The notes under the pieces: generated by a model
What the model saw: only the letters and a program-made list of their open reading frames with translations
What the model was told of the DNA's origin: nothing
The model's database searches: none
Program-made: the position numbers and the translations under genes
Assembly (NCBI GenBank): GCA_011772645.1
Contig: WVZE01000001.1
Span: forward strand, 17,888 to 81,887
Direction of reading: 5' to 3'
From: Candidatus Aenigmatarchaeota archaeon
GTDB lineage: Archaea; Aenigmatarchaeota; Aenigmatarchaeia; QMZP01; QMZT01
DNA: 64,000 nt
Shown here: positions 1 to 64,000 of the stretch, piece after piece
How the letters are laid out: the number at the start of each line of letters is the position of its first letter
Numbering within the stretch: the stretch's first letter is position 1

Positions 1-2
1 CG

Positions 3-572
3 ATGCTAGAACTTATGATAAACGCTCTTCGAATGAGGCCTGACAGAATGATAGTGGGGGAGATAAGAAGATCAAAGGAGGCGGAAGTTCTTTTCGAGGC
101 GATAAACACCGGGCATTCAGTGTATTCAACACTCCACGCCAACACATCCGAGGAGACGTTCAAACGTCTCGTGAATCCTCCGATAAACATTCCCGTTTCC
201 TTGCTCACCTCGCTCCAGCTGATAGCTGTGATGCACAGGGACAGGAGGAAAGGGATTCGAAGGCTTCTGGAGGTTACCGAACTCATCCCGAGCGGTGGTC
301 TTGAGGAGATGAAGATCGAGCTGAACACGATATTCAAATGGGTTCCATCGAAGGACCAAGTTATAGAATGGGGGAAGCCGCACAGGCTGCTTAAGGACAT
401 AAAGCTCTACTCCGCGATGAGCGATGACGAGATAAGGGAAAATCTTGAAGGCAAGAAAAAGATACTCCTCTGGCTCGTGAAGAACAAGATCAGGGATATA
501 GACAAGGTCGGGAGGATGATCTCGGATTATTACAAAGACCCTGAAAACGCTTTGAAAATGGTTGAAAAATGA
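3..572 (+). CDS. Type IV pilus/archaellum-type secretion ATPase (FlaI/GspE/VirB11 superfamily), C-terminal part; the 5' end lies outside the window
   Basis: The translation 'RMRPDRMIVGEIRRSKEAEVLFEAINTGHSVYSTLHAN' matches the Asp-box/His-box region of secretion ATPases. It is clearly paralogous to the C-terminus of 24718..26403 ('NPDYVIVGEVRGKEA...ASGHSSIGTIHAG'). The reading frame is open to the window edge. Confidence 0.8.
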   Translation: MLELMINALRMRPDRMIVGEIRRSKEAEVLFEAINTGHSVYSTLHANTSEETFKRLVNPPINIPVSLLTSLQLIAVMHRDRRKGIRRLLEVTELIPSGGLEEMKIELNTIFKWVPSKDQVIEWGKPHRLLKDIKLYSAMSDDEIRENLEGKKKILLWLVKNKIRDIDKVGRMISDYYKDPENALKMVEK

Positions 573-583
573 ACGTTTTGAGT

Positions 584-1153
584 CTATCTCTGGGTTTTCT
601 CGAATCTCGGAACGAATAACCTGTATTTGTCCTTGTCTTCCAGTTCCTCTAGAATTCTCTTTATGATCATCTTCTCCGGGTCGGGAAGCATGGTTACGCG
701 CTTCTTTAGGTCCTCGAAGGATCCGAAGGGCTTCTCCTTTTTGGCAGCTATTATCGCCCACAAATGTTTTTTCCCTATCCCAGGGAGCAGCTCCAGCTGG
801 TGAAGGCGTGTGGTTATCGGACCGGCGTTGTTGAAGAATTCCAGGAATTTCTTTGGTTTTGTTTTTACCAGGTCTTCAACTATGTCCGAGACCTCCTCTT
901 TGGAGGCTCCCGTCAGGTCCTTGAAATCGATCCTTCTCTTTATGAACTTAACCTCATCCCTTTTTCCGTCTCCTATGTAAACGCGCGATCCAACTTTTAA
1001 GTGAATCCCGTCCCTGACTATAACTTCAAGTAAGGAAAAGTATTCCTCTCCCAGAACCTGCGCAACAGGCTGGGAGATTCGCATCCCGTAGTAGCCGTGC
1101 GGAAGATAGTCTAAAACTATCGCCCACTCGTCCTTTTTAAGATCCTTTTGCAT
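584..1153 (-). CDS. DUF655-family nucleic-acid-binding protein (OB-like N-terminus plus helix-hairpin-helix)
   Basis: It has the HhH-like motif 'LELLPGIGKKHLWAIIAAK'. It sits in the conserved archaeal L21e-Rpo4-DUF655 neighbourhood. Confidence 0.7.
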   Translation of the reverse strand: MQKDLKKDEWAIVLDYLPHGYYGMRISQPVAQVLGEEYFSLLEVIVRDGIHLKVGSRVYIGDGKRDEVKFIKRRIDFKDLTGASKEEVSDIVEDLVKTKPKKFLEFFNNAGPITTRLHQLELLPGIGKKHLWAIIAAKKEKPFGSFEDLKKRVTMLPDPEKMIIKRILEELEDKDKYRLFVPRFEKTQR

Positions 1154-1197
1154 GCTACCAGCCTTGATTATAAGATAGAATTCAGCTTTATAAGTTA

Positions 1198-1524
1198 TTA
1201 TCTGTTATCCTTGACTGTCTTCAAAATCTTCTTTTTATCCTCGTCCGTCAAAACCACCCTTTCGTTTGCGAACAGTATTCTCACATCATCCAAATTCTCC
1301 GGTAAGAAGTTCAGTATGTTCACTATGTGTTTATCTTTCAGTTTCTCGATTTTTTTCAGTTCCTCTACGATTTTCTCTGCCTTTGACTCCGGTATTTTGC
1401 AGAATTTTCTGAGGTGTTCTAACGCGTTTTTCTGCTCGTAACCCAGTTCCTTCTCCTTCTCCTTTTTCATGAGTATCTTTTTGACCTCAATCCAGCTTAT
1501 CGCCTTCTCGTCATTCACTTCCAT
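1198..1524 (-). CDS. rpoF: DNA-directed RNA polymerase subunit Rpo4/F
   Basis: 108 aa. 'GYEQKNALEHLRKF...IVNILNFLPENLDDVRILFANE' resembles archaeal Rpo4. It lies between L21e and DUF655, as in many archaea. Confidence 0.75.
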   Translation of the reverse strand: MEVNDEKAISWIEVKKILMKKEKEKELGYEQKNALEHLRKFCKIPESKAEKIVEELKKIEKLKDKHIVNILNFLPENLDDVRILFANERVVLTDEDKKKILKTVKDNR

Positions 1525-1541
1525 GCAACCACCTCGCTAAA

Positions 1542-1832
1542 TTATTTGGATTTGGGGATTAGATGTTCGGGTCTTGCTATTATGTTCTTGGTCTTTTTTC
1601 CGACCTTGAGCTCGACCACGTAAGATCTCCCTCTCCTTTCCTTGATCTTTCCTGTCCTTCCCTCGAATACGGGATCCGGGAATCCTCTCTGGGAGGAAGG
1701 GTTCAGTTTTATTACAACTCTGTCATTGATTTCGAAAGCCTGAAGGTAGGGAGCAACCTTGAATTTATCCTTCCTTCCTCTCTTCATTTTACTTCTCGTT
1801 CCTCTCCTCATTCCCCTGCTCTTCTTGACCAT
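1542..1832 (-). CDS. rpl21e: 50S ribosomal protein L21e
   Basis: 'MVKKSRGMRRGTRSKM...FPDPVFEGRTGKI...YVVELKVG' is a typical eL21 sequence. The track ORF extends 4 codons upstream (to 1844); the start at MVKK is preferred. Confidence 0.9.
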   Translation of the reverse strand: MVKKSRGMRRGTRSKMKRGRKDKFKVAPYLQAFEINDRVVIKLNPSSQRGFPDPVFEGRTGKIKERRGRSYVVELKVGKKTKNIIARPEHLIPKSK

Positions 1833-1836
1833 TTTT

Positions 1837-3030
1837 TCACACAAATATCTTTACGACATCGAACTGTTTTAACTCACCCGGGTTTTCAAGGATCTCCGAG
1901 ATTGATGGTTTCGTCCTTCTCTTGTCACCTGAGACGAGCTCGTTTATGTACAAACCCGATTCGGTTCGAACTTCGAATTCGTAAATTTTTGTATTTATCT
2001 TTTTCCATTTAATACTTTTAACCTTTTTGTGCCTGAGTTTGTCTGGTTTGCTTTTCAAAAGCCTTCTCGGGGTTTTCTGTTTCACAACCCCCACTATTTT
2101 TCCAACCCTTTGGATATCCCTGACCGGGTTTTCGAAATTAACTCTTAACCTGTAGACCTTCTCGACCTTTTTCCTCTTTATTTCAACAATTTCCTTTCTC
2201 GAGGAGTATCTCAAATTCCTGACCTTTACCATCTTTCCCCTGTTTATCTCCCTTTCGATAATTTTCAGATTTATCCTCCTTTTAAGGGGCTGGTTGATTT
2301 CAAGAACGAAGGGCCTCCACGCCAGACATTTAGCCTGCCTGTCCTCCCTCCCGCATGCATGCATTGTGTGGGAGGAGGCTCTCGTGGTTTTCATTAAAGG
2401 TTTTGCTATGATGTCCTCAACGGTTTCATGTCCTTTCATCTTGGTCTGCGGAATGCCCCTCACAAGTTTTCTGTATTCTCCGTAAACGTATACCGGGTTG
2501 ATCAGGGTCTCTATTTGTTTGTTTTGCAGGTCAAGCAAAACTATAATCTCCGGTCTGTTCTCATCAGGGATCTTGCCTGTTTTTTTCTCTACCAGCTTTC
2601 CCAGTTCCCTGTTCAGTTCTGATTTTATGGGTTCGCAGTAAGCGATTCCTGATTTCTCCCAGAGGGATTCCTCTGCCATCGCGAGGGCATCATTCATTTT
2701 CACGCCAACCATGAAACTCTTGGAATCCATTTTTTTCAGTATCTTTGCCGCCTGGTCTGCGAATTTCGGAAGCTCCTCGAAGAGATTCTTACAGACCACG
2801 CAAATTCCGGGCTTCCTTGTTTTCATCTTCCTCCTGAACGTGAAACCGTGGAAATTTGAGGTATCCAGTTTGAAGGGTTTCGCCTCGTACTCCATCGCCA
2901 GTAACCTCCTCACGATCTCCCCCCTCTGATCGTTCGAGTAACCGCTAAGTAATTTTGCGAACTGCCTTCCGAGACAGTGATCGCAAACGAAACCTAAATT
3001 CATAATCTTTATTGCATTTTCCTTAATCAC
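1837..3030 (-). CDS. pus10: tRNA pseudouridine(54/55) synthase Pus10
   Basis: 397 aa. It has the N-terminal zinc motif 'CDHCLGRQF...CVVCKN' followed by a THUMP-like and catalytic domain. It shows archaeal Pus10 synteny with L21e. Confidence 0.8.
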   Translation of the reverse strand: MIKENAIKIMNLGFVCDHCLGRQFAKLLSGYSNDQRGEIVRRLLAMEYEAKPFKLDTSNFHGFTFRRKMKTRKPGICVVCKNLFEELPKFADQAAKILKKMDSKSFMVGVKMNDALAMAEESLWEKSGIAYCEPIKSELNRELGKLVEKKTGKIPDENRPEIIVLLDLQNKQIETLINPVYVYGEYRKLVRGIPQTKMKGHETVEDIIAKPLMKTTRASSHTMHACGREDRQAKCLAWRPFVLEINQPLKRRINLKIIEREINRGKMVKVRNLRYSSRKEIVEIKRKKVEKVYRLRVNFENPVRDIQRVGKIVGVVKQKTPRRLLKSKPDKLRHKKVKSIKWKKINTKIYEFEVRTESGLYINELVSGDKRRTKPSISEILENPGELKQFDVVKIFV

Positions 3031-3051
3031 GTTCTCACGTAGAAATTATGT

Positions 3052-3807
3052 TTACCTTATTTTTAAATCAAAAACCCCGATCGCGTTCCTTTTTGCGGCT
3101 TCAAGAACCTCTTCCTTAGAGATCCTCCGTATCTCCGATATCTTCTCCGCTGCCAATTTTATGTTCCAGGGATAGTTCCTCGGGTCCTTATCCTTGTACG
3201 GGGACAGGAACGGGGAATCGGTTTCGAGGAGGATTTTGTCTAAGGGAACGTCCTTCGCGATCTTGCGGATATTCTTGGAGAAGAGAACCTGGGTCGAAAT
3301 CGAGATGTGGAATTCACGGGAAATTATCTCCTTCGCGAGATCCCTCTTCCCAGAGAAACAGTGAAATACACATTTCGCATTTGAATCCTTTACCATCTCG
3401 TAACATTCGCTCTCAGCGTCCCATGAATGGATCACCAGGGGTTTTGAAAGTTTCTCTGCGAGATCTATAAATTTTGAAAATATCTCCCTTTGTTTTTCGT
3501 GTTTTGCCGGATCCTTCTCCCAGTGGTAGTCCAGTCCCGCTTCCCCAACGCTCACGATCTTCTCCCTGTTCTTCCTTATCAGGTCCATTATCCTTTCCGG
3601 GTCCTTCCCGCCCTCAACAGGGTGGAATCCTATACTCGGAAAAATAAAGCCAGGGTATTTCTCGGCGAGGGAAAGAACCTTCAGTCCCTCGTCATAGCGG
3701 GCAGAACTCGCTATCACTCCTGACAATTCCTGCTTGCATTTTTCTATGATCTGGTCCAGATCCCTTTCATAAGACTTCCAACACATGTGCGCGTGAATAT
3801 CGATCAT
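3052..3807 (-). CDS. tatD: TatD-family metal-dependent hydrolase/DNase
   Basis: 'MIDIHAHM', 'GEAGLDYH', 'VIHSWDA', 'FHCFSG' and 'LLETDSPFL' are the canonical TatD motifs. Confidence 0.9.
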   Translation of the reverse strand: MIDIHAHMCWKSYERDLDQIIEKCKQELSGVIASSARYDEGLKVLSLAEKYPGFIFPSIGFHPVEGGKDPERIMDLIRKNREKIVSVGEAGLDYHWEKDPAKHEKQREIFSKFIDLAEKLSKPLVIHSWDAESECYEMVKDSNAKCVFHCFSGKRDLAKEIISREFHISISTQVLFSKNIRKIAKDVPLDKILLETDSPFLSPYKDKDPRNYPWNIKLAAEKISEIRRISKEEVLEAAKRNAIGVFDLKIR

Positions 3808-3871
3808 AAGTGTTTATAATGGGTTTATTTTATAAAAATTGTTATTTCCAAAGTAAAATTTTCGAGTCTAT

Positions 3872-4231
3872 TTACAACCGTATACCAGTGTATTGGTATA
3901 ACACTGAAGCAGGCTCATCGATGAAATATTTTCTAAAGAAATTGATTTTATCCCCATGTCTGGCACGATATATATGATACAGTTCATGTTTGGCTATTCT
4001 TCTAAAATTTTTGGGATTTTTGAAGCTTACAGGATTAAACTGTACATATAAGCTTCCATCTTCATCATTAACTGCCATTGTAGAATATTCATTGAAGAAA
4101 AGCCACCAGTGCTTTAAACTTTCATAGTATTCGATGGGGGGTGGATTTAAGAATTTGACTTTAATAGGTGGTAATTTCAATCTTTTTCTTTCTTCTTCAA
4201 AAATTTTTCTTAATTCTTTTTTTATAACCAT
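3872..4231 (-). CDS. Hypothetical small protein with an HExxH motif (possible minimal zinc metallopeptidase-like protein)
   Basis: 119 aa, containing 'AKHELYHIYRARHGD' (HExxH). The gene and its flanks are visibly more AT-rich than the neighbouring genes. I recognise no family. Confidence 0.4.
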   Translation of the reverse strand: MVIKKELRKIFEEERKRLKLPPIKVKFLNPPPIEYYESLKHWWLFFNEYSTMAVNDEDGSLYVQFNPVSFKNPKNFRRIAKHELYHIYRARHGDKINFFRKYFIDEPASVLYQYTGIRL

Positions 4232-4261
4232 ATCAATTAAATACTGACTTAATTTTAAAAA

Positions 4262-5092
4262 TCATCCCTCAGCCAAGAAATAATCCATCGCATCCTCTAT
4301 CGTTCTCACCTCGGCCACCTCGATCCCCACTTCCTCTGAGATGCTAACCTCTGTGGGTATATTTTCTGTGGTGCATATCTGGGAGATTCCGATCTGTTCG
4401 CAGTATTTCTTTGTTTTGTACGTAACTTCCTTGGAATGCAGGAGGGGGACAAGTAGGATTTTCGCTCCAGCTTCCTTCGCAGCTTTTGCTTTCGGCAGGA
4501 TCTCGCCCACGGGCCCGATCGTTCCGTCGTGGTTTATCGCGCCCGTTATCATGACTTCGGGATTCAGTTTCTCTTTCTTAAGGGCCGCGATCGTGGCGAT
4601 CGTTAGGGCGGCTCCTGCAGAAGGTCCTTCCACCGCCGTGGCCTCTGTTTCAATGGTGTATATCACGTCGTAATCCGAGAGGTTGATTCCTGTGATGTTC
4701 GAGGCGACCTTTGTGGATGTTCGAATCGAATTTTGCGTGTCCGTCCAGAACAGGAGCCTGTCTATGTTTGCGAGGATTTTACCGGAGCCGGGAACTATCT
4801 GGACGCTTAGAACGGTTGTCAATCCTTCCCCTTCCTCGTCAACAGCGGGAACCACGATCGATGAGGAGGAGGCGTTTTCCGAGATGTATGGAACGTACGT
4901 CACGACGTTCGCGGGCCTTGTCTGGTTGTAATTGATAATAATGACCTCGTTCATTCCCCCTATGTAATATCCCAGAAAGTATGCGATTGCCATTAAAACT
5001 ATGAGGGTTGTTGTTTTGACTCCCCTGTATCTGCGGGATTCCCTGCGCATATTCATATAATTGTTTTTGAACTTATAATTGCTTTGGTTCAA
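4262..5092 (-). CDS. Membrane-anchored S16 (Lon C-terminal proteolytic domain) serine protease
   Basis: It has an N-terminal TM helix ('TTTLIVLMAIAYFLGYYIGG'). The Lon protease domain motifs are 'EGPSAGAALTIATIAAL' (catalytic Ser) and 'ITGAINHDGTIGPVGEILPKAKAAKEAGA' (catalytic Lys). Confidence 0.75.
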   Translation of the reverse strand: MNQSNYKFKNNYMNMRRESRRYRGVKTTTLIVLMAIAYFLGYYIGGMNEVIIINYNQTRPANVVTYVPYISENASSSSIVVPAVDEEGEGLTTVLSVQIVPGSGKILANIDRLLFWTDTQNSIRTSTKVASNITGINLSDYDVIYTIETEATAVEGPSAGAALTIATIAALKKEKLNPEVMITGAINHDGTIGPVGEILPKAKAAKEAGAKILLVPLLHSKEVTYKTKKYCEQIGISQICTTENIPTEVSISEEVGIEVAEVRTIEDAMDYFLAEG

Positions 5093-5109
5093 ACCAACCG
5101 GATTAAAAA

Positions 5110-5392
5110 TAGTGGTAGGAACACGCCATCAGTGGATGCTGATCAACCAGAAGGTTTATCCACAATCCCTCCTCCACTCCGCTACCCTTCAAGCGTTGTT
5201 AATATAACTTAGGGCTGCCACCTTCCGGTTCTGACCCGGTTCATCACATTAAAAACCCTGAAGGACAGAGCTTCTCAGTTGGGAATATGGGCCTTTTGGT
5301 TTCTCAGTATCGCCTTTAGGCTTCGACTCCGTCATGAAGGCGGTTTACGGTTACAGGAGACGCCTGACCTCCCAGTCTAGTCCCTACCATCT
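5110..5392 (-). ncRNA. Signal recognition particle RNA (archaeal 7S/SRP RNA)
   Basis: The minus strand reads 'GGGAGGTCAGGCGTCTCCTGTAACCGTAAACCGCC' (5'/Alu-like domain). It also reads 'GGGTCAGAACCGGAAGGTGGCAGCCCTAAG', the helix-8 region with a GGAA tetraloop (compare 4.5S 'GGTCAGGTCCGGAAGGAAGCAGCC'). The 5' 'GGTAGGGAC' can pair with the 3' 'GTTCCTACC'. A TATA-like 'TTTTAAA' lies about 25 nt upstream (5412..5418) and an oligo-T follows the 3' end. There is no credible ORF in this 360-bp gap. The ends are approximate (+/-10 nt). Confidence 0.85.
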
Positions 5393-5452
5393 TTCTCTTG
5401 TAAATGCGTATTTAAAAGTTTATTTTTATGAAACCGAAACGAATAATTTAAT

Positions 5453-6331
5453 ATGTTATCATTCTACAAGAAACTGGCGCTGACCTTTTTTGGAGGTGTT
5501 GTTGACAGGTATATAGACTCCTTCAGGCCGCTTGAACCGCACATAAAAAATGCAAACATGAAGATTCTGTTGAAAACGTGGGTGTCTCTCATAATCTTCA
5601 CGAGTATCATGCTGTTCCTCATAACGTTCATTTTAACCTATGTCGTTCTCACCTTTTTCATACAGGTTGAGTTCTACATCTACATTTTCACAACAATATT
5701 CCTGCCCGTTTTTGTTGCGTCTGTCGCTTTCATAATTTTCTATCTTTACCCTGTACAGAGAGAAAACTCGAGAAAGAACAGCATAGAGAACAACCTTCCA
5801 TTCGCCACAACCCACATGGCTGCCATCGCCTCTTCAGGCATCCCGACCGAGTTTGTGTTTGAACTGCTGATGGGTTTTAAAGAGTACGGGGAAATAGCAG
5901 AGGAATCGAGACTTATAATGAGGAACATAAAAACTTTTGGAATGAGCAGCGTGGATGCGATAAAGAACGTCGGCGACAGAACACCTTCCCAGGAATTCAG
6001 GGAACTGCTGCTGGGAATCGTCTCGACAATAGAAACCGGGGGGAACCTCATACAATACCTGAGGGAGATGTCCGACAAGGCGTTGTTCGATTACAGGATC
6101 AAGAGGGAAAAGTACCTGAAGACTCTTTCCACTTATGCGGATATCTATACCGCACTTCTTGTCGCAGCTCCCTTGATGATGCTTGCATTGTTGGCAACCA
6201 TGAGCATAATAGGAGGTCAGGTCCTGGGTCTGGGCATACAGGATGTCATGCTGCTCATAACGTGGTTGGTATTGCCAGTACTGAATATCTCTTACCTTGC
6301 TTTCATACACGTAACATATCCGGGGATGTGA
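5453..6331 (+). CDS. Type II secretion system F-domain membrane platform protein, first of two (FlaJ/TadB/EpdJ-like)
   Basis: 292 aa and polytopic. The cytoplasmic region 'NLPFATTHMAAIASSGIP...' followed by C-terminal TM helices is typical of a T2SSF domain. Confidence 0.75.
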   Translation: MLSFYKKLALTFFGGVVDRYIDSFRPLEPHIKNANMKILLKTWVSLIIFTSIMLFLITFILTYVVLTFFIQVEFYIYIFTTIFLPVFVASVAFIIFYLYPVQRENSRKNSIENNLPFATTHMAAIASSGIPTEFVFELLMGFKEYGEIAEESRLIMRNIKTFGMSSVDAIKNVGDRTPSQEFRELLLGIVSTIETGGNLIQYLREMSDKALFDYRIKREKYLKTLSTYADIYTALLVAAPLMMLALLATMSIIGGQVLGLGIQDVMLLITWLVLPVLNISYLAFIHVTYPGM

Positions 6332-6338
6332 TGGGAAT

Positions 6339-7184
6339 ATGAGGGAATATAGAATATTGATATTTGAAGCGATGTTCGTTGCGATAGGAGTTAGTATCCT
6401 TGTCGCGAACTTCATGATAATTTCAGAGCTTTTCCCCTTCATAAGCCCTCTTATCAACATGCTTGGAGCGCTGATAGCGATTATCCCTCCCTTCCTTCTC
6501 TTCTATTCAAGATACAGGATAGGTAAGGAGATAGAGGGGCAGTTCATAATGTTCATCACCGATCTAACGGAGGCCATAGATTCCGGGATGACCCTGCCCA
6601 TCGCCCTGAAACATTCCGCAAAGAGGAGTTACGGTGTGTTGACACCATACGTAAAGGAGATAAACAGCAAGGTCAACTGGGGCGTCCCTTTCGAACAGGC
6701 GCTCTCCATGTTTGCCAAGAAGGTCAAATCCGTTCCCATCAACAGATCGGTAGGAACGATCATCGAAACCTACAAGGTTGGGGGGAAGATTTCGGACACG
6801 TTGAAGGCGATAGGTCAGTCACTCATAGAGATAAACAAGATAAAACAGGAGAGATCCGCCTCCGTACAGTCGCAAATCGTTACCTCCTATCTCATATTCT
6901 TTGTCTTCATATTCATTCTCGTCATATTACAGGCTTTTCTGATACCCGCCCTGGGGTCTGCAACTGCGGCTGGTCTGGATGATGCTCCGGAGGAACTGCC
7001 CGAAGAACTCTATTCCCAGACTTTTGTGAACTTCATAATTGTTCAGGGGTTCTTTGCAGGACTCGCAACGGGTAAGATGGCGGAAGGTTCGCTGGTCGCC
7101 GGGTTCAAGCATTCGCTGGTTCTTGTGGTGATAGGCTATACTATATTCTCCCTCCTTGGACAGTTCCAGATAAGACTATTTTAA
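6339..7184 (+). CDS. Type II secretion system F-domain membrane platform protein, second of two (FlaJ/TadC/EpdK-like)
   Basis: 281 aa. 'QFIMFITDLTEAIDSGMTLPIALKHSA...VNWGVPFEQAL' is a T2SSF-domain signature. It starts 7 nt after the stop of the previous gene. Confidence 0.75.
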   Translation: MREYRILIFEAMFVAIGVSILVANFMIISELFPFISPLINMLGALIAIIPPFLLFYSRYRIGKEIEGQFIMFITDLTEAIDSGMTLPIALKHSAKRSYGVLTPYVKEINSKVNWGVPFEQALSMFAKKVKSVPINRSVGTIIETYKVGGKISDTLKAIGQSLIEINKIKQERSASVQSQIVTSYLIFFVFIFILVILQAFLIPALGSATAAGLDDAPEELPEELYSQTFVNFIIVQGFFAGLATGKMAEGSLVAGFKHSLVLVVIGYTIFSLLGQFQIRLF

Positions 7185-7230
7185 ATAACTGTGTTCAGAA
7201 TAAATGTTATAGATATCTGATGGTGATTGT

Positions 7231-7431
7231 GTGGGTAGGATAAAGACAGCCTCGATAAAGGTTATGGGGAACCAGATAATCAAGGAGCACGGAAAGCTTT
7301 TCACTGATAATTTTGAGAAGAATAAAGAGGTTCTGGATGAAGTAAGGGAGATAAAGTCCAAGAAGATAAAGAACATCTTGGCTGGTTATATAACAAAGGA
7401 AATAAAAAGGATGAAGAAGAGCGGGTTGTGA
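7231..7431 (+). CDS. rps17e: 30S ribosomal protein S17e
   Basis: 'MGRIKTASIKVMGNQIIKEHGKLFTDNFEKNKEVL...ILAGYITKEIK' is a typical eS17 sequence. Confidence 0.9.
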   Translation: MGRIKTASIKVMGNQIIKEHGKLFTDNFEKNKEVLDEVREIKSKKIKNILAGYITKEIKRMKKSGL

Positions 7432-7435
7432 TGCA

Positions 7436-8521
7436 ATGAAACTGGAGGACGTCCTTGAAGATGCGTTTTTTGTGAAGCCGGATGATTCTCTTTCCCACGT
7501 GGTGTCAATGATGGCGAAGGAGAAGAGGTATGAGGCGTTCGTATCCGAAGGGGGTTTCAAAGGAATAATCACACTTGATGACATTATAAAGAGGAGGTTA
7601 ACAAGCCCGCAAAACGTTAAGGTATCGAATTTCATGAAACCGATAAACCCCTTTGAAGTGGACTCTCCTGTTGAGGATGTAATAAACTATATGCTTGTGA
7701 GCGAACATAGGTCGCTTCCGATCAAGAAGGGAGGGAGGATATTCGCGGTCACGAAACCCAAACTTCTGAATTTTATCAAGGACGAAGTTTTTGAGGGAAA
7801 GAAGGCGAAAGATGTGATGCAGTTTCCTTATTCAGCAGACACGAACGACACGCTCTCAACCGTTATTTCCGTAATGAAGGAGACGGGCCTCGACAGGATT
7901 CCGATACTTGACGAGAAAGGGGGGTTTGTTGGTCTGGTGGACAGCGTCAGCCTTGCGAATGTATTAACTGATAAAGGAAGGTCCAAGAGAGGTGAAAGGT
8001 TCGGTGATAAGGAGAGGTTGGAGGAAGTGGGGATAGAAAGATTCTTACGGAAAGAGATATTAAAGGTGAACCCGGAAACCGAGCTCAAGCGAATAGTCAG
8101 GGACATCTCGAAAGAGGGGGTTTGCGCGGTAATCGTGGAGGGAGGCGAGAAATTCCTGGGCATGATCACTGTCAGGGACCTTTTCAAATTGATAGGGAAG
8201 TCCCTGGAGACCGTCTACATAAGGATTAGCGGTCTGGACATGGAGGACGATTTCATAAAATCCAAGATAGATGAGATGGTCGACAACACCATCACCAAAC
8301 TCCTGAAATCCCTTGAGGTGAACTACGTGGCGATACATGTTGAAACGCATAAAAGCGGAGGTAAAAGAAAGAAATACTCTGCTCAGGGGAGGTTCGTTAC
8401 CGATAAGGGGAACTTCCACGCGAGCGATCACGAGTGGGACCCAACGAAAGCGATGAAGCTGTTTCTTTCGAAGATAGAGAGGGAAGTTCACAAAAAGGTG
8501 GAGATGGAGAGGGGATATTAG
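7436..8521 (+). CDS. Four-CBS-domain protein with a C-terminal HPF/RaiA (S30AE)-like domain
   Basis: Four CBS repeats are visible (for example 'GIITLDDIIKR', 'GLVDSVSLANVL', 'GMITVRDLFKLI'). The last ~110 aa, 'VYIRISGLDMEDDFIKSKIDEMV...VNYVAIHVETHKSGGKRKKYSAQGRFVTDKGNFHASDHEWDPTKAMKLFLSKIEREVHKKVE', follow the beta-alpha-beta-beta-beta-alpha pattern of ribosome hibernation factors. It starts 4 nt after the S17e stop. Confidence 0.6.
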   Translation: MKLEDVLEDAFFVKPDDSLSHVVSMMAKEKRYEAFVSEGGFKGIITLDDIIKRRLTSPQNVKVSNFMKPINPFEVDSPVEDVINYMLVSEHRSLPIKKGGRIFAVTKPKLLNFIKDEVFEGKKAKDVMQFPYSADTNDTLSTVISVMKETGLDRIPILDEKGGFVGLVDSVSLANVLTDKGRSKRGERFGDKERLEEVGIERFLRKEILKVNPETELKRIVRDISKEGVCAVIVEGGEKFLGMITVRDLFKLIGKSLETVYIRISGLDMEDDFIKSKIDEMVDNTITKLLKSLEVNYVAIHVETHKSGGKRKKYSAQGRFVTDKGNFHASDHEWDPTKAMKLFLSKIEREVHKKVEMERGY

Positions 8522-9990
8522 AATATCTTCTTCCCCGCGAAGAAATCGTTTATCTTCGAATCCAGGTCCTTTATTTTCACGCGTATCTGTTTCATTGAAT
8601 CGCGGTCGCGGAGGGTTACATCTTTCCTTTTTAACGAGTCGTAATCAACCGTTATCGCAAGAGGAACGCCCAGCTGGTCGTAGATCACGTAGCGCTTCCC
8701 GATCGACTGCTTCTCGTCGTATTTCGTTTCGAATTTAGTTTTGAGAAGGTCGTGTATCTCCCTCGCCTTCTTGCCGATCCCGTCTTTCCGGACGAGCGGG
8801 AGTATCACGATGTCAAGGGGCGTGAGCTCTCTTGGGAACTTTAGGACGGGCTTTCCTTTCCTTTCGGAAAGGGAATTTTCTAGAACCGCGTAAAATATGC
8901 GATCGAGGCCCATGGAAAGCTCGAACACGTGAGGAACGAATTTTTCATCGTCCTCAACTACTGAAAGATCCGCCTTCGAAACCTTCGAATGCGAGGAGAG
9001 GTCGAAATCCGTCCGGTAGTTGCAGGCCACGAGCTCCAGCCAACCAACGCTCGTGTTAACCTCGAAGTCCCATGTTTCTTTCGAATAAAAAGCTTTCGCT
9101 TTATCCTCGAGTTCGCGGAAGCGAATATTTTTAGGATCGAGCCCGGCCTTCTCGAAGAATTCCTGGGTGATCGCCAGATAGTAACCTATGAGTTTTCCTG
9201 AAATTATTTTATTCTTAACCGCTTCGCCCAGGCTGACAGGTTCGATCTTGTCCTTTCCGAGGAGTTTCAGGCGAAGCTTCTTGTTTTTGTACTTTTCGAA
9301 TTCCGGGAAATCGTTGATTTTCTTGGGGTTGAAGAAGACCTCGGTCTCGAACTGGCTGAATTCCCTGGTCCGGACAAGGCCCTGGCGAGGGGAGATTTCA
9401 TTCCTGAAGGCCCTCCCAACCTGCGATATCGCCAGGGGTAGGGAAACCCTGGAAGTCTTATATATCTTCTGGAATGCGGTGAATATGTTCTGGCATGTCT
9501 CCGGCCGAAGGTAGGCGTTGTATTCCTTCGAGAGCGGGCCTATCGAAGTCCCTATCATCATGTTGAATTTTTTCACGTTCGAAAGCCCTCCTTTGCATTC
9601 TGGACAGGTGATCTTGTGTTTCTTTATTAAATCGTTGAATTCCTTTGTATCAAGGGCTTCTGGAATTATTTTTCCTGTTTTCCCTTCTATCAGTTTGTCT
9701 GCACGGAAAATCTTGTGGCATTTCTTGCATTGTACGAGAGGGTCGGCAAAGCTCTTCAGGTGTCCTGAAGCCTCGAAGTTCTTTTTCGGGAGTATCAGGC
9801 AGCCCTCGATTTCGAGAGAATCGGTTTTTCGGACGATCTCCCTCCTCCATAGGTCTATTATCCTCCTTCTCAGTATCGTCCCCAAATGTCCGAAATCCCA
9901 GAATCCCGAGGGAGGGGAATGTATTTCGGCTGAGGGGAAGAAGAGACCTCTCTGATCAGCAAGTTCATGTATTCTCTCGAATTTTCCCAT
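8518..9990 (-). CDS. glyS: Glycine--tRNA ligase (archaeal/eukaryotic-type class II)
   Basis: 490 aa. 'RGLFFPSAEIHSPPSGFWDFGHLGT', 'YLRPETCQ', 'GRAFRNEISPR..L.R.REF' and an anticodon-binding C-terminus identify it. Confidence 0.9.
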   Translation of the reverse strand: MGKFERIHELADQRGLFFPSAEIHSPPSGFWDFGHLGTILRRRIIDLWRREIVRKTDSLEIEGCLILPKKNFEASGHLKSFADPLVQCKKCHKIFRADKLIEGKTGKIIPEALDTKEFNDLIKKHKITCPECKGGLSNVKKFNMMIGTSIGPLSKEYNAYLRPETCQNIFTAFQKIYKTSRVSLPLAISQVGRAFRNEISPRQGLVRTREFSQFETEVFFNPKKINDFPEFEKYKNKKLRLKLLGKDKIEPVSLGEAVKNKIISGKLIGYYLAITQEFFEKAGLDPKNIRFRELEDKAKAFYSKETWDFEVNTSVGWLELVACNYRTDFDLSSHSKVSKADLSVVEDDEKFVPHVFELSMGLDRIFYAVLENSLSERKGKPVLKFPRELTPLDIVILPLVRKDGIGKKAREIHDLLKTKFETKYDEKQSIGKRYVIYDQLGVPLAITVDYDSLKRKDVTLRDRDSMKQIRVKIKDLDSKINDFFAGKKIF

Positions 9991-10042
9991 AAAAACACCC
10001 GGTTATATAAATTTATTAGAGTTTCTTTAATAAGAATAATCT

Positions 10043-10711
10043 ATGTCAAAATCGAAACGTGTTTTGAGGGCGGACTTTCATGTGCACACCTATCACTCTC
10101 TGGACAGCAACCTCACTCCGAAATCCATAATAGATAGGGCAAAGGAGATTGGTTTGGATGTGGTGGGCGTGGTTGACCACGGGAGTGTTGAGGGAGGGAA
10201 GGAGACCGAAACTCTCGCTAGGAAGGTAGCGAAAGACCTGATTGTTTTCGCAGGTGAGGAGATAAGAACAAGTGAGGGGGAGATCATGGCGTTCAACATA
10301 GACAGAACCATCCCCCAGCTAATGGATCTGATCGAGACGTGCGAGATCGTCAAGAAACTCGGAGGGTTCATCGTTCTTCCCCACCCCTTTGACAGGTTAA
10401 GGGGATGTGTGGGTAAATCCGCCCACAAGATAGTCAAATACGTTGACGCCGTAGAGGGGTTTAACGCAAGAAGCGTGCGTAACGGATTCAACAAGAAGGC
10501 CGTGAAGTTTTCGAAGGAGAATGGTTTGCCTCTGGTGGCAGGATCGGACGCTCATTTTTCAGAGGAGATAGGGAAGGGGATTACGCTGATAGATTCCGAA
10601 TGGGGAAAGGAGGGTGTTTTGAAGGCGATAAGGTCAGGGAAGACGGAGATCTCAGGGGAAAAGTCGGGAATCAAACCACATATAAAGACGTTTTTTCAGA
10701 AGTTCAGGTAA
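10043..10711 (+). CDS. PHP-domain metal-dependent phosphoesterase
   Basis: 'ADFHVHTYHSLDS', 'VVDHGS', 'LPHPFD' and 'GSDAHF' are PHP motifs. Confidence 0.8.
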   Translation: MSKSKRVLRADFHVHTYHSLDSNLTPKSIIDRAKEIGLDVVGVVDHGSVEGGKETETLARKVAKDLIVFAGEEIRTSEGEIMAFNIDRTIPQLMDLIETCEIVKKLGGFIVLPHPFDRLRGCVGKSAHKIVKYVDAVEGFNARSVRNGFNKKAVKFSKENGLPLVAGSDAHFSEEIGKGITLIDSEWGKEGVLKAIRSGKTEISGEKSGIKPHIKTFFQKFR

Positions 10712-11705
10712 GCGTTTCGCGTATGGTTGAATTCAGGGTTTTTTCTATGTCTTCGAGGTTTTCGTATTTCTTCAGCTCATTCGAAATATCCTCGATGGAC
10801 TGGATGAGAGGTTCCGGTAACGTGCCGGAAAATTTCCCGGTTTGCAAATCTATTTCATCCGCAATCCTGTCGTTTAACTCCGCAACAACTGGGTTCATCA
10901 GGATCAGGAACGAGAATATGAAAACCGAGAGCAGCAAATACCCAACAAACATCATGTTACCGGTTCTGTACGACACGAACTTGATTCGTTTGAAAAAAAC
11001 GAAAGTGGTAACGGCTATTGTTATCAGAAAAAGCAGGCTTAAAGGGAAGCCGTACAAGAAAATTGAAACCCCATAGGACACGCTGCTCAGTACGCCGAAA
11101 ATCCAGAACAGTATTTTTTTGCTCTTTATCTCCCTTCCCTTGAATTTGAACTTGTAAAGCATGTAACCTGTTGTGTAGATGAGTGAGACGGAAAGCACCA
11201 GCCAGAACGGGAACTGCAAAATGTTCGAGCTCAATGCAAACCACCCCGTGCTGTACTTTAAAAACTCGATGGCTGTCATGTTCACGCTCGTCTTGGCAAC
11301 GCTCCTCTTGAACCGGGTTCTGGGAGAGGTGTGGAGGAAGTTGAGGAACAAGAGGGTCAGCATGATCGATAAAAACCACCTGTTGACAAAGAACGAAAGG
11401 GAAAGTCCCGCCACCATGAAAGTCAGGGCCAGGTATTTTGCCTTTTTGATGCTCAGGTCCCCGCTTGCTATCAGTTTCCATTTGAGTTTCTCCCTGTCTC
11501 TTTTGTCGGTTTTGAAATCCACCACATCGTTGTACATGTACACAGAGGAATACGTGATCACGAAAGCGGCCGCTCCCAAGATCGCGATGGATATTTCGAA
11601 GGTTCCGGTTATCAGCCAGAGCAGCAGAACCCCGAACGTGAACTGTATTACATTCTTGGGAAGACTCGCCATGATTGAGTTGAAAAATATATTTTTCATC
11701 TTCAT
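10704..11705 (-). CDS. UbiA-superfamily prenyltransferase (integral membrane) with a soluble C-terminal tail
   Basis: It is a polytopic membrane protein with the Asp-rich motif 'YMYNDVVDFKTDKRD' (NDxxDxxxD). The substrate cannot be assigned from sequence alone. Confidence 0.65.
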   Translation of the reverse strand: MKMKNIFFNSIMASLPKNVIQFTFGVLLLWLITGTFEISIAILGAAAFVITYSSVYMYNDVVDFKTDKRDREKLKWKLIASGDLSIKKAKYLALTFMVAGLSLSFFVNRWFLSIMLTLLFLNFLHTSPRTRFKRSVAKTSVNMTAIEFLKYSTGWFALSSNILQFPFWLVLSVSLIYTTGYMLYKFKFKGREIKSKKILFWIFGVLSSVSYGVSIFLYGFPLSLLFLITIAVTTFVFFKRIKFVSYRTGNMMFVGYLLLSVFIFSFLILMNPVVAELNDRIADEIDLQTGKFSGTLPEPLIQSIEDISNELKKYENLEDIEKTLNSTIRETLT

Positions 11706-11763
11706 GATACCATCCCTGAAGGGCGTGTTCGTAATTTATATTTGAAGTTAGCTTAATAAATTT

Positions 11764-12366
11764 ATGAGCGGAGACGAACCTGACTGGACAAGGTTCTGGG
11801 AGGGGAAGAGAGCCTTCAGATCTTTCCTGTTTTACAGGATTTATGAGAGGTTCCGGGCGAGAAGTTATTTCAGTTTGCTGAAAAACATGAATCTGAAAGA
11901 CAAACGTATTCTTGAACTAGGCGGAGGCTCCGGTTATATCTGCAAACTCATTTGCGAAAAATTCGATTGCAAAGGGACGGTGGTAGACAACAACGAAAAG
12001 GCGTACGAAATATTCAAAAGGGTGATCGGGAACGAACGGGTGAATTACATTCTGGAGGATATGTTTAAACACGAAAAGAGGGGATACGATCTGGTCTTCT
12101 CTGACGGGCTGATAGAGCATTTCCATTTGGGGAAAAGAGAAGATATAATTTCACTGCACAGGAAGTTCGCCAAGAAAGGGGGATTCGTGATGTTCTTTGT
12201 TCCGAAAAAATCCTGGCTGGTTGAACGCTTCATGTCCATGGAGGAAGGATATGAGGAAAAAATGGATTCGAAGCAGCTGATAGAGGAGACGTCAATACCC
12301 GGTCTGAAACTGGTATCGACCAATAAGGATTTCCATATGATCGGCGTACTCTACAAGGCCGAGTGA
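11764..12366 (+). CDS. Class I SAM-dependent methyltransferase
   Basis: It has motif I 'ILELGGGSGYI' and an acidic residue after beta-2 ('VVDNN'). Confidence 0.7.
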   Translation: MSGDEPDWTRFWEGKRAFRSFLFYRIYERFRARSYFSLLKNMNLKDKRILELGGGSGYICKLICEKFDCKGTVVDNNEKAYEIFKRVIGNERVNYILEDMFKHEKRGYDLVFSDGLIEHFHLGKREDIISLHRKFAKKGGFVMFFVPKKSWLVERFMSMEEGYEEKMDSKQLIEETSIPGLKLVSTNKDFHMIGVLYKAE

Positions 12367-12403
12367 ATCAAATTATAAAAGCAATCATTTCTTATAATAA
12401 CTT

Positions 12404-13927
12404 ATGAAGGTCCAAGAAATTCTCGAGATGCTGCATCCCCTGGAAAGAAGGGTTATTCCCTTTCTTAGGGGCGGCGTTGAACTTAATGACATCGCCGAGA
12501 AATCAGGAATGAAAAAGATCGAGGCGATGAGGGCGCTTCAGTGGCTGGAGAACAAGGATATCCTGAAGATAAAATCCGTTTCAAAGGAGATCATAAGCCT
12601 GGATGAAAACGGCAGGGCATACCTCGATAAAGGTCTGCCTGAAAGGAGGTTTCTGGAACATCTGGATGGTGAGATGTCTCTCACAGAAATAAAGGAGAGG
12701 GCAAAACTTAACGACGATGAGGTTAGGATAGCGTTAGGGGTATTGAAATCAAAATACGCCATATCAATACTCGGTAACCGGGTGGAAGCAACCGGTAAGA
12801 AAAGAGAATTGCTCAAAGATGGCTTCCCGGAGGAAACTTTCCTAAAACGTCTCCCACTCAATGTCTCGGATCTGGACCAAAGGGGCAAAACCGCATACTC
12901 AAAGTTGAGTAAGAGAAAAAGGATCATTAAGAGGGAGGAGGTCAAGCTCAAGTATGTGGATCTGACTAAACTCGGAAAAGAGGTTATCTCTAAATTCAAA
13001 AAGACGAAAATCGGTGATCTGGTGGAAAGGTTGACCCCGAAGATGTTGAAGGATGGAAGCTGGAAAGGGAAGGATTTCAGGAGGTATGATATCAAGATAA
13101 ATGTCCCGAAGATATACGGAGGGAGGAGACATTTTGTAAACCAAGCGGTAGAGTATGCAAGAAGGATTTGGCTTGATCTGGGTTTTAAGGAAATGACAGG
13201 AAATATGTTGCAAACCAGTTTCTGGAACTTCGATGCCTTGTTTCAACCCCAGGATCATCCTGCTCGGGATCTAATGGACACCATGTTCATTAAAAACCCG
13301 AAATACGGGAGACTCCTGAACAAAAAAGTGGTTGAGAGAGTTAAGAAAACGCATGAGAACGGATGGACAACAAGGAGTATTGGATGGAGATATAAATGGG
13401 ATGAAAGGGAAGCCAGAAAAAACTGCATGAGAACGCACACGACAGTCTTATCCGCAAAAACGATAGCCTTGCTGAAGAAATCGGATTTGCCAGCGAAGTT
13501 CTTCTCATTCGGAAAAAACTTCAGAAATGAAACCTTGGATTGGTCACATCTCTTTGAGTTGATCCAGACTGATGGCATCGTTGTGGATCCCGATGCGAAT
13601 TTCAGGCATCTGCTAGGATATTTGAGGGAGTTCTTTAGGAAAATGGGATTTGAAAAGATAAGGTTCAGGCCTGCATATTTCCCTTACACTGAAATGAGCG
13701 TTGAACCTGAAGTTTTTCATCCCGTTCACAAGAAATGGGTTGAACTGGGAGGCTCGGGTATATTCAGGCCAGAGGTTGTGAAACCGTTGCTCGGGGAGGA
13801 TATACCGGTCCTAGCATGGGGTCTAGGATTTGATAGGACAATAATGGACTACTATGGTTTAAACGATATCAGAAAGTTGTATAAAAATGATTTAAAACAG
13901 CTGAGAGAAACAAAAATATGGTTATAA
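12404..13927 (+). CDS. pheS: Phenylalanine--tRNA ligase alpha subunit
   Basis: 507 aa with N-terminal winged-helix repeats. The class II core includes 'FQPQDHPARD', 'RTHTT' and 'FRNE...H..EF.Q.DG', ending 'AWGLGFDR'. Confidence 0.9.
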   Translation: MKVQEILEMLHPLERRVIPFLRGGVELNDIAEKSGMKKIEAMRALQWLENKDILKIKSVSKEIISLDENGRAYLDKGLPERRFLEHLDGEMSLTEIKERAKLNDDEVRIALGVLKSKYAISILGNRVEATGKKRELLKDGFPEETFLKRLPLNVSDLDQRGKTAYSKLSKRKRIIKREEVKLKYVDLTKLGKEVISKFKKTKIGDLVERLTPKMLKDGSWKGKDFRRYDIKINVPKIYGGRRHFVNQAVEYARRIWLDLGFKEMTGNMLQTSFWNFDALFQPQDHPARDLMDTMFIKNPKYGRLLNKKVVERVKKTHENGWTTRSIGWRYKWDEREARKNCMRTHTTVLSAKTIALLKKSDLPAKFFSFGKNFRNETLDWSHLFELIQTDGIVVDPDANFRHLLGYLREFFRKMGFEKIRFRPAYFPYTEMSVEPEVFHPVHKKWVELGGSGIFRPEVVKPLLGEDIPVLAWGLGFDRTIMDYYGLNDIRKLYKNDLKQLRETKIWL

Positions 13928-13936
13928 GGTGAGCGA

Positions 13937-15583
13937 ATGCCGACAGTTACGTTAAACAGAAAGGTTTTCGAAAGATTGGTGGGGAAGAGTTTTCCCATAG
14001 AAAAACTCAAGGATAGGATAAGCTACCTGGGGACAGATCTTGAGAGTGTAGAGAGCGATAAAATCGTGGTTGAAGTTTTTCCCAACAGGCCTGATATGCT
14101 CTCTGAACAGGGATTTGCAAGGGCGTTTTCATCATTCGTTGGCGTAAAAACCGGGTTGAAGAAGTACAATATAAAAAAATCAGGATTCAAGGTTATTGTT
14201 GACAGATCAGTTACCATGCGACCCTATACAGCATGTGCCTTGGTTAAAAATATGAAATTTACTGATGAACGAATCAAGGAAACCATGCAACTCCAAGAAA
14301 AGCTTTCTACCACTCATGGGAGAGCAAGAAGAAAATCAGAATATGGTATCTATCCCAGTGTCAAAATTAAATTCCCGGTAAGATATATAGCAAAGGATCC
14401 CAAGACCGTGACATTTGTTCCTCTCGGTATGAATAAGCCAATCAGAGCGGACAGGGTTGAACAACTTCATCACACAGGAAAGGCATTTAAACACATTACA
14501 GAGGGCTGGAAGAAATATCCCTTTTTCATTGATGCCAGCGGTAAGGTCCTGTCAATGTTGCCGTATACGAATTCCAATGACACAGGCAAAGTGGATGAAA
14601 CCACAAAAGAAATATTCATTGAATGTACTGGAACGAACCTTGAGAATGTGAACACAGCGCTGAATATTTTAGTTACCACATTTGCGGACATGGGTGGAGA
14701 AATATACAGCATAGAGATGGTTTACCCCAACAAAAAAATCACAACACCAAACCTTACTCCAAAGAAGATGAAAATAGATTGTGACTACGTGAACAAGCTG
14801 CTTGACCTGAAACTTTCGAAAAAACAGATCTTCAATCTTTTGAAAATAATGGGCTATGGTGAAGAAAGGGGGAATGTCCTCATCCCAGCCTATAGGGGAG
14901 ATGTAATGCATCAGATGGATTTGGTGGAGGATGTCGCGATAGCATACGGTTATGAAAATTTTGAACCGGAAATCCCTAACATCGCGACAGTAGGCTCTGA
15001 GGATGAGTTTTCTGTCTTTGCCTCGAAGGTAGCGAATATTATGGTGGGCCTAGGGTTCATTGAGACGAGCACATACCATCTTACCAACAAACGGAATCTT
15101 AATGAAAAAATGCTTACAGATATGGACTTTATAGAAATAGATAACAGCAAGAATAGCGAATATAATGTTCTAAGATCATGGATGATCCCCTCATTGATGA
15201 ATGTTCTGGGCAGCAACACAAGGTACGAATATCCGCAGAGACTTTTTGAAATAGGAACTGTTTTCAAGAAAGGGGGGAAGGAAACCGGTGTTCAGGAATT
15301 TTCAAGGTTAGGAGTTGTGATTTGCGATAAGGACATGACGTTTACTGACATGAAACAGGTGATGGATTCGTTTTTTAATTCTCTGAACGTGAAATACGGC
15401 ATAAAAGGAGTAGATCACCCCTCGTTCATATCAGGAAGGGTGGGGAGGGTTTCGGTCAAAGGAAAGAAGATCGCCTACATAGGGGAGATCCACCCTCAGG
15501 TTCTTGAGAATTTCGGGATCGAGCAGCCTGTATGCGCTTTCGAGGTGAACCTGAGCGATATGTTGGAAATTCTGAAAAAATAG
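13937..15583 (+). CDS. pheT: Phenylalanine--tRNA ligase beta subunit
   Basis: 548 aa. 'MPTVTLNRKVFERLVGK...NRPDMLSEQG' (B3/4 domain) is an archaeal PheT pattern. An SD-like 'GGTGA' precedes the start and the gene directly follows pheS. Confidence 0.9.
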   Translation: MPTVTLNRKVFERLVGKSFPIEKLKDRISYLGTDLESVESDKIVVEVFPNRPDMLSEQGFARAFSSFVGVKTGLKKYNIKKSGFKVIVDRSVTMRPYTACALVKNMKFTDERIKETMQLQEKLSTTHGRARRKSEYGIYPSVKIKFPVRYIAKDPKTVTFVPLGMNKPIRADRVEQLHHTGKAFKHITEGWKKYPFFIDASGKVLSMLPYTNSNDTGKVDETTKEIFIECTGTNLENVNTALNILVTTFADMGGEIYSIEMVYPNKKITTPNLTPKKMKIDCDYVNKLLDLKLSKKQIFNLLKIMGYGEERGNVLIPAYRGDVMHQMDLVEDVAIAYGYENFEPEIPNIATVGSEDEFSVFASKVANIMVGLGFIETSTYHLTNKRNLNEKMLTDMDFIEIDNSKNSEYNVLRSWMIPSLMNVLGSNTRYEYPQRLFEIGTVFKKGGKETGVQEFSRLGVVICDKDMTFTDMKQVMDSFFNSLNVKYGIKGVDHPSFISGRVGRVSVKGKKIAYIGEIHPQVLENFGIEQPVCAFEVNLSDMLEILKK

Positions 15584-16345
15584 TTATCTCACCAGCCAGC
15601 CGAATAAACGTAAGCTCATGGGTTTTCTGGGTGCGTATTCCTCTCCGATAAGTGTGGCTGCCACCGATCTCATGTGCTGCGCGGCGAAGGATTTCGGGTT
15701 GTGGTAAACAACTGGCTCTTTCAGGGCGATTGACTTACGGACTTCCCTGTCCTCCGGGATTCTTCCGATGACGGGAACGCCCAGCATCTCCTCTATGTGT
15801 TCTATCGGAACTTCGTGCGACTCCTTCTTTATTCGGTTGACCACCACGCCCAAGTTGTGGGTTTCGAACTTCTCAGCGAGCAGGCCCAGTTTCATCGCGT
15901 CCGTTACGGCCGGGAGTTCTGGGTTGGTTATGGTTATCATTTCATCCGCAGCCTCTATAGAAGCCCTCGCTTCTCTCCCCAGACCCGCGGCCGAATCTAT
16001 CAGGAGAAAATCCGTTCCTTCCATAAGTTTGTAAAAAACATCAACAAAATCATTGGATTTGACATTCCTTATCTTTCTCAGAGATATGTCAGCGGGTATT
16101 ACCCTGAATCCGGTCTTGTGCTGGTAGGTTGCTTCGCGGATCGCTGCCCTTCCCTCCAGAACATCATGCAAGGTTTTCGGATACAGGTGAATTCCTAAAT
16201 GCAGGCCCAGGTTGGAAGTTGTCAGATTTGCGTCAAGAGCGACAACCGATTTCCCGTAAAGGGCGAGCGCTGCCGCAAGGTTCGCGACAAGCGTTGTTTT
16301 TCCAACGCCTCCCTTTCCAGAAGCCACTGTTATTACACGGGTCAT
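15584..16345 (-). CDS. minD: MinD/ParA-family P-loop ATPase (archaeal MinD-like)
   Basis: It carries the deviant Walker A 'SGKGGVGKTT', together with 'DANLTTSNL' and 'LIDSAAG'. Confidence 0.85.
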   Translation of the reverse strand: MTRVITVASGKGGVGKTTLVANLAAALALYGKSVVALDANLTTSNLGLHLGIHLYPKTLHDVLEGRAAIREATYQHKTGFRVIPADISLRKIRNVKSNDFVDVFYKLMEGTDFLLIDSAAGLGREARASIEAADEMITITNPELPAVTDAMKLGLLAEKFETHNLGVVVNRIKKESHEVPIEHIEEMLGVPVIGRIPEDREVRKSIALKEPVVYHNPKSFAAQHMRSVAATLIGEEYAPRKPMSLRLFGWLVR

Positions 16346-16433
16346 GTTTATAATTTATTTTTGAAAAGTTATAAATATATGCTGTTTCGGGAGATGACCT
16401 GGTTTATAAGGCCAAGTCATCTTTTGCCGGGTA

Positions 16434-16605
16434 CGGACCTGGTGGGAATTTCGAAGCCAGCGGTTGCTGGATGGCTGGAAACCAAACTTAGGTGGACGGC
16501 TTAATTCGATATGATCAAGCCGTCATGTGCTCTTTGGTTTCCAGTTTCGAACCCACGACCCCTCGCTTAGGAGGCGAGTGCTCTATCCAACTGAGCTACA
16601 GGTCC
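16434..16605 (-). tRNA. tRNA-Arg (anticodon CCU) interrupted by a 98-nt intron in the T-loop (near position 59/60)
   Basis: Exon 1 (16605..16546) reads GGACCTG TA GCTC AGTTGGATA GAGC A CTCGC CTCCTAA GCGAG GGGTC GTGGG TTCGAA. The intron spans 16545..16448. Exon 2 (16447..16434) reads T CCCAC CAGGTCC G. All four stems are Watson-Crick after intron removal. No CCA is encoded. Confidence 0.85.
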
Positions 16606-16642
16606 ATAGTGAGGTGTGCATCAATTTATCGCTGATTTATAA

Positions 16643-18112
16643 TTATAAATTGAAGAGGTTTTTAAAGAAATTCATCACGTTTTCTATAAATGCAGAAAAC
16701 CAGTTCTCATCTCTCTTTGAGATTATCCTGCCTGTCGTTACCATCCCCGCTGTTTCGTTCTCTGGTTCAGAAACATCAGAGGTTTCGTTCTCCATTGTTT
16801 GATTTTCCGGTTCCAAAGATTCCTTGATGAATATTTCCCTTGTTATATCATGTTTTTTGTTTTCGCACCATATCCTAACCCTCAGCTTGTATTCACCTGG
16901 CTCCGTGTCTTCCGCAATTCTGTTGCTGAGGGTCACGAGGGCGGAGGAATTCCCTGGTATGCTCGCATTTCGCCTGTTTGCATCCCATGTGTTTAACCAC
17001 TCGCTGCCGTCAAATCCGAGGGAGAGTGGTTTTTTCCCTTCGTATATGTAAGAGTAGAGAGTGTAATCTCTCTGGTAATCAAGGATGTTACTCATCCTGA
17101 CGTATATTTCAATTTCCTCGTCCTTGCTGATTTCGTAGGGGAAATAAATTATTTCAAACTCCTCCTCTTCATCTTCAGAGGTGCATTTGGGGCAGGGAGC
17201 GCAGGAACAGGTTGTTTCCCCATTTTCACAGGGAGGGCATTGCTCCGGGTCAGTTTCTCCACCCTTTACAACGATCAGTTTCTCGGCGAGGTCATTCGAA
17301 TGGTCAGAATCGTTGCATGGGAATTCCCTTATCTCAGCCACTATGTAATACGCCTCGGACCCTCCGATTTCTTTGGGCGTCCACTGTCTTGATATGTTTT
17401 TGTTGCAGGTCATGTTCTGGGTTGTGGTGTAGTTTGATCTCACCATTCTTCCGAATAGGTCCTCTATCCAGTATTCTATGCTCACTTCCTTTACTTCCTG
17501 ATCACATTCTCTGTCTTCAACACTTAGATGATAGTTTTGTCTCTCGCCTGAATTGAAAATCAGATCGGACGCTATGGAAAGCGAGAGATCGCAGGTCCCG
17601 TTGGTGACGTTGGTCTGGTTTGTTTCGTTGGTTTCATTCGTGTCTTTCGGGAGACATGTGTTTGGTAGACCTGGAGTTGAAATGTTCTGAAGAATAAAAG
17701 TCGAATTGCATAGTCCGTATGATCTATTAGTTTCAGAAGAGTTGTATACTATTTTTTGTAGGAGCGATGAACCGTTGTAGAGCGAGATGTTATCCCCGCT
17801 GTTTCTGAGGCTCATTCTGTTGTTTTCGAAAACCCTAACTTCTGAATCCCATATCTCTGCAAAAGCACTCGAGTTCTTCGTGATTATAATGAATTCATCC
17901 TTCCCGATAGAACCGTTCAGGGTTATTGGATTTTCACCAGTATCCACCGTTATGTTCTCTAAGGATAAATTAACATAGCTTGTGATCTCGATCCATTCGG
18001 AACAATCCCTGCAATTGTCATCAGGATCAGGCATGAACTCGTTTATCGTGATTGCCTGGACACTGTAAGCCGTCAAGAACAGCGAGATTACGAATACCAA
18101 ATAAACCCTCAT
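16643..18112 (-). CDS. Secreted lamin-tail-domain (LTD) protein, rich in Cys and N-glycosylation sequons
   Basis: It has a signal peptide ('MRVYLVFVISLFLTAYSVQA'). The LTD-like segment is 'ITINEFMPDPD...EWIEI...LRNSGDNISLYN'. It contains many NxS/T sequons ('NETNETNQTNVTNGT'), a Cys cluster 'CPPCENGETTCSCAPCPKC' and an acidic run. Confidence 0.6.
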   Translation of the reverse strand: MRVYLVFVISLFLTAYSVQAITINEFMPDPDDNCRDCSEWIEITSYVNLSLENITVDTGENPITLNGSIGKDEFIIITKNSSAFAEIWDSEVRVFENNRMSLRNSGDNISLYNGSSLLQKIVYNSSETNRSYGLCNSTFILQNISTPGLPNTCLPKDTNETNETNQTNVTNGTCDLSLSIASDLIFNSGERQNYHLSVEDRECDQEVKEVSIEYWIEDLFGRMVRSNYTTTQNMTCNKNISRQWTPKEIGGSEAYYIVAEIREFPCNDSDHSNDLAEKLIVVKGGETDPEQCPPCENGETTCSCAPCPKCTSEDEEEEFEIIYFPYEISKDEEIEIYVRMSNILDYQRDYTLYSYIYEGKKPLSLGFDGSEWLNTWDANRRNASIPGNSSALVTLSNRIAEDTEPGEYKLRVRIWCENKKHDITREIFIKESLEPENQTMENETSDVSEPENETAGMVTTGRIISKRDENWFSAFIENVMNFFKNLFNL

Positions 18113-18144
18113 GAAGAAATCTGGAATTATGTACTAAAATATAT

Positions 18145-18168
18145 ATGTTTAAACATATGTTTAAACAT
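18145..18168. promoter_or_regulatory. Two directly abutting copies of the 12-bp palindrome ATGTTTAAACAT (TATA/BRE-like), 33-56 nt upstream of the LTD gene start
   Basis: The exact sequence 'atgtttaaacatatgtttaaacat' is present. The same GTTTAAAC(AT) core recurs 30-50 nt upstream of other starts (18788..18799, 26431..26440, 46420..46427, 57409..57429). Confidence 0.45.
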
Positions 18169-18193
18169 CAATAGATAAATTTTGGGGTTTCGG

Positions 18194-18748
18194 CTACTCT
18201 TCCGTCATTTCGCTGCACTCGGGGCAGACCCATCTTCCGTCCGTGTTTCTCAGATCGTCTGAATAGGAATCGCAGATTTCGCACAAGCCAGAGATCGTCT
18301 GGTCAGGCCTCGCAACTGCATCCACTTTCGCTTTAAGCTTCTCTGAGAGAACCTCTATGAGTTCAGGAGAAACCAGAAGGATTTCCTTGGTTGAAATTAT
18401 TCCTTTAAGTTTCCCGTCTTTTACGATGGGAAATCTTTTCAGGCCGCTCTTTATCATTTTTTTCGCTACGCCCAGTACGTTTTCATCAGGTGAAACGGTT
18501 ATGAAAGGCCTCTTCCTCTCCTTCCAGAATTTCCCTGCCTTTATCTTCTTGGGGTCCTTGTTGTTTGCGATCAAGGTTACTATATCGTTTGTCGTTACCA
18601 TCCCGATCGGTTTCTCTTTCTCGACTATTACAGCAGAACCTATCCTGTTGTTTGTGAGTATTTTCGCCACTGTTGACATCGTTACGTCCGGATCTATCGT
18701 TACTACGTGCTTCTTCATTATCTCCTTTACCTTTACCATGTCTTTCAC
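18194..18748 (-). CDS. CBS-domain pair protein with a C-terminal zinc ribbon
   Basis: It has two CBS domains ('GMVTTNDIVTLI', 'GIISTKEILLV') and a C-terminal 'CEICDSYS...WVCPECS' (CxxC...CxxC). Confidence 0.75.
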   Translation of the reverse strand: MKDMVKVKEIMKKHVVTIDPDVTMSTVAKILTNNRIGSAVIVEKEKPIGMVTTNDIVTLIANNKDPKKIKAGKFWKERKRPFITVSPDENVLGVAKKMIKSGLKRFPIVKDGKLKGIISTKEILLVSPELIEVLSEKLKAKVDAVARPDQTISGLCEICDSYSDDLRNTDGRWVCPECSEMTEE

Positions 18749-18787
18749 CTAATTTTAAATAAAAATCGAAGTTATTTAAGCGTTTTT

Positions 18788-18799
18788 ATGTTTAAACAT
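18788..18799. promoter_or_regulatory. ATGTTTAAACAT palindrome, putative TATA/BRE of the CBS/zinc-ribbon gene
   Basis: An exact 12-bp palindrome lies 40-51 nt upstream of the start at 18748. Confidence 0.4.
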
Positions 18800-18816
18800 T
18801 TCTATTGAAATCTATA

Positions 18817-21429
18817 TTACCCGTTCTTTATCTTGGCCTGCGCTGCAGCGAGTCTAGCAATCGGGACCCTGAAAGGCGAGCAGGAAACGTAATCAATTCC
18901 CAACTTATGGCAGAACTCGACAGAACTCGGTTCTCCGCCATGTTCACCGCAAATCCCTATTTCTATCTTGGGGTTTGTTTTTTTTCCAAGTTTCACGCAT
19001 GTCTCCATGAGCGATCCCACTCCCTCCCTGTCCAGAACTTGAAACGGGTCTTTCTTCAAAACACCCTTCTCTATGTATTTTGGTATGAATTTGCCGGAAT
19101 CATCCCTTGAAAATCCATAAGTGGTCTGGGTCAGGTCGTTCGTTCCGAACGAGAAGAAATCCAGGACCTTCGCCAGCTCATCCGCCACAACACACGCCCT
19201 CGGGAGTTCAATCATGGTTCCTATCTTGTATTTTACGTTAACCCTTGATTTTCTGATCAGGTCCTTCGCTATCCTTTCTATGACCTCCCTCATGAACTTT
19301 GCTTCTTCAAGACTCCCCAGAACAGGGATCTCTATTTCAGGGAAGGCCCTGCCTCCTGACCTGTTGATCTTGATTGCCGCCTTTATTATTGCCTCAACCT
19401 GCATTTCAGAGATCTCAGGATATACCACCCCCAGCCTGCAGCCTCTGAAACCCAGCATGGGGTTAAACTCGCTCAAGAAGTTTATTTTCTTTTTGAGTTT
19501 TTGATAGCTTACCTTCATCTTCCTTGCAAGTTTTCTTATCTCCTTATCTTCCTTTGGAAGGAATTCGTGAAGCGGCGGGTCAAGCAGACGTATGGTAACG
19601 GGTAAACCGTTCATTTCTTTGAATATCCCCAGGAAATCATTCATCTGCATGGGAAGGAGTTTCTTAAGCGCATTCCTTCTTCCCTTTTCGTCTTCGGCAA
19701 GTATCATCTCCCTGACGGAATCTATACGGCCTCCCTCAAAAAACATGTGCTCCGTTCTCGCCAAGCCGATTCCTTCAGCCCCAAAGTCTTTCGCCCTTTT
19801 CGAATCCTCAGGCGTGTCGGCATTGGTCCTTACTCCCAGTCTTCTGAATTCATCGACCCATTTCATTAACGTTCTGAACTCACCTTTCATTTCAGGATCC
19901 ACAACAGCGATTTTACCCTCAATCACCTCTCCCGTGCCCCCGTCCAGCGTGATCCATTCTCCTTCCCTAATTTTAATTTCCCCTGCCGTCAATGTCTTCT
20001 TCTTCTCATCAATAATGATGTCTTCACAGCCTGCCACACAGCAGATCCCCATTCCACGCGCAACCACAGCGGCGTGTGACGTCATTCCTCCTCTCGCTGT
20101 AAGTATTCCCTTCGAGACGGACATGCCCCCGATGTCTTCAGGGGAAGTCTCTTCCCTTACGAGCACGACATCCTTCCCTTTGGACGCAAGCTCTTCTGCC
20201 CTGTCTGCTGTGAAACACACTATTCCCACCGAGGCCCCAGGCGATGCCGGGAGTCCTTTTGCTATTGCCCTTGCTTTCTCCTTTTCCTTTGGGTCAAGCT
20301 GTTTATGAAGCAAGTGGTCAAGCTGAGCGGGATCTATCCTCATTATAGCCTCTCTTTTGCTTATCATCCTCTCTTTCACAAGATCTACCGCAATTTTCAC
20401 CGCGGCCTGCGCTGTTCTCTTTCCTGCTCTTGTCTGGAGGACGTACAGTTTTCCCTTCTCTATCGTGAATTCCAAATCCTGCATGTCTCTGTAGTGTTTA
20501 TCAAGCAGCTTGTAAACCTTCATTAGCTTCCTGTAAGCTTTCGGAAGGTCTTTTTTTAGGTTAAATATGGGTTTCGGTGTTCTTATTCCCGCAACGACGT
20601 CTTCACCCTGGGCATTAATGAGGTATTCGCCGTAGGGCGTGTTCTCGCCGGTGGAAGGATCTCTTGTGAACCCCACTCCGGTTGCAGAGTCTTTCCCCAG
20701 GTTTCCGAAAACCATTGCCTGAATGTTGACCGCTGTTCCCAGATCTTCTGGTATGTTGTTGAGTTTCCGATAGGTTCTCGCGCGTTTGTTGTCCCAGGAA
20801 CTGAAAACAGCATCTATTGACATCTTCAGTTGTTTCTTGGGGTCTGAAGGAAATTCCTTGCCTGTCTCTCTCCTGACGAGATTTTTGTATTCACTAACGA
20901 TAATTTTAAGTTCCTCGACTTTAAGGTCGGTGTCTTTTCTGCCCCTCTTGCGTTTGTTAAGGATTTTCTCGAACTTTGCATGATCCACCTCAAGAACCAC
21001 GTCACCAAACATCTGTATGAACCTTCTGTAGGAATCCCATGCAAACCTGGGATCTCCGCTTTCCTTTTCTATCCCCTTCACCGTCTTATCGTTTAGGCCG
21101 AGGTTAAGGACGGTGTCCATCATGCCCGGCATGGAGACGGGAGCACCGGATCTCACAGAAATTAACAGCGGTCTTTTTTCGTCCCCAAATTTCCTTTTCA
21201 TTTTTCTTTCCAATTTCTTTAGGTTTGATTCAACCTGTTTCTCAAGATATCTGGGGTATCTTTTGGTTTTTATGAAATCCATGCACACGCGGGTTGATAT
21301 CGTAAAACCGGGAGGTACTGGCAAACCTATCCTGGTCATTTCTCCCAGGTTCGCTCCCTTTCCTCCGAGCAGTTTTCTGCTTTCCTTCCCCCTTTCCCCG
21401 AAGAAGTAAACCATCTTCATGACATTCAC
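18817..21429 (-). CDS. ppdK: Pyruvate, phosphate dikinase
   Basis: 870 aa. 'LLGGKGANLGEM', the phospho-His region 'GGMTSHAAVVARG' and the PEP-utilising C-terminus 'GIGLARTEHMF...FFSFGTNDLTQ' identify it. Confidence 0.95.
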   Translation of the reverse strand: MNVMKMVYFFGERGKESRKLLGGKGANLGEMTRIGLPVPPGFTISTRVCMDFIKTKRYPRYLEKQVESNLKKLERKMKRKFGDEKRPLLISVRSGAPVSMPGMMDTVLNLGLNDKTVKGIEKESGDPRFAWDSYRRFIQMFGDVVLEVDHAKFEKILNKRKRGRKDTDLKVEELKIIVSEYKNLVRRETGKEFPSDPKKQLKMSIDAVFSSWDNKRARTYRKLNNIPEDLGTAVNIQAMVFGNLGKDSATGVGFTRDPSTGENTPYGEYLINAQGEDVVAGIRTPKPIFNLKKDLPKAYRKLMKVYKLLDKHYRDMQDLEFTIEKGKLYVLQTRAGKRTAQAAVKIAVDLVKERMISKREAIMRIDPAQLDHLLHKQLDPKEKEKARAIAKGLPASPGASVGIVCFTADRAEELASKGKDVVLVREETSPEDIGGMSVSKGILTARGGMTSHAAVVARGMGICCVAGCEDIIIDEKKKTLTAGEIKIREGEWITLDGGTGEVIEGKIAVVDPEMKGEFRTLMKWVDEFRRLGVRTNADTPEDSKRAKDFGAEGIGLARTEHMFFEGGRIDSVREMILAEDEKGRRNALKKLLPMQMNDFLGIFKEMNGLPVTIRLLDPPLHEFLPKEDKEIRKLARKMKVSYQKLKKKINFLSEFNPMLGFRGCRLGVVYPEISEMQVEAIIKAAIKINRSGGRAFPEIEIPVLGSLEEAKFMREVIERIAKDLIRKSRVNVKYKIGTMIELPRACVVADELAKVLDFFSFGTNDLTQTTYGFSRDDSGKFIPKYIEKGVLKKDPFQVLDREGVGSLMETCVKLGKKTNPKIEIGICGEHGGEPSSVEFCHKLGIDYVSCSPFRVPIARLAAAQAKIKNG

Positions 21430-21551
21430 ATAAATAGAGATTTTGTTCCATCGTTTATTTATAAGTTTACGTTTTACGTTCGATGGTTGTCTTAAATAAG
21501 CCCAAACCGCTCTTTAAACTTTTATTAATGAGCTAGTTTAAAACTTATATT

Positions 21552-22040
21552 ATGGGCATGAAGGGTATTTCCCCGATAATAGCCGCCGTCGTGCTGATAG
21601 CTATAAGCGTTGCTGTGGGGGTGATGATATCCTCATGGGTCACCCATTGGGTCACGAGACAAACGGGTGTAACAACACAGTGCGTGGCGCTAACGAACTA
21701 CAACATAGAGTCGGCGACATATGACAGCAGCAACAACAATCTCACGATGGTTGTAACAAACCTGGGAACCATAAAGCTTTACGGCTTCAGTGCACAGATA
21801 ATGAATCTGACCAATATAGTTACCTACAACGATACGAGCCCTGATATCAAGGTCACGCCGAATCTGAGCAAGGAATATCCGCTGACCGAACAGAGGTCCG
21901 CGATAATAATAATCAACCTGAACGGGACCCAAGGAAGCTACGGAGAGATCGGGAGGACGGCAGAAGAGATAAAGGTTTTTAACAAGGCATGCCCTGCATT
22001 TTCAGCCAAGATACCTAAAAAGGATATAGTTAAGGAGTGA
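21552..22040 (+). CDS. Archaeal type IV pilin-like protein (class III signal peptide)
   Basis: The N-terminus 'MGMKGISPIIAAVVLIAISVAVGVMI' is an archaeal Pilin_N/DUF1628-type pattern. The remainder is beta-rich with NxS/T sequons. Confidence 0.7.
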   Translation: MGMKGISPIIAAVVLIAISVAVGVMISSWVTHWVTRQTGVTTQCVALTNYNIESATYDSSNNNLTMVVTNLGTIKLYGFSAQIMNLTNIVTYNDTSPDIKVTPNLSKEYPLTEQRSAIIIINLNGTQGSYGEIGRTAEEIKVFNKACPAFSAKIPKKDIVKE

Positions 22041-22044
22041 TAGG

Positions 22045-22485
22045 ATGAGAAAGGGTATATCCCCTCTGATTGCAGTGATAATGTTAATAGCATTTACAAT
22101 GATCGTTGCAGGGATTCTCGCGGGATGGGCAACCACCTTCGTTACCACACAGAGAGAGGAACTTCAGTTTTGCGCGAAGGCTCAGCTGCTCATACAGAAT
22201 GCAAACTATAACGACACGACAAAGAATCTTACCATCGCCTTATTCAACACTGGTGACGTTCCCTTGAGGGGTTTCGTGGCAAGGTTGACCTATGCAAACA
22301 ACACAGTGGCTTCTGAAAGGAGTGGTCTGGAAACTCTTGAGATAGCCTCACAGGATATAAGAACAGTCACCGTATCTGTAGATGACACCTTGGATAAGGT
22401 AGTGATACAATCGTTGCAGTGCAGGGGGGCGCAGGACCTGATAGGCAAGTACGATATAAGGGGACTCGGTTACCCAGCGTTCTAA
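22045..22485 (+). CDS. Archaeal type IV pilin-like protein (class III signal peptide)
   Basis: The N-terminus is 'MRKGISPLIAVIMLIAFTMIVAGILAG'. It starts 4 nt after the previous pilin gene. Confidence 0.7.
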   Translation: MRKGISPLIAVIMLIAFTMIVAGILAGWATTFVTTQREELQFCAKAQLLIQNANYNDTTKNLTIALFNTGDVPLRGFVARLTYANNTVASERSGLETLEIASQDIRTVTVSVDDTLDKVVIQSLQCRGAQDLIGKYDIRGLGYPAF

Positions 22486-22536
22486 GTAAACCCCCTGTTT
22501 TTTATTTAAATAATCGTAAGTCTTTTTAGGATATTT

Positions 22537-22947
22537 ATGAAATATAAATTCATAGACGATCTGACATCGGACGTTCTTTTTGAAGCCTACGGGAAGGATC
22601 TGAAAGATCTGTTTACAAATGCTGCTCTCGCCCTCTTCAGCGTGATATGCCAGATAGGAAAGGTAAAGCCAAGAATTAAGAAGGAGGTTGAGGTTGGAGG
22701 GGAGGACACTAAAGATCTTATGTTTAACTGGCTTCAGGAACTCATAGTTCTTGTTGACACAGAGGAGATGTTCTTTTCAAAATTCGAAGTGAGAGAAATC
22801 GATGAGAGACATCTGAAGGCCAAATGTTATGGCGAAGGGATAACAAAGGGAAAGAGTGGGACTTTGGTGAAGGGCGTGACCTACCATAAGTTCGGGGTAG
22901 AAAAAACGGACAAAGGCTATAAGGTAACGGTCAGTCTGGATATATAG
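22537..22947 (+). CDS. Archease (RtcB activator)
   Basis: 136 aa. 'KFIDDLTSDVLFEAYGKDLKDLFTNAALAL' and the C-terminal 'VKGVTYHKF' are archease-like. It is convergent with rtcB. Confidence 0.8.
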   Translation: MKYKFIDDLTSDVLFEAYGKDLKDLFTNAALALFSVICQIGKVKPRIKKEVEVGGEDTKDLMFNWLQELIVLVDTEEMFFSKFEVREIDERHLKAKCYGEGITKGKSGTLVKGVTYHKFGVEKTDKGYKVTVSLDI

Positions 22948-22954
22948 CCGGAAT

Positions 22955-24388
22955 CTATCCCTTCAGAACTCCTACCGGAACCGTTCGTGCAACCTTCAAA
23001 GAGATTCCCATGCCGTGAACACTCTCTATCACGTCATCCACGTTCTTGTAAGCCCCCGGGGCTTCCTCTGCCAAAACCTTTGGGTGGGTTGACTGTGTGA
23101 CAATTCCTTTATTCGCAAGTTCTTCCTTGACCTTTCCACCCCAAAACTTACGAATGGCAGCGTGTCTCGACATAGCGCGCCCCGCTCCGTGAACCGTTGA
23201 CCCAAACGTTTTCTCCATTGATTTGTCTGTTCCCCTGAGAATATAAGAAGAGGTTCCCATAGTTCCCGCAATAAGGACCGGGTCGTCTGGGAAGGAACGT
23301 GTCGAACCCTTCCTGTGAACGAAAAGCTTTCTCTTTTCCCCTTCCACAACATGATTCTCGAGCTTAACCACGTTGTGGCATAACCCGTATATCGTGTTTA
23401 AATCCATCGATTCCCAGTCCTTTCCGAATATCTTTTTAAAGGTTTCGCGTATCCAGTGTGTCATCACGATTCGGTTTGTGAAGGAATAGTTCACAGCGCA
23501 CACCATTGCTGAAAAATAATCCTTCCCTTCCTGTGATTTCGAAGGGGCGCACGCAAGCTGACGGTCAGGCAGCCAAATGTTGTATTTTTTTACCGCTTGT
23601 TCCTGAATCTTCAGGTAATCGCTCGCTACCTGATGTCCAAGCCCGCGGGAGCCGCAGTGAAGCATGATCAAGATCTGATCGGGATTTTGAATTCCCCATT
23701 TGTTAGCGAATTCCTGGTCATAGATATCGGAAACCCTCTGTATCTCGAGGAAATGGTTTCCTGCTCCAAGGGTTCCCAGCTGTTGCAGACCGCGTTTCTT
23801 GGCGAGATCGGAAACTTTCGAGGAATCCCCTCCTTCCATATGTCCTCTCTCTTCCATGTTTTCCCTGTCCTTCGAAACCCCGTATCCGTTCTCTATGGCC
23901 CAGTCTATTCCTTTTTCGAGGACCTGATCTAACTGATCATTCGTTAGCTTCAATCTCCCTTTCGCTCCCACCCCGCAGGGTATGTTCTTGAACAATGTTG
24001 AAACCAACTCGTTCAATTTCGGTTTAATCTGGTCGTAAGTGAGGTTCGTTCTTATGGAATTCACCCCGCAGTTTATATCGAAACCGCAGAGTCCCGAGGA
24101 TATTATTCCATCTTGGGAATCGAACGCGCTCACAGCCCCCATCGGAAGACCGTATCCCCAGTGCATGTCCGGAAGCCCTATAACCGGCCGGATCACTCCG
24201 GGGAGGCAAGCGACGTTCGTCAGCTGCTGGATAGCGGCATCTTCTATAGCATCGACTACCCTTTTGTTTCCTATGACCTTCGCGTCCACATTCATTCGTT
24301 CCCTAGATCCCTTGGGAAGAAGCCATTCGTATTCGCCCAACTTTTTCAATTTCTCCTTCATCTCAAACCTCCATTTGACCCGCGACAT
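22955..24388 (-). CDS. rtcB: RNA-splicing ligase RtcB
   Basis: 477 aa. 'PDMHWGYGLPMG', 'DINCGV', 'GAGNHFLE', 'HCGSRGLGH' and 'HGAGR' are canonical RtcB motifs. Confidence 0.95.
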   Translation of the reverse strand: MSRVKWRFEMKEKLKKLGEYEWLLPKGSRERMNVDAKVIGNKRVVDAIEDAAIQQLTNVACLPGVIRPVIGLPDMHWGYGLPMGAVSAFDSQDGIISSGLCGFDINCGVNSIRTNLTYDQIKPKLNELVSTLFKNIPCGVGAKGRLKLTNDQLDQVLEKGIDWAIENGYGVSKDRENMEERGHMEGGDSSKVSDLAKKRGLQQLGTLGAGNHFLEIQRVSDIYDQEFANKWGIQNPDQILIMLHCGSRGLGHQVASDYLKIQEQAVKKYNIWLPDRQLACAPSKSQEGKDYFSAMVCAVNYSFTNRIVMTHWIRETFKKIFGKDWESMDLNTIYGLCHNVVKLENHVVEGEKRKLFVHRKGSTRSFPDDPVLIAGTMGTSSYILRGTDKSMEKTFGSTVHGAGRAMSRHAAIRKFWGGKVKEELANKGIVTQSTHPKVLAEEAPGAYKNVDDVIESVHGMGISLKVARTVPVGVLKG

Positions 24389-24451
24389 CCTTATTAATTA
24401 TTTTCTTATATATTCTATCTGTTTAAATATTAAATTAGAGAGGTAGCTTTT

Positions 24452-24712
24452 ATGACCAGAAAAGATTCTTACAAAAGGGGATGGCACCACACAAAAACGA
24501 GAGGTAAGGAGACGATCGTTACGTGTGGTTTCTGCGGTAGGAAAGTTCCAAAGTACAAGACATTCGTTGTGTACAGGGGATTTTCCATATCGGATCCCTC
24601 TCTGAGGAAGGAACTGGGGAGAGGGAGATTTTCACTGTCCTCAACTAAGATTTATGCGTGCCCTGGTTGCGCACGCCACAGAAAAATTGTTAAGAAGACC
24701 AGAAGGAAGTAG
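24452..24712 (+). CDS. rps26e: 30S ribosomal protein S26e
   Basis: 86 aa. 'KRGWHHTKTRGKETIVTCGFCGRKVPKYK...KIYACPGCARHRKIV' fits the eS26 CxxC...CxxC pattern. Confidence 0.7.
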   Translation: MTRKDSYKRGWHHTKTRGKETIVTCGFCGRKVPKYKTFVVYRGFSISDPSLRKELGRGRFSLSSTKIYACPGCARHRKIVKKTRRK

Positions 24713-24717
24713 GTTTA

Positions 24718-26403
24718 ATGAGGCTGAGGGGAGCTCTCAGAGAGAAGATAGACAAACTGAAGGGGAAGGGGAAGGTTAAATACCCTCTTGTTAAGATTAA
24801 GGAGCCAAAACACCTCATAGTTTTCCCTTCAATCAAGAAGATGACAAATGTTGATATAAAATACCCCCTTCTAGAGCCCTTTGTTTACGCAAGAATAAAA
24901 TGGAACCCGGAAAAAAGAGGCCTGGTATACAACATAATAGAACCCATTTTATCGAAAAAGGAGGTAAAAATTCTGGAAACAATAAAAAAGGATTTGCTTG
25001 AAACGATAGATGTCGAACTTTCAGAGGTAAAGGAGAAGGGGAAGACCTTCGAATACATACAGAAAAAGCTGACAAAGATACTGGAGGACGAAAATATTGC
25101 CTTGACCTCCGAAGGCTATGTAAAGATAAGTTATTACATATACCGAAATTTCGTCGGATTCAACGAGATCGAGGGTTTGCTTCATGATCCGTATATAGAG
25201 GATATAGGTTGTCCTGGTCTGGGGATACCGGTTTTCGTTGTTCACAGGAAGTTTGGTTCTACCGAAACCAACATCGTTTACGAAGATAGTGGTTACCTAA
25301 ACAATTTTGTGATAAAGCTGGCGGAAAGGTGTGGTAGATACGTTTCATACGCAAAACCGCTCCTCGATGGTTCACTTCCGGATGGCTCTAGGGTCCAGGC
25401 AACGCTGGCAAAAGACGTGACCACCAAGGGCCCTACATTCTCCATTCGTAAGTTCAGAATAGAGCCGTTCTCGCCCATCGACATAATAAATCTGAACACC
25501 GCATCCTCCGAACTCATGGCATACCTTTGGACTGTTACGGAAGCACGGGCTTCCACTCTGATATGCGGAGGCGTCTCGAGCGGGAAAACAACGTTTTTGA
25601 ATTCAATAAGTATGTTCATCCCTCCTGAGGACAAGATAGTTTCCATAGAAGACACCCGCGAACTAAACCTTCCGCATGAGAACTGGATACCTAGCGTTTC
25701 GAGAATCGGATTTGGTATTCCTGAGGCGTCAGGGAAAAGATATGGAGAGGTAACGCTCTTTGAACTTCTTAAGGAGTCGTTCAGACAGAATCCTGATTAC
25801 GTCATAGTGGGGGAGGTGAGGGGAAAGGAGGCGTACGTGATGTTCCAAGGCATGGCTTCAGGACACTCCTCGATCGGAACAATACACGCGGGTTCTATAG
25901 AGGATGTTATAAAACGTTTGGAAACGCCTCCCATCGAACTGTCTCCCAGTCTGGTGGAAACGCTTGATATCGTAATCGTGATGGTCAATGCAAAGGAGAA
26001 GGGAAAATCAGCAAGAAGGGTTAAAAACATAGTGGAGATAGAATCTGTAGATCCGAAAACGGGGAACCCTCACACCATAAAGACATTCGACTGGATCCCT
26101 TCAACGGATTCTTTCGGATCGAACCTTGAGGAGTCGTATCTTTTGAAGAGGATCGCCTTTGATAAGGGTATGCCTTACGAAAAGATGAAGAACGAGATAA
26201 AGAACCGGGTTAAGATTCTTGAGTGGATGAGGAAGTTCGCCATAACGGATTACAGGGAGGTATGCAAACTGGTCAATCTTTATTACAAAGAGACCTCGAT
26301 CATAATGGAATGGGTAAATCGGAATCTTCCTCCGTACAAGACCAAGGCTAAGGAAGTCAAAAAAATCCTTGAATCGTCCACGGGGCTGGGGATTATCGAG
26401 TGA
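24718..26403 (+). CDS. Type IV pilus/archaellum-type secretion ATPase (FlaI/PilB-like), full length
   Basis: 561 aa. It has Walker A 'GGVSSGKTTFLNS', Walker B/Asp box 'IVSIEDTRELNL', 'NPDYVIVGEVRGKEA' and the His box 'GHSSIGTIHAG'. It starts 5 nt after the S26e stop. Confidence 0.85.
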   Translation: MRLRGALREKIDKLKGKGKVKYPLVKIKEPKHLIVFPSIKKMTNVDIKYPLLEPFVYARIKWNPEKRGLVYNIIEPILSKKEVKILETIKKDLLETIDVELSEVKEKGKTFEYIQKKLTKILEDENIALTSEGYVKISYYIYRNFVGFNEIEGLLHDPYIEDIGCPGLGIPVFVVHRKFGSTETNIVYEDSGYLNNFVIKLAERCGRYVSYAKPLLDGSLPDGSRVQATLAKDVTTKGPTFSIRKFRIEPFSPIDIINLNTASSELMAYLWTVTEARASTLICGGVSSGKTTFLNSISMFIPPEDKIVSIEDTRELNLPHENWIPSVSRIGFGIPEASGKRYGEVTLFELLKESFRQNPDYVIVGEVRGKEAYVMFQGMASGHSSIGTIHAGSIEDVIKRLETPPIELSPSLVETLDIVIVMVNAKEKGKSARRVKNIVEIESVDPKTGNPHTIKTFDWIPSTDSFGSNLEESYLLKRIAFDKGMPYEKMKNEIKNRVKILEWMRKFAITDYREVCKLVNLYYKETSIIMEWVNRNLPPYKTKAKEVKKILESSTGLGIIE

Positions 26404-26430
26404 TTGGAGTTTATTTCTTTGAGGTAGGAG

Positions 26431-26440
26431 GTTTAAACAT
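26431..26440. promoter_or_regulatory. GTTTAAACAT TATA/BRE-like element upstream of the RPA gene
   Basis: It has the same core as the 18145..18168 palindromes and lies about 40-50 nt upstream of the RPA start. Confidence 0.35.
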
Positions 26441-26478
26441 AATCTTTTATAACTAATTTTCAATTCTTTATTATCCTT

Positions 26479-27510
26479 GTGATTGTTATGTATTCTCTGA
26501 AAGAGATCGTGCAAGAGATCGCGAAGGGTTCTGATCTATCCGAAAGCGAGGTCAAGAAGAAGATCGAGGAAAAACAAACCGAACTCTCCGGCCTGGTTTC
26601 CCAGGAAGGGGCCGCCTACATCGTGGGTAAGGAACTCGGTGTGAATCTCTTGAAGGAAACCAAGAGTAAACTTCTTAAGATCAAGAACGTGGTTTCTGGG
26701 ATACGTTCCGTGGACCTCGTTGGGAGGGTAGTGGGTATCTCTGAAAAAAGGGATTTTGAAAAGAATGGGAAGAAAGGGAGCGTTGTGAACGTTGTCTTGG
26801 GGGACGAGACGGGAACGATCCGCCTGTCGCTGTGGGACAGCGAGATAGAAATTCTGAACGAACTGGGAATAAAGGAAAACGATGCGTTGAAAATCACGAA
26901 CGGTTACGTCAAGGAAGACAACAGGGGCAACAACGAGTTGAGGATAGGAAAATTCGGCAAAATTGAAAAAACTGAGGGAAAGGGTATCAATGTTCCGAAG
27001 AGCGAGGATATAGAAAAGGTTTTCGAGAAGGTTAAAGCAAGGGACATCACCGATCTAAGGGAGAACGAATACAGCGAGGTTCGGGCTTCATTTGTTCAGT
27101 TGTTCAGGAGAAATCCTTTTTTTGAGGTTTGCCCGAAGTGCGAAACAAGGGTCGAAAAATCAGGCGATGTCTGGGTTTGCAAGGAGCATGGAAATACCGA
27201 ACCCAAATACCAGTTGGTGATCTCGGGGGTTATAGATGATGGTTCAGGAAACATACGCATTATCCTTTTCAGGGACCTTGCCGAGAAGGTTTTGGATAAG
27301 AAAGCTGAAGATTTGAAGGAGAGGAGTTCAAAAGAGGCCGATCCTCTGTCAATTTACGAAAATATGGATGTGATAGGGAAGGAATTTGTTTTGAGGGGGA
27401 GGGTAAGAAAGAATCAGTTCACGGAGAGGATGGAATTTGTCGTGAATGAAGTCGAACGCATGGATGTTGAAAAGGAAATTAAAAATCTGCTAGAAAGGAT
27501 TAAAGATTAA
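26479..27510 (+). CDS. rpa: Replication protein A-like single-stranded DNA-binding protein (OB folds plus zinc ribbon)
   Basis: The OB-fold segment is 'VDLVGRVVGISEKRDF...GSVVNVVLGDETGTIRLSLWD'. The zinc ribbon is 'CPKCETRVEKSGDVWVCKEHG'. The start may instead be the Met at 26491. Confidence 0.75.
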   Translation: MIVMYSLKEIVQEIAKGSDLSESEVKKKIEEKQTELSGLVSQEGAAYIVGKELGVNLLKETKSKLLKIKNVVSGIRSVDLVGRVVGISEKRDFEKNGKKGSVVNVVLGDETGTIRLSLWDSEIEILNELGIKENDALKITNGYVKEDNRGNNELRIGKFGKIEKTEGKGINVPKSEDIEKVFEKVKARDITDLRENEYSEVRASFVQLFRRNPFFEVCPKCETRVEKSGDVWVCKEHGNTEPKYQLVISGVIDDGSGNIRIILFRDLAEKVLDKKAEDLKERSSKEADPLSIYENMDVIGKEFVLRGRVRKNQFTERMEFVVNEVERMDVEKEIKNLLERIKD

Positions 27511-27519
27511 AATGTTGAA

Positions 27520-28485
27520 ATGAAATATAAAGGGTCGCGAGGTGGTGATATGTCGAAGGACTTGTCTGGTTTGCCTGGGGTTGGAGATAAAACACTGGAA
27601 AAATTGAAAGAATCTGGTTATGATAATATGATGAGTATAGCTGCTGCTTCCGCCGGGGAGCTATCGGCTGCAACAGGACTTGGCACGGAAAGTGCGAACA
27701 AGATTATAGTTGGTGCGAGACAGAAGTTAAAAATGGGTTTTGAGCCTGCAAGCGAGGTTTTAAAAAAGAGGGGACTGGTGGGCAAAATCTCAACTGGTTC
27801 AAAGGCGTTGGATGTCCTACTAGGTGGGGGTATCGAAACGCAAGCGATAACAGAGATGCATGGAGCTTACGGTTCGGGGAAATCCCAACTGGCTCATCAA
27901 CTGGCTGTTAACGTTCAACTCCCGAAAGAGAAAGGTGGTATGGGGGGCAAAGCTATATTCATAGACACGGAACAGACATTCAGGCCTGAAAGAATCCAGC
28001 AAATGGCAGAGTCTCTAGGTCTCGATCCCAAGAAGGCGATGGAAAACATTTTTGTTGCGAGGGCGTACAATTCAGACCATCAGGTTCTCCTTGCAGAGAA
28101 GGCGGAAGATGTCCTCAAGAAAGAAAACGTCAAGCTTTTGATAGTTGATTCTGTAACGTCATCATTCCGTTCAGATTATACGGGAAGGGGAACGCTCGCA
28201 GACCGACAACAAAAATTAAATAGGCATTTACATCGTTTACAGAGACTTGCCGATGTTTACAACGTAGCGATCTACATAACGAATCAGGTTATGTCAAGGC
28301 CTGACGTTCTCTTCGGAGACCCGACCGCCCCGATAGGTGGGCACATACTTGGTCACCAGGCGACTTTCCGCGTGTATCTGAGAAAATCCAAGGGTGACAA
28401 GAGGATTGCTAAACTGATAGACTCCCCAAACATGCCTGAAGGAGAGGCGATCTTCAGGCTGATAACTGAGGGTGTGAGGGACTAA
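27520..28485 (+). CDS. radA: DNA repair and recombination protein RadA
   Basis: It has the HhH N-terminus '[17 protein letters not shown]', Walker A '[10 protein letters not shown]' and Walker B 'LLIVDS'. The likely true start is MSKD at 27550. Confidence 0.95.
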
Positions 28486-28784
28486 AAAGTGAGGGTTCGG
28501 AGTTTCAAGAGTCTCAACACCTGTTCTTTCGTTATATCTGGATTTCTCAGTCTTACGAATTTTATATTCAAACCGACATCCTCGAAGCCATCCGGGATGG
28601 TTATCTCAACGAAACTCTGCATGTGGAGGTCAAGCGTTCGAGAAACAGTCCACTTGTGCAGGCCTGTTAATTTAGATATTTTAGAAACTGTTAGCAATTC
28701 TCCTGTTTTATCGTATTTTTTTAACAGACTTAGTATCTGCATAACGTTTTTTATGGTTTTTCGGTAGTGTCCCTTCTTATCCAT
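28482..28784 (-). CDS. Small winged-helix DNA-binding protein (hypothetical)
   Basis: 100 aa. '[23 protein letters not shown]' looks like an HTH recognition-helix segment. I recognise no family. Confidence 0.45.
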
Positions 28785-28849
28785 AATTACTATATTGACC
28801 GGGTCAAATTTATATCTATCCAGATGGTTAAAGGAAAGGGGACCTAAAA

Positions 28850-29110
28850 TTAGATTATATCCTTTTCTGTAACTATCACGAAATCCCCAACTGACTTCAC
28901 AGCTGAAAATGGGACGAGAACCCTTCCTCTGTCGTCCTCTTGGAGGTTTAATTCACTCGTGTGCTTCGTTGGCTCAACCAAAACAAGGTTTATCAGTTCC
29001 CCTGACTCTATGATGTAGTCAAGATCGCCAACAACGCCAAACTTCTTTCCAGTCTCCTCAGAAACCAATACCTTCCCAACCAATTGTCTGCTTCTCACTC
29101 TTTCCTCCAT
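28850..29110 (-). CDS. PRC-barrel domain protein (CdpB-like small PRC-barrel)
   Basis: 'LVGKVLVSEETGKKFGVVGDLDYIIESGELINLVLV...VLVPFSAVKSVGDFVIV' is a PRC-barrel pattern. The track ORF extends to 29152; the start at MEERV is preferred. Confidence 0.6.
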   Translation of the reverse strand: MEERVRSRQLVGKVLVSEETGKKFGVVGDLDYIIESGELINLVLVEPTKHTSELNLQEDDRGRVLVPFSAVKSVGDFVIVTEKDII

Positions 29111-29164
29111 AATATCCCTCCTATAAACATCATGGTATATATTTAAAAACAAAGTATTTAAAAA

Positions 29165-30238
29165 TTACGCATTAACCATCATAGTTTTTACCTTGTCTGA
29201 AAGTTTGTACTGGAATGTTTTTCCTCTCCTGTTTCTTGAAACCAGACCGTCCTTCAAAAGTCTCTTTAGTATGTTGTTTACTGATCTTATTGCGTTTTCC
29301 TTGTCCTTGTATGAGTCCATTTCAATATTAGAAACCACCTCCGAAGGCGTAAGTTCTTTGTGTTTGTTCAGGAGTTCCAGAACGTGTTTTTGGCGTGAAG
29401 GAAGGTTGTTCACGCTTCCCAGGGAGACCCTTCTGGGCATCTCTGTTTGAATTTCCTCCAGAAAGTTAGGATCTACCGTGGATATGTTCCTTTCGATAGC
29501 TTTTTGAACGAGGTTGTTGCATACCTTTATCACCTCTCTGGGAAATCCTCCTGTCTTCTCGTAAATGACCTGGATGGTCTCAGAGGTGAACGGTTTTATA
29601 TCGTTCCCCCCAACCCACTCTATTCTTTTTTTAACAAGCTCTCTTGTTTCCGATTTTGTGAGGTTGGTTAATTCAATCCTTGTGCTTACCCTCCTTATGA
29701 ATGTTTCGAGATTCTCATTAAGCATCTGATCAAGGACAGGCAAACCCGCAATTACTATGGAAAGGTTGTCTATCTGATCTGTTAAGGTTCTCAGCCACTC
29801 GAGCGTTTCAAGCGTGGCTTCGTGGCCTTCGTCCAGGAGCAAAACGATGTTCCTTTTGTTTATCTTCCTGTTTACCCATTCGCCGAGGTTGTATAAGTTA
29901 AGATTTTTTCTCGAGAAAATTCTGTCTCTTATTCCAAGACCCATGAAGCCCGTGAAGATATTCACCCAGTCCTCAGGGTTTTTTGGTGGTTTTGATATGT
30001 AAAAAATGTTTTTACCGTCAAATCTGTTTGTTACGAATTTCAGAAGCGTTGTTTTACCGGAACCTGTCGGGCCGAGCAGCAGTGAGAATTTGTCCGTGCT
30101 TCTTATGCTGTCCAGTATGGTTTCCATTTCCTTCATGTAGCCGACAAACAAATCGGGGAGTATTTTGAAGCTGAAGGGGTTTTCTCTCCAGCTGAACAAC
30201 TTCACGTATTTTTCATTTAAATTCATATCCAAATTCAT
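29165..30238 (-). CDS. AAA+/P-loop ATPase (ExeA/ORC-like AAA_22 type) with a C-terminal winged helix
   Basis: It has Walker A 'GPTGSGKTTLL' and Walker B 'VLLLDEGHEA'. The C-terminal MarR-like wHTH is 'RQKHVLELLNKHKELTPSEVV...LKDGLVSRNRRGKTFQYKL'. Confidence 0.6.
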   Translation of the reverse strand: MNLDMNLNEKYVKLFSWRENPFSFKILPDLFVGYMKEMETILDSIRSTDKFSLLLGPTGSGKTTLLKFVTNRFDGKNIFYISKPPKNPEDWVNIFTGFMGLGIRDRIFSRKNLNLYNLGEWVNRKINKRNIVLLLDEGHEATLETLEWLRTLTDQIDNLSIVIAGLPVLDQMLNENLETFIRRVSTRIELTNLTKSETRELVKKRIEWVGGNDIKPFTSETIQVIYEKTGGFPREVIKVCNNLVQKAIERNISTVDPNFLEEIQTEMPRRVSLGSVNNLPSRQKHVLELLNKHKELTPSEVVSNIEMDSYKDKENAIRSVNNILKRLLKDGLVSRNRRGKTFQYKLSDKVKTMMVNA

Positions 30239-30321
30239 AATTTCATATATTTAGATGAAATATTTAAATGTTTGGTGAAGTTTGGATGAAGTTTTATATA
30301 TGAGGTTGATAATAATTTGTT

Positions 30322-30867
30322 ATGCGATGTTTTGTTGCTGTTGACCTTGAAAAGGATCTCGTGAAACATATAAAAGAACTCCAGAACGAAATAAGAAATC
30401 TGAACGTAGACGTGAAGTTTGTAGAAACAGAAAATCTTCACTTCACGCTGAAGTTTCTCGGTGAACTTAACGAAAATGAAATTGATGTGATCAAAACTTC
30501 TATCGGGAATGGTTTGAAAGGGGTTGGTGTCTTCAAAATAAGAATGCGGGGTATAGGATATTTTGGAGGTCCAAACCATATAAGAACCTTGTGGGTGGAT
30601 GTGAATGAAGGTAAGGACAAGTTCACGGAACTGGTTAAAAACGTGAATGAATGTTTAAGAATTGGTGAAAAAAACAAAACAGTTCATCTAACAATAGGTA
30701 GGATTAAATCCGGAAAGAACAGGGAATTGCTCTTGAACTTCATGGACAAATCCAAAGACATTAAGATAGGTGAGATGGATGTGAAACACGTGAAGTTAAA
30801 GAGCAGCGTTTTAACCAGGGATGGGCCCGTATATTCTGATTTGGCTATATTCGAATTAAAGGGGTAG
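30322..30867 (+). CDS. thpR: RNA 2',3'-cyclic phosphodiesterase (2H phosphoesterase, ThpR/LigT family)
   Basis: It has two HxT/S motifs, 'LHFTLKFLGE' and 'VHLTIGRIK', in a ~180-aa protein. Confidence 0.8.
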   Translation: MRCFVAVDLEKDLVKHIKELQNEIRNLNVDVKFVETENLHFTLKFLGELNENEIDVIKTSIGNGLKGVGVFKIRMRGIGYFGGPNHIRTLWVDVNEGKDKFTELVKNVNECLRIGEKNKTVHLTIGRIKSGKNRELLLNFMDKSKDIKIGEMDVKHVKLKSSVLTRDGPVYSDLAIFELKG

Positions 30868-30868
30868 C

Positions 30869-31252
30869 ATGAATGAAGTTAAGCTTACCAAAATTTCATT
30901 TTTCGGTGTTGTTATTGGATTGATAGCGATTTATTTCCTGGCAACACAGATACATTCATTTCACGTGAATATAGGTGAAATTGACTCCGGGTACGTGGGC
31001 AGAACCGTGAACATTACAGGTAGGGTGACAGACCTGACAACAAACAAGGGTAACATGTTCTTCGACCTTGAAGACAAAACAGGTAAGATAAAGGTTGTTT
31101 TGTGGAAAGACACGCTTGAATTGCTGGAATTGAGCGGTGTGAACATAAATGAAATAGGGAATGGGGAGGAACTCAACATCGTTGGCAATGTTCAATTGTA
31201 TAAAGGTGAACTTGAAGTAATACCAATACGCGAACACGTGAAGGTTTTATAG
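30869..31252 (+). CDS. Membrane-anchored OB-fold (tRNA_anti-like) nucleic-acid-binding domain protein
   Basis: It has an N-terminal TM helix ('ISFFGVVIGLIAIYFLA'). This is followed by 'GRTVNITGRVTDLTTNKGNMFFDLEDKTGKIKVVLW...LNIVGNVQLYKGELEVI', a typical OB-fold pattern. Confidence 0.55.
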   Translation: MNEVKLTKISFFGVVIGLIAIYFLATQIHSFHVNIGEIDSGYVGRTVNITGRVTDLTTNKGNMFFDLEDKTGKIKVVLWKDTLELLELSGVNINEIGNGEELNIVGNVQLYKGELEVIPIREHVKVL

Positions 31253-32278
31253 GTATTTGTGCGCGCTGTTCACAAGTTCTGTAACGAGTTTCACGGCATT
31301 CTTCACGTCTTTTATGTCTGCAACCTCAACAGGCGTATGCATGTAACGTGAAGGTGTTAGTATCGCTAAAGAGGGTATACCCTCTCTTATGGTTGATACT
31401 ATGGAAGAATCTGTCGCCCCAGCACTCAGAACATCATACTGCAAAGGAATTTTGTTCTTTTTTGCAACATCTTCGACCCATTTCTTTATGTCGTCCTGTA
31501 TAATACTTAATGCGTCCTTTATTAGGAGCACGGGTCCGTTGCCTATTACCGCTATGGCTTCGTGTGGTTTCAGGTAGGGAACGTCTCCGCTAAAGGTGAC
31601 GTCCAGGGATATAACGAGATCGGGATTTACACTGAATGTTGATCCCCTTATCCCAATAAGGCCTATCTCCTCCTTGACCGTTCCCACTGCGTATAGTGTT
31701 CCCTTGAATTTTTTCAGGCTTTTTACAATATCTATTAATTCCAGGCAACCAACTCGATCATCAAAACCGTATCCGGTTACCCTTGAACCGCCAAGACTGT
31801 TGAATTCACCGTGTTGAGTCACGAAGTCGCCGACCTTCACCCCCATTTTTTCAACTTCTTTTTTGTTGTTTGCGCCGATATCTATGAACATGTCCTTTAT
31901 CTTTGTTACCTTTTTCTCCTCTTCTCTTTCCTGAAGGTGTATCGCTTTCGAGCCAACGACCCCTATGATGGGTCCCTTGGAACCATGTATTTTGAATTTT
32001 TGGGCTTGGAGGATTTTGGAATCCCAGCCGCCTATCGGTTCAAATCTTATGAAACCTTTGTCATCTATGTGCTTCACCATCAAACCAATCTCGTCCATGT
32101 GCGCGTTAATCATTATCTTTGGTGAGCCGGATCCCTTCTTGGCAATAAGGTTACCTATTTTATCGATTCTTACATCGTCTACATGGGGTTTTATCTCCTT
32201 CATTATAAGATCCCTGACGTTCCTTTCAGAGCCTGAAACAGAGGGAGATTCAACCAGTTTTTTCAATAAATCTTCCAT
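31247..32278 (-). CDS. M42-family (TET/FrvX-type) aminopeptidase
   Basis: 'LVESPSVSGSE', 'INAHMDEIGLMV', 'GFDDRVGC' and 'EEIGLIG' are M42 metal-ligand motifs. Confidence 0.85.
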   Translation of the reverse strand: MEDLLKKLVESPSVSGSERNVRDLIMKEIKPHVDDVRIDKIGNLIAKKGSGSPKIMINAHMDEIGLMVKHIDDKGFIRFEPIGGWDSKILQAQKFKIHGSKGPIIGVVGSKAIHLQEREEEKKVTKIKDMFIDIGANNKKEVEKMGVKVGDFVTQHGEFNSLGGSRVTGYGFDDRVGCLELIDIVKSLKKFKGTLYAVGTVKEEIGLIGIRGSTFSVNPDLVISLDVTFSGDVPYLKPHEAIAVIGNGPVLLIKDALSIIQDDIKKWVEDVAKKNKIPLQYDVLSAGATDSSIVSTIREGIPSLAILTPSRYMHTPVEVADIKDVKNAVKLVTELVNSAHKYL

Positions 32279-32353
32279 TCTATCACCTGATAAGATAAGG
32301 CAAACGCCTGTATCGATATATAATATTTGTTTATTCCGTTATAAATTTGTGGA

Positions 32354-33538
32354 TCATTTTAGGTCTTCCTTGGACAGTATGCCTATGGAAGACCTTATGT
32401 TTTCCTTTTCCATGCCCACAAGAAACTTTATGTCCTTTCTCTTTGCAATTGATTCCAGTTTGTAATCAACCCTTCCGTCGAATATGACAGCATAGGGGTT
32501 TTCGACCGTTTTTAACGTGTTTATCAGTTCCTTCACAGGAACTTTACCGAGCAGGTTGAAAGTTGAATCAAAAATGCAAGCCGCCCGTGTTCCTATGAGC
32601 TCTTCCAGGGTTTTCTTGAATATCTTTTTCTGATCCTCTGTGATGCTGATCTCCCTTTTCTTGTACTTCTGCTCTATCTTGGGTCTCTCCTTCTTCGCCT
32701 CGTTCATTTTCTCAAGTTTGAACTGGGAAGAAGATATCTTATCCCTCAAACACTTGAAAACCTCTTTTTTCGATAGCTCCTCAACCTCCTTTCCAGGAGG
32801 GGCGACAGCTATGTAATCCAGATCCGTCGTTTCGATCAGACCCTTCAGATTCAGATCTCCTCCCCTGTCTCCGTCCACGAAGGCCGTGGTTATCTTCTCT
32901 TTCGAGAGCTCTGCAATCGTCTGGGGTATCGAGCTCCCCTCTATTGCTATCGCATTCTTTATACCGTATTTTATCAGGTTCACAACATCCGCTCTTCCCT
33001 CAACAATTACTATCTCATCAGAATCCAGCAGGTTCGGTCCGCATGGAAGTCCTTTGTATGCGGTTATCTCGTGTGTTTTTATCTCCTCCTTTATGTCCTC
33101 TGTTATCTTGGATGTGTCCGGTAATCCCTTTTCCAGCAGATCTTTCAAAATGGTCTTTGCCTTGTCAACCACGAACTTCCTCTTCATCTCCCTTGTGTCT
33201 TCCACAGATTTCAGGATTATTTTTGCTGTGCAGGGTCCGACTCTTTCGATGGTTTCGAGAGTGGCTGCTATCAGGGCGGTTTCCGTCGAGTCCAGGGATG
33301 ATGGTATTATGAGTTCACCGTATGAGTTTCCCTTATCCGATCTTATGTTGACCTCTATCCTTCCGATTCTTCCCGTTCTCTGCAGTTCTCTCAAATCAAG
33401 GTCGGGCCCGAGCAAACCTTCGGTCTGCCCAAAAATAGCTCCTATTACATCAGGTTTCTCTATTACTCCTTTTGCGTTTATCTGCGCTTTTATCAGATAC
33501 TTTATCGACGTTGGCGCTAACTTTGACATGAACATCAA
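32354..33538 (-). CDS. dnaG: Archaeal DnaG primase homologue (Toprim domain; exosome-associated)
   Basis: 'KYLIKAQINAKGVIEKPDVIGAIFGQTEGLLG', 'IVEGRADVVNL' and 'VDGDRGGDL' are archaeal DnaG signatures. Confidence 0.9.
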   Translation of the reverse strand: MMFMSKLAPTSIKYLIKAQINAKGVIEKPDVIGAIFGQTEGLLGPDLDLRELQRTGRIGRIEVNIRSDKGNSYGELIIPSSLDSTETALIAATLETIERVGPCTAKIILKSVEDTREMKRKFVVDKAKTILKDLLEKGLPDTSKITEDIKEEIKTHEITAYKGLPCGPNLLDSDEIVIVEGRADVVNLIKYGIKNAIAIEGSSIPQTIAELSKEKITTAFVDGDRGGDLNLKGLIETTDLDYIAVAPPGKEVEELSKKEVFKCLRDKISSSQFKLEKMNEAKKERPKIEQKYKKREISITEDQKKIFKKTLEELIGTRAACIFDSTFNLLGKVPVKELINTLKTVENPYAVIFDGRVDYKLESIAKRKDIKFLVGMEKENIRSSIGILSKEDLK

Positions 33539-33905
33539 CCTCCTTAAAAGCGATTTGGCTATCCAAATTGGCCAAATCCTCTATTTGATTTTTTCCCAGA
33601 GACATTGTCTTGCCTCTCAATCTCGAGTTCGTTCGTTTTTTGTATTTCTGGAGCAGGTATCTCAATCGTTTTTCGATCTCCCTGCCCTTTTTATCGAAAT
33701 CCGTGAGTATTACGATCTCTTTCGTTGTATTTATGTTCTCAACCACTTCGTAAAGTGGTCTGCCATCGATGGCAATAATATTTTTCAGACCAAGGCTTTT
33801 TAAAGCTTTTTTATCGTTCTTTCCCTCAACTATCAAAAGTTTGTCTTTCAGTTCCTTCAAAAGTTCATTGAGTTCCTCGATGGTTATCTTTTTATTCCTT
33901 GTCAT
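33450..33905 (-). CDS. Small Toprim-domain protein (RNase M5/primase-like, COG1658-type)
   Basis: 'LIVEGKNDKKALKSLG' and 'ILTDFDKKGREI' are Toprim E and DxD motifs. Its 3' end overlaps the dnaG 5' end by about 89 nt in another frame. Confidence 0.65.
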   Translation of the reverse strand: MTRNKKITIEELNELLKELKDKLLIVEGKNDKKALKSLGLKNIIAIDGRPLYEVVENINTTKEIVILTDFDKKGREIEKRLRYLLQKYKKRTNSRLRGKTMSLGKNQIEDLANLDSQIAFKEVDVHVKVSANVDKVSDKSADKRKRSNRET

Positions 33906-33949
33906 GAAAACGCATTTTATTTTTAATATCGGTTCATAAATAAATTACT

Positions 33950-35314
33950 ATGGATAACGTTCTTAACAAGGTTTTGAAAAAAATAACACCCAGCAACAGG
34001 GAGAGGGAGGAGCTTTCGGGGGTTCTGAAGAGGTTGGTAGATGCAGCCGAAAGTGTGATAAAACCCATGGGTTTACAAAAAACCATCGCAGGTTCGTTCA
34101 TCCGCGACACCTGGTTAACAGACAAGAAGGAGATAGATCTCTTCATAATGTTCCCTGTTTCTTACCCGAGAGGGGATCTCGAGAAGCTCGGTCTAGAAAC
34201 AGGGAAAAGGATCGTGAAAAAACTTAAGGGTGAATACGAGATAGCATACGCAGAACATCCTTACGTTAGGGGCAAAGTGAGCGGTTTTTCAGTAGACATC
34301 GTCCCCTGTTACAAGGTTAAATCTGCTTCTAAAATAATCTCCGCGGTAGATCGCACGCCGTTTCATAACAGGTATATAGCCGAACATCTGAAGCCTGAAA
34401 TGGCGAAGGAAGTGAGACTCATCAAGCAGTTCTGCAAAGCAATCGATGTCTACGGTTCGGATATACGTACGCTTGGTTTTTCCGGCTACCTATGCGAACT
34501 TCTGATAATAAAACACAGGACCTTCAAAAAACTTGTTCTCTCTGCCAGAAACTGGAAATTCGGGAAATTCATGGATCTGGAAGGTCATTGTTACATAAGA
34601 AAACCAAAGTCCTTTTTCAGAAATCATCCCCTTATTGTTATAGACCCCACGGACCCGAAAAGAAACGTGGCCGCCGCACTCTCGGATGAGAATTTCGTCA
34701 AATTTGTGAAGTCGTGTGAAAATTTCGTGAAAAAACCAAGCGAAAGGTTCTTCAGAAGGGATATGAGAACGATAAAGATCCATGAACTCAGAAGACGCCT
34801 GAAAGCGAGAGGGACGAGGATGTTCGCCATACGTTTCGGGAGACCGAAAGTGGTTGATGATATCCTATGGTCGCAGATGAGAAAAACTTCCTCCAGGCTT
34901 GTTAACCTCCTAAAGGATAACGATTTCGAGATTTTTGATACCTCTGTGTGGAGTGACGAGAAGGATTCGTATCTGCTCTTGGAAATGAAGAGCTGGTTTC
35001 TTCCAAAAATAAGGAGGCTGAGAGGCCCTCCCGTACATTCGAAGAAGCATTCGAAACAGTTCATAGATAAGTATGGGGGGAAGGCTAAGGTTGAAGGCAA
35101 GAACTGGGTGGCCGAAATCGAAAGAAAGTACAGGAAGGTGGAAATCCTTCTGGAAGATTTTCTGAAAAGGAGTGATAAGCTCCTTCGAATGGATGGCGTA
35201 AGATCGCACATAGCAAAGAGTATTGGGAAGGATTTCGAAATTCTGAGTGGAAGGGGTTTCGAGAGGACAATAAAAAACAGGGATCTTGCAATTTTCCTTA
35301 GGAAGTATTTCTAA
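33950..35314 (+). CDS. cca: CCA-adding enzyme (archaeal class I tRNA nucleotidyltransferase)
   Basis: 454 aa. 'GSFIRDTWLTDKKEIDLFIMF', 'HPYV' and 'VDIVPC...DRTPFH' identify it. Confidence 0.9.
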   Translation: MDNVLNKVLKKITPSNREREELSGVLKRLVDAAESVIKPMGLQKTIAGSFIRDTWLTDKKEIDLFIMFPVSYPRGDLEKLGLETGKRIVKKLKGEYEIAYAEHPYVRGKVSGFSVDIVPCYKVKSASKIISAVDRTPFHNRYIAEHLKPEMAKEVRLIKQFCKAIDVYGSDIRTLGFSGYLCELLIIKHRTFKKLVLSARNWKFGKFMDLEGHCYIRKPKSFFRNHPLIVIDPTDPKRNVAAALSDENFVKFVKSCENFVKKPSERFFRRDMRTIKIHELRRRLKARGTRMFAIRFGRPKVVDDILWSQMRKTSSRLVNLLKDNDFEIFDTSVWSDEKDSYLLLEMKSWFLPKIRRLRGPPVHSKKHSKQFIDKYGGKAKVEGKNWVAEIERKYRKVEILLEDFLKRSDKLLRMDGVRSHIAKSIGKDFEILSGRGFERTIKNRDLAIFLRKYF

Positions 35315-35398
35315 GGGAACGCATTCAAAAAGATTTAAATATCTTTTGTCATAAATTAAAGAATCATGCCGTTTACTGCGTAAGCAGGAGGTTGTGAT

Positions 35399-36034
35399 AT
35401 GGCGGAAGAGTTCTTGAAGGAAATAAGGGAAGCCAAGGAAAAGGCAAAAAAAAGAAAGTTTATTCAAACCTGGGATCTGATTATCAGCCTCAAGAACATC
35501 GATCTTAAAAAACCAGAAAACAAGCTGAACCTCGAATTCCCTCTCCCCGAAGGCAGGGGAAAGGAAACGAAAGTGATATTCATTGTTGATTCTCTGCTGG
35601 TTGAGGCAAAGAAAACCAGCGGTTTGATTATAACAAAGGGTGAACTGGAAAAGCTCGGGAAGGACAAGAAGAAACTGAAAAGATACGCCGATGAATATGA
35701 GTGGTGGTTCTGCGAAGCTCCTTTAATGCCTCTGGTGGGTAAAACCTTGGGTTTGGTTTTAGGACCCAGGGGCAAAATGCCAAAACCTGTTCCTCCGAAG
35801 GGGAGTGTTCAGCCCTTTATTGAGATGTCAAAGAAGCTCGTTAGGGTGATGCTCAGGGATTCTCCTGTAATACACGTTCCAGTGGGAAAGGAAAACATGA
35901 AGGAAGAGCAGATTATGAAGAACGTCCTTGCCGTCATGAATTTTGTCAAGGAAAAACTCCCGAAGGGAAAGATGAACATGAAGGGGGCGTGCATAAAGCT
36001 GACCATGGGGCCCCCGGTCAGGCTGAAGGTGTGA
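35399..36034 (+). CDS. rpl1: 50S ribosomal protein L1
   Basis: 211 aa. 'FIQTWDLIISLKNIDLKKPENKL' and 'LGPRGKMPKPVPP' are uL1 motifs. Confidence 0.9.
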   Translation: MAEEFLKEIREAKEKAKKRKFIQTWDLIISLKNIDLKKPENKLNLEFPLPEGRGKETKVIFIVDSLLVEAKKTSGLIITKGELEKLGKDKKKLKRYADEYEWWFCEAPLMPLVGKTLGLVLGPRGKMPKPVPPKGSVQPFIEMSKKLVRVMLRDSPVIHVPVGKENMKEEQIMKNVLAVMNFVKEKLPKGKMNMKGACIKLTMGPPVRLKV

Positions 36035-36036
36035 GT

Positions 36037-36969
36037 ATGGTTTCGGAAAAGAAAATTGAGGACGTGAAGAAGGTTGCAGGGGAATTGAAGAAATATCCGG
36101 TTATTGGCCTGCTTGACATGTTTAAGCTTCCCTCGAAACAGCTCCAGGAGATGAGGGACAAACTCAAGGGTAAAGCGAAAATCAAGATGGTGAGGAAGAG
36201 TATTTTAAAGAGGGCTATGGAGGGCGTTGAGAAGAAGGGCATAAAGGAACTTGAGATGAAAATACAGAATCAGCCCGCCCTTTTATTCAGCGATGCTGAC
36301 CCCTTTGAACTGGCAAGGATAATCGAGTCTTCCAAGTCGTTTGGATCGGCAAAAGAAGGAGACATCGCTCCGAAGGACATAGTGGTAAAGGCCGGTAAAA
36401 CAAACCTCAGGGCAGGACCTGTGATAGGGGAGCTGCAGAGGATTAAGATCCCGGCAGGCGTGGAGGGAGAGAACATAGTTATAAAGGAAGATGCCGTTGT
36501 TGCCAAAGAAGGGGAAATCATAGAGAAGAACGTCGCTGATGTTTTGATGAAACTGGGTGTGGAACCGATTGAAATCTCTCTAAATCTCCTTGCCGTATGG
36601 GATCAGGGTGTTGTTTACCCGAAAGATATTTTGTTCATACCACTGGAAAGATATGAAAACGACATCAGACTCGCATATCAAAACGCCTTCAATCTTTCCA
36701 TTAACATGGGTTTTCTGACAAGGGAAACCTTCCCTTTGTTGCTTTCGAAGGCGTACAGGGAGGCGATGGGTTTGGCAGGCGAAATTGGACTGGTAACCAA
36801 GGAAACGGTTGGCGGACTAATCGCAAAGGCTCATTCGCAGATGCTTGCCCTGAAAGAAAAAACTCCTGAAACCCACGAATTAAGCGAGGGGAAAGAAGCA
36901 GGACCGGAGAAAAAAGTTGAAGAAGAAAAACATGCTGATAAAAAATCAGAAAGTAAAAAGGAGGGATGA
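36037..36969 (+). CDS. rpl10: 50S ribosomal protein P0 (uL10)
   Basis: '[26 protein letters not shown]' is followed by a charged C-terminal tail. The start at MVSEKK is preceded by 'GGTG'. The track ORF start at 35989 overlaps L1 and is rejected. Confidence 0.9.
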
Positions 36970-37274
36970 AGATGGAAATGGTATACGCAGCGTTACTCCT
37001 TCACTCCTTAGGTAAAAAGGTGGACGAAGCTGGAGTTAAAAAGGTCCTTGAGGCCGCAGGAGCGAAAGTTGAAGCCGCCCAGATAAAAGCGTTGGTTTCG
37101 AGCCTCAAGGATGTGAACATAGATGAGGCTATAAAGCAGACGTCTGTTGTTCAAGCAGCTGCTCCGGCTGCGGCAGAGGAGAAGAAGGTGGAGAAAGAGG
37201 AGAAGAAGGAAGAGGAAAAGGCCGAGAAAAAGGCGGAAGAAGCGGCTGCAGGTCTTGGTGCACTTTTCGGATAA
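36966..37274 (+). CDS. rpl12: 50S ribosomal stalk protein P1 (aL12)
   Basis: '[28 protein letters not shown]' and the C-terminal '[10 protein letters not shown]...GLGALFG' are characteristic. Confidence 0.9.
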
Positions 37275-37350
37275 ATTTCTTTGGTTTAAAAGAAGCGCCA
37301 AGATCCCTCTAGTTCTTAAATTTAAGTAATGTGCATGAATATAATAAATT

Positions 37351-40188
37351 ATGAAATCCGATAAAGAGATCAAAAAGGAATTTCTCCCGAAGTTCTGGAA
37401 AAATCCAGATAGATACTATGCAACAGGCGTTTTGAAGGAAGAGGGATTTGTAAGAAAGATCTGCATCATCTGTAAGAAGCCGTTCTGGAACACGAACGCT
37501 GAAAGGAGGGTGTGTGGAGATCCCCTGTGCAGCGGGGAAGGTTTCGGTTTCATAGGCAAAACTCCTGCAAAGAAAGAGATGAGCTACATAGATGTGTGGT
37601 TGAAGTTCGCGAGGATGTTCAGAAAGCTTGGGTATACGCCAATCAAGAGATATCCTGTTGTTGCGAGATGGAACCCAACGATGGAATACACGAACGCCTC
37701 GATCTCTGCCTTCCAACCATACGTGATTTCAGGGGAAGTGGAACCGCCAGCAAACCCTCTCGTTATCCCCCAGTTCTGTCTAAGGTTTAATGATATCGAC
37801 AATGTTGGCGTCACTCAATCGCACAACACGGGCTTCGTGATGATAGGTCAGCATTCGTTCGTCCCTCCTGATAAATGGGACTTGGAGAGGGTTTTCAGTG
37901 ACATACATCTCTGGCTTAGGAAAGGGATTGGTCTGGAAAATTCTGACATAACGTATCACGAAGACGCATGGGCAGGAGGAGGGAATTTCGGGTCGTGCAT
38001 GGAATTCTTTTCAAAAGGCTGCGAACTTGGAAACCAGGTTTACATGCTTTACGAACAAAGACCTTCGGGTATAAAGGAACTGGGAATAAAGGTTCTGGAT
38101 ATGGGCATGGGGCAGGAAAGAAATGCATGGTTCACCCAGGGGTGTGAGACGATATACGATGCGACATTCCCGACTGTAGTCAAAAAACTCCTTTCAAAAA
38201 CGGGTTTGAAAATTGACAGTGACATTATGAGGAGATATATCCCATATGCAGGACTTCTCAATCTTGACGAGACAGAGGACGTCGAAAAATCTTGGAAACT
38301 CGTGGCGAAAAGGGTCGGGATTGATGTCAAGGATTTGAAGGATTTTATGGTTCCGTTATCCGGTATGTATTCCGTCGCGGAGCATGCAAGAAGTCTATTG
38401 GTGGCCCTGGCGGACGGTGGTTTACCTAGCAACGTGGGAGGGGGTTACAACCTGAGAATGCTGTTCAGGAGAGCAAAACTTTTCGTGAACAAACACGACT
38501 GGCCGGTGGATATCCCGGAAGTTTGTGAATGGCATGCACATTACCTGAAACCGATATTCCCAGAGCTCGTGAAAAATCTGGATGGCCTGAGAAACATACT
38601 TGAAGTTGAGGGGAAAAAGTATGAAAACACGAAGAAAAAGTCCGTAAGAATTGTCAAAAAAATATTGAAGGGGGAGGTGAGCGAGAAGGAGCTCTTGAAA
38701 CTTTACGACAGTCACGGAATACCGCCTGAAATAATAAGGGAGGAATTCGAAAGGAGGGGAAAGGGAATAAAAATACCTGATGATTTCTATTCAAGGGTTT
38801 CTGAGCTTCACGAAAAGAAAGAACGGGTAACGGAAACCGAGAAGGTCGAAATCCCATTTTCCGGTATCCCAGAAACAAAAATTTTGTATTACAACAACTA
38901 CAAAACACTCAGTTTCGAAGCGAGAGTTTTGGAGGTATCGGGGAACTTTGTTGTCCTCGATCAGACCGGGTTCTACCCAACCTCTGGCGGTCAGCTGCAT
39001 GATTTAGGAAGTATAAACAGGGAAAGGGTTCTGGATGTTTTTAAGCAGGGGGGGATGATCGTACATAAAATGAAGAAGGGACACGGCATGAAAAGGGGAA
39101 TGAAGGTTAAAGGGGAGATCGATTGGCTGAGAAGATTGAAACTCTCTCAACAGCACACGGCAACACATATAGTAAACGCCGCTGCCAGAAAGGTTTTAGG
39201 GAAACATATAAATCAGGCAGGAGCGAAGAAGACTGAAGAACGTTCTCACCTGGATATAACTCACTATCAACCCGTTAACGTCAGGGAGCTGAAGGAGATA
39301 GAGAACGCGGCGAATAAAATCGTGGGAAGGGGGATAAAGATTGAGAATATGCTGATACCAAGAAACGTCGCCGAGAAGAGGTTCGGAATGAGAATCTATC
39401 AGGGCGGGGCAGTCCCCGGAAGGATGATAAGGGTGGTTAACATTCCTAGAGTGGATGTGGAAGCGTGCGGAGGGACTCACTTGAACAACACGAAAGAGGT
39501 TGGTAAGATAAAGTTAATAAAAACGAGCAAAATTCAGGATGGTGTTGTGAGAATTGAGTTTACAGCGGGGGAGGAGGTGGAAAGAATTTCAGGGGAGGAG
39601 AATGAAATTTTTGAAATTGTCTTAAAGAACCTGAATGAATTGGTGGAACTTGATGGAAAAATTACCGACATCTCCAAACAGCTAAGGGAGTGTTCGGAAT
39701 TCTTCTCTGTCCCCCTTAAACAGATAGGGAAGACTGTTGAAAAGTTCGTGAAAGAAGCATTGGAGGACAGCAAAATTTTGAAGATGAGTCTGGCTAAAAA
39801 GAGGGTGAAAACACTGAAAAAGGCGTGCGAAACCGTTTTTAAAATATGGAAATCCCAGAAAAAGGAACTGGAAAATATGAGGATAAAAAGGGCTGGTTCT
39901 GAAATAAGAAAACTCCTGAATAAAGCGAAAAGGGAAAGGATATTCGAGATCGTGGATATGAGCAGAAAGGAGATGATAAAGACCGCTGATCTGATAGTTT
40001 CATCCCACCCGAAATTAACGGTTATCCTGATCAACAAAAACGGGGATGTTGTGGGGATGAGTAAAACTAAGGACATAACCAAGGAGCTAAGAAAATTCTG
40101 CAGAAAATACGGGGGTTCCGGAGGCGGGAAGGGTTCTCTTGCCCAAGGAAAAATCAACCTCTCAAAATTAAAAAGAGGTAAGAAATAA
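37351..40188 (+). CDS. alaS: Alanine--tRNA ligase
   Basis: 945 aa. The editing-domain motifs 'HTATH' and 'CGGTH' are present, with a DHHA1-like C-terminus ('GGSGGGKGSLAQG'). Confidence 0.95.
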   Translation: MKSDKEIKKEFLPKFWKNPDRYYATGVLKEEGFVRKICIICKKPFWNTNAERRVCGDPLCSGEGFGFIGKTPAKKEMSYIDVWLKFARMFRKLGYTPIKRYPVVARWNPTMEYTNASISAFQPYVISGEVEPPANPLVIPQFCLRFNDIDNVGVTQSHNTGFVMIGQHSFVPPDKWDLERVFSDIHLWLRKGIGLENSDITYHEDAWAGGGNFGSCMEFFSKGCELGNQVYMLYEQRPSGIKELGIKVLDMGMGQERNAWFTQGCETIYDATFPTVVKKLLSKTGLKIDSDIMRRYIPYAGLLNLDETEDVEKSWKLVAKRVGIDVKDLKDFMVPLSGMYSVAEHARSLLVALADGGLPSNVGGGYNLRMLFRRAKLFVNKHDWPVDIPEVCEWHAHYLKPIFPELVKNLDGLRNILEVEGKKYENTKKKSVRIVKKILKGEVSEKELLKLYDSHGIPPEIIREEFERRGKGIKIPDDFYSRVSELHEKKERVTETEKVEIPFSGIPETKILYYNNYKTLSFEARVLEVSGNFVVLDQTGFYPTSGGQLHDLGSINRERVLDVFKQGGMIVHKMKKGHGMKRGMKVKGEIDWLRRLKLSQQHTATHIVNAAARKVLGKHINQAGAKKTEERSHLDITHYQPVNVRELKEIENAANKIVGRGIKIENMLIPRNVAEKRFGMRIYQGGAVPGRMIRVVNIPRVDVEACGGTHLNNTKEVGKIKLIKTSKIQDGVVRIEFTAGEEVERISGEENEIFEIVLKNLNELVELDGKITDISKQLRECSEFFSVPLKQIGKTVEKFVKEALEDSKILKMSLAKKRVKTLKKACETVFKIWKSQKKELENMRIKRAGSEIRKLLNKAKRERIFEIVDMSRKEMIKTADLIVSSHPKLTVILINKNGDVVGMSKTKDITKELRKFCRKYGGSGGGKGSLAQGKINLSKLKRGKK

Positions 40189-40199
40189 GGGTTTAAGAT

Positions 40200-40637
40200 T
40201 TATCCGCAAGGTATTGAAACCACTGTCGCTCCCGTTCCTCCTGTGATGAACCTGTACGTGCACACTGTTGGTCCTGCTGTCGTGCATATATCTCTGAAAG
40301 TCAATGTTGCCTGCGTTCCAAGGTTTCCACTGGAAGGATTTATGCTCGCACCATTGAACGTACCACCATCCGTTCTTGTTATTGTCAGTGCTCCGCACGT
40401 GGCTGATGTACCGCTGAAGGAACATGCAGCAGATCCTAGTGCTATCGATTCCGTTCCCGAGTTTCTGAGTATAACGTTGGATGTGTTGGCACCCGTGCAG
40501 TAGGAGTCAACCAAGGAGATGGATTTGGTGTAGGTGATCAAGAACCCCGAAAGGTATGTCCATGCAGTTGCTGCCAAGCCTATCGTTATCAGCAGTAAGA
40601 TTATTATGGCGATTATTGGGGTTATGCCCTTTCTCAT
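40200..40637 (-). CDS. Archaeal type IV pilin-like protein (class III signal peptide)
   Basis: The N-terminus 'MRKGITPIIAIIILLLITIGLAATAW' is followed by a Ser/Thr/Gly-rich beta region with Cys pairs. Confidence 0.7.
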   Translation of the reverse strand: MRKGITPIIAIIILLLITIGLAATAWTYLSGFLITYTKSISLVDSYCTGANTSNVILRNSGTESIALGSAACSFSGTSATCGALTITRTDGGTFNGASINPSSGNLGTQATLTFRDICTTAGPTVCTYRFITGGTGATVVSIPCG

Positions 40638-40668
40638 TCACTCAACCTCCTTTCATATATTTTTATCA

Positions 40669-41175
40669 TCAATACTCTGTACCCGTCCTTCTTGAGTATC
40701 CCGTGTATCCACTTGATGTGGCTGATCTGGTGGGTGTGGCCTGTGTGTAAAGTCTCTTGAGCCTCTTTTCGATTATGCCTAACGTGGTGAGAGCAGCCTG
40801 ATTGGTTTCAAAATTCTTCTTGTTCTGCTCTATCAGTTCTGTCATCTTGTCCACCAGAGGAGCCATAACCTCTTTCGAGACAGCCGTTACCTCTTCTTCC
40901 TCAGCAGATGTTTTCAGCAGTTTCATGAACTCCCTCATCTCGATTATCAGATCTTCCACCTTCTTCGGAACCTTTGAGATTTCTCCTATTAGGTCTGTAT
41001 TCGCCTTTATGCTGTCGTCTATTATTCTCTGGTTCGATTTGATGAGTTCTATAACCTGCTCTATGAGTTTTCGGATTTGAGAAGAGTAGCTTCCTGATTC
41101 AACTTGTTCAATTCTTTTTTCCAATCTTCGGATGGGTGATGTTGGTATTACCTCGTATTCGTCTTCCGGGCTCAT
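40669..41175 (-). CDS. Hypothetical coiled-coil protein
   Basis: 168 aa with heptad-like charged repeats ('RRLEKRIEQVE', 'KLIEQVIELIKSNQRIID') and a Ser/Thr/Tyr/Gly-rich tail. I recognise no family. It lies immediately upstream of the pilin gene on the same strand. Confidence 0.4.
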   Translation of the reverse strand: MSPEDEYEVIPTSPIRRLEKRIEQVESGSYSSQIRKLIEQVIELIKSNQRIIDDSIKANTDLIGEISKVPKKVEDLIIEMREFMKLLKTSAEEEEVTAVSKEVMAPLVDKMTELIEQNKKNFETNQAALTTLGIIEKRLKRLYTQATPTRSATSSGYTGYSRRTGTEY

Positions 41176-41223
41176 AATAATTATTTGTTCGTTACCTAAT
41201 ATAAATATTTGATACCCTAGAAT

Positions 41224-42861
41224 TCAGTATTCGGGCATTCCGCCCATGCCTCCGGGTGGCATCGGAGGTTGTTTCTCTCCGGCCCCTGCCGAGATCATGT
41301 CGTCTATCCTGAGTATCATTTCAGCGACCTCGCTCGCGCTCTTCAACGCCTGGAGTTTTATTTTCAGAGGTTCTATCACACCAAGATTCATCATGCTGTG
41401 CACGTTTCCCGTGAACACGTCCAGGCCCGTTGCTGTCCTTTTCTTGTCGTGTTCTGATCTGAGCTGAGCCAGCTTGTCTATGGGATCGAGACCTGCGTTT
41501 TCGGCCAGGCTCTTCGGGACGATCTCCATCGCCTCTGCGAATGCATTGACAGCGAGCTGTTCCCTTCCTTTGAACGATTCCGCGTATTTCCTCAGCTGTT
41601 TCGCCACTTGAATCTCGACTGCTCCACCGCCCGGAACTATCTTTCCGAGTTCCAAAGCAGCGGCAACTCCTTTGATCGCGTCTTCCATCGCTCTCTCCAC
41701 CTCATCAACCACGTGCTCGCTTCCCCCGCGGATGAGGATCGTCACAGCTTTCGGATCTTTACACCTCTCAACGAATATCATCTCGTCTCCGGAGATTTTC
41801 TTTTCCTGCACGACCCCGGCGTATCCCAGGTCGTTCCTTGAAAGTTCCTTCACGCTCGTGACTATCTTTGCTCCGGTTGCCCTTGTGAGCTTTTCCATAT
41901 CGGATTTTTTCACCCTCCTCGCTGCAAGTATGTTCGCCTTGGCCAGGTAATGCTGAGCGACATCATCTATCCCCTTCTGGCAGAAGACAACGCCCGCCCC
42001 TGACTTTATAACCTTATTGACCATGTCCTTGAGGCTCTTTTCCTCCTCGTTGAGGAAGGCCTGGAGTTTTTCAGGGGAATCTATGCTTATCTTGGCATCT
42101 CCCTCCAGTTCCTTGACCTCCAGAGCGGAATCAAGCAGAGCGACCTTAACCTTCTCGAGTTTCTTCGGCATCCCGGAATGAACAACTTCCTTGTCAAGAA
42201 CTATTCCTTCAATGAGTTCTGTATCGCTCATGGATCCCCCCTGTTTCTTTTCGATCTTTATGTTTTCCGTGTCCATCTCGTTCGTTTTCCTGTCGGCTAT
42301 CCTCGTGACCGCTCTGACGGCAAGGTCTGTCAGCTTTTCCGAGGCACGTTCGGCCGACTTGCCTGTCATCGCTGTATTGGCGATTCTTTTCAGACTTTTC
42401 TCATCCTTTATCGCAACTTCATACGAAAGCTTTTCAAGTATCTCCAGCGCCCTGAGCTTCGCGAGCCTGAAACCCTTTGTTATAACGGTGGGGTGGATCT
42501 GTTTTTCCAGCAGCTTTTCTGCCTCCTTAAGAAGTTCTCCTGCTATTATGACTGCCGTTGTTGTCCCATCACCAACGGCTTCATCCTGTGTTTTAGCGAC
42601 TTCTGCCATCATTTTTGCCGCGGGGTGTTCTATCTGCATCTCGTTTAAAATGGTCGCTCCGTCGTTCGTTATCGTCACGTCTCCCAAAGAGTCCACCAAC
42701 ATCTTGTCCATTCCCTTGGGACCCAACGTTGTTCGGACAGCGTCAGCCACGAGTTTAGCAGCTGCTATGTTGTTCTTCTGCGCTTCCTTTCCCTTTGTTC
42801 TAAGGGTTCCTTCCGGGAGTATAAATACGGGCTGAACCTGTTGACCGCCCATTCCATTCAT
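41224..42861 (-). CDS. ths: Thermosome subunit (group II chaperonin)
   Basis: '[12 protein letters not shown]', 'ITNDGATIL', 'VGDGTTTAV' and the C-terminal 'GGMGGMP' tail identify it. Confidence 0.95.
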
Positions 42862-43005
42862 AACATCACCTCTCTACCTATCGATTCAATGATAAGGATA
42901 GAATTATATATATGGAAAGGTTATTTAAATGTTTCCCCAGGCAATTAATTTAAAACAGAGCAAAATAACATGTAACGACTCGAATTTGCATTCCGAGTCT
43001 TCCAT

Positions 43006-43172
43006 GGGCTCGTAGCTCAGCCTGGTTAGAGCGTCGGTCTTATATGTCCGACAGGCGTGATGTCTGTTAAGCTTTGGCCAAGAGAGCCGGAGGTCTGGGG
43101 TTCGAATCTGGAAACCACCAGCGGGTTTCCAGCCATCCTGCCACCAATGTTTCGGAAATCCCCACGAGCCCA
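43006..43172 (+). tRNA. tRNA-Ile (anticodon UAU) with two introns: 40 nt in the anticodon loop (37/38) and 52 nt in the T-loop (near 59/60)
   Basis: The exons read GGGCTCG TA GCTC AGCCTGGTTA GAGC G TCGGT CTTATA [43045..43084] A GCCGG AGGTC TGGGG TTCGAAT [43108..43159] CCCCA CGAGCCC A. The acceptor, D and T stems are perfect. The anticodon stem has two terminal G-U pairs. The body closely resembles archaeal tRNA-Ile. The exact splice junctions are ambiguous by 1 nt. Confidence 0.75.
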
Positions 43173-43206
43173 CTCATTTTAAAAACAAAGATCAAAATAA
43201 ACTCTT

Positions 43207-44457
43207 ATGAAGATATTCTCTGACCTTCACATCCACTCAAGGTTCTCCAGAGCGACCAGTAAGGAACTGAACATAGAAAATCTCGTGAAATACGCAAAAA
43301 TGAAAGGTTTGAATCTTCTTGGTACGGGAGATTTCACGCATTCTCTCTGGCTGAAAGAGTTAAAGGAGGATCTCAGGGAAGACGGTTCCGGGATTCTTAA
43401 AAGCAAGGGGGGTTTTAGCTTCCTGCTCTCGGCAGAGGTTTCAAACATCTATACCCAGGACAACAGGCAAAGGAGAATCCACAACGTAATTCTCGCCAAG
43501 GATTTCGAAACGGTTGAGCAGATAAATGATTGGTTATCCAAGAAGGGGAGGCTTGATTACGACGGCAGGCCTATATTCGGTTTCACATGCACAGAACTCG
43601 TAGAGAACATCGTGGGTATATCAAAGGATTGTATGATAATACCAGCCCATATCTGGACACCCTGGTTTTCGCTGTTCGGTTCGAAATCCGGATTTGATCG
43701 CATTGAGGAGTGTTTTCAGGATCAAACCAAAAACATATTCGCCCTGGAAACCGGGCTGTCCTCTGACCCTGAGATGAACTGGAGGCTGTCCTCCCTGGAC
43801 AGGTATGCTCTGGTTTCATTTTCCGATCTTCATTCGTTCTGGCCATGGAGAATCGGAAGGGAAGCCACGGTTTTTGAGATGAAGGAACTGACATATGATA
43901 ATTTGGTAAAAAGCATAAGGACGAAAGAGGGTTTGGTGGAGACAATCGAAGTCGATCCTTCCTACGGTAAATATCATCACGACGGACACAGAGGTTGTGG
44001 GGTTTCGCTGAGTCCTGAAGAGGCAAGGAATTCGAATAACCTCTGCCCGGTTTGTAAACGCCCGCTGACGATCGGGGTTTTACACAGGGTTGAGGAACTC
44101 GCCGACAGGGATAAAGGATTCGTTCCGAAGGATTCAAAACCCTTCCGTTCGCTGATCCCGCTGTCCGAGATCATATCGATCGTCCTTGGCTCACCGGTAA
44201 ATTCGCGGAGGGTGTGGGAGGAATACAACAAGCTTGTAAACGCCTTTGGATCCGAGTTCAACGTCCTGATGGAGGCGGGCAGAGAGCAGTTGATTAACAT
44301 CTCGAATGAAAGAATGGTTGATCTGATCTTGAATGCAAGATCCAGGAACATAAGAATAAATGCGGGTTACGATGGGGTTTACGGAGAACTCGTCATGAAG
44401 GAAGACGAAACCGAGGGGTTGGAAAAACCCCAGAAAACCCTGAAAGACTTCAGTTAG
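43207..44457 (+). CDS. endoQ: Endonuclease Q (PHP-like N-terminal domain plus zinc finger; cleaves 5' of deaminated bases)
   Basis: 'DLHIHSRFSRATSK...GLNLLGTGDFTH', 'IPAHIWTPW', 'GLSSDPEM', 'SFSDLHS', 'GKYHHDGHRGC' and 'CPVCKRPLTIGVLHRVEELAD' are collinear with Pyrococcus EndoQ, as I recall that sequence. Confidence 0.75.
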   Translation: MKIFSDLHIHSRFSRATSKELNIENLVKYAKMKGLNLLGTGDFTHSLWLKELKEDLREDGSGILKSKGGFSFLLSAEVSNIYTQDNRQRRIHNVILAKDFETVEQINDWLSKKGRLDYDGRPIFGFTCTELVENIVGISKDCMIIPAHIWTPWFSLFGSKSGFDRIEECFQDQTKNIFALETGLSSDPEMNWRLSSLDRYALVSFSDLHSFWPWRIGREATVFEMKELTYDNLVKSIRTKEGLVETIEVDPSYGKYHHDGHRGCGVSLSPEEARNSNNLCPVCKRPLTIGVLHRVEELADRDKGFVPKDSKPFRSLIPLSEIISIVLGSPVNSRRVWEEYNKLVNAFGSEFNVLMEAGREQLINISNERMVDLILNARSRNIRINAGYDGVYGELVMKEDETEGLEKPQKTLKDFS

Positions 44458-45392
44458 AACCCTGTCACCGTCAGGGAGGTCGCCGCATCTGTAAAGTATT
44501 CGTATGTCGCCCTTATCTTTAAGGTTTTTTTCAGTATGTTGATTCCTGTCCATTTATCGCCTTCGGAAAACAGTGAAATCTCCCCGTCGCAAACCACAGT
44601 TCTCGACCGGCCTTCCCATAAATCAACTTCGTCGTACATCCCCACTTCGCAGTCCTTCAGGTTCATTCCGGATTCTGGGTCTGTCTCCAGAAAGACCTTG
44701 TTCCAGTTTACCGAATCATCACAGGTTGGATAGCAGGCAACTCCTCCCCCGGCGTTTTCGATGGATATGGATATCGGAAACTCTACTTTGTTTGTGTCTT
44801 CGATGTATCTGACAGGGCTCCTCATCTGTATGCTGAGTTTGACCGGCCCTGCCGTGAGGCTGGTGGTTTCACTCGGAAGCGATCTCCCCTGCGCCTGTAT
44901 CGATCTCAATTCGCTCTCTGATATTATCGTAACGGATTTTACTATGTTGCTCTCGTAATCATAATACACCCTCAGGCTGGGGTTGAACGTTATTTTCGAG
45001 TTTCTCGGTATATCCTCGGGTGCGGAACATTTCCATATGCAGGTCTTTGATTCCCCTGTTGTTCCCGCCCGGGGGTCAGGAGCGAGAAACCTTTCTATCA
45101 CTTCCGAGCATTCTGTTTTGCAGGAGATTTCAAGTCCTCTGTTTTCATAGGTGGCTCCTATGTTGGAAAGCTCGAACCTAACATTCCCTGCATCAACAGA
45201 GCCGGTGTTTCTTATCATCAGCTGAAGGTTAAAGGGCTCCCCGGAATACATTTCAGAGGGATTCGATACAAAGCTCTCTATAACTATCCCGTTTCCGGAA
45301 GTTGTTTGCTGTCCCACACAGCCTGATAACAAAACTAAACAAAAAACGAGCAAAGTTAACTGGGCCGGTTTCGTCATAATTTTATATTGCAT
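44454..45392 (-). CDS. Secreted lipobox-type surface protein, paralogue 1 of 4 (two beta-sandwich-like halves)
   Basis: The signal and lipobox are 'LLVFCLVLLSGC'. It shares family motifs with the next three genes: 'GIVIESF', 'IRNTGSVDA', 'LAPDP', 'RVYYDYES', 'ENAGGG' and the C-terminal 'ATYEYFTDAATSLTV'. Confidence 0.6.
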   Translation of the reverse strand: MQYKIMTKPAQLTLLVFCLVLLSGCVGQQTTSGNGIVIESFVSNPSEMYSGEPFNLQLMIRNTGSVDAGNVRFELSNIGATYENRGLEISCKTECSEVIERFLAPDPRAGTTGESKTCIWKCSAPEDIPRNSKITFNPSLRVYYDYESNIVKSVTIISESELRSIQAQGRSLPSETTSLTAGPVKLSIQMRSPVRYIEDTNKVEFPISISIENAGGGVACYPTCDDSVNWNKVFLETDPESGMNLKDCEVGMYDEVDLWEGRSRTVVCDGEISLFSEGDKWTGINILKKTLKIRATYEYFTDAATSLTVTGF

Positions 45393-45407
45393 ACGAGGCT
45401 TTTATCC

Positions 45408-46385
45408 TTATCCGCTCGGCAGAACCCTTATCTGAATGGTTTTATCTATGAAGTAACCATATTCCGCTGTCAGCCTTATGTTCTTCTGGGTCAGCCTTTC
45501 AGGAATCTCGTGGACCTGAATCTTGCAGGAGATAGTCTGGGACTTGCCCATTATCAGCAAGATCTCTTCCGTTTCTTCGCAGCTGCCCTCCTCGAAGTTC
45601 ATTCCTTCGGGCAACTCTATGTATAATCTGAACTGGTTCCACATGGATCCACCTTCTGTGTATTTCCTGCAGCTGTCACTGTTCTCGCAGACCGTTCCCC
45701 CTCCGATGTTATCTATCTTTATGACCATCGGGAACGTCAGGGTTTGTCCGTAGGTTCTTATCGGACTCCTGGTCTCTATGTCCAAGGATACGGGAGAGTC
45801 TGATTCGCTCGTTGTTTCCACGGGCAGGCTTTTGCCCTGGTTCTGGATCACCCTCAGCTCGTCCTTGGGAACGATCGTGACCGTTTTTATGAGGAATGAT
45901 TTGTAATCATAGAAAACGCGAGCCCGCGGTCTGTAATCGGCGTAAAGGCCGGGCGGAACATCGGGGGCGACATACCCCCACGTACATATTTTATCGCTGC
46001 CCTCTATTCCTGCGGACGGGTCCGGAGGCAGCAACACGATACCTCTCTGATCGTATTGGCATTCCCTTTCGTAGGGGAAAACCTCCTGGTTTCTGGGGTT
46101 CTTCCTTGCATCGTCCCTTCCTTTCCACAGCTGATCAAGGCCAAGGAGCTCTGCATAACCGTTCTCCGCTTTCACGCTACCCGTGTTTCTGAATTTAAGA
46201 ACGAAGGTTACCTCCTCATTCGAATACACCTCGCTTAATTCGGGGTCTGTCCTGAAGCTCTCTATAACTATTCCCGATCCGACCGGCGTCTGAGAATCGA
46301 ACGGCACGCCAGGCATCACGCACCCCGAAGCTAGGATTAAAGAAAAGACCATAAAGCCCGAGCAGATAATTTTTTGGCTACTCAT
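45408..46385 (-). CDS. Secreted lipobox-type surface protein, paralogue 2 of 4
   Basis: The signal and lipobox are 'FSLILASGCVMPG'. Family motifs are 'GIVIESF', 'FRNTGSVKA', 'LPPDP', 'RVFYDYKS', 'DNIGGG' and 'AEYGYFIDKTIQIRV'. Confidence 0.6.
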   Translation of the reverse strand: MSSQKIICSGFMVFSLILASGCVMPGVPFDSQTPVGSGIVIESFRTDPELSEVYSNEEVTFVLKFRNTGSVKAENGYAELLGLDQLWKGRDDARKNPRNQEVFPYERECQYDQRGIVLLPPDPSAGIEGSDKICTWGYVAPDVPPGLYADYRPRARVFYDYKSFLIKTVTIVPKDELRVIQNQGKSLPVETTSESDSPVSLDIETRSPIRTYGQTLTFPMVIKIDNIGGGTVCENSDSCRKYTEGGSMWNQFRLYIELPEGMNFEEGSCEETEEILLIMGKSQTISCKIQVHEIPERLTQKNIRLTAEYGYFIDKTIQIRVLPSG

Positions 46386-46419
46386 AATTATATAATTGTC
46401 GAAAAATAAATAAAAAGAG

Positions 46420-46427
46420 GTTTAAAC
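46420..46427. promoter_or_regulatory. GTTTAAAC TATA/BRE-like element upstream of paralogue 2
   Basis: It lies 35-42 nt upstream of the start at 46385 and overlaps the stop codon of paralogue 3. Confidence 0.3.
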
Positions 46428-47402
46428 GAACTCCTCGAATCCTTTGACTGTTATCTGAGTTGCTGCATCCACGTAGTATATGTAACCCAGCTTTATCTCG
46501 AAGTTTTTCTTGACCTTGTTCGTGGGTGGCTGCGTCACTTGGAATTCGCATGTTACGTCCGTGTACTTTCCGTTCCAAACCCTAACGTATCTTCCGAATG
46601 CCGGAGTTGACAGGAATGGCGGCAGGTTTTCATAGATGCCTGTCCCGAATTGGATCTGTCTTGGACAGTCACCGACCGGTATAACACCATCAGGCCATAC
46701 AACCTCGATAGCGACCGGGTAATCCCTTCCGAATATCTGTCCTCCTCCCGTGTTGTCTATCCTTATCTGGAGCTGGAATTTGGATTCCCTCCATTCCCTT
46801 GCCTTCACGAACTGTCCTGTATCAACCGTAACACTCAGCGGGCCGGATGTTAGTACGGTGGCTTCTGTGTCCAGGGTTCCTCCTCCCTGTACCACTCTTC
46901 TGAGTTCCTCGGCCGTCACAAACCACACTGGTTTGGTCGCTCGCGTCTCATAGTAATAGTAAATCCTTGCAATTGGTTCGTATGTCATTCTCTGGTTTCT
47001 GGAAAGTGTTGGTGTTATCACGTCCCAGTCTGCCCTTCCCCTTCCGCCTTCTGTCTGCATTTCCGGATCAGGAGCAAGCAGCAAACCAAGGTCCCTGTAA
47101 ACATCTCCGTACAAATTCCATTCGGTCGTGTCTATTCCTGTAAGCTCCGCGACTGTCGGAGCGTTGTTGTAGTCTCCCCTGTTGACAACTTCCAGATGGA
47201 GACTTACTGGTTCGTCCGATTCGATGGGCGTTGTCTGGCCTAATGTTGGTTGGAAGATTTCAACAAAAATTCCTTGTCCTCCTCCTGTTGCTGGTCCAAC
47301 ACCAGGCATGGTACAACCAGAGGTTACGGTAACTGCAGCAATGAATAACAGCAAAAAGAACTTCACGTTCCTTCCGAATGCTGTTCCCATCATCTTTATC
47401 AT
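46422..47402 (-). CDS. Secreted lipobox-type surface protein, paralogue 3 of 4
   Basis: The signal and lipobox are 'IAAVTVTSGCTMPG'. Family motifs are 'GIFVEIF', 'VVNRGD', 'LAPDP', 'RIYYYYET', 'DNTGGG' and 'LGYIYYVDAATQITV'. Confidence 0.6.
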   Translation of the reverse strand: MIKMMGTAFGRNVKFFLLLFIAAVTVTSGCTMPGVGPATGGGQGIFVEIFQPTLGQTTPIESDEPVSLHLEVVNRGDYNNAPTVAELTGIDTTEWNLYGDVYRDLGLLLAPDPEMQTEGGRGRADWDVITPTLSRNQRMTYEPIARIYYYYETRATKPVWFVTAEELRRVVQGGGTLDTEATVLTSGPLSVTVDTGQFVKAREWRESKFQLQIRIDNTGGGQIFGRDYPVAIEVVWPDGVIPVGDCPRQIQFGTGIYENLPPFLSTPAFGRYVRVWNGKYTDVTCEFQVTQPPTNKVKKNFEIKLGYIYYVDAATQITVKGFEEFV

Positions 47403-47450
47403 TTTAATATTTAACCTGTTACGCTTATAAATTTAATTTGTGTTCAGAAA

Positions 47451-48434
47451 TCAATCCAGCTCGATCTCCGGCTCTATCGTTAATCTGATCTTCTTGGTGA
47501 ATTTGTAGGAATACTTGATTTTCGAGGTGAGCTGGTAGGTTTTCTCCTGGGTTATCCACCCAGGATTTCTTGGTTCTATTTCGCACGAGAATTTCGGCGA
47601 GGTTTTTCCGATAAGTTTCAGTCCTTCTTCATCTATTTTTTCCTTGCATTTTTCACATCCTGTTACCTCCTCTTCGCCTGTTGCCTCACTTTTGGCACAA
47701 CCTATTTCTATATCGTCCTTCACTATCGTATTTCCTTCAAGTTCTCCTCTTCCCCTGTTCTCGACCCAGAAGGTCATCATGCCCTTCCCAGTTGATTTTA
47801 CATCCGCATCCGGTCTTATGTCCACCATTATCGGCTGGTCAGGAGCCTCTATGTACGATTTTACAGGACCTTCGCCCACGACTATGGTTCCCTTCTCGCT
47901 GAACGTCTTGCCCTGGGAAATCAGGTTCTCGAGCTCCTGCTGGTTCACGAAACTCACGGAAGATGTGGTGTGTGTTGTGTATGTATAACTAACAAGAACC
48001 CCGACATCGCAGGGTGTTTTTATCCTCATTGAGTTCGCCTTCATCTTCCAGTCGACTATAGCGGTCGATTGCGGATACATCTTATCGATCGTGCATTTTT
48101 TGTCCTGGAAGCTCCCCCCGGTGCATATGCTTCCCGTTGTTTCGAATATCCCGCAGTCGTCATACAGCTCTATCTCCACGGTTTCCTGTGGGTCGCTCTC
48201 GGGCTTCTGGAGGTTCTGGACGTACGCGCGAAGCGTTAGGGTCTGCCCGGACCTTATCGTGTGGGACGGGATGGCCTGCAGACTCTGTATGAAAACAACG
48301 TCGTGTCTGAACTCCTCCACGTTTGGTCCGAAGAGGTCGGAAATTATTGGTATCCTGAAATCCGTTCCGGGTATTACGCATCCAGAAATCATCAGCAGTG
48401 GTACCAGGAGGGTTATCAGCAAAGGTTTCCTCAT
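47451..48434 (-). CDS. Secreted lipobox-type surface protein, paralogue 4 of 4 (most divergent)
   Basis: The signal and lipobox are 'LVPLLMISGCVIPG'. It has the same length and two-half layout, with 'VSYTYTT', 'QQELENLISQGKTF' and 'VENRGRG'. It is Cys-rich. Confidence 0.55.
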   Translation of the reverse strand: MRKPLLITLLVPLLMISGCVIPGTDFRIPIISDLFGPNVEEFRHDVVFIQSLQAIPSHTIRSGQTLTLRAYVQNLQKPESDPQETVEIELYDDCGIFETTGSICTGGSFQDKKCTIDKMYPQSTAIVDWKMKANSMRIKTPCDVGVLVSYTYTTHTTSSVSFVNQQELENLISQGKTFSEKGTIVVGEGPVKSYIEAPDQPIMVDIRPDADVKSTGKGMMTFWVENRGRGELEGNTIVKDDIEIGCAKSEATGEEEVTGCEKCKEKIDEEGLKLIGKTSPKFSCEIEPRNPGWITQEKTYQLTSKIKYSYKFTKKIRLTIEPEIELD

Positions 48435-48507
48435 AATAATATTTTGGCAGTTTCAAATAAAAAGGTATAAAAGGTAACTATTTTATTGTTCAAAAGAAAA
48501 ACTTATT

Positions 48508-48987
48508 ATGAAGGGCCAGTTTGTTTTTGAGTTTCTTATAGCAGGGGTGATATTTTTCGCGATAGTTCTTTACGCGATGAACTATTTGAACGTGAATGTC
48601 TCTGATTTTAAGGGGAGGTTTTACGTGGATAAGCTGCAGAGCAAAGCGCTGCAGATATCGGAGATACTCGGGAATGAAAAGTCGTCTGTCGGCCTTGTTG
48701 AGGGTCCTTATCTGTTCAACGCCAGTAAAATAGCGGACTTCAACACAACATATTGCATAGACCGGGCGGGGTATATGAAAATGAGGGAGGATTTCGAGCT
48801 CACAGAAAAAACAGAATATGGTGAGAGGATGCATAACGCGAACATAACCCTGGTCACGGAATCCGGAATTCCTATCTTACAGTGTGGCTACACCATCCCC
48901 ATGTGGACAGAGAAAGCGGAGATAGAAAGGTTTGGTATCTTGAACGAAAACAACGAGCTGGTAACCCTGAGGGTAATTGTCTGGTAA
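48508..48987 (+). CDS. Pilin-like protein with a class III signal peptide (G|QFVFE, Glu at +5)
   Basis: The N-terminus is 'MKGQFVFEFLIAGVIFFAIVLYAM'. It is transcribed divergently from the four-paralogue cluster across a 73-bp spacer. Confidence 0.55.
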   Translation: MKGQFVFEFLIAGVIFFAIVLYAMNYLNVNVSDFKGRFYVDKLQSKALQISEILGNEKSSVGLVEGPYLFNASKIADFNTTYCIDRAGYMKMREDFELTEKTEYGERMHNANITLVTESGIPILQCGYTIPMWTEKAEIERFGILNENNELVTLRVIVW

Positions 48988-49025
48988 AGGTTATTAACTA
49001 CGTTCTCCATATATTAAGTGATAAA

Positions 49026-49667
49026 ATGAAGATAATAATCGTCGGTGGTGGATCAATCGGCGAGGCCCTGGCCGGGCTGCTGATAAAGGAAAAGCACGAT
49101 GTCGTCGTTATAGAGAAGGACGAAAAGCTCGCCGAACAGCTTGCCGAGAAACTAGATGCGCTCGTTCTGCATGGCGATGGGACGGACAAGAACATACTGA
49201 AGGACGCAAACATAAACAATGTTGATGCCGTCGTGAGCATCACGGACGATGACAAAACGAATCTTATGGTCTGCGAGGTAGCCAAGGGTGTCAACGTTCC
49301 CAACATAATAGCGAGGATAAACCAATCGGACAACGAAGGAATATTCACAAAGATAGGAATCACGAATCTTATCAACACGACAAACACAGCGATCCTCGCC
49401 TTCAAAAAGGCGCTGGAAAAACCGGGTAAACAGCTGATAAATCTAATAGCAGGGGGGAAAGGCGAAGTCTTCGAGGTGAGCGTGGGGAAGGATTCGAAAT
49501 TCGCAAACAAGACACTTGCGAATATCGCGAAAGGCTTCACCATCGCTTTTATTTACAGGAGTGATAAGCTCCTGCTCCCGAAACCGGAAACAAAGATCAA
49601 GGAGGGAGACATACTAACGATCTGTTCTCCTCTCGAAGAGGTTAAAAAGATAGAGAAAATGATTTAG
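49026..49667 (+). CDS. trkA: TrkA-type K+ transport NAD-binding protein (TrkA-N plus TrkA-C)
   Basis: 'MKIIIVGGGSIGEALAGLL...DVVVIEKD' is a Rossmann fold and the TrkA-C segment is 'EGDILTICSP'. The track ORF start at 48882 is rejected because it overlaps the upstream gene. Confidence 0.8.
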   Translation: MKIIIVGGGSIGEALAGLLIKEKHDVVVIEKDEKLAEQLAEKLDALVLHGDGTDKNILKDANINNVDAVVSITDDDKTNLMVCEVAKGVNVPNIIARINQSDNEGIFTKIGITNLINTTNTAILAFKKALEKPGKQLINLIAGGKGEVFEVSVGKDSKFANKTLANIAKGFTIAFIYRSDKLLLPKPETKIKEGDILTICSPLEEVKKIEKMI

Positions 49668-50998
49668 ACCTTCCTGGTTCCTTTTTTCTTAAAGAATTCC
49701 TTCAGAATTTCCCTAAGATCTGGTCTACCCTTCTCCTTCAGGTGATAGGTTATGTAAACAGAGGGCTTGTTTATCCTGATCAGCTCGGCGAGGTCCATGG
49801 GCGTTGCGATTATCACGAGATCGCAGGGGGTTCTGTTTATCGTTCTTTCTAGCTCTTTGATCTGCGTCTTTCCGTAACCCAGAGCGGGCAAAACCTCCTT
49901 GATCTGGGCGTATTTTTCGTACGCTCTCTTTATCGAACCTACTGCGTGTTCCTTTGGTCTAACGATGCGCTTCGCATGGAATTTTTTGGCGGCAACCCAG
50001 CCCGCCCCGTAGGACATCTCTCCGTGTGTCAGGGTGGGACCGTCCTCAACTATCAGAACCTTTCTGTTCCTTATCTTCTCCGGCTCGTCCGTTGTAACCT
50101 CTGAATTCGCGTGTATGATTTTTGCGGACGGGTTGGTTTTTCTGATAACTTTCCATACCCTTCTGATGTCCTCATTTTTTGCGGTGTTCTCCTTGTTTAT
50201 CACGACAACATCCGCCATCCGGAGGTTCGTTTCGCCAGGATAATATCTTATCCCGTGCCCCGGCCTGTGTGGGTCAGCGACTACTATGTGTAAATATGGT
50301 TTGAAGAAAGGGAAATCGTTGTTCCCTCCATCCCATAAGATTATGTCCGCTTCCTTTTCCGCCTCTTTCAGAATTTCCCCATAATCCACACCCGCATAAA
50401 CAACAAACCCGTTCTTGATGTGCTGTTCGTATTCTTCTCGTTCCTCGATCGTGCATTCGTGCCTGTATAAATCCCCGTAGTCAGCAAAACGCTGAGCGAT
50501 TTGCTTTCGCAAATCCCCGTAGGGCATTGGGTGACGGATCACGACGACTTTATAGCCCATTTCCTTTAGGATGAGGGAGATCCTTCGGGAGGTCTGTGAT
50601 TTGCCGCATCCTGTCCGGACAGCACAGACAGAAACGACCGGTTTTCTGGATTTGATCATTGTCGTTTCGCTGCCCATCAGGACAAAATCCGCTCCGTTCG
50701 CGTTCACAAGGCTTGCCTTATGCATAACGTTTTCGTATGATAAATCCGAATAGGCAAGAACAACCATATCTGCTTTATGTTTTTTTATAATTACAGGCAG
50801 ATCCTTTTCTTCATATATTGGTACGCCCTTGGGGTAGAGTTTCCCGGAGAGTTCTTTAGGATAGCATCTTCCGGAAATGTTCGGGATCTGCTCTGCCGTG
50901 AAGCAAACCACCTCATAATTTTTGTTGTTTCGAAAAAACACGTTGAAATTATGGAAATCCCTTCCGGCAGCTCCCATTATTATGACCTTTCGTTTCAT
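49664..50998 (-). CDS. COG2403-type P-loop protein (predicted GTPase / cyclic 2,3-diphosphoglycerate synthetase-like family)
   Basis: 'IIMGAAGRDFHNFN' and 'VCAVRTGCGKSQTS' (P-loop) are present in a 444-aa protein. The family assignment is from memory of the motif pattern and the function is uncertain. Confidence 0.5.
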   Translation of the reverse strand: MKRKVIIMGAAGRDFHNFNVFFRNNKNYEVVCFTAEQIPNISGRCYPKELSGKLYPKGVPIYEEKDLPVIIKKHKADMVVLAYSDLSYENVMHKASLVNANGADFVLMGSETTMIKSRKPVVSVCAVRTGCGKSQTSRRISLILKEMGYKVVVIRHPMPYGDLRKQIAQRFADYGDLYRHECTIEEREEYEQHIKNGFVVYAGVDYGEILKEAEKEADIILWDGGNNDFPFFKPYLHIVVADPHRPGHGIRYYPGETNLRMADVVVINKENTAKNEDIRRVWKVIRKTNPSAKIIHANSEVTTDEPEKIRNRKVLIVEDGPTLTHGEMSYGAGWVAAKKFHAKRIVRPKEHAVGSIKRAYEKYAQIKEVLPALGYGKTQIKELERTINRTPCDLVIIATPMDLAELIRINKPSVYITYHLKEKGRPDLREILKEFFKKKGTRKV

Positions 50999-52386
50999 CT
51001 CCTTTTCCTCTTCTCGTATTCCTCCGCCTCTTCGCTGAATTCGTATAAGACACGCATGGCCTTCGCTGCGTTCTGAGTGTAAGAGAACGTTGGGATCCCG
51101 AAATCTTCAAGGGATTTTTTCAGAACCTCTGTGTACTCCCCGCCCGCGGAAATCACGAAAATTGGCTTTTCGCTCGATTTGAAGGCGTTGGTTATGGTTT
51201 GGACGATGTCCCCTCCCAGCCTCGGGACCTGGAGCAGAACGATCAGACCTATCATGTCAACATTGGGATCCGCCAGGGCGGCGTCCAGTGCTTCCCTGTA
51301 TCTCTCAACATCCGCATCCCCCGTAAGATCAATCGGGTTTTTTAGAACAACGTAAGAGGGCATTTTCTTTCGAAGTCTCTCCGTGGTTTCTTTCTTCATC
51401 TTTGCGAGTGTTAGCCCGTTCTCCACGATGTTGTCGGAGAGGAGAACCCCGAACCCGCCTCCGTCTGTTATTATCTGAACCCTGTTGCCCTTTGGTCTGG
51501 AAAGCGTAGACAGCGTTCTTGCAAACCCGAAAAGCTCTTCCATGTCGTCCGCCTGTAAAACACCCGCCTGCTTGAAGGCGGCGGTGTACACCTCGAAAGA
51601 GCCTGCGAGCGAGCCTGTGTGAGAAGAGATCGCCTTATTTCCTGCCTCTGTCGTTCCGCCCTTCAGTATTATTATTGGTTTCACGCCCGATATCTTCTTA
51701 GTGACGTTCAGGAACTTTCTCCCTTCCCTCACCCCCTCGAAATAAGCGCAAATGACCTTTGTCTTTTTGTCCTCTGCCAGGTGTTCCATCAGGTCTGCCT
51801 CGTCGACGTCGACTGCGTTTCCGTAAGAGACGAATTTTGAAATTTTATATCCCTTTCTTGCCATCCAGTCAAGAACCACGGAGCCAACGGCTCCTGACTG
51901 TGTGATAAAGGATATGCCCCCCTCCTTTGGCCTCTCAAGCTTGTATCTCGGAAGGAAAATCATGTCAACCCCCGTGGACGGGTCAAAAATTCCGAGGCAG
52001 TTCGGTCCGATTATGCGTATCCCGTATCTCTTGGCGATTTTTTTCAGTCTGTCTTCCAGCTCGTCTTCCCCAACCTCCTTGAACCCGCCGCTCACGATCA
52101 CCACTGCGGGGATTCGTTTCTTCCCGCACTCCTCCAGGGCCTTCGGAGCGAATTCCGCAGGTATGGATATCACTGCAAGATCGATCTTCTCCTTTATCTG
52201 GGTTACGTTTGTGTAGCATTTTCTTCCGAGAAGTTTTTTTGTCTTGGGGTTGACAGGAAAAACCTTTCCCTTAAACCTCCCTTCAACAAAGTTCCTGAAA
52301 ACTATGTGCCCTATCTTTTTCTGGTCTCTGGAAGCTCCTATAACAGCGACGGACTTCGGGTTGAAAAAGCAGTTAATTTTATTCAT
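50995..52386 (-). CDS. acdA: ADP-forming acetyl-CoA synthetase alpha-type subunit (CoA-binding plus succinyl-CoA-ligase-like domains)
   Basis: 'PKSVAVIGASRDQKKIGH', 'VVIVSGGF' and 'GPNCLGI' are present, with a phospho-His-loop-like 'SHTGSLAG'. Confidence 0.75.
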   Translation of the reverse strand: MNKINCFFNPKSVAVIGASRDQKKIGHIVFRNFVEGRFKGKVFPVNPKTKKLLGRKCYTNVTQIKEKIDLAVISIPAEFAPKALEECGKKRIPAVVIVSGGFKEVGEDELEDRLKKIAKRYGIRIIGPNCLGIFDPSTGVDMIFLPRYKLERPKEGGISFITQSGAVGSVVLDWMARKGYKISKFVSYGNAVDVDEADLMEHLAEDKKTKVICAYFEGVREGRKFLNVTKKISGVKPIIILKGGTTEAGNKAISSHTGSLAGSFEVYTAAFKQAGVLQADDMEELFGFARTLSTLSRPKGNRVQIITDGGGFGVLLSDNIVENGLTLAKMKKETTERLRKKMPSYVVLKNPIDLTGDADVERYREALDAALADPNVDMIGLIVLLQVPRLGGDIVQTITNAFKSSEKPIFVISAGGEYTEVLKKSLEDFGIPTFSYTQNAAKAMRVLYEFSEEAEEYEKRKRR

Positions 52387-52441
52387 AAGAATATTATCTA
52401 GTCTTGATTATTAATTTTTATTTCCGAGGTAAATAATAATT

Positions 52442-53620
52442 ATGGCTGATGTTGAGATTTCTGAGAGGGAGGAACAGCTCCCTGTGTCGACAATCGGGGA
52501 ACTCATTAAGATCGCGGAGGAGAAGGAGGGGATTGTCTCTCTGGGTCCCGGAGAACCCGATTTTGGTTCGCCCAAGAACATAATAGATTTTGCCTGCAGG
52601 AAACTGAAAGAGGGGTTTACACACTACTCCCCCCCGGGCGGGAGGAGTGAACTGAAGGAAGCGGTTGCAAAAAAACTAAGGAGGGACAACAAGATACGCG
52701 TCTCCCCTGATCAGGTTATCATCACGTGCGGTTCAACAGAGGCGATTCTTTTGAACCTGATATGCACGATCGATCCAGGAGAGGGTGTTCTCATCCCTGA
52801 TCCTGGTTTTCTCGCTTACAAGCCTGCTGTCGAGATCTTGAACGGCATGCCTCTCTGCATTCCACACCAAGAAAAGGACGGGTTTCAGTTTAAAATCGAG
52901 GAAGCGGAAAGTGCTATAGTCCCGGAAAAAACAAAGGTTATGATAATAAACACCCCATCAAATCCTACCGGGGTTGTGTTTAAAAAGAAAACGCTGGAGG
53001 AAATCGCAGATTTCGCTTGCGAATATGACCTGTGTGTGATATCTGATGAAGCATATGAGAAACTGATTTATGATGGAGAAAAACACGTTTCGATAGGATC
53101 GTTAAATGGGATGGAAGAGAGGGTTTTAACTCTGCAGTCCTTTTCAAAAACGTATGCCATGCCTGGGTTCCGTGTAGGCTATGCTGCCGGCCCGGAAGAG
53201 GCGATAAACGCCATGAAAAAGGTTCACATTTATTCATCCATCTGTGCTCCGACGGTTTCGCAGCTTGCCGCGCTGGAGGCGCTGGGGGGATCGCAGGCGT
53301 GTGTGAAGAAGATGGTCAAGGAATATGACCGAAGGAGGAAACTGATAATAAAACGGCTGAATGAGATCCCTGGTTTTTCCTGCGTAAAACCTAAAGGGGC
53401 CTTCTACGCGTTTCCCAATATAGAAAGGTTTGGAATGAAATCACTGAAATTTTCCAGGTGGTTGATTGAAAAGGCCGGTGTCGCGACTGTCCCAGGAACA
53501 GAGTTTGGAAGGCGCGGAGAAGGGCATATCAGGTGTTCCTATGCAACGTCTTATGAGAAGATTGGAATTGCGTTGGATAGGATTGAAAAAACAACCAAAA
53601 AACTGAAGTTGGGTAGATAA
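52442..53620 (+). CDS. Class I/II pyridoxal-phosphate-dependent aminotransferase (aspartate aminotransferase-like)
   Basis: 'NTPSNPTG' and 'SFSKTYAMPGFRVGY' (PLP lysine) are present, together with 'R.SYA'. Confidence 0.85.
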   Translation: MADVEISEREEQLPVSTIGELIKIAEEKEGIVSLGPGEPDFGSPKNIIDFACRKLKEGFTHYSPPGGRSELKEAVAKKLRRDNKIRVSPDQVIITCGSTEAILLNLICTIDPGEGVLIPDPGFLAYKPAVEILNGMPLCIPHQEKDGFQFKIEEAESAIVPEKTKVMIINTPSNPTGVVFKKKTLEEIADFACEYDLCVISDEAYEKLIYDGEKHVSIGSLNGMEERVLTLQSFSKTYAMPGFRVGYAAGPEEAINAMKKVHIYSSICAPTVSQLAALEALGGSQACVKKMVKEYDRRRKLIIKRLNEIPGFSCVKPKGAFYAFPNIERFGMKSLKFSRWLIEKAGVATVPGTEFGRRGEGHIRCSYATSYEKIGIALDRIEKTTKKLKLGR

Positions 53621-53628
53621 CGCCCTGG

Positions 53629-53732
53629 TTTCTTATGGAAGTGTTTTTTTGTGGGGGTTGTGTTTAACACCCATAATATAACAGTGTAATACAATTTCCA
53701 GTGGAAGCTTTTAAAACTGTTTCCATAAGAAA
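53629..53732. other. Candidate replication origin (ORB-like elements) upstream of cdc6
   Basis: A perfect 12-bp inverted repeat, 'tttcttatggaa' (53629..53640) and 'ttccataagaaa' (53721..53732), brackets the palindromic ORB-like 'TTTCCAGTGGAAG' (53695..53707). The position directly upstream of orc1/cdc6 matches the classical archaeal oriC arrangement. Confidence 0.5.
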
Positions 53733-53784
53733 TCATAGGGTTGTGGAGAAAAGAATTTAAACCCCTATTTCATATGGAGATATT

Positions 53785-54981
53785 ATGGCTCAAATTTCTC
53801 TCAACGAGATATTTCAGGGTTATGTTGGAAGGAGAGGCGTGTTCAAAAACAAAGAAACACTATCAATAGCATTCACACCGGACAACATACCACACAGGGA
53901 GGAACAGATAAAACAGTTGGGTATGATCTTGGCTCCGGTGTTGAGAAAGGAGAAACCATCGAACGTTTTTATTTATGGGAAAACAGGGACAGGGAAATCG
54001 TTGTGCGCGAGCCACACAATAAAAAAACTCAGCGACCAAACCAACGGGAAACTGAAAACCATATACATAAACTGTAAGATGAGAAGGGTTTCGGATACAG
54101 AGTATCGCCTGCTCTCACAACTGATATCCTTTTTTGGCGTTGAGGTTCCCTATACCGGCCTCCCCACGGACAGCCTTTATAAAAAGTTCTTTAATCTCTT
54201 GGACCAAGGAGAGGGGAACACCCTCCTGGTTTTGGATGAAATAGACGCCCTGGTCAAGAAGGTTGGTGACGGTATACTTTACAACCTAACGAGAATTAAC
54301 CAAGAACTCAAAAAAACCAAGTTAACGATAGTGGGAATATCAAACAACATATCCTTCATCAACGACATGGACCCGAGGGTTAGATCTTCCCTTTCAGAGG
54401 AAGAGGCCGTCTTCCCGCCCTACAACGCCTCCGAACTGAGAGACATACTCACCGAGAGATCACAGCTTGCGTTCAACCCGGGCACGGTCTCCTCGGGAGT
54501 GATAGAAAAATGTTCTGCCCTTGCCGCGCAGGAACACGGAGACGCAAGGAAAGCGCTTGACCTCTTAAGGGTTGCCGGGGAGGTCGCGGAAAGGATGGGG
54601 AACGAGAAGGTTTTGAAGGAACACGTGGATCTTGCGGAAAAGAAACTGGACACGGACAAGACGCTGGAAATAACCAAAACTCAGCCAAGGCAGTCTCAGT
54701 GCGTTCTCCTTTCCATACTCGAGCTCTTCCGCAAGGGAACGAAGAACACACAGACAGGCGACATCTACGATGTTTATATCCAGATATGCAGAAGGAACAA
54801 TTTGAAGGTTCTAACGCAGAGAAGGGTTTCGGATCTAATTTCCGAACTGGATATGTTCGGGATCGTAAATTCAAAGGTCATCTCCAAGGGAAGGTACGGA
54901 AGAACAAGGGAGATAAAGCTGAATCTTTCGGGTGAGATGATAACAAGGATTGAAAACTTTTTGAAGGAAGAGTTTATTTAA
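53785..54981 (+). CDS. cdc6: Orc1/Cdc6 replication initiator
   Basis: 'PHREEQIKQL', Walker A 'GKTGTGKS' and Walker B 'LVLDEID' are present, with sensor motifs and a C-terminal winged helix. A TATA-like 'ATTTAAAC' lies 23-30 nt upstream, suggesting a near-leaderless transcript. Confidence 0.9.
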   Translation: MAQISLNEIFQGYVGRRGVFKNKETLSIAFTPDNIPHREEQIKQLGMILAPVLRKEKPSNVFIYGKTGTGKSLCASHTIKKLSDQTNGKLKTIYINCKMRRVSDTEYRLLSQLISFFGVEVPYTGLPTDSLYKKFFNLLDQGEGNTLLVLDEIDALVKKVGDGILYNLTRINQELKKTKLTIVGISNNISFINDMDPRVRSSLSEEEAVFPPYNASELRDILTERSQLAFNPGTVSSGVIEKCSALAAQEHGDARKALDLLRVAGEVAERMGNEKVLKEHVDLAEKKLDTDKTLEITKTQPRQSQCVLLSILELFRKGTKNTQTGDIYDVYIQICRRNNLKVLTQRRVSDLISELDMFGIVNSKVISKGRYGRTREIKLNLSGEMITRIENFLKEEFI

Positions 54982-55003
54982 ATCTAAATCCCAAGAATGA
55001 AAA

Positions 55004-55900
55004 ATGAACAAAAAAGACATGGTGTCCGTTTTCTTGAAGGAAGGCGTGCTCGTCACACCGGATCTGCTGGAAAGGATCAACGAGGAAAACTACGAAGAAA
55101 TTTTGATGTCGCTCAAAGAAAAGAAGAAGCCAAAGGAAGAAAACAAACCCAAAAAAACCGCGGAAAGAAAGAAAGAGGCCGGCGTGAAAGATTTTTTAGA
55201 TTACTACAGCAGGAAATACGAGTTTCTCAAAGGGATCTTGTTGAAGAAAATGAATGCGGTCTCCATAAACAAGGGGAAGAAAATATTCTCCAAAACCTCG
55301 ATAATAGGGAGGGTGAAGGAAAAAACCTCAAGGGGATTTGTGATAGAGGATGTTACGGGCGAAGTGGAGGCCGTGACAGAGGGAAAGGGAACGGTGGAGG
55401 GGGACGTGATTGGCCTGAAAGGGTGGTTCAAGGAAGGCGGCTTCTTACCAGAAGAATTTGTTTGGCCGGACATTCCGCTGGCGAACAGGGGAGAACCCCC
55501 GAACTTTCTGTTAACCAGGAAGTTAACCGAAAAAATCAAGGAAAGAAGCGGAAAAGATGTTGTCATCAGTCTGGATTCTGAAGAAATAAAAACTCCAGAT
55601 CCACGCTGGATCGATGTTTCGCACGGAGAGAGAAAAGTCTCTGCCCTTATCCTTAGACCGGAAAACCCCATTGGAGAGGAGGGTTTTATGAATTTTCTGA
55701 AGAGGAGGGAACTTCCGCACGAAAGAAAAGCAGGCATATATACACCCTATCTTATAGAGAAAATACCAAACATAGTCTGGCTTATTGAGAACAAGGGAAA
55801 CTGGACCAAGAATTACAGGGGAGTAATCGTGGTATCAACAGACCATGAGAGTTTTTTCCAATATAAGGAGAACGAAGGGGGTAAATTTGAGAAAATATAA
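55004..55900 (+). CDS. DNA polymerase D small subunit (DP1)-like protein with a truncated, motif-less phosphodiesterase domain
   Basis: The N-terminus 'FLKEGVLVTPDLL' and the OB fold 'SIIGRVKEKTSRGFVIEDVTGEVEAV...GDVIGLKG...WPDIPL' look like DP1. The C-terminus 'FLKRRELPHE...YRGVIVVS' parallels the DP1 'L..RHLAP...YRGV' region. The protein is only 298 aa, and the DxH, GDxxDG, GNHD and GHxH metal motifs are absent. Confidence 0.6.
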   Translation: MNKKDMVSVFLKEGVLVTPDLLERINEENYEEILMSLKEKKKPKEENKPKKTAERKKEAGVKDFLDYYSRKYEFLKGILLKKMNAVSINKGKKIFSKTSIIGRVKEKTSRGFVIEDVTGEVEAVTEGKGTVEGDVIGLKGWFKEGGFLPEEFVWPDIPLANRGEPPNFLLTRKLTEKIKERSGKDVVISLDSEEIKTPDPRWIDVSHGERKVSALILRPENPIGEEGFMNFLKRRELPHERKAGIYTPYLIEKIPNIVWLIENKGNWTKNYRGVIVVSTDHESFFQYKENEGGKFEKI

Positions 55901-55945
55901 CAGTGTAATATCAACACTTTTTAATCGATCCCACATAAGATTAAT

Positions 55946-56620
55946 ATGCTTAAAATACTCCTCATCGCGGACGTTCACGGAGAAATAGAGAAACTCTCCA
56001 GATTTATCAAATCCTTCAGGGAAAGAGATTTCGATCTGGTTTTGTGCCCTGGAGACTTCACGGACATGTTCAACATCCCGGAAGGGTATACGCAGACGGA
56101 CGTTGCGGAAATTGTTCTGCAGAAACTTATTTCATTAGGTAAGCCCGTTTTTTGCATACCGGGCAATCACGAACCCTATGAAATTTTGGAGCTATTTAAT
56201 GAATACGGCGTGAACCTTCACGCGAAATCCAGAAAGTTCAGGGAATTCGAATTCATCGGTTTTGGCGGGGCCACCACCCCCTTCAACACAAAATTCGAAC
56301 CGACAGAGGATGAAATAAGGGAGAGCCTTTGGAGGCTGAAACCACGCTCTAACGGGAGGACTATCCTTGTGACGCACTGCCCTCCGTACGGAACAGTGGT
56401 GGATAAAACAGAAACAGGAGAACACGTCGGCTCGAAGACCATACGGGATTTCATAGAAAAGGAAAAACCAATTTTAGCATTTTCTGCTCACATACACGAG
56501 GCAGGAGGCGTTGATAAAATAGGAAGAACAGTGATATTCTATCCTGGAGCGATATTCAATAACTCGTACGGTTTGGTGACTATAGACAAAGAAGTAAAAT
56601 GCGAAACGAAAAAATTCTAA
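55946..56620 (+). CDS. Calcineurin-like metallophosphoesterase (stand-alone, ~225 aa)
   Basis: All motifs are present: 'IADVHG', 'PGDFTD', 'PGNHE', 'THCPPYG' and 'SAHIHE'. Confidence 0.8.
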   Translation: MLKILLIADVHGEIEKLSRFIKSFRERDFDLVLCPGDFTDMFNIPEGYTQTDVAEIVLQKLISLGKPVFCIPGNHEPYEILELFNEYGVNLHAKSRKFREFEFIGFGGATTPFNTKFEPTEDEIRESLWRLKPRSNGRTILVTHCPPYGTVVDKTETGEHVGSKTIRDFIEKEKPILAFSAHIHEAGGVDKIGRTVIFYPGAIFNNSYGLVTIDKEVKCETKKF

Positions 56621-57342
56621 CCAAGACCTTTCAGCATCGAGACAACATCCTCGACCCCTTCAAGCCTGCAGAGGGCGAGGGGGATGTTCTCCGCTTCTGC
56701 TATGTTCTTTGCAACATCATCAACCTTTTCTATACCATGCAGGACAACAAGACCGGGCTGGAGATTCGTTAGCTTTATCGCAACCATGGGCGTTCTTCCG
56801 GTGGTCACTCCTGTGAACACGAGCGCTCTCTGTGTTGTCGTCCCGTAGAGACCGATAAGCTGATTAAAGGAAAGTTCGGATATTGCTTTAACAGAATCTA
56901 TCACCGTATAACCATATATTTCCCTTTCAACTTTGCCCGCCTTTTTCGTCAGGATGTTTGCATTGATCTTTCTGCAGAAACTGTTGATCTCAACCCCGGA
57001 GGAAAATTCCCTTATGTCTATGACAGCTTTCGATATTTCCGGGCTCTGAAGAAAGGACTGGGCGAAACTCTTGATCACCTTCCCTCCTCTCCTTGAGTCA
57101 AGTTCCAGAAGCGCGTTCACATACTTCTTTATGACATTTATCCCAGGGGACTTCCTCCTCCCGGATTCATAATCGGATATGACAGAAGAAGTTATGCCCA
57201 GATAACCAGCGAGCTTTTTCTGGGAAAAATTGAATATGTTCCTCCACTTCTTGAGGACCCTCTCGGGATTTTCAGAGAGCACGATCTCTCCCACAATATC
57301 CTTCGCAAGCTTCTCCTTTGCGAGACCGGTTTCGTCAACCAT
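56617..57342 (-). CDS. XRE-family helix-turn-helix transcriptional regulator with a C-terminal uncharacterised domain
   Basis: 'FSQKKLAGYLGITSSVISDYESGRRK' is a cro/C1-type HTH. Confidence 0.65.
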   Translation of the reverse strand: MVDETGLAKEKLAKDIVGEIVLSENPERVLKKWRNIFNFSQKKLAGYLGITSSVISDYESGRRKSPGINVIKKYVNALLELDSRRGGKVIKSFAQSFLQSPEISKAVIDIREFSSGVEINSFCRKINANILTKKAGKVEREIYGYTVIDSVKAISELSFNQLIGLYGTTTQRALVFTGVTTGRTPMVAIKLTNLQPGLVVLHGIEKVDDVAKNIAEAENIPLALCRLEGVEDVVSMLKGLG

Positions 57343-57408
57343 AGAATTAATATACGTTAATTATTTAAATACTTATTTACTCTCTCGAACCCAAACAAAA
57401 CCGCTATG

Positions 57409-57429
57409 CGTTTAAACATTTGTTTAAAC
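57409..57429. promoter_or_regulatory. Two GTTTAAAC elements in the divergent promoter region between the XRE regulator and the TctA-like gene
   Basis: The sequence is 'gtttaaacatttgtttaaac'. It lies 35-55 nt upstream of the + strand start (57464) and 67-87 nt from the - strand start (57342). Confidence 0.4.
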
Positions 57430-57463
57430 TCAACTTCTTAAATCCCCTGAAAACAATTTATTA

Positions 57464-58687
57464 ATGTTCCTTGAGATCTTGCTCTTCCTCTTTCTCGGCA
57501 TAGCATTCGGGATGATTACCGGCCTGATCCCTGGCCTGCATCCGAACACGATCTTCATACTTGTGTTGTCGCTTGCCTTTGTTTTTACCTCCTTCCCTGT
57601 TCACTGCATGCTCGCCTTCATAATCTCCCTCGCCGTCTCCAACACGTTTTTCGATTTCATCCCAAGCATACTGTTCGGAGCGCCCGAGGAAGATTCCGTC
57701 CTCTCTGTCCTCCCGGGGCACAGAATGCTCCTGAAGGGAAGGGGTTACGAGGCTCTGTTCCTGACAGTGATGGGAGGTTTGGGAGTGATGTTATTAACCA
57801 TATCGAGCCTCCCCGCGCTCTTCTACTTTCTTCCCCTGCTCTACAACACGATAAAACCTGTCATGCACATCCTTCTATCGCTGGTCGTTCTCTGGATGAT
57901 CTTCACAGAGAAAGGGAAGAGAAGATTATACGCCCCTCCCCTCTTCCTCTTCGCTGGCATCCTCGGGTTTCTGACCCTGAACTCTCTCCCCTCTGAGCAG
58001 GTCCTCTTCCCTGCGTTGACGGGCCTCTTCGCCTTGAGCACGCTGGTAACGAGCATAATAACAAAGATCAAGCTCCCGCCCCAAAAGAAGACCTTTGAGA
58101 TAAAGGAGAGATGGTTGAAGGGGAGCGTTACAGGATGGCTCGCCGGCATGCTTGCAGGTTTGCTCCCTGGCATAGGCTCTTCACAGGCAGGCATAATTGC
58201 CGCCCAGGTTCTCAGGGCGAAACTGAAGGATTTCCTGGTCGCGCTTGGAGGAATAAACACCTCGAACATATTTTTCACCTTCATTGTTTTCTATGCAATC
58301 GGAAAAACAAGATCAGGAGCAGTCTGGGCGCTCTCCCAGATAATAGATACCATATCAATCTTTGATATCGCTCTCGTGTTTGCTGTTGGTTTCGTGGCTT
58401 GCATGATATCAGGGATACTGACAATAAAAACCGGCGGCCTCATCATCGAACGAATTAAAAACATAAATTACACAAGGATGATGCTTTTCACGCTGTCCAT
58501 GCTGTTGTTTTTGGTCTTCGCATTTACAGGGATCCCCGGTCTCATAATTTCATTAACAGGGATGTCCATCGGGTTGCTAGCGATTTCCCTTGGCATCAAG
58601 AGAACCCACCTGATGGGGTTCCTCCTGATACCGACAATCATTTACTTTTCAGGTTTGAACCCGTTTTTCTTGAACATGCTACTTTAG
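57464..58687 (+). CDS. Polytopic membrane protein, TctA/DUF112-like (COG1784-type)
   Basis: 407 aa and highly hydrophobic. 'GMITGLIPGLHPN' and 'LAGLLPGIGSSQAG' are repeated TctA-like motifs. Confidence 0.5.
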   Translation: MFLEILLFLFLGIAFGMITGLIPGLHPNTIFILVLSLAFVFTSFPVHCMLAFIISLAVSNTFFDFIPSILFGAPEEDSVLSVLPGHRMLLKGRGYEALFLTVMGGLGVMLLTISSLPALFYFLPLLYNTIKPVMHILLSLVVLWMIFTEKGKRRLYAPPLFLFAGILGFLTLNSLPSEQVLFPALTGLFALSTLVTSIITKIKLPPQKKTFEIKERWLKGSVTGWLAGMLAGLLPGIGSSQAGIIAAQVLRAKLKDFLVALGGINTSNIFFTFIVFYAIGKTRSGAVWALSQIIDTISIFDIALVFAVGFVACMISGILTIKTGGLIIERIKNINYTRMMLFTLSMLLFLVFAFTGIPGLIISLTGMSIGLLAISLGIKRTHLMGFLLIPTIIYFSGLNPFFLNMLL

Positions 58688-58903
58688 GGAACAGCCTGAA
58701 ATTTCACATGGAATTCACATGAAACACACGAAACCGTTATGCAGCTTACCATATCGGAAATTTCCACAGGAAATGAAGGTGTCCCCCCATTCACATAAAC
58801 TTTCGGAATATTAGATGAAGTTCTTATGTTCAAACTTCACGAGACTTTCGAAATAAAATGAACCAAAATGCTTCACAGTGAAGTTCAAAAACTTCATCGC
58901 TGG

Positions 58904-61540
58904 TTAATAAATCACACGCCTCGCAGGTCCTTGGGGGGAGTTGAACAGAAGCGTCCCCCCGCACTCACAAACCCCCCTGAGCGGCGGAAAATCATAGGTT
59001 TTATAACACTTCTCGCACACGAAACCCTCCATGTACTTGTAATAAACCTCTTTTGCTGCTTTGGCCTTTGAATTATTTGCAAACGCTGTGAACAGGCTGA
59101 CCTGCTTCCCCTTACCAAGCAACTCTGTCTTGGAAATGCCGAGTGCGATGAAAATCCTTTCCAGCGGTGGAAGAAGCTGGTTCTCTATGTAATACCTTGA
59201 ATCTATCGGAAGTTTTTTCTCTATAACGTAGAGAGGGTCTTCCGCTCTCTTGGAAAGAAGTTCTGCCCCCTTAACTATGACGTAACCTATCCTGTCCCCG
59301 ACGCCCGGGCACTCAGCAGGCGAGCGCTTCTTTATCTTCTTGACAAGTTCTGCATGTGGCTGAATCCCCGCATAACCTTCCGCCCTTTTTGTCATGGTCT
59401 TGGTTACTACAAGTTTCTGTATTGGAATCTTTCCCTCAATCATGCTGTCAGCAACGCCCTTAAAGTAATGAACAGCCTCTTTGATGTCGTTCTTCTTCAA
59501 GATTATTTCCAGAACCTTTTCGATGGTTTCCGACGTTAAATCACACCAGTCCCTTCTTACGGTCTCTATACCCTTTGTTTCCATCGTTTCTCTCCAGCCA
59601 TCCTCATCGGATTCAAAAGACCAGGCAGCATACCTCTTCTTTGTGAGCGGAAGGAATCTCTTGAAGGTCTTTTCAAACTCAAGCTCCATAACACCCTTCA
59701 GAACAGAGGTAACCCTTTTTGCTACTTCCTCTCCCGCCTTCTTTATTTCCTCGAGATTCTCGAAAGGAACTTTAACCATAACAGAATCCGTATCCCCGTA
59801 TATAACCTTGTAACCAAAGTCCTTCTCGATAAAGTCCTTTGTTTTCTTGATGGTTTCCCTGCCAAATGCTGTTATGGAATTCGCGATCTCCATTGAGTAT
59901 ACCTTCGCTCTAGGATATCCGAAATGCCCGTAGAATGCATTGGACATGATCTTCAGAGCTAATTCCTCCGCCGCGAGTTCCCTTATCTTACCGGAATCAG
60001 ACTCCTTCTTCATCTTTCCCTTCACCTTCTGCCTCTCCTCCATCAACCTCTCCAGTATCTTTGGTATTATGCCTTTTCGGATGTTTTCCGGGACAAACTT
60101 CGCCCCTGATGGAGAGGTCACGGGTTTCTCCACCCCGTCCTTCATGATCAGTGTCGTCGGACAGATGTTGAACGTCCTTATCAGGGAGGGATACATTGCC
60201 TTGAAGTCAAGGACAATCACTGATGAATGCAAACCCTTCTCCGGTTCCAGGACATACCCCCCTTTCAGTTCAGCCCTTCTCATTTTCTCTCTTTTGGAGA
60301 CCTCGCTACCATCCGGTTTGCAGGGAAGGACAAAATCCTCTTTGTTAAATTCCCTCAGTATCAGATTTTCTATCCTTGTAGTTTCTCCGGAATCCAGTAT
60401 GTCCTGAAGGAGCGTGCCGGAAATCTTTGCTAGAGCCACGTATTTATCCAGAAGGTTCAAATTCAAAACCAGCTTCATCGCCAGCTCCGAGTCTTTCTTT
60501 GAATATCTTATCAGCGACCTGAACTTCTCCTGGCTGCCCTTCCAGAACTTTTCTATCTGCGATTTTTTAACATCCTCCTTTCCCTCCCCCAACAGCTCGT
60601 TCGATACGGTATTCAAATCGTAACGTTTCATGGAGAAATCCCTCTTTATCATTTCGAAAGAATCAACCATCACTCTTCCGGCTATGTTTATTTTAAACCT
60701 GCTCATTATCTGATTCTTAGTTACGTGTTTCTTGCATCTTCCAAACATCGGAGATATGTTATTCTGCCTCATCCTCTCGAGTATGTACGGCATGTCAAAA
60801 TTATTGATGTTGAATCCCGTTATGACGTCAGGATCGTAATCCATTATGATGTTAATCAGTTCCTCTAACATTTCCTTCTCCCCCTCAAAGGGTTTTACAC
60901 CCCTGTCAGATCTTGTACTCAAAACGATCGATCTTTCCCCTTTATGTGGTTCGCTGAAAACAGCAGAGATCATTATTATGGGATCATCCCTGGAATCAGG
61001 CATTTCCCCCTCCTTTAGAGAGACGCATTCGATGTCAAGGCAGAGGAATCTCAGGGGAACCATCCCGTCCTTCCCAATCTTTTTGAAATTTTTAATGGGA
61101 ATTTTCCTCTGCGCGCTTACCGTGTTTGTCGTCACGCCTCCCGAACCATCAACCTCGATCCAGCCCATGCCCGCTAGGTCGAAATCGGCCATGAACCGGT
61201 ATTTGAACGGGATGTCCGCCTCAAAAACCTCAAAACCCCTTGACCTTAACTTGTCCCTGATTTCAGGGGTCTTTGCCGGATTCCTGAGAGTTATCCTGTG
61301 GAGGTCGATCGTTTGTTTTTGGTAACCAATCGGAAGAAACCTCTTAACCTTTTCCACTCTTATCACATTGCCTTCGCCTTTTACAGCCTCTTCGAGCTTC
61401 TCCCCCCTTGCATAGAAATATGGCAGGTAATCCTCGTAAAAACCGCAGACAGTCTCTCCATCCTCTGTCTTGCCGAATATCCTTATTATTGGCTTTTCAT
61501 CAACCATGGTATAGTCCACGTCGAGGATCTGAAAAAGCAT
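58904..61540 (-). CDS. polB: Family B DNA polymerase (PolB) with an extra C-terminal Cys4 zinc-ribbon tail
   Basis: Exo motifs ('CLDIE', 'GFNINNFDMPY') and Pol motifs ('DFKAMYPS', 'KIMSNAFYG', 'YGDTDS') are present. After the usual C-terminus ('YYIENQLLPPLERI...QVSLFTAF') there are about 58 more residues containing 'CEKCYKTYDFPPLRGVCECGG'. Confidence 0.95.
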   Translation of the reverse strand: MLFQILDVDYTMVDEKPIIRIFGKTEDGETVCGFYEDYLPYFYARGEKLEEAVKGEGNVIRVEKVKRFLPIGYQKQTIDLHRITLRNPAKTPEIRDKLRSRGFEVFEADIPFKYRFMADFDLAGMGWIEVDGSGGVTTNTVSAQRKIPIKNFKKIGKDGMVPLRFLCLDIECVSLKEGEMPDSRDDPIIMISAVFSEPHKGERSIVLSTRSDRGVKPFEGEKEMLEELINIIMDYDPDVITGFNINNFDMPYILERMRQNNISPMFGRCKKHVTKNQIMSRFKINIAGRVMVDSFEMIKRDFSMKRYDLNTVSNELLGEGKEDVKKSQIEKFWKGSQEKFRSLIRYSKKDSELAMKLVLNLNLLDKYVALAKISGTLLQDILDSGETTRIENLILREFNKEDFVLPCKPDGSEVSKREKMRRAELKGGYVLEPEKGLHSSVIVLDFKAMYPSLIRTFNICPTTLIMKDGVEKPVTSPSGAKFVPENIRKGIIPKILERLMEERQKVKGKMKKESDSGKIRELAAEELALKIMSNAFYGHFGYPRAKVYSMEIANSITAFGRETIKKTKDFIEKDFGYKVIYGDTDSVMVKVPFENLEEIKKAGEEVAKRVTSVLKGVMELEFEKTFKRFLPLTKKRYAAWSFESDEDGWRETMETKGIETVRRDWCDLTSETIEKVLEIILKKNDIKEAVHYFKGVADSMIEGKIPIQKLVVTKTMTKRAEGYAGIQPHAELVKKIKKRSPAECPGVGDRIGYVIVKGAELLSKRAEDPLYVIEKKLPIDSRYYIENQLLPPLERIFIALGISKTELLGKGKQVSLFTAFANNSKAKAAKEVYYKYMEGFVCEKCYKTYDFPPLRGVCECGGTLLFNSPQGPARRVIY

Positions 61541-61644
61541 ATAGAAAGTTTGAACCCAAACAATAAAACCATTTCGTTATCCAAACGTATAGGTTGAAAA
61601 ACAAGGGAAGCAAATGATATTTAAATCACGTTCCCAATATCTTA

Positions 61645-61977
61645 TTGATCTTTATGAAAATCAACCCGAAACAGCTGGAACGCGCCATGAAACAGATGGG
61701 CATGCAGATGGCACACATAGACGCGGAAGAAGTCGTGATCAAAACCCCGGACAAAGAAATCGTTATTTCCAACCCCGAGGTTTCGAAAATAAACGTGATG
61801 GGACAGGAAACGTTTCAGATAACAGGCGAGGTCTCGGAGAGATCGAGAGAGGGAGTCAGCGAAGAGGACGTGGAGATGGTCGCGGAACAGGCAGGTGTTT
61901 CCCCAGAAGAGGCGAAGGCCATGCTGGAAAAAACAAAAGACATTGCTGAGGCAATAGTCAAACTGAAGAAAGAATAG
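61645..61977 (+). CDS. nac: Nascent polypeptide-associated complex protein (NAC plus UBA domains)
   Basis: 'NPKQLERAMKQMGM' and 'EVVIKTPDKEIVISNPEVSKINVMGQETFQITGE' are present, with a UBA-like 'VAEQAGVSPEEAKAMLEKT'. Confidence 0.85.
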   Translation: MIFMKINPKQLERAMKQMGMQMAHIDAEEVVIKTPDKEIVISNPEVSKINVMGQETFQITGEVSERSREGVSEEDVEMVAEQAGVSPEEAKAMLEKTKDIAEAIVKLKKE

Positions 61978-62040
61978 TTCTGATTGTTTCTCGATTAAAA
62001 CAATTTAAATAAGGTTTCCAATATTATTACAAGGTGAAAG

Positions 62041-62643
62041 ATGATGAAATATATCTATAAAGCGATAGATTTCTTGAAAGCACCTGAAAAGAGCTTTAAT
62101 TCGGTAAAGGGGGAAAAACTTGGGGAGGCATTCAAATTCATGCTAGTGGTAGCGATAGTTTTTGCAGTGCTCAACGGAATAGTTGCAGGATTGATGGCGA
62201 GTTTCTTTCCAATGGGACTCGGCATGATGGGAGGAGCTACGCTTCTGCCGGTGATGATTGTAGGATCCATAGTGGGCGGCTACATAGGACTCATAATATT
62301 CCTAACAATATGGGGACTCTGGCTTCACCTATGGGCTTACATCTTCGGAGCAAGAAAAGGCCTGGAGCAGACATTGAAAACAGTCTACTACGGATTTTCG
62401 CCGCACTATCTGCTCGGCTGGATACCAGTAGTGTCAATATTAATTACACTGTGGTCTTTGGTCCTTCAGGGAATGGGAATCAAGAACTTGCACGGAATAA
62501 CAGGAGGGAGAGCAGCTTTGGCTCTGATAGTCGCAATACTGATACCACTTATAATAGGGGTTGCGCTGTTCCTTACGTTCCTTGCGGCAATATTTGCTGG
62601 TGCGGGATTTGGTGACCTCGGTCTAGGAAATTATATGTTCTAA
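62041..62643 (+). CDS. Yip1-domain-like integral membrane protein
   Basis: 200 aa with a short cytoplasmic N-terminus followed by five TM helices. The pattern is compatible with the YIP1/DUF1282 family. This is a weak assignment. Confidence 0.4.
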   Translation: MMKYIYKAIDFLKAPEKSFNSVKGEKLGEAFKFMLVVAIVFAVLNGIVAGLMASFFPMGLGMMGGATLLPVMIVGSIVGGYIGLIIFLTIWGLWLHLWAYIFGARKGLEQTLKTVYYGFSPHYLLGWIPVVSILITLWSLVLQGMGIKNLHGITGGRAALALIVAILIPLIIGVALFLTFLAAIFAGAGFGDLGLGNYMF

Positions 62644-62657
62644 AAACCCCCTTTAAT

Positions 62658-63266
62658 TTATTTAGAAATTTCCAGCTTTCTCTTTATCATTTTGTATCTC
62701 AGCAAATCCTCCCTGGCGAGTTCCTCGAGCCTAAGCTCGATCCACTTTTTCTCGCTTCTGAATTCGGGCAGCACGTAGTTCTCCAGGGAGTTCACAACCT
62801 TTCTCGTTTCCTTGATTTCCTTGGAAAGAACCTGGATCGAATTCTCTATTCCACCCACCTTAAGAACAGCTTCTAGGATCTCTTCAAACCTGAGCTTTGT
62901 TTTGTCGAACTTGACAGGAATGTTAAGTATCTGGAACCCCTTTTTTGATCTTTCCCAGAGAAACTCCGGCAAACCTATGCCCATAACCTTTCTTTCCCCT
63001 GTTTTCAGAGAACCTTCCGGGACAGAGAAGGCATCGCTCTTGACAGAAACAGTTCCAATTAACGATTCCAGAATTACGAGTTCCCTGAAAACCTTCATCA
63101 AGGCATCCTCCACGTATTTTCTCCTTTCCCCTCTTTCCTTGACGTACTCAAAGAACAAAACGACCAGGGATTCTATCTTGTCTTGGAGTATCTCCTTACC
63201 CCTTTCCGCTATGTTTATCTCTTCCTTCAGCCTCAGCAGACCCGTCCTGTTCGGATTCTCCCTCAT
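62658..63266 (-). CDS. atpD: A/V-type ATP synthase subunit D
   Basis: 'NRTGLLRLKEEINIAERGKEILQDK' and the coiled-coil C-terminus are characteristic. The start at MRENP is preferred because the track ORF start at 63320 overlaps the upstream small gene. Confidence 0.85.
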   Translation of the reverse strand: MRENPNRTGLLRLKEEINIAERGKEILQDKIESLVVLFFEYVKERGERRKYVEDALMKVFRELVILESLIGTVSVKSDAFSVPEGSLKTGERKVMGIGLPEFLWERSKKGFQILNIPVKFDKTKLRFEEILEAVLKVGGIENSIQVLSKEIKETRKVVNSLENYVLPEFRSEKKWIELRLEELAREDLLRYKMIKRKLEISK

Positions 63267-63271
63267 GAAAA

Positions 63272-63523
63272 TCAATGCTCGTTCATGGCCATATATGATA
63301 TTGTAGCGACACCCACCCATATCGGAGCCAACACGGGCAAAATAACGTTTATCGATATGCCAAAATAATAAAGCATGTAACCTACCGCCAGGGCAACGAT
63401 CGTTGATATAAAGAAGGCCAAAAATACCCTTTTTGCCTTGGATTTAACCTTCAAATGCGGCGGTTTCCCGTGTGGCTTTGGGTGTGCGTGTGGTGGCGGA
63501 TGTGGTGGTTTCGGACCCGGCAT
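63272..63523 (-). CDS. Small membrane protein with a His/Pro/Lys-rich N-terminus, embedded between atpB and atpD
   Basis: 83 aa. 'MPGPKPPHPPPHAHPKPHGKPPHLK' is followed by two predicted TM helices. Its ATG lies 1 nt after the atpB stop, and its stop lies 5 nt before the preferred atpD start. Confidence 0.55.
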   Translation of the reverse strand: MPGPKPPHPPPHAHPKPHGKPPHLKVKSKAKRVFLAFFISTIVALAVGYMLYYFGISINVILPVLAPIWVGVATISYMAMNEH

Positions 63524-63524
63524 A

Positions 63525-64000
63525 TCATTCCCCCCTCATATACCTCTTCATCAAATCCTTTTCGATCCTCTTCAATCTCTCCTCGGGTATTATCGAGAGC
63601 AGCTCCCACGCTTTTTCCAGGGATTGCTTTATTCCTCTCCTCTCATTCTCGTCCTGGTTTATGAATTCCCTTTCAAATCTGTTTGCCCATTCCAGGTATC
63701 TCTTGTCCGTTTCCGTCAAACCTTCCTCCCCTATTATCGAGATCAGCGCTCTCAATTTCTCAACCTCTGCCAGATTCGCATAACACTGGTTTGACATGGA
63801 CTTGTGATCATCCCTTGTTAAACCCCTTCCGACCCCCTTTGACATCAGTCTCGAAAGTGAGGAGAGCAGATCAACGGGAGGATACACGCCCTTCCTGAAC
63901 AAATCCCTGGACAACAGGACCTGTCCTTCTGTTATGTATCCCGTCAGGTCCGGAATGGGATGCGTGATGTCATCCTCGGGCATGGTTAAAACAGGAACCA
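63525..64000 (-). CDS. atpB: A/V-type ATP synthase subunit B, C-terminal part; the 5' end lies outside the window
   Basis: '(VPVLT)MPEDDITHPIPDLTGYITEGQVLLSRDL...YPPVDLLSSLSRLM' is present and the frame stays open to the window edge. Confidence 0.9.
   Translation of the reverse strand, partial: VPVLTMPEDDITHPIPDLTGYITEGQVLLSRDLFRKGVYPPVDLLSSLSRLMSKGVGRGLTRDDHKSMSNQCYANLAEVEKLRALISIIGEEGLTETDKRYLEWANRFEREFINQDENERRGIKQSLEKAWELLSIIPEERLKRIEKDLMKRYMRGE

Follow-up and report, generated by a model that had tools for sequence, protein, structure and literature searches.

Conserved pairing of a lipoprotein operon with a pilin-like gene in Aenigmatarchaeota and its possible connection with type IV pilus-like systems

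What might a set of tandem secreted proteins do next to a divergently transcribed pilin-like gene? This arrangement is found in a stretch of 64,000 nt from a Candidatus Aenigmatarchaeota archaeon (hereafter, the window). Four minus-strand genes, coding for lipoproteins D (47451–48434, 327 aa), C (46422–47402, 326 aa), B (45408–46385, 325 aa) and A (44454–45392, 312 aa), occupy operon positions 1 to 4 in that order, and an A/T-rich intergenic region of 73 nt (48435–48507) separates gene D from the plus-strand gene of pilin-like protein E (48508–48987, 159 aa). The coordinates in the ORF list, with spacers of 15, 36 and 48 nt within the cluster, agree with the original prediction for all five genes. 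The stop of gene A overlaps by 4 nt a convergent gene for an MJ0043_C/PHP-domain protein. In the public record, protein A starts at Met6 (307 aa instead of 312) and protein B has 314 aa instead of 325; for B we favor the 325-aa start, because it gives a proper n-region and h-region and the shorter one leaves the signal too short. The 73-nt spacer contains TATA-like runs on the D side (TTTTTATTT) and on the E side (ATTTTATTG), ca. 25–30 nt before each ATG, and A/T-rich boxes precede the D start codon in the aligned orthologous spacers; the region probably holds back-to-back promoters, with near-leaderless mRNAs.

Four predicted lipoproteins of three types

An SGC motif follows a hydrophobic h-region in the four lipoproteins of the window (LLSG-C in A, LASG-C in B and VTSG-C in C). 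Among 146 family members the Gly-Cys of this lipobox is invariant and Ser occupies position −2 in 142; the Cys has a median position of 20, and the 12 residues preceding it have a mean hydropathy of 2.96. Its place after an n-region and an h-region is canonical for a lipobox, as had been proposed, and the sole weak sequence matches to these N-termini were lipoprotein signal peptides (Rz1, spanin, Wza). Protein D combines the signal peptide MRKPLLITLLVPLLMISG, ending immediately before the lipobox Cys, with a strongly conserved mature N-terminal peptide, CVIPGTDxxIP...FG, and this motif was conserved enough to seed a genome scan (SGC[VT]IPGT[DN]). The signals resemble those of the Haloferax volcanii lipoproteins matured by AliA/AliB, which are of Sec type and end in [L/V/I]-[A/S/T/V/I]-[G/A/S]-C (PMC12462473). 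Nevertheless, the lipobox of the window family is much more restricted, with S-G-C almost invariant, B, C and D also share conserved residues at +2 to +5 (V/T-I/M-P-G), and the family is distinguished by a predicted tandem beta-sandwich fold. Predictions indicate that lipoproteins are common in DPANN archaea, in which AliA (arCOG02177) is present (PMC12462473). No AliA homolog was identified within the 64-kb window. Lipidation of D, C, B and A on the lipobox Cys is probable from these signals.

Solute-binding proteins make up many of the lipoproteins predicted in Archaea. The AF2 model of protein A (pLDDT 87.8, pTM 0.81) consists of two beta-sandwich domains joined by a helix (residues 159–168), and the two domains can be aligned to each other (hhalign Prob 94.7%, E 5.7e-8), in accordance with the two similar halves anticipated for each protein. 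The suggested likeness to CARDB held as a weak match, found in 28 of the 146 members at E ≤ 0.01 and below the cut-off in A (17.3 bits vs. 22.7). The model and these matches suggest that the lipoproteins are built of two internally duplicated CARDB-like beta-sandwich domains. No family scored above cut-off for any of the five proteins in Pfam, NCBIfam, PHROG, PADLOC or, by sequence, the PDB, and Foldseek returned only generic tandem Ig-like matches for the lipoproteins, with TM about 0.2; this bears out the earlier view that they belong to no characterized family.

The four proteins had been described as clear paralogs, and this is evident in pairwise comparisons for A, B and C: protein A is 40% identical to B and 32% to C (BLASTP E 6e-34). 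Its identity to D is 21%, and their BLASTP comparison was not significant (E 1.3); likewise, the proposed shared motifs (GIVIESF, RNTGS, LAPDP and RVYYDYES, among others) are present in A, B and C, but D contains only degenerate versions. However, independent profiles of the mature orthologs matched D with A/B (Prob 98.7%, E 2.5e-16) and with C (Prob 98.8%, E 5.9e-17), and D matched the family HMM with E 4e-61. Judging from these profiles, D, the most divergent of the four, is a real but distant paralog, detectable by profile comparison only. Assignment by gene position in 12 loci distinguished three orthogroups (D, C and A/B) in a fixed order, with D always at position 1; A and B arose by a later duplication within the clade having four genes. 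The modules contain three to four paralogs each. The orthogroups appear to be ancient, non-redundant subunit types.

Protein E and its connection with pilus genes

The N-terminus of E, MKG-QFVFEF, is of class III type, with Gln at +1 and Glu at +5. Residues K2, G3, Q4, E8 (the +5 Glu), F9, C83, C126 and R141 are invariant in 15 orthologs, the first five of them supporting the prepilin-type N-terminus of the original prediction. The AF2 model (pLDDT 93.7) shows a helix of 54 residues (2–55) and a small alpha/beta head with the conserved Cys83–Cys126 pair. As in archaeal class III-signal pilins and in bacterial type IV pilins and pseudopilins, a short basic leader ending in Gly is followed by ca. 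20 hydrophobic residues and a long amphipathic helix, and the predicted helix leads to a globular head with a disulfide; additionally, an E ortholog is encoded after ATPase, TadC and TadC genes (see below). Unlike these proteins, E did not match the Pfam models Pilin_N, Class_IIIsignal or N_methyl, and its head had no significant structural match to any solved pilin. The archaeal pilins of Pfam Class_IIIsignal/DUF361, substrates of EppA in Methanococcus, likewise have Gln at +1 and Glu at +5; the predicted helix of E is longer than is usual in archaeal pilins, and its head differs from their usual Ig-like sandwich.

Eight of the 15 E orthologs match DUF7287 (PF23958), an uncharacterized archaeal family of ca. 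157 aa, at E ≤ 1 (best 1.9e-5), although the window protein, with 14.6 bits, is under the 27-bit cut-off. Residues 2–159 of E align to positions 3–157 of the 157 in the model, and several database homologs of E bear a precomputed DUF7287 domain; E is, by these alignments, probably a distant relative of this family. There was no mention of DUF7287 in the literature searched, so this link gives no functional information for E. The window also contains two tandem plus-strand genes for canonical archaeal PilA-type pilins (21552–22485, comprising 21552–22040 and 22045–22485), with N-termini MKGISPIIA and MRKGISPLIA, the second of which exceeds the Pilin_N cut-off (26.1 vs. 25.2 bits); these are a different pilin class from E.

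Outside the window, gene E was the divergent neighbor of the lipoprotein cluster at all 19 loci that could be judged: 15 sampled first, whose upstream DNA was available, and four added through E homologs. In metagenome loci seeded with E, the lipoprotein operon was the divergent neighbor in 36 of the 42 informative cases, with spacers of 14–186 nt. The predicted co-conservation of cluster and pilin-like gene thus holds in this sample, composed entirely of metagenome-assembled genomes, including loci that do not share flanking genes. The module seems to be specific to Aenigmatarchaeota, and it is uncharacterized.

The six exceptions (within L046–L054) form a single clade nested in the E tree, in which E closes a pilus operon, T2SSE(PilB3_C)-T2SSF-T2SSF-E, that is, after genes for a PilB3-type ATPase and two TadC proteins. 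This lends specific support to the pilus-associated complex considered in the original prediction. There is no lipoprotein gene within 5 kb of E in this clade, so E may not need the lipoproteins, or it may have a double role. No ATPase or TadC gene lies near 14 of the 15 lipoprotein/E loci, and in the window they are 22–43 kb away. In L050, the E ortholog shares its operon with the gene of a PilB3_C-bearing ATPase; the window protein most similar to that ATPase (41% identical across 510 aa, E 2e-127) is a T2SSE-family secretion ATPase encoded on the plus strand (24718–26403, 561 aa, Pfam T2SSE). Two adjacent plus-strand genes for TadC/T2SSF-like membrane platform proteins (5453–7184, comprising 5453–6331 and 6339–7184, both Pfam T2SSF) are the best window matches to the TadC pair preceding E in that locus (33% and 30% identity). 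Their products are candidates for the assembly ATPase and the platform of E, acting in trans. No prepilin peptidase was identified within the 64-kb window.

Opposite trends in N-glycosylation sites

The 146 mature lipoproteins contain 21 N-x-S/T sequons vs. 301 expected, a ratio of 0.07 or ca. 14-fold depletion, and four control motifs gave ratios of 0.90–1.07. Sequons are absent from 131 of these proteins; A, B, C and D of the window have none (2.9 expected for A). Conversely, the E family is enriched, with 152 sequons vs. 62 expected (ratio 2.46), and the ratio for 45 other window ORFs is 1.03. Another secreted protein of the window (16643–18112) has 24 sequons vs. 7.2 expected. Window E contains four sequons. 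Among 52 E homologs, 21 have a sequon at residue 30, just beyond the hydrophobic segment; if glycosylated, it would fit awkwardly inside the core of a pilus filament of the canonical kind. The opposite, strong selection on these sites suggests that lipoproteins and E are envelope proteins meeting the same glycosylation machinery; together with the conserved Cys pairs of both families, the sequon bias is independent evidence, from sequence, pointing to extracytoplasmic exposure.

A possible envelope complex

The lipoproteins could instead form a cell surface layer, a lipid-anchored multi-subunit coat to which E is unrelated or with which it is merely co-regulated. This is unlikely, even if CARDB/DUF11-like beta-sandwiches are typical of prokaryotic surface proteins, the module occurs in every sampled lineage member amid housekeeping genes, and the several non-redundant paralogs are acidic when mature (pI 4.65–4.96). 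Archaeal S-layer proteins are usually N-glycosylated, and the near-total lack of sequons weakens this part of the original prediction; a glycosylated coat would more plausibly be made of the secreted protein that has 24 sequons, and the strict pairing with E, a pilus-system protein, would be left unexplained. There is also a small chance that they are ligand-binding or host-contact adhesins, working independently of pili (for instance, in glycan or protein binding by an episymbiont), and that sequon avoidance leaves their binding faces clear. Cultivated DPANN archaea live attached to hosts, on which the surveyed papers agree; the top Foldseek matches, despite their low TM, include beta-sandwich tandems of carbohydrate-binding, linker and adhesin types (the CBM region of a sialidase, Cna/Cnm collagen adhesins and integrin alpha legs), and a few members weakly match NPCBM_assoc and CBM49. 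However, the lipoproteins showed neither a conserved pocket nor a known binding motif, their most conserved positions being structural (Y-x-Y strands, N-x-G-G-G turns and Cys pairs). Besides, a lipid anchor with a short tether would hold them at their own membrane, below any outer coat, and the fixed architecture of three orthogroups argues for an obligate hetero-complex and not for diversifying adhesins.

It is doubtful, too, that the adjacency is only synteny inherited within one phylum and devoid of functional meaning, E being a minor pilin and the lipoproteins unrelated to it. At most loci the same TrkA, MJ0043_C/PHP, thermosome and 444-aa genes flank the module as well, so the conserved neighborhood is in part phylogenetic inertia, and in one clade E sits in a pilus operon, having parted from the lipoproteins or never been associated with them. 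Nevertheless, the divergent E-D pair is kept where every other flank differs from the window (L012 and L020, and partly L006), its intergenic distance stays short, and both partners, under strong and contrary selection on N-glycosylation sites, are probably envelope proteins exposed to the same machinery.

We favor, with a probability of roughly 0.5, a reading in which the five genes specify an extracytoplasmic, membrane-anchored complex functioning together with a type IV pilus-like system. Its closest conceptual parallels would be the S-layer-like secreted proteins predicted to belong to PilA-based pilus loci of Archaea (Makarova, Koonin & Albers 2016, PMC4858521), together with lipoprotein-containing bacterial pilus alignment complexes. 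The former are likewise secreted, all-beta, Ig/CARDB-like proteins with conserved cysteines, whose genes are linked to those of pilin-like proteins in PilA/PilB-type systems, and in both cases the function is only predicted. Set against their published description, they are one large protein with a C-terminal transmembrane helix, whereas the window family comprises three to four fixed paralogs of ca. 300 aa with an N-terminal lipobox, nearly sequon-free and encoded apart from ATPase/TadC genes. In the bacterial pilus machinery, PilP of the PilMNOPQ alignment complex is a beta-sandwich inner-membrane lipoprotein. The resemblance to such envelope sub-complexes, as lipid-anchored beta-sandwiches on the outer face of the cytoplasmic membrane serving a type IV pilus, is an analogy of working and not membership: the searches revealed no similarity to them in sequence and no specific one in structure, and Archaea are not known to have a secretin or an outer membrane.

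In the favored reading, D, C, B and A would be exported via Sec and lose their signal peptide, and an AliA-type enzyme, as the literature suggests, would lipidate the invariant Cys, and each lipoprotein would then be a rigid unit of two CARDB-like beta-sandwich domains tethered to the outer leaflet. The D, C and A/B types would then assemble into a hetero-oligomer of fixed composition, and their surfaces may be free of N-glycans because they are used in tight protein-protein packing. A prepilin peptidase would cut E after Gly3, its head would be N-glycosylated, and the PilB3-type ATPase and the TadC platform from other parts of the window would handle it as a minor or priming fiber subunit, or as a membrane-retained stalk. 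Finally, the lipoprotein complex may dock onto E at the base of the fiber, acting as a collar or anchor in the envelope of these archaea.

A positionally fixed set of lipoprotein-like paralogues

ORF calling placed five genes exactly where the original prediction had them: four lipobox-type proteins on the minus strand, A (44454–45392, 312 aa), B (45408–46385, 325 aa), C (46422–47402, 326 aa) and D (47451–48434, 327 aa), and the pilin-like protein E (48508–48987, 159 aa) on the plus strand, divergent from D. The intergenic spacers across A-B-C-D-E are 15, 36, 48 and 73 nt. The sequence of the window corresponds to contig JABAOC010004231.1, which belongs to the MAG assembly GCA_012975005.1 of a Candidatus Aenigmarchaeota archaeon (DPANN). 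Protein A is 40 % identical to B, 32 % to C and 21 % to D; BLASTP aligns it readily with C (E 6e-34) but not significantly with D (E 1.3), so that the paralogy of D needed a separate test. Profiles built for each gene position from the mature orthologues of 12 loci matched D to A/B (Prob 98.7 %, E 2.5e-16, 259 columns) and to C (Prob 98.8 %, E 5.9e-17). The sequence motifs initially described as common to the four proteins fit A, B and C well, but D only loosely.

A neighbour-joining tree of the mature proteins from 12 loci resolved three orthogroups that track gene position, with D in position 1, C in position 2 and A/B in positions 3 and 4; the A/B duplication appears in this tree as a later event inside a four-gene clade. 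The order D-C-(B)-A is identical in every locus. Ancient, non-redundant paralogues fixed by position are what would be expected of the subunits of a hetero-oligomer. The homologous locus L006, from a relative with higher GC content, carries between the second and third lipoprotein genes a gene (11884–12252, plus strand) for a very hydrophobic, apparently multi-pass protein of 122 aa, without a Pfam match and absent from the other loci examined. Split or truncated family genes in two other loci were dismissed as assembly artefacts: L004 contains a run of unknown residues (X) inside gene C, with gene fragments around it, and gene D of L018, whose record is labelled a chromosome, is interrupted by a scaffold gap of 100 N (8380–8479).

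At their N-termini, proteins A to D each have a basic n-region, then a hydrophobic h-region and S-G-C, and all four contain the lipobox pattern [LVI][ASTVI][GAS]C within about 15–35 residues of the start. In an alignment of 146 family members, G at position −1 is invariant (146/146), 142 proteins have S at −2, and V, I, A, T or L occupies −3 in 134 of them. The lipobox Cys has a median position of 20, and the 12 residues preceding it have a mean hydropathy of 2.96. This signal fits the lipobox definition quoted in PMC12462473, where AliA is also reported in DPANN, with gaps. The weak database matches to the family N-termini are only to other lipoprotein signals (Rz1, spanin, Wza). The proteins are predicted to lose the signal peptide and to be lipidated at the lipobox Cys, putatively by an AliA/AliB-type enzyme; Tat export was discarded, since the n-regions lack a twin-arginine motif. 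The residues immediately following this Cys are also conserved, as C-(V/T)-(I/M)-P-G, in B, C and D from the window and in their orthologues, and those of D retain a peptide of about 25 residues, CVIPGTDxxIPxxxxxFG, down to ca. 31 % overall identity. Such conservation is unusual for a lipoprotein tether and suggests a recognition or docking peptide.

The structure of A was modeled by AlphaFold2 from a 39-sequence alignment (pLDDT 87.8, pTM 0.81) as two all-beta domains separated by a short helix (residues 159–168). Alignment of the two lipoprotein domains by hhalign shows them to be homologous (Prob 94.7 %, E 5.7e-8), and each protein is therefore an internal duplication. Protein A matches the CARDB domain (PF07705) with 17.3 bits (E 0.0058), under the Pfam gathering cut-off of 22.7 bits, and B, C and D do not match it; among the 146 family members, 28 have a CARDB match at E ≤ 0.01 (best, 2.4e-6). 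The domains may resemble CARDB, a seven-stranded Ig-like beta-sandwich, in fold, but they lie outside its curated membership. Searches of Pfam and NCBIfam returned only sub-threshold matches to proteins of the module, those of the lipoprotein family being to CARDB, DUF11 and NPCBM_assoc in Pfam, and a PDB sequence search with single sequences and deep profiles found no match to the lipoproteins. A Foldseek comparison of A with the PDB identified only generic tandem two-domain Ig-like proteins with TM about 0.2, including integrin alpha, sialidase, Cna, FimC, PmoB and transglutaminase; the resemblance to FimC and PmoB was not considered meaningful. No fold or motif matched that of a solute-binding protein or an enzyme. 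A phage or defence element was rejected in view of the housekeeping context and the database searches, with a single weak lipoprotein-signal match on A (Rz-like spanin) in PHROGs and none in PADLOC.

When 1.84 billion cluster representatives (50 % identity) were searched exhaustively with a profile, 428 clusters matched at E ≤ 1e-30 and 3540 at E ≤ 1e-3, and nearly all of the best 150 matches are full-length, of roughly 280–370 aa. The source names recovered are Aenigmarchaeota or Aenigmatarchaeota, some being merely "archaeon" or "uncultured archaeon", and one MAG labelled Nanoarchaeota has a locus with three family members. Proteins A to D thus define a new lipoprotein family of at least 428 clusters, at present described by no curated database.

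Protein E and its association with lipoprotein and pilus genes

The N-terminus of E reads MKG followed by QFVFEFLIAGVIFFAIVLYAM and thus begins MKG/QFVFEF, with the features of a class III signal: a short charged leader ending in Gly, about 20 hydrophobic residues, Gln at +1 and Glu at +5. Residues K2, G3, Q4, E8 (Glu +5), F9, C83, C126 and R141 are invariant in 15 E orthologues, which bears out the prepilin-type signal with Glu at +5 recognized in the original prediction; among 52 homologues, conservation is 90 % or more for G3, Q4 and E8 and complete for F9. A prepilin peptidase would cut E before its assembly into a fibre; where the window is annotated, no Peptidase_A24 gene for such an enzyme was seen. 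The AlphaFold2 model of E, from 52 homologues (pLDDT 93.7), consists of a single helix (residues 2–55) followed by a small alpha/beta head, an architecture like the "lollipop" of bacterial pilins. This head had no Foldseek match at E ≤ 0.001 in PDB or BFVD, and E had no PDB sequence match and none to the Pilin_N, Class_IIIsignal and N_methyl models of Pfam and NCBIfam, unlike a PilA-type pilin of the window (22045–22485), which passes Pilin_N (26.1 bits; cut-off, 25.2). The sole family signal of E is an end-to-end alignment to DUF7287 (PF23958) with 14.6 bits (E 0.049; cut-off, 27 bits). This domain matches 8 of the 15 orthologues at E ≤ 1 (best, 1.9e-5) and is present in some of the database homologues, indicating that E is a distant relative of DUF7287 and not a member by the curated cut-off. 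A search of the literature library for DUF7287 and neighbouring DUF numbers found no paper, and a tblastn search of plasmids for a haloarchaeal context, using a DUF7287-bearing homologue, gave no match.

The association of E with the lipoprotein genes was examined from both sides, in sequences that are all metagenomic. Scanning GTDB species genomes with D yielded 12 loci, and others were added by exact-protein look-ups; an E-like gene lies immediately upstream of D, on the opposite strand, in the 15 loci outside the window that have DNA upstream of D. The same arrangement occurs in L019 to L022, reached from E homologues. Conversely, scanning metagenomes with E identified 49 loci, 42 of them extending 400 nt or more beyond the start of E, and 36 of these 42 contain divergent family members 14–186 nt from E. 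The paralogue cluster and the pilin-like gene described in the window are therefore co-conserved in nearly all of these loci. Where 3.3 kb or more is available upstream of E (22 loci), there are four paralogues (10 loci), three (9 loci) or none (3 loci).

The six loci without lipoproteins (L046, L047, L049, L050, L051 and L054) group in a single clade nested within the tree of E proteins. In L046, L047 and L050, E closes an operon (about 800–5500) coding, in this order, for a class III-like protein of 204 aa, a class III-like protein of 138 aa with a weak DUF7266 match, T2SSE with PilB3_C, two T2SSF proteins and E; the other three loci agree as far as their contigs reach. The small proteins of the operon begin with M(R/A)KAQ...FEQ, another N-terminus of the Gln +1 type, and in this clade the operon is followed by TrkA and H+-pyrophosphatase genes. 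The terminal position of E after T2SSE-T2SSF-T2SSF indicates that the E family belongs to a type IV pilus-like system.

Pilus genes also occur in the window, dispersed among those for RtcB, archease, ribosomal proteins and other housekeeping functions. They comprise a partial T2SSE at the window start (1–572), two adjacent T2SSF/TadC genes (5453–7184), two tandem PilA-type pilins with KGISPxIA N-termini (21552–22485), one of which passes Pfam Pilin_N, and a T2SSE ATPase (24718–26403) 41 % identical to that of L050 (E 2e-127). All of the ATPase, TadC and pilin genes are more than 22 kb from the lipoprotein/E locus, the homologues of the operon genes being 22–43 kb away, and in 14 of the 15 other loci there is no ATPase or TadC gene within about 8 kb.

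On the other side of the locus, a 416-aa gene (43207–44457, plus strand) converges on A with a 4-nt overlap; it has an MJ0043_C Pfam match and, by eye, a PHP-like N-terminus, and its product might conceivably be an endonuclease Q-like repair enzyme. Its position is kept in 10 of 15 loci, even when the other flank has changed (L006), and it has no evident functional connection with the module. Beyond E, a gene for a 444-aa protein (49664–50998, minus strand) adjoins TrkA and overlaps by 4 nt an ADP-forming acetyl-CoA synthetase-like gene, occupying the same place in many relatives. This protein has no Pfam family above the cut-off and a weak match to CobW/HypB/UreG nucleotide-binding proteins (E 0.009).

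Sequon content of the two families

The mature lipoproteins (146 proteins, 42,785 residues) contain 21 sequons (N-x-S/T, the N-glycosylation site motif) versus 301 expected from shuffled sequences, a ratio of 0.07, and 131 of them, including the four from the window, have none. In contrast, the 52 proteins of the E family contain 152 versus 62 expected (ratio 2.46), with recurrent sites near residues 30, 71, 79 and 133, whereas 45 other ORFs of the window are neutral (78 versus 76; ratio 1.03). Control motifs were close to expectation, both in the lipoproteins (S/T-x-N, 0.90; N-S/T, 0.96; Q-x-S/T, 1.07; D-x-S/T, 1.04) and in the E family (0.95–1.33). This asymmetry, which is new in this analysis, shows that the lipoproteins presumably must stay glycan-free while E would be glycan-decorated. 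Since selection on N-glycosylation sites requires exposure to an oligosaccharyltransferase, it is also independent evidence that both families are extracytoplasmic, and each contains conserved Cys pairs that fit an external location.

Loci L019 and L020, from a MAG labelled Nanoarchaeota, have an 852-aa STT3 (AglB-type) gene about 1 kb downstream of E. In the interval 8611–12047, three genes lie after E: one for a 169-aa protein whose weak match (E 0.0024, below cut-off) is to signal-peptidase/S24-type peptidases, one for a TFIIS-type zinc ribbon and that for STT3; beyond them is a block of sugar-modification genes. This vicinity of E to glycosylation genes is of interest beside the sequon asymmetry.

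A putative envelope complex linked to a pilus system

We favour a reading, with a probability of around one half, in which D, C and A/B form a lipid-anchored, extracytoplasmic hetero-oligomer acting, via E, together with a type IV pilus-like system, its most likely site being the membrane-proximal base of the fibre. Lipidation, prepilin cleavage, the physical association and the anchoring role are all inferred. The broader claim of an envelope complex linked to a protein of the pilus system is more secure than this specific reading.

Archaeal S-layer proteins are abundant, lattice-forming and usually N-glycosylated. That the four lipoproteins constitute a true S-layer has a lower probability: the missing sequons (ratio 0.07; 131/146 proteins with none) speak against it, and the window encodes a far better glycoprotein candidate. 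This is a secreted protein of 489 aa (16643–18112, minus strand) with the signal MRVYLVFVISLFLTAYSVQA/ITINEF, 24 sequons where 7.2 would be expected, numerous cysteines and an acidic tail, whose only match is a weak, below cut-off one to the Lamin Tail Domain (E 1.3e-4). As a candidate major surface glycoprotein, it would be better suited to an S-layer or coat than the lipoproteins. Pilus-independent adhesins are another reading of lower probability. Finally, the adjacency of E and lipoprotein genes could be synteny devoid of functional meaning. The wider synteny, with TrkA, the MJ0043_C/PHP gene, the thermosome and the 444-aa gene, is indeed largely kept, which weakens arguments from neighbourhood; nevertheless, L012 and L020 retain the E-lipoprotein pair and share none of those flanking genes, and we also assign this explanation a lower probability than the pilus-linked hetero-oligomer.

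The nearest idea described is that of the "S-layer-like" proteins, for which an accessory role in the PilA-based pilus loci of archaea was predicted (Makarova, Koonin and Albers, 2016; PMC4858521). The module differs from these in its lipobox anchor, its fixed set of several paralogues, the distance of its genes from those for the ATPase and TadC, and its avoidance of sequons. Such accessory proteins are secreted, beta-rich and encoded together with pilin, ATPase and TadC genes; the module adjoins a pilin-like gene in nearly all loci, and in 14 of 15 no ATPase or TadC gene is adjacent.

A bolder and rather unlikely possibility is a hitherto unrecognised envelope device of Aenigmatarchaeota. 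Three to four beta-sandwich proteins, lipid-anchored and deliberately kept free of glycans, would form a hetero-oligomeric collar or platform, and this would anchor, gate or position a PilB3-type fibre via a bacterial-style, long-helix pilin-like subunit. If true, this would be the first candidate for a sub-complex dedicated to fixing an archaeal adhesive pilus in the envelope or to host contact, and the reciprocal selection on sequons would be a readable signature of buried versus exposed envelope surfaces. The new family stands even if the module consists of ordinary surface proteins of unknown role, and the sequon asymmetry is a simple signal, obtained from sequence only, that could separate a glycan-exposed from a glycan-excluded class among the envelope proteins of archaea. 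DPANN archaea probably live on host cells, to which poorly defined surface structures attach them, and we know of no account of what fixes archaeal type IV pili in the envelope, or of the accessory proteins around them. A module that a whole DPANN lineage has kept, linked through its gene order to a protein of the pilus system and composed of non-redundant lipoproteins purged of sequons, is therefore a concrete candidate for an envelope complex.

Follow-up and report, generated by a model that had tools for sequence, protein, structure and literature searches.

A probable accessory subunit of a family-B DNA polymerase in Aenigmatarchaeota: a miniature, apparently inactive DP1-like protein encoded next to cdc6

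In eukaryotes, replicative DNA polymerases are made up of a family-B catalytic subunit and a dead DP1-like B-subunit, which are joined via a C-terminal zinc (Zn) module. The B-subunits (Pol delta p50/Pol31, Pol epsilon p59/Dpb2, and Pol alpha p70/Pol12) consist of an OB fold and a dead, full-size phosphodiesterase (PDE) domain. Their partner has its own exonuclease and a C-terminal domain (CTD) with two modules, CysA and CysB, plus a helical linker. In the case of Dpb2, an N-terminal helical domain binds GINS.

In archaea having PolD, the canonical DP1, exemplified by that of P. abyssi (PDB 5IHE/6HMS; PF04042 and PF00149), carries an N-terminal helical domain, an OB fold, a PD(I/V)P hinge, and a PDE domain with the core motifs LLKxRHLAP, ExxPD, and YRG, and its gene occupies an origin-proximal site next to cdc6. 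All these features are shared by the protein described below. The Zn-III element of DP2 docks at the groove between the OB and PDE domains of DP1, and a Zn-III peptide of 20 aa has an affinity in the nanomolar range (PMC6355029). In T. kodakarensis, Gins51C is bound by the N-terminal domain of DP1, DP1N (PMC9023282).

Aenigmatarchaeota depart from this scheme. Most of them have no DP2, a B6 family-B polymerase (PolB) bearing a CTD, and an inactivated DP1 (Kazlauskas 2020, NAR, PMC7544198). Binding of this DP1 to PolB-DP2CTD was found by yeast two-hybrid (Y2H) and AlphaFold3 (Feng & Wu 2025, Nat Ecol Evol, PMC12680538). Hence, the arrangement of an inactive DP1 with a CTD-bearing PolB was known before, with some testing by other authors, and does not make a novel type of system. 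The original prediction made for the present gene, according to which inactivated DP1 homologues were otherwise known only as eukaryotic B-subunits, has to be amended in view of these reports of 2020 and 2025.

The gene studied here lies within a 64-kb stretch of archaeal DNA, hereafter the window, the relevant features of which are collected in Table 1. The open reading frame expected beside cdc6 is present; it starts with an ATG located 22 nt past the cdc6 stop codon, on the same strand, and its product is named DP1L. The largest open reading frames of the window encode AlaRS (945 aa), PolB (878 aa), and PPDK (870 aa), all shorter than DP2 proteins, which have more than about 1000 aa. Thus, no DP2 is encoded in the window, as anticipated from the lack of a DP2 gene after DP1L, and none is found in the loci of relatives, which span 16-20 kb. 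Our own search covered the window and these loci; that the genome has neither DP2 nor a second DP1 elsewhere is taken from the literature. An outgroup locus carries a canonical DP1 gene followed by that of DP2.

Table 1. Features of the DP1L locus (positions in the window).
Feature	Coordinates	Strand	Basis
Putative replication origin: 22-nt inverted repeat (53619-53640 / 53721-53742) round an A+T-rich spacer	53619..53742	.	
Orc1/Cdc6 replication initiator, 398 aa	53785..54981	+	Pfam Cdc6_C, Cdc6_lid, AAA; NCBIfam TIGR02928, E 8e-125
DP1L, miniature, apparently inactive DP1/B-subunit-like protein, 298 aa	55004..55900	+	Profile, structure, and alignment evidence
DP1L N-terminal helical module, DP1N-like putative GINS-binding domain (aa 1-40)	55004..55123	+	hhalign, AF2 model
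DP1L helix and OB fold (aa 61-159), closed by the invariant W-P-D-I-P-L hinge	55184..55480	+	NF003118, PDB DP1 alignments
DP1L reduced PDE-fold remnant (aa 164-298)	55493..55897	+	hhalign map, gap list, column statistics
MPE224, intact metallophosphoesterase, TT1561/aq_1956 class, 224 aa	55946..56620	+	Pfam Metallophos, Metallophos_3; AF2; synteny
XRE-type HTH protein, 241 aa	56617..57342	-	Pfam HTH_3; synteny
Second inverted pair of ORB-like elements, TctA / PolB-3' intergenic region	58702..58773	.	Recurs in 10 related loci
PolB, family-B DNA polymerase, likely catalytic partner, 878 aa	58904..61540	-	Pfam DNA_pol_B (E 1e-109), exo1; motif scan
PolB C-terminal Zn finger C842-x2-C-x12-C-x-C860, putative DP2-CTD/Zn-III-like docking element	58961..59017	-	Conserved in all orthologues

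DP1L is a genuine member of the DP1/DNA-polymerase B-subunit superfamily, in which an OB fold is followed by a calcineurin-like PDE fold. The NCBIfam model of the PolD small subunit, NF003118, matches aa 50-163, corresponding to the OB part (E 5.5e-16), and the DP1L family profile matches the DP1 chains of P. abyssi and T. kodakarensis (E 2e-8). In hhalign, the profile of 154 family members aligns with canonical DP1 end to end, aa 1-298 against aa 7-494, with a probability of 99.94% and an E-value of 1.1e-35. The AlphaFold2 (AF2) model has a pLDDT of 82. When this model is compared with the PDB using Foldseek, the top 48 matches are all DP1 or eukaryotic Pol delta, epsilon, alpha, or zeta B-subunits (E 3e-11 to 3e-4), the eukaryotic proteins coming next after DP1. 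The homology foreseen in the original prediction is thus borne out by profiles and structure, Pfam alone being silent. Indeed, a Pfam scan of DP1L gives no match at E<=1, and the gathering threshold of PF04042 (DNA_pol_E_B) is not reached, because the curated model no longer recognizes a PDE remnant so shortened and diverged; nor does Pfam call a DP1 domain in two longer relatives, P0043 and P0044. The PDE homology is recovered only by profile-profile and structure comparison.

Homology extends over the three regions initially proposed, the N-terminal helices, the OB fold, and the distal PDE part ('FLKRRELP...IEKIPNIVWL...YRGVIVVS'). In the N-terminal module, modeled as three helices, aa 1-30 align with the N-terminus of canonical DP1, and L11, P19, and N29/Y30 are invariant or nearly so in the family. 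A disordered linker rich in Lys and Glu follows (aa 41-60, pLDDT <50) and precedes the helix and OB region, where pLDDT exceeds 90. In the AF2 model, the PDE remnant is built of nine strands and two helices; it keeps the C-terminal core of the domain (LKKR..., E-x-P-D/N, W, and YKG).

The PDE domain amounts to about 135 aa in DP1L vs. about 290 aa in canonical DP1. The earlier view that some 110 central residues are missing was correct as to the loss but not as to its form, since about 132 residues are absent over five larger gaps (26+47, 25, 11, and 17) and one small gap (6) rather than in a single block. All five Mre11-like nuclease motifs (DxH, GDxxDG, GNH[D/E], H, and GHxH) are gone, so that DP1L is, judging from its sequence, catalytically dead. 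Motif I, D-x-H, is replaced by E176-K-I178, motif II, GDxxDG, is deleted, motif III, GNHD, becomes D191-S-E-E, motif IV, YHG, becomes L217-R218, and motif V, GHxH, becomes I261-E-N-K264. Across the 154 family members, the metal-ligand columns show no conserved D, H, or N, and careful alignment recovers none of the motifs, in line with the apparent catalytic death first suspected. As for the registers first given, the segment 'SLDSEE' corresponds to the strand of motif III and does not stand in for motif I, and the substitution of motif V (GHVH) by 'ENKG' holds, with a register that was off by one residue. Altogether, DP1L is distinguished from canonical DP1 by its lost nuclease motifs, the deletion of about 130 PDE residues, the lack of a DP2 partner, and scores below Pfam thresholds.

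With half a domain and the whole set of catalytic motifs lost, and with a divergence faster than that of its neighbors (35-45% identity vs. 55-70% for MPE224), DP1L could be taken for a decaying pseudogene-like remnant or an assembly or indel artefact devoid of function. However, its reading frame is intact and its length constant (median 298 aa) in the 154 aligned members, which come from independent assemblies, its dN/dS of 0.11-0.35 denotes purifying selection, its AF2 fold is confident, and invariant surface and core residues are kept. The lack of any function is therefore exceedingly improbable. A sequencing gap, an indel, or a pseudogene as the cause of the short length is ruled out by the family-wide constant length and the dN/dS values. 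The profile search yields 771 hits. The family contains at least 139 clusters at 50% identity (representatives at E<=1e-30), and 45 clusters were obtained at 90% identity; its members are mostly 265-370 aa long, and the relatives carrying them are named Aenigmarchaeota or Aenigmatarchaeota; the complete genome CP070809.1 is one of those with the gene.

The PolB gene lies 3 kb downstream of DP1L on the opposite strand, within the same conserved block in about 17 species. Its Exo I-III and Pol A-C motifs are all intact in a motif scan. Its tail is a single Cys4 module without the helical bundle, corresponding to the published 'B6-aenigma1' (PMC7544198) or 'degenerate DP2CTD' (PMC12680538). The inactive DP1 proteins of these two studies resemble DP1L by their phylum, their inactive PDE domain, the absence of DP2, and their co-occurrence with a B6-type PolB bearing a DP2-like C-terminal Zn motif. 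DP1L fits the inactivated-DP1 group of Kazlauskas 2020 (listed member GCA_002789635) by its origin, its inactivity, and the Zn tail of PolB, the match being one of description. The reduction of the PDE domain by about 50%, the cdc6/ORB context, and the neighboring metallophosphoesterase are not mentioned in the main texts of PMC7544198 and PMC12680538. One of the longer relatives, P0044 (384 aa, GCA_026397385.1), belongs to a distant lineage of Aenigmarchaeota. Like DP1L, it is motif-less, paired with a Zn-finger PolB, and encoded near an MPE224 orthologue. In contrast to DP1L, with which it has 28% identity, it has about 90 more PDE residues and forms an operon with polB (10-bp gap) and not with cdc6.

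From this body of evidence, DP1L is likely to be the Aenigmatarchaeota version of DP1, serving the neighboring PolB as an accessory subunit that is B-subunit-like and without catalytic activity. A non-catalytic scaffolding role, as first proposed, remains the best reading; the original prediction had, however, treated the protein as an orphan and missed the Zn-finger PolB 3 kb downstream. The possible steps of such a mechanism can be drawn from structures of PolD and of eukaryotic polymerases, together with the published Y2H and AlphaFold3 results on Aenigmatarchaeota. The groove formed by the OB fold and the PDE remnant would receive the PolB Zn finger, much as the groove of DP1 receives DP2 Zn-III. 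Through its N-terminal module, DP1L would tether the polymerase to GINS/CMG, by analogy with the DP1N-Gins51 and Dpb2N-Psf1 contacts. Proofreading would come from the exonuclease of PolB itself, and we propose that the DP1 nuclease thereby became dispensable and decayed. Finally, the CTD of PolB, which has only the Zn finger and no helical bundle, and the bundle-contacting parts of the DP1 PDE domain may have been reduced in parallel, leaving a minimal interface. Compared with the eukaryotic complexes, PDE domain and CTD are both minimal in the DP1L/PolB pair, and sequence identity of DP1L to eukaryotic B-subunits is about 10%.

The gene order cdc6-DP1L-MPE-HTH-TctA-PolB is found in most of the 17 GTDB species representatives. 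The syntenic block also includes metabolic genes, and part of the linkage between DP1L and PolB may therefore be mere genome collinearity within the clade. Moreover, in most lineages DP1L is co-oriented with cdc6 and separated from it by the 22-nt gap only, with PolB 3 kb away on the other strand, so that operon logic favors Cdc6 at least equally. Thus, the main task of DP1L could lie in initiation at the origin together with Cdc6, where it would serve as a DNA-binding or recruitment factor of the OB-fold kind, and not in a constitutive association with PolB as its subunit. The adjacency of cdc6 and DP1L survives every rearrangement seen, except at the distant dp1-polB operon (locus L022), and ORB-like repeats lie immediately upstream of cdc6. 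Three such elements, TTCCA-N3-GAAA, are located at 53629, 53695, and 53721; the pattern occurs six times in the 64 kb against 1.85 expected, and half of the matches fall in the 164-bp intergenic region upstream of cdc6. ORB-like clusters precede cdc6 in all related loci. For comparison, the core of the Pyrococcus mini-ORB is TTCC..GAA (PMC1904270), and the repeat region upstream of cdc6 is a putative origin. In Euryarchaeota, the oriC-cdc6-dp1 association was proposed to reflect recruitment between Cdc6 and DP1 (PMC2643942). On the other hand, the inactive DP1 of L022 shares its operon with PolB and has no cdc6 nearby, and the published Y2H data show binding of DP1 to the PolB CTD. A role mainly with Cdc6 is therefore rather unlikely, and such a role and that of PolB subunit are compatible, not mutually exclusive.

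Directly downstream of DP1L, an intact metallophosphoesterase is encoded, MPE224, which was absent from the original prediction. It matches PF14582 with 60 bits for a cut-off of 28 bits, and its ligands D9, H11, D37, N74, H144, H182, and H184, a complete set of the DxH / GD / GNH / H / GHxH type, are invariant. The AF2 model (pLDDT 93) best matches 2yvt (E 7.5e-14) and 1uf3 (E 2.5e-11), and the closest structures are aq_1956, TT1561, GpdQ, Rv0805, and MPPED2. MPE224 stays by cdc6-DP1L through at least three gene arrangements and is also found near the distant operon of L022. Three more distant homologues (53-58% identity, one labeled Promethearchaeota) all occur in the same Aenigmatarchaeota-type block.

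The position of MPE224, its invariant metal ligands, and its persistence beside cdc6-DP1L, the L022 lineage included, would agree with a split DP1, DP1L giving the N-terminal module and the OB fold and MPE224 giving the nuclease domain in trans. This is very improbable. DP1L has its own PDE remnant, which aligns up to the very C-terminus of DP1, so that nothing was split off, and neither DP1 nor any B-subunit is among the top 50 structural matches of MPE224. In addition, MPE224 travels with the HTH gene, with which it is always convergent, rather than with DP1L at loci L021 and L027. MPE224 as a split-off DP1 domain is accordingly rejected, on its TT1561/aq_1956-like structure and the PDE remnant of DP1L. 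As a tentative and in our opinion improbable extension, MPE224 may be a dedicated third component of a PolD-less replisome, supplying in trans the phosphoesterase or nuclease activity, for instance for 3'-end or primer processing, that was lost on inactivation of DP1. If so, what is left of the DP1 PDE domain and the lone Zn finger of PolB, reduced in parallel, would represent a natural minimal polymerase/B-subunit interface accompanied by a separate nuclease.

A chimeric design of PolB with a DP2-like CTD and an inactive DP1, and no DP2, has been reported from just two lineages of archaea, one of them being Aenigmatarchaeota. Since this chimeric design is eukaryote-like, Aenigmatarchaeota are used as a model for the rise of the eukaryotic architecture. 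To this picture, the present analysis adds the genomic setting of the inactive DP1, which is close to a putative origin, between two ORB-like clusters, and next to a conserved phosphoesterase predicted to be of the active type. It also adds a residue-level map of the parts of a B-subunit that can be removed under selection, namely all catalytic ligands along with roughly 50% of the PDE domain, and of those that must stay, the N-terminal module, the OB fold, the hinge, and the C-terminal PDE core. This map is useful for the design of minimal constructs.

The 298-aa protein encoded next to the Orc1/Cdc6 gene (cdc6) is a homologue of DP1, the small subunit of PolD, as the original prediction had it, with its details now corrected. 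Pfam has no match in this DP1-like protein, but the NCBIfam model of the PolD small subunit, NF003118, matches residues 50–163 (E = 5.5e-16), and phmmer weakly matches P. abyssi DP1 chains over residues 27–166. Alignment of the family profile (154 members) with a small canonical DP1 profile, made up of the P. abyssi and T. kodakarensis sequences and of P0045, a 496-aa DP1 having all motifs, pairs residues 1–298 with canonical residues 7–494 (probability 99.94%, E = 1.1e-35). The three regions originally named do align: FLKEGVLVTPDLL at the N terminus, the OB fold as far as "WPDIPL", and, in the distal part of the phosphodiesterase (PDE) domain, the block "FLKRRELP...IEKIPNIVWL...YRGVIVVS", whose register was reproduced independently by HMMER.

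In a database of 5.8 billion proteins, 45 clusters are related to the DP1-like protein at E ≤ 1e-3; 43 are full-length (278–371 aa), and the named ones are mostly labelled Candidatus Aenigm(at)archaeota. An exhaustive profile search over 1.84 billion representatives gave 771 hits at E ≤ 1e-3, 455 at E ≤ 1e-10 and 139 at E ≤ 1e-30, and nearly all of the best 150 are 265–370 aa long and matched end to end. A sequencing gap or indel as the origin of the short protein is therefore excluded by these many full-length relatives of like size. An AlphaFold2 model built on the family alignment (mean pLDDT 82, pTM 0.69) has an N-terminal part with three helices, a disordered Lys/Glu linker (residues 41–57) and a long helix, then an OB barrel and a compact C-terminal domain of nine strands and two helices. 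In Foldseek searches of the PDB, DP1 chains rank best (E = 3e-11 to 3e-10), followed, to rank 48, solely by the B-subunits of the eukaryotic polymerases delta, epsilon, alpha and zeta. The predicted fold is thus that of DP1 and the B-subunits, with a pruned PDE sandwich.

Compared with canonical DP1, segments of 26+47, 25, 11, 6 and 17 residues are absent from the PDE, about 132 in total. The metal-binding motifs are lost, as had been proposed: motif II (GDxxDG) falls within the 73-residue deletion, and motifs I (D-x-H), III (GNHD), IV (Y-H-G) and V (G-H-x-H) are replaced by E176-K-I178, D191-S-E-E194, L217-R218 and I261-E-N-K264, respectively. The earlier placement of "SLDSEE" at motif I ("SDIHVGS") was wrong, since the family consensus G-x-I-I-C-P corresponds to canonical P-L-I-I-C-P-G-N-H-D, making this strand that of motif III. 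At no catalytic-motif column is Asp, His or Asn conserved across the 154 members, so that, as far as sequence goes, "catalytically dead" is a sound description. The PDE remnant keeps L232, R235, P255, W259 and Y271-K-G-V conserved, all with counterparts in the canonical LLKxRHLAP, E-x-P-D and Y-R-G motifs. The gene evolves fast, yet purifying selection clearly acts on it: in four pairs of related genomes dN/dS is 0.11–0.35, vs. 0.02–0.09 for cdc6 and 0.06–0.27 for the neighbouring phosphoesterase.

Features of the DP1-like gene block, its surroundings and a related operon (window coordinates unless stated)
Feature	Position	Strand	Remarks
Lone perfect TTCCAGTGGAAA element	40324-40335	-	just 3' of alanyl-tRNA synthetase gene
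Four successive ORFs	44454-48434	-	312, 325, 326, 327 aa
Putative replication origin	53619-53742		within 164-bp intergenic region 5' of cdc6
Orc1/Cdc6 gene	53785-54981		directly 5' of DP1-like ORF
DP1-like ORF	55004-55900	+	298 aa; ATG start; 22 nt past cdc6 stop
MPE224 (TT1561/aq_1956-class metallophosphoesterase)	55946-56620	+	224 aa; intact, every metal ligand invariant
XRE-type HTH protein	56617-57342	-	241 aa; N-terminal HTH, uncharacterised ~160-aa C-terminal domain
Second inverted ORB-like pair	58702-58773		between TctA and PolB 3' end
PolB	58904-61540	-	Exo I-III and Pol A-C motifs intact
dp1-polB operon	L022 1950-5885		GCA_026397385.1

A scan of GTDB species representatives yielded 17 loci with the DP1-like gene (nine titled Aenigm(at)archaeota, eight "uncultured archaeon"). 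In the majority, and identically in the window, the order is CoA-ligase(-), aminotransferase, cdc6, DP1-like gene, MPE224, HTH(-), TctA, PolB(-). The window PolB ends in C842-x2-C-x12-C-x-C860, kept in all orthologues. As originally stated, no DP2 gene (PolD large subunit) follows, and none is encoded in the 64-kb window, where the largest ORFs are AlaRS, PolB and PPDK. In the distant Aenigmarchaeota genome GCA_026397385.1 (locus L022), a 384-aa motif-less DP1 (P0044) is followed after 10 bp by a 923-aa PolB bearing the same type of Zn tail, an operon that mirrors the classical dp1-dp2 operon; unlike P0044, canonical P0045 is followed by DP2. This longer motif-less DP1 may represent an intermediate stage of reduction. 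One locus labelled Promethearchaeota (L026, GCA_964522675.1) carries a typical Aenigmatarchaeota block (CoA ligase, cdc6, 314-aa DP1-like gene, MPE, HTH), and its Asgard label seems to stem from a mistake in binning or labelling; two proteins labelled Syntropharchaeia (P0010, P0196) look like a similar label problem.

In the region upstream of cdc6, a 22-nt inverted repeat accompanies three TTCCA-N3-GAAA elements, which match the TTCC...GAA core of Pyrococcus origin repeats (ORB) and mini-ORBs (PMC1904270); the window has six such elements vs. 1.85 expected. The region is likely an origin, because every related locus has similar clusters ahead of cdc6. The arrangement matches the oriC-cdc6-dp1 association of Euryarchaeota (PMC2643942). 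The second ORB-like pair recurs in ten related loci; cdc6-DP1L-MPE-HTH-TctA is therefore bounded by two ORB-like clusters, which recalls the Thermococcales, where two ORB clusters (oriC and dp1) flank cdc6. Elsewhere in the window, the four ORFs of near-equal length possibly form a tandem paralogue array.

The possibility that MPE224 is the split-off nuclease half of DP1 was rejected: its model (pLDDT 93) is closest to aq_1956 (2yvt), TT1561 (1uf3), GpdQ, Rv0805, MPPED2 and Mre11, and DP1 is not among its top 50 structural hits. It evolves slowly (55–80% identity where the DP1-like protein has 35–45%) and stays beside cdc6/DP1-like genes in three arrangements: the window type, the inverted type of loci L021 and L027 (DP1-like gene and cdc6 leftward, then MPE rightward and HTH leftward), and L022, where the MPE224 orthologue precedes the dp1-polB operon by 1.2 kb and its motif III is GNMD vs. 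the usual GNH[D/E]. The HTH gene is convergent with it in every case, overlapping by 4 nt in the window, and both move together in L021 and L027. As the entire block, metabolic genes included, is collinear within the clade, linkage alone is weak evidence of shared function, and a replication role for MPE224 is speculative.

That DP1 is inactive in this lineage was already known. DP2 is absent from most Aenigmarchaeota, which have an inactivated DP1 group and a "B6" PolB whose C-terminal Zn motif is nearest to the DP2 C-terminal domain (CTD), and DP1 inactivation was proposed to be afforded by a self-proofreading PolB with CTD (Kazlauskas et al., 2020, PMC7544198); the Aenigmatarchaeota PolB was also said to bear a "degenerate DP2CTD", and DP1 of this phylum was reported, by yeast two-hybrid and AlphaFold3, to bind it (Feng and Wu, 2025, PMC12680538). 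The scaffolding role originally suggested is thus right in substance but not new, the PolB partner and this literature having been missed. What we add is incremental: how far the PDE has been miniaturised, a map of the motifs at residue level, the ORB clusters, and an active-type phosphoesterase as a conserved neighbour.

In PolD, the Zn-III finger of DP2 docks in the groove between the DP1 OB and PDE domains, a 20-residue Zn-III peptide alone binds DP1 with nanomolar affinity, and the CTD helical bundle touches other PDE loops (Raia et al., 2019, PMC6355029). Gins51C is bound by the N-terminal domain of DP1 in the way that Psf1 is bound by Dpb2N (Oki et al., 2021, PMC9023282). The analysis establishes that the DP1-like protein is homologous to DP1, has lost the motifs, is under selection and is encoded in a conserved neighbourhood that includes a PolB with a Zn finger. 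We infer that the PolB finger would dock on the OB/PDE-remnant groove of the DP1-like protein, whose N-terminal module would link the polymerase with GINS/CMG, and that the DP1 nuclease would be dispensable given the exonuclease that PolB itself has. The PolB tail is a Zn finger only, and much of the PDE periphery is gone; we suggest that the two may have shrunk together to a minimal interface.

Follow-up and report, generated by a model that had tools for sequence, protein, structure and literature searches.

Eukaryotic replicative polymerases all share one architecture, in which a zinc module derived from DP2 tethers a family-B polymerase (PolB) to an inactive version of DP1. The locus examined here raises the question of whether an archaeon assembles its replicase in the same way. 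The window, a 64,000-nucleotide stretch of an Aenigmatarchaeota genome, encodes a PolB with a cysteine-bearing C-terminal tail as well as a degenerate homologue of DP1, and a preliminary description of this DNA had hypothesized from these two genes a complex resembling that of PolB with its B-subunit.

An intact polymerase with a Cys4 extension

The polymerase gene (polB, 58904..61540, minus strand) encodes an 878-residue enzyme of the Aenigmatarchaeota B6 type, as read from the open reading frame, its translation, and Pfam matches to DNA_pol_B_exo1 (PF03104, E 1.8e-40) and DNA_pol_B (PF00136, residues 379-798, E 1.2e-109). Both its exonuclease and polymerase motifs are intact, and the residues that make up Exo I-III and Pol A-C do not vary over 39 PolB orthologues. 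Its best PDB matches, by sequence as well as by fold, are the catalytic subunit of Pol delta (human on top) and then Thermococcales PolB, and its AF2 model reaches a pLDDT of 84.9. In a tree of tailed Aenigmatarchaeota PolBs, a Baldrarchaeia-like PolB (P0164), and canonical PolB, the protein clustered with all of the former and with P0164, apart from canonical PolB; in the published PolB tree, the B6 clade (reference OIN85950) is sister to Pol alpha, delta, and zeta.

The alignment with Thermococcales PolB chains from the PDB breaks off at residues 816-823 of the window protein, and these chains stop within ~10 residues of there, so that residues 821-878 (nt 58907..59080, minus strand) represent an extension of ~58 residues past the usual PIP-box C-terminus, as the preliminary description had proposed. 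At the site where canonical archaeal PolBs stop, a PIP-like motif, QVSLFTAF (residues 813-820, 59081..59104, minus strand), can be read from the sequence; Q813 is invariant and L816 almost invariant across the 39 orthologues. This motif, which may bind PCNA, falls inside a low-confidence linker (residues 811-827) of the AF2 model. Residues 829-878 plus the stop codon (58904..59056, minus strand) then form a zinc-ribbon module, the proposed docking site for the DP1-like protein.

The PolB tail contains the string CEKCYKTYDFPPLRGVCECGG, previously read as CxxC-x13-CxC. The two cysteine pairs of that reading stand, while the spacing between them has to be corrected to 12 residues, giving a core of C842-x2-C845-x12-C858-x-C860 (58961..59017, minus strand; codons at 59015-17, 59006-08, 58967-69, and 58961-63, respectively) that includes the loop YKTYDFPPLRGV, the counterpart of the KxRRxP loop of DP2. 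This is the only Cys4 motif in the protein, and 18 residues follow its last cysteine. Since the four cysteines and the GG after them show little or no variation over 39 homologues, with tail identity down to 46%, and since the tail profile was matched in 147 of the 151 genomes of the phylum, the motif is not a product of chance. The tail cysteines are also invariant across 45 further orthologues surveyed, and frameshifted or deleted tails on an otherwise intact PolB were not seen in any of 45 loci.

Origin of the tail and its relation to DP2

Comparison of the tail profile (A1) with the PDB identified the Zn-III ribbon of DP2 in PolD of T. kodakarensis (6knb_B, residues 1127-1164, E=1e-7) and P. 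abyssi (6hms_B, residues 1119-1156, E=8e-6). All other matches, including adenylate kinase lids, CTCF fingers, and similar modules, had E > 0.008. A generic zinc ribbon, which the preliminary description had regarded as an equally good explanation, is rejected because DP2 Zn-III is the sole significant PDB match. The spacing of 12 residues between the second and third cysteines is identical in the window tail and DP2 Zn-III, the same profile matches the C-termini of DP2 open reading frames inside the phylum (family f8), and an exhaustive motif search over 1.84e9 representatives found the motif essentially on PolB C-termini and in DP2 only. The PolB tail is thus homologous to DP2 Zn-III specifically.

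The window tail is a reduced and divergent form of this ribbon. In the AF2 model, it is predicted as a separate beta-ribbon (pLDDT ~80-84) on a disordered linker next to the thumb, composed of beta strands only, and the helical bundle of DP2 and eukaryotic C-terminal domains (CTDs) was not seen in this model. Its last cysteine pair is CxC, with CxxC retained by many sister families among the 45 tails surveyed. The Arg-Arg pair of the KxRRxP loop, retained in 31 of these 45 tails, is D-F in the window (KTYDFP). So short a tail, devoid of the helical part of the CTD, could be taken for a non-functional remnant of recombination between DP2 and PolB. We consider this highly improbable: the Cys4 motif and its flanks are invariant across families that share only ~50% identity in the PolB core, and 147/151 genomes keep the tail, which together indicate purifying selection.

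The preliminary description had called for a survey of PolB C-termini against the state of DP2 and DP1, and the result agrees with a tail that goes with the absence of PolD. DP2 (PF03833) was found neither in the 775-kb Aenigmatarchaeota genome to which the window belongs nor in 143 of the phylum's 151 genomes, among them the two others from its genus; because the window's own genome is only 78% complete, the absence of DP2 there leans partly on these relatives. Likewise, an intact DP1 of the PF04042 type was not found in this 78% complete genome. DP2 was present in 8/151 genomes, and the one family that keeps PolD (f8) has a full-length DP1 and tail-less PolB only. DP2 and tailed PolB are mutually exclusive in the phylum.

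The DP1-like protein and the proposed replicase

The proposed B-subunit is encoded by the DP1-like gene (55004..55900, plus strand), which a distance of 3004 nt separates from the polB 3' end, and comprises 298 residues with an N-terminal helical domain, an OB fold, and a phosphodiesterase (PDE) remnant. The NCBIfam DP1 model NF003118 matches it (E 5.5e-16) over residues 50-163 only, and neither PF04042 nor Metallophos was matched in Pfam. When aligned with true DP1, the protein misses ~150 residues and the regions of the PDE metal motifs are deleted or substituted, confirming that a catalytically degenerate DP1 homologue lies 3 kb from PolB. Foldseek places P. abyssi DP1 first (1.3e-11), followed by Pol delta p50 and the B-subunits of Pol epsilon and Pol alpha (1e-8 to 1e-6); as modeled by AF2 (pLDDT 83.9), the protein has a DP1/B-subunit fold in which the PDE domain is reduced to a remnant. 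Most homologues of ~290-300 aa show 36-67% identity, with invariant OB residues, and few proteins in the survey are as short as that of the window (range 272-407 aa). A 224-aa metallophosphoesterase (55946..56620) was considered as a substitute in trans for the lost DP1 nuclease and rejected, as it matched generic Metallophos models and not DP1; its gene adjoins the DP1-like gene only in family f1, and is elsewhere located upstream of orc1 or more distantly.

The DP1-like gene adjoins orc1/cdc6 (53785..54981, plus strand; NCBIfam NF001625, E 4.9e-147), which lies upstream of it at nearly all surveyed loci. In 29 of the 42 surveyed loci, orc1/cdc6, the DP1-like gene, and the tailed PolB gene follow each other in this order, co-oriented and <200 nt apart. 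The taxonomic order of the window departs from this arrangement through an inversion of PolB and TctA, such that the DP1-like and PolB genes no longer form one operon. A replacement of DP2 by PolB in situ, within an ancestral cdc6-DP1-DP2 operon, was also considered and rejected: the DP1 and DP2 genes of family f8 are unlinked and neither lies beside orc1, so that the operon position of PolB is not demonstrable as the old DP2 slot.

We consider it probable that the Zn-III-derived tail plugs into the inactive DP1-like protein to form a two-subunit PolB/B-subunit replicase, and the complex hypothesized in the preliminary description is in this sense supported as a prediction for the window pair. 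Within this analysis, the prediction draws on the homology between tail and Zn-III, the DP1 fold seen in the proposed partner, the absence of DP2, the mutual exclusion of DP2 and tailed PolB, and the operon linkage in relatives. [quoted passage not shown] 2019, PMC6355029); the KxRRxP loop of DP2 enters an acidic groove formed by the OB and PDE domains of DP1; and both AlphaFold3 models and yeast two-hybrid assays indicate that an Aenigmatarchaeota DP1 binds tailed PolB and not canonical PolB (Nat Ecol Evol 2025, PMC12680538). Finally, DP1N binds Gins51 in T. kodakarensis (PMC9023282).

In the proposed mechanism, a reduced copy of the DP2 Zn-III ribbon would have been fused behind the PIP-box end of a proofreading PolB, with C842, C845, C858, and C860 most likely chelating one Zn2+. 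In the window lineage, the ribbon would insert into the groove that the OB fold of the DP1-like protein forms with its PDE remnant, yielding a PolB/B-subunit pair that would resemble those of Pol delta, alpha, and epsilon in eukaryotes. By means of the PIP-like motif and a disordered linker of ~17 residues, the same C-terminus could also contact PCNA, and the retained N-terminal helical domain of DP1 may tie the complex to GINS/CMG; a GINS homologue is encoded in the same genome.

Several features of the window lineage count against docking. Asp-Phe replaces the Arg-Arg of the DP2 docking loop; the DP1-like protein is short and most of its PDE domain, the domain that forms half of the docking groove, is gone; the tail as modeled is missing the CTD helical bundle of DP2 and eukaryotes; and the operon of the DP1-like and PolB genes has been lost in this taxonomic order. 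The loss of Arg-Arg, along with the predicted position of the tail on a flexible linker beside the thumb, would also fit a tail retained mainly as a DNA-contacting zinc ribbon that helps the polymerase to hold the nascent duplex, with no involvement of the DP1-like protein. This seems unlikely, however, given that the DNA-contacting basic residues of DP2 clamp-1 are mostly in the helical bundle that is missing here, that the tail co-occurs and is usually operon-linked with the DP1-like gene and is absent wherever DP2 is present, and that DP1 binding has been published for the group by two-hybrid (PMC12680538).

The diverged loop, shrunken DP1-like protein, and broken operon of the window's taxonomic order could alternatively reflect a tail that now docks another replisome partner (primase PriL, RPA, or GINS directly), the DP1-like protein being separate or in the course of being lost. 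An interaction between a DP2 CTD and Heimdallarchaeal PriL has indeed been reported by two-hybrid (PMC12680538). Yet the DP1-like protein is still well conserved and still lies beside orc1/cdc6, and nothing points positively to a different partner, making this alternative quite unlikely. Returning to docking on the DP1-like protein, the OB-fold position corresponding to window G133 is acidic in 29/29 lineages with Arg-Arg vs. 6/13 others (naive Fisher p = 6e-5), but phylogenetically independent pairs number only 2-3 concordant and 0 opposite (p = 0.25-0.5). This covariation of the tail loop with the DP1-like protein is suggestive only, and was left out of the support for docking.

Virus-like contigs and comparison with known systems

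The same tail, with its KxRRxP loop intact, also occurs on four PolBs of ~780 aa (P0116, P0122, P0128, and P0165) encoded on contigs L079-L082. Based on their gene content, which includes ThyX, a thymidylate-kinase-like gene, UDG, a Cas4-like nuclease, and co-directional small open reading frames, these contigs resemble replication modules of viruses or mobile elements. In a tree, the four polymerases share a clade with IMG/VR viral PolBs that have no tail and lie outside the Aenigmatarchaeota B6 clade, and a scan of IMG/VR for tailed viral PolBs yielded 80 loci (<=29% identity) with a tail in 0. One tentative and rather doubtful interpretation is that the Zn-III ribbon serves as a portable "DP1 hook" and was joined to family-B polymerases on more than one occasion, in which case archaeal viruses would couple a polymerase of their own to the replisome of the host via its DP1 or DP1-like subunit. 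Alternatively, the cellular B6 polymerase could derive from such virus-like elements.

The idea that the tail docks DP1 has already been published (2020, 2025). The group B6-aenigma1 was described as Aenigmarchaeota PolBs with a single C-terminal Cys4 motif nearest Zn-III of DP2, a core nearest eukaryotic Pol delta, alpha, and zeta, and hosts without DP2 and with an inactivated DP1 (Kazlauskas, Krupovic et al. 2020, NAR 48:10142, PMC7544198). The window PolB combines exonuclease and polymerase domains, a Zn-III-like Cys4 motif, a DP2-less Aenigmarchaeota host, and an inactivated DP1; nothing essential differs, and on these features we assign it to this group. Additions of the present work are the conserved operon, the loss of the Arg-Arg loop in the lineage, and the four virus-like contigs with tailed PolBs; the order of orc1/cdc6, DP1-like gene, and PolB, the inversion, and the Arg-Arg loss are not in the text of PMC7544198.

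The Baldrarchaeia and Aenigmatarchaeota PolB-DP2CTD proteins (PMC12680538) similarly carry a DP2-derived CTD on PolB, which binds DP1 in yeast two-hybrid assays, in lineages that keep DP1 without DP2. Baldrarchaeia have a full-length CTD that includes two Cys motifs along with a helical bundle (cf. P0164), whereas that of the window is a short, degenerate form; the 2025 paper likewise found the Aenigmatarchaeota CTD degenerate and its predicted structure different (PMC12680538). The eukaryote-like PolB/DP1 architecture has been reported for just two lineages of archaea. Aenigmatarchaeota, one of the two, have been used to reconstruct the origin of the eukaryotic replisome, and the window contributes a further well-assembled case. 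Within the phylum, a before-and-after series can be followed, from family f8 with PolD and active DP1, to most families with the operon and Arg-Arg, to the window's order with a broken operon, Arg-Arg lost, and a DP1-like protein of 298 aa, and this series could help to define a minimal interface between PolB tail and DP1.

With PolD (CTD/clamp-1 of DP2 with DP1; PDB 6HMS, 6T8H, 6KNB), the window pair shares a homologous ribbon, a 12-residue loop, and a partner made of OB and PDE domains. In contrast, its catalytic subunit is a family-B polymerase rather than a two-barrel DP2, and the five PDE metal-binding motifs of active DP1 are missing from its partner. DP2 also has a 5-helix bundle, a CxxC as last pair, and KxRRxP, where the window has no bundle, CxC, and KTYDFP, and the PIP motif stands after the ribbon in DP2 but before it in the window PolB.

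Eukaryotic CTDs carry CysA and CysB at the ends of a helical bundle, while the window tail has one motif, with no CysA and no bundle, and its B-subunit is much smaller than the eukaryotic ones, with no sign of an Fe-S cluster or of further subunits. In Pol epsilon, the N-terminal domain of the B-subunit links to GINS. The likeness to Pol alpha (p180C/p70), Pol epsilon (p261C/p59), and Pol delta (p125/p50) lies in a PolB-type subunit, a C-terminal metal module in which CysB corresponds to Zn-III, and an inactivated DP1-derived subunit to which, here, the tail is predicted to bind.

The C-terminal extension of the window PolB

The family-B DNA polymerase of the window (878 aa; open reading frame at 58904..61540, minus strand, with its translation) is covered over residues 104-798 by the Pfam domains DNA_pol_B and DNA_pol_B_exo1, and its core is closest, by both sequence and fold, to Pol delta catalytic subunits and then to Thermococcales PolB. 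Catalytic residues of Exo I-III and Pol A-C do not vary among 39 orthologues, and the enzyme should therefore both polymerise and proofread. Alignments to Thermococcales PolB chains in the PDB, as well as the chains themselves, end at window PolB residues 816-823, confirming that this enzyme continues beyond the Thermococcales-type terminus as stated in the preliminary description. The 58 further residues include CEKCYKTYDFPPLRGVCECGG and the four reported cysteines (C842, C845, C858, and C860), with a spacing of CxxC-x12-CxC rather than the x13 first counted, which was one residue too many. A PIP-like motif, QVSLFTAF, lies at the Thermococcales end point (residues 813-820, nt 59081..59104, minus strand). 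In an AF2 model of the full-length protein (pLDDT 84.9), confidence is low for this motif and the adjoining spacer (residues 811-827), whereas a small beta-ribbon is modelled with confidence over residues 829-878 (pLDDT about 80-84); no helical bundle is seen.

The four cysteines are invariant in 38 homologues of this tail (46-80% identical, several source-named Aenigmarchaeota), within a nearly invariant context, G-F-x-C...PPL-x-G-x-C-x-C-G-G...F-S-S..G. A profile of 49 tail positions, searched against all PDB chains, recovered a single family at significant E-values, namely DP2, the large subunit of archaeal PolD, exactly at its Zn-III motif (Thermococcus kodakarensis 6knb_B residues 1127-1164, E=1e-7; Pyrococcus abyssi 6hms_B/6t8h_B residues 1119-1156, E=8e-6), and the second and third cysteines are separated by 12 residues in both. 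Across 151 genomes of the phylum, the same profile also matches the C-terminus of the DP2 open reading frame in the few DP2-bearing genomes (e.g. G138:C54:562-672, E=4.8e-9). According to PolD cryo-EM work, Zn-III uses a KxRRxP loop to engage DP1 in the groove that separates its OB and PDE domains, and a Zn-III peptide of 20 residues has nanomolar affinity for DP1 (PMC6355029). Taken together, the sequence matches identify the tail as a homologue of a known DP1-docking element, and a generic zinc ribbon, the alternative raised in the preliminary description, is ruled out by DP2 Zn-III being the sole significant PDB family. Searched exhaustively with an HMM, 1.84 billion representative proteins yielded no more than 92 matches. 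Leaving aside a few Cys-rich false positives, these were PolBs in which the motif lies 18-25 residues before the C-terminus, DP2 proteins in which this distance is about 62 residues, and fragments of either. These representatives carry no taxonomy, and for the occurrence of the tail beyond the phylum we rely on the cited papers.

The DP1-like protein and the proposed interface

The proposed partner is a 298-aa DP1-like protein (55004..55900) encoded directly after orc1/cdc6 (53785..54981). An NCBIfam DP1 model matches it over the linker/OB region only (residues 50-163, E=5.5e-16), and alignment to a true 496-aa DP1 indicates that the N-terminal helical domain and OB fold are retained, whereas about 150 PDE-domain residues are gone and no metal motif is recognisable. 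The best structural match of its AF2 model (pLDDT 83.9) is P. abyssi DP1 (1.3e-11), with the B-subunits of human Pol delta (p50), Pol epsilon, and Pol alpha among the further best matches. Neither the DP2 N-domain (PF03833) nor a DP1-type PDE domain (PF04042) was found in the window genome (775 kb, 47 contigs, 78% complete), which encodes a GINS homologue. Directly 3' of the DP1-like gene lies a 224-aa generic calcineurin-like phosphoesterase (55946-56620, plus strand); its homologues occur near orc1/cdc6, upstream of it, in many other families, so that the replication cluster recurrently has this gene as a neighbour, and only in the window's family (f1) does it adjoin the DP1-like gene.

In the mechanism we propose, the four tail cysteines would hold one Zn2+, and the flexibly tethered ribbon would plug into the groove between the OB fold and the PDE remnant of the DP1-like protein, while the PIP-like motif just upstream would bind PCNA. 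The conserved N-terminal helical domain could in turn contact GINS, by analogy with the binding of Gins51 by DP1N in T. kodakarensis and of Psf1 by Dpb2 in yeast (PMC9023282). The Arg-Arg pair in the DP2 loop pattern K-x-[FY]-R-R-x-P-L is kept in 31 of 45 surveyed tails, but the window's genus and its neighbour have K-T-Y-[DNS]-[FIL]-P-P-L instead, and the DP1-like proteins of both are among the shortest surveyed. An acidic OB-fold residue at window position 133, beside the conserved D134, is found in 29/29 Arg-Arg lineages and 6/13 others, an association for which a phylogenetically controlled, underpowered test gave p = 0.25-0.5. The interface may have been remodelled in the window lineage, which is the main reason why our confidence in binding is lower for the window pair than for the group.

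Distribution and gene order in the phylum

The tail was detected in 147 of the 151 phylum genomes, nearly always ending an 880-930-aa frame; the four negatives include one PolB cut at a contig end and one PolB match ending at residue 740, and G140 (family f11, 96% complete), a bin with apparently no polymerase, has no match to the window PolB, tail, or DP2. DP2 was found in eight genomes; seven belong to a single family (f8), and the eighth is G091, where the gene lies on a 3-kb contig. Only the DP2-bearing genomes have full-length PF04042 matches (DP1 of 460-523 aa), while the other families encode DP1-like proteins of 340-440 aa with partial PF04042 matches, and the window's order yielded none. 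In f8 genomes the only PolB is about 770 aa, 31-36% identical to the window enzyme in an alignment ending by residue 821, and groups in the tree with the second, canonical PolB of the window genome (825 aa; contig C16, locus L002, 343-2820), which has no Cys tail and whose C-terminus consists of a PIP-like QRSLDTFM and a basic tail. From these distributions, PolD and the tailed PolB with degenerate DP1 are mutually exclusive in this sample apart from G091 (f11; contigs C64, L003, and C30, L015), in which a tailed PolB fragment and an abutting DP1-DP2 pair reflect either bin contamination or a lineage holding both. Of the outcomes named in the preliminary description as speaking against the proposed complex, neither a tail common alongside normal PolD nor a DP2 gene in the window genome was found. 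Separately, several tailed B6 PolBs exceed the usual length by 400-850 residues, presumably through intein insertions, and keep the tail at the C-terminus (L060, 1339 aa; G022, G064, G106, G116, and G119, frames of 1317-1730 aa; representatives P0096, P0103, and P0105-P0107).

Gene order was surveyed by HMM annotation in 45 loci from 27 families, 42 of which hold both genes. In 29 of the 42, orc1/cdc6, the DP1-like gene (272-407 aa), and the tailed PolB gene follow one another in the same orientation at distances below 200 nt, some of them even abutting or overlapping, with a convergent TctA-family transporter gene downstream. This string, kept in most families, is ancestral. In the window's order (f1, f3, and f4), orc1/cdc6 and the DP1-like gene are followed by TctA and then by PolB in opposite orientation, the arrangement that inversion of the PolB-TctA segment would yield; in f1, a metallophosphoesterase/HTH gene pair additionally separates the DP1-like gene from TctA. 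The 3-kb distance noted in the preliminary description is thus a derived, broken operon, and linkage in relatives independently supports the view that the two proteins are functionally connected. Given this likely inversion, a candidate junction is the 216-nt stretch that separates TctA from the convergent polB (58688-58903), in which palindromes and short repeats of the type TTTC(A/C)CA..GGAA abound. We found no mention of the orc1/cdc6-DP1-like-PolB order in PMC7544198 or PMC12680538.

Virus-like contigs and published PolB groups

Four tailed PolBs of about 780 aa (P0116, P0122, P0128, and P0165), only distantly related to the window PolB, end in the same DP2 Zn-III-type ribbon with the Arg-Arg loop intact. 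Their 5-9 kb metagenomic contigs (L079, PolB at 2317-4707; L080, PolB at 2242-4584; L081, PolB at 807-3158; L082, PolB at 3355-5694) carry small co-directional open reading frames and genes for ThyX, a thymidylate-kinase-like protein, UDG, a Cas4-like nuclease, radical SAM, and LAGLIDADG proteins, a content that resembles a replication module of a virus or mobile element. A quick maximum-likelihood tree without eukaryotic references places the four with tail-less IMG/VR viral PolBs (SH-aLRT 99), apart from B6. No tailed relatives were found in IMG/VR, no DP1-like gene on these partial contigs, and no report of such PolBs in the literature searched; we regard them as a lead, not a finding.

The idea of an archaeal PolB/B-subunit-like complex, put forward speculatively in the preliminary description, is correct in substance, given the Zn-III homology and published binding for the group, and has already been published and partly tested. 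CTD-bearing PolB, but not canonical PolBs, is bound by DP1 according to AlphaFold3 and yeast two-hybrid analyses, and the Aenigmatarchaeota CTD is described as a shorter, degenerate DP2 CTD (PMC12680538, Nature Ecology & Evolution 2025). Kazlauskas et al. 2020 (PMC7544198) defined PolB group B6, described 'B6-aenigma1' CTDs as having a single metal motif whose closest counterpart is DP2 Zn-III, noted that in most Aenigmarchaea DP2 is missing and DP1 is inactivated, and proposed that a B6-aenigma1 PolB replaced DP2. The window PolB is a member of this known group.
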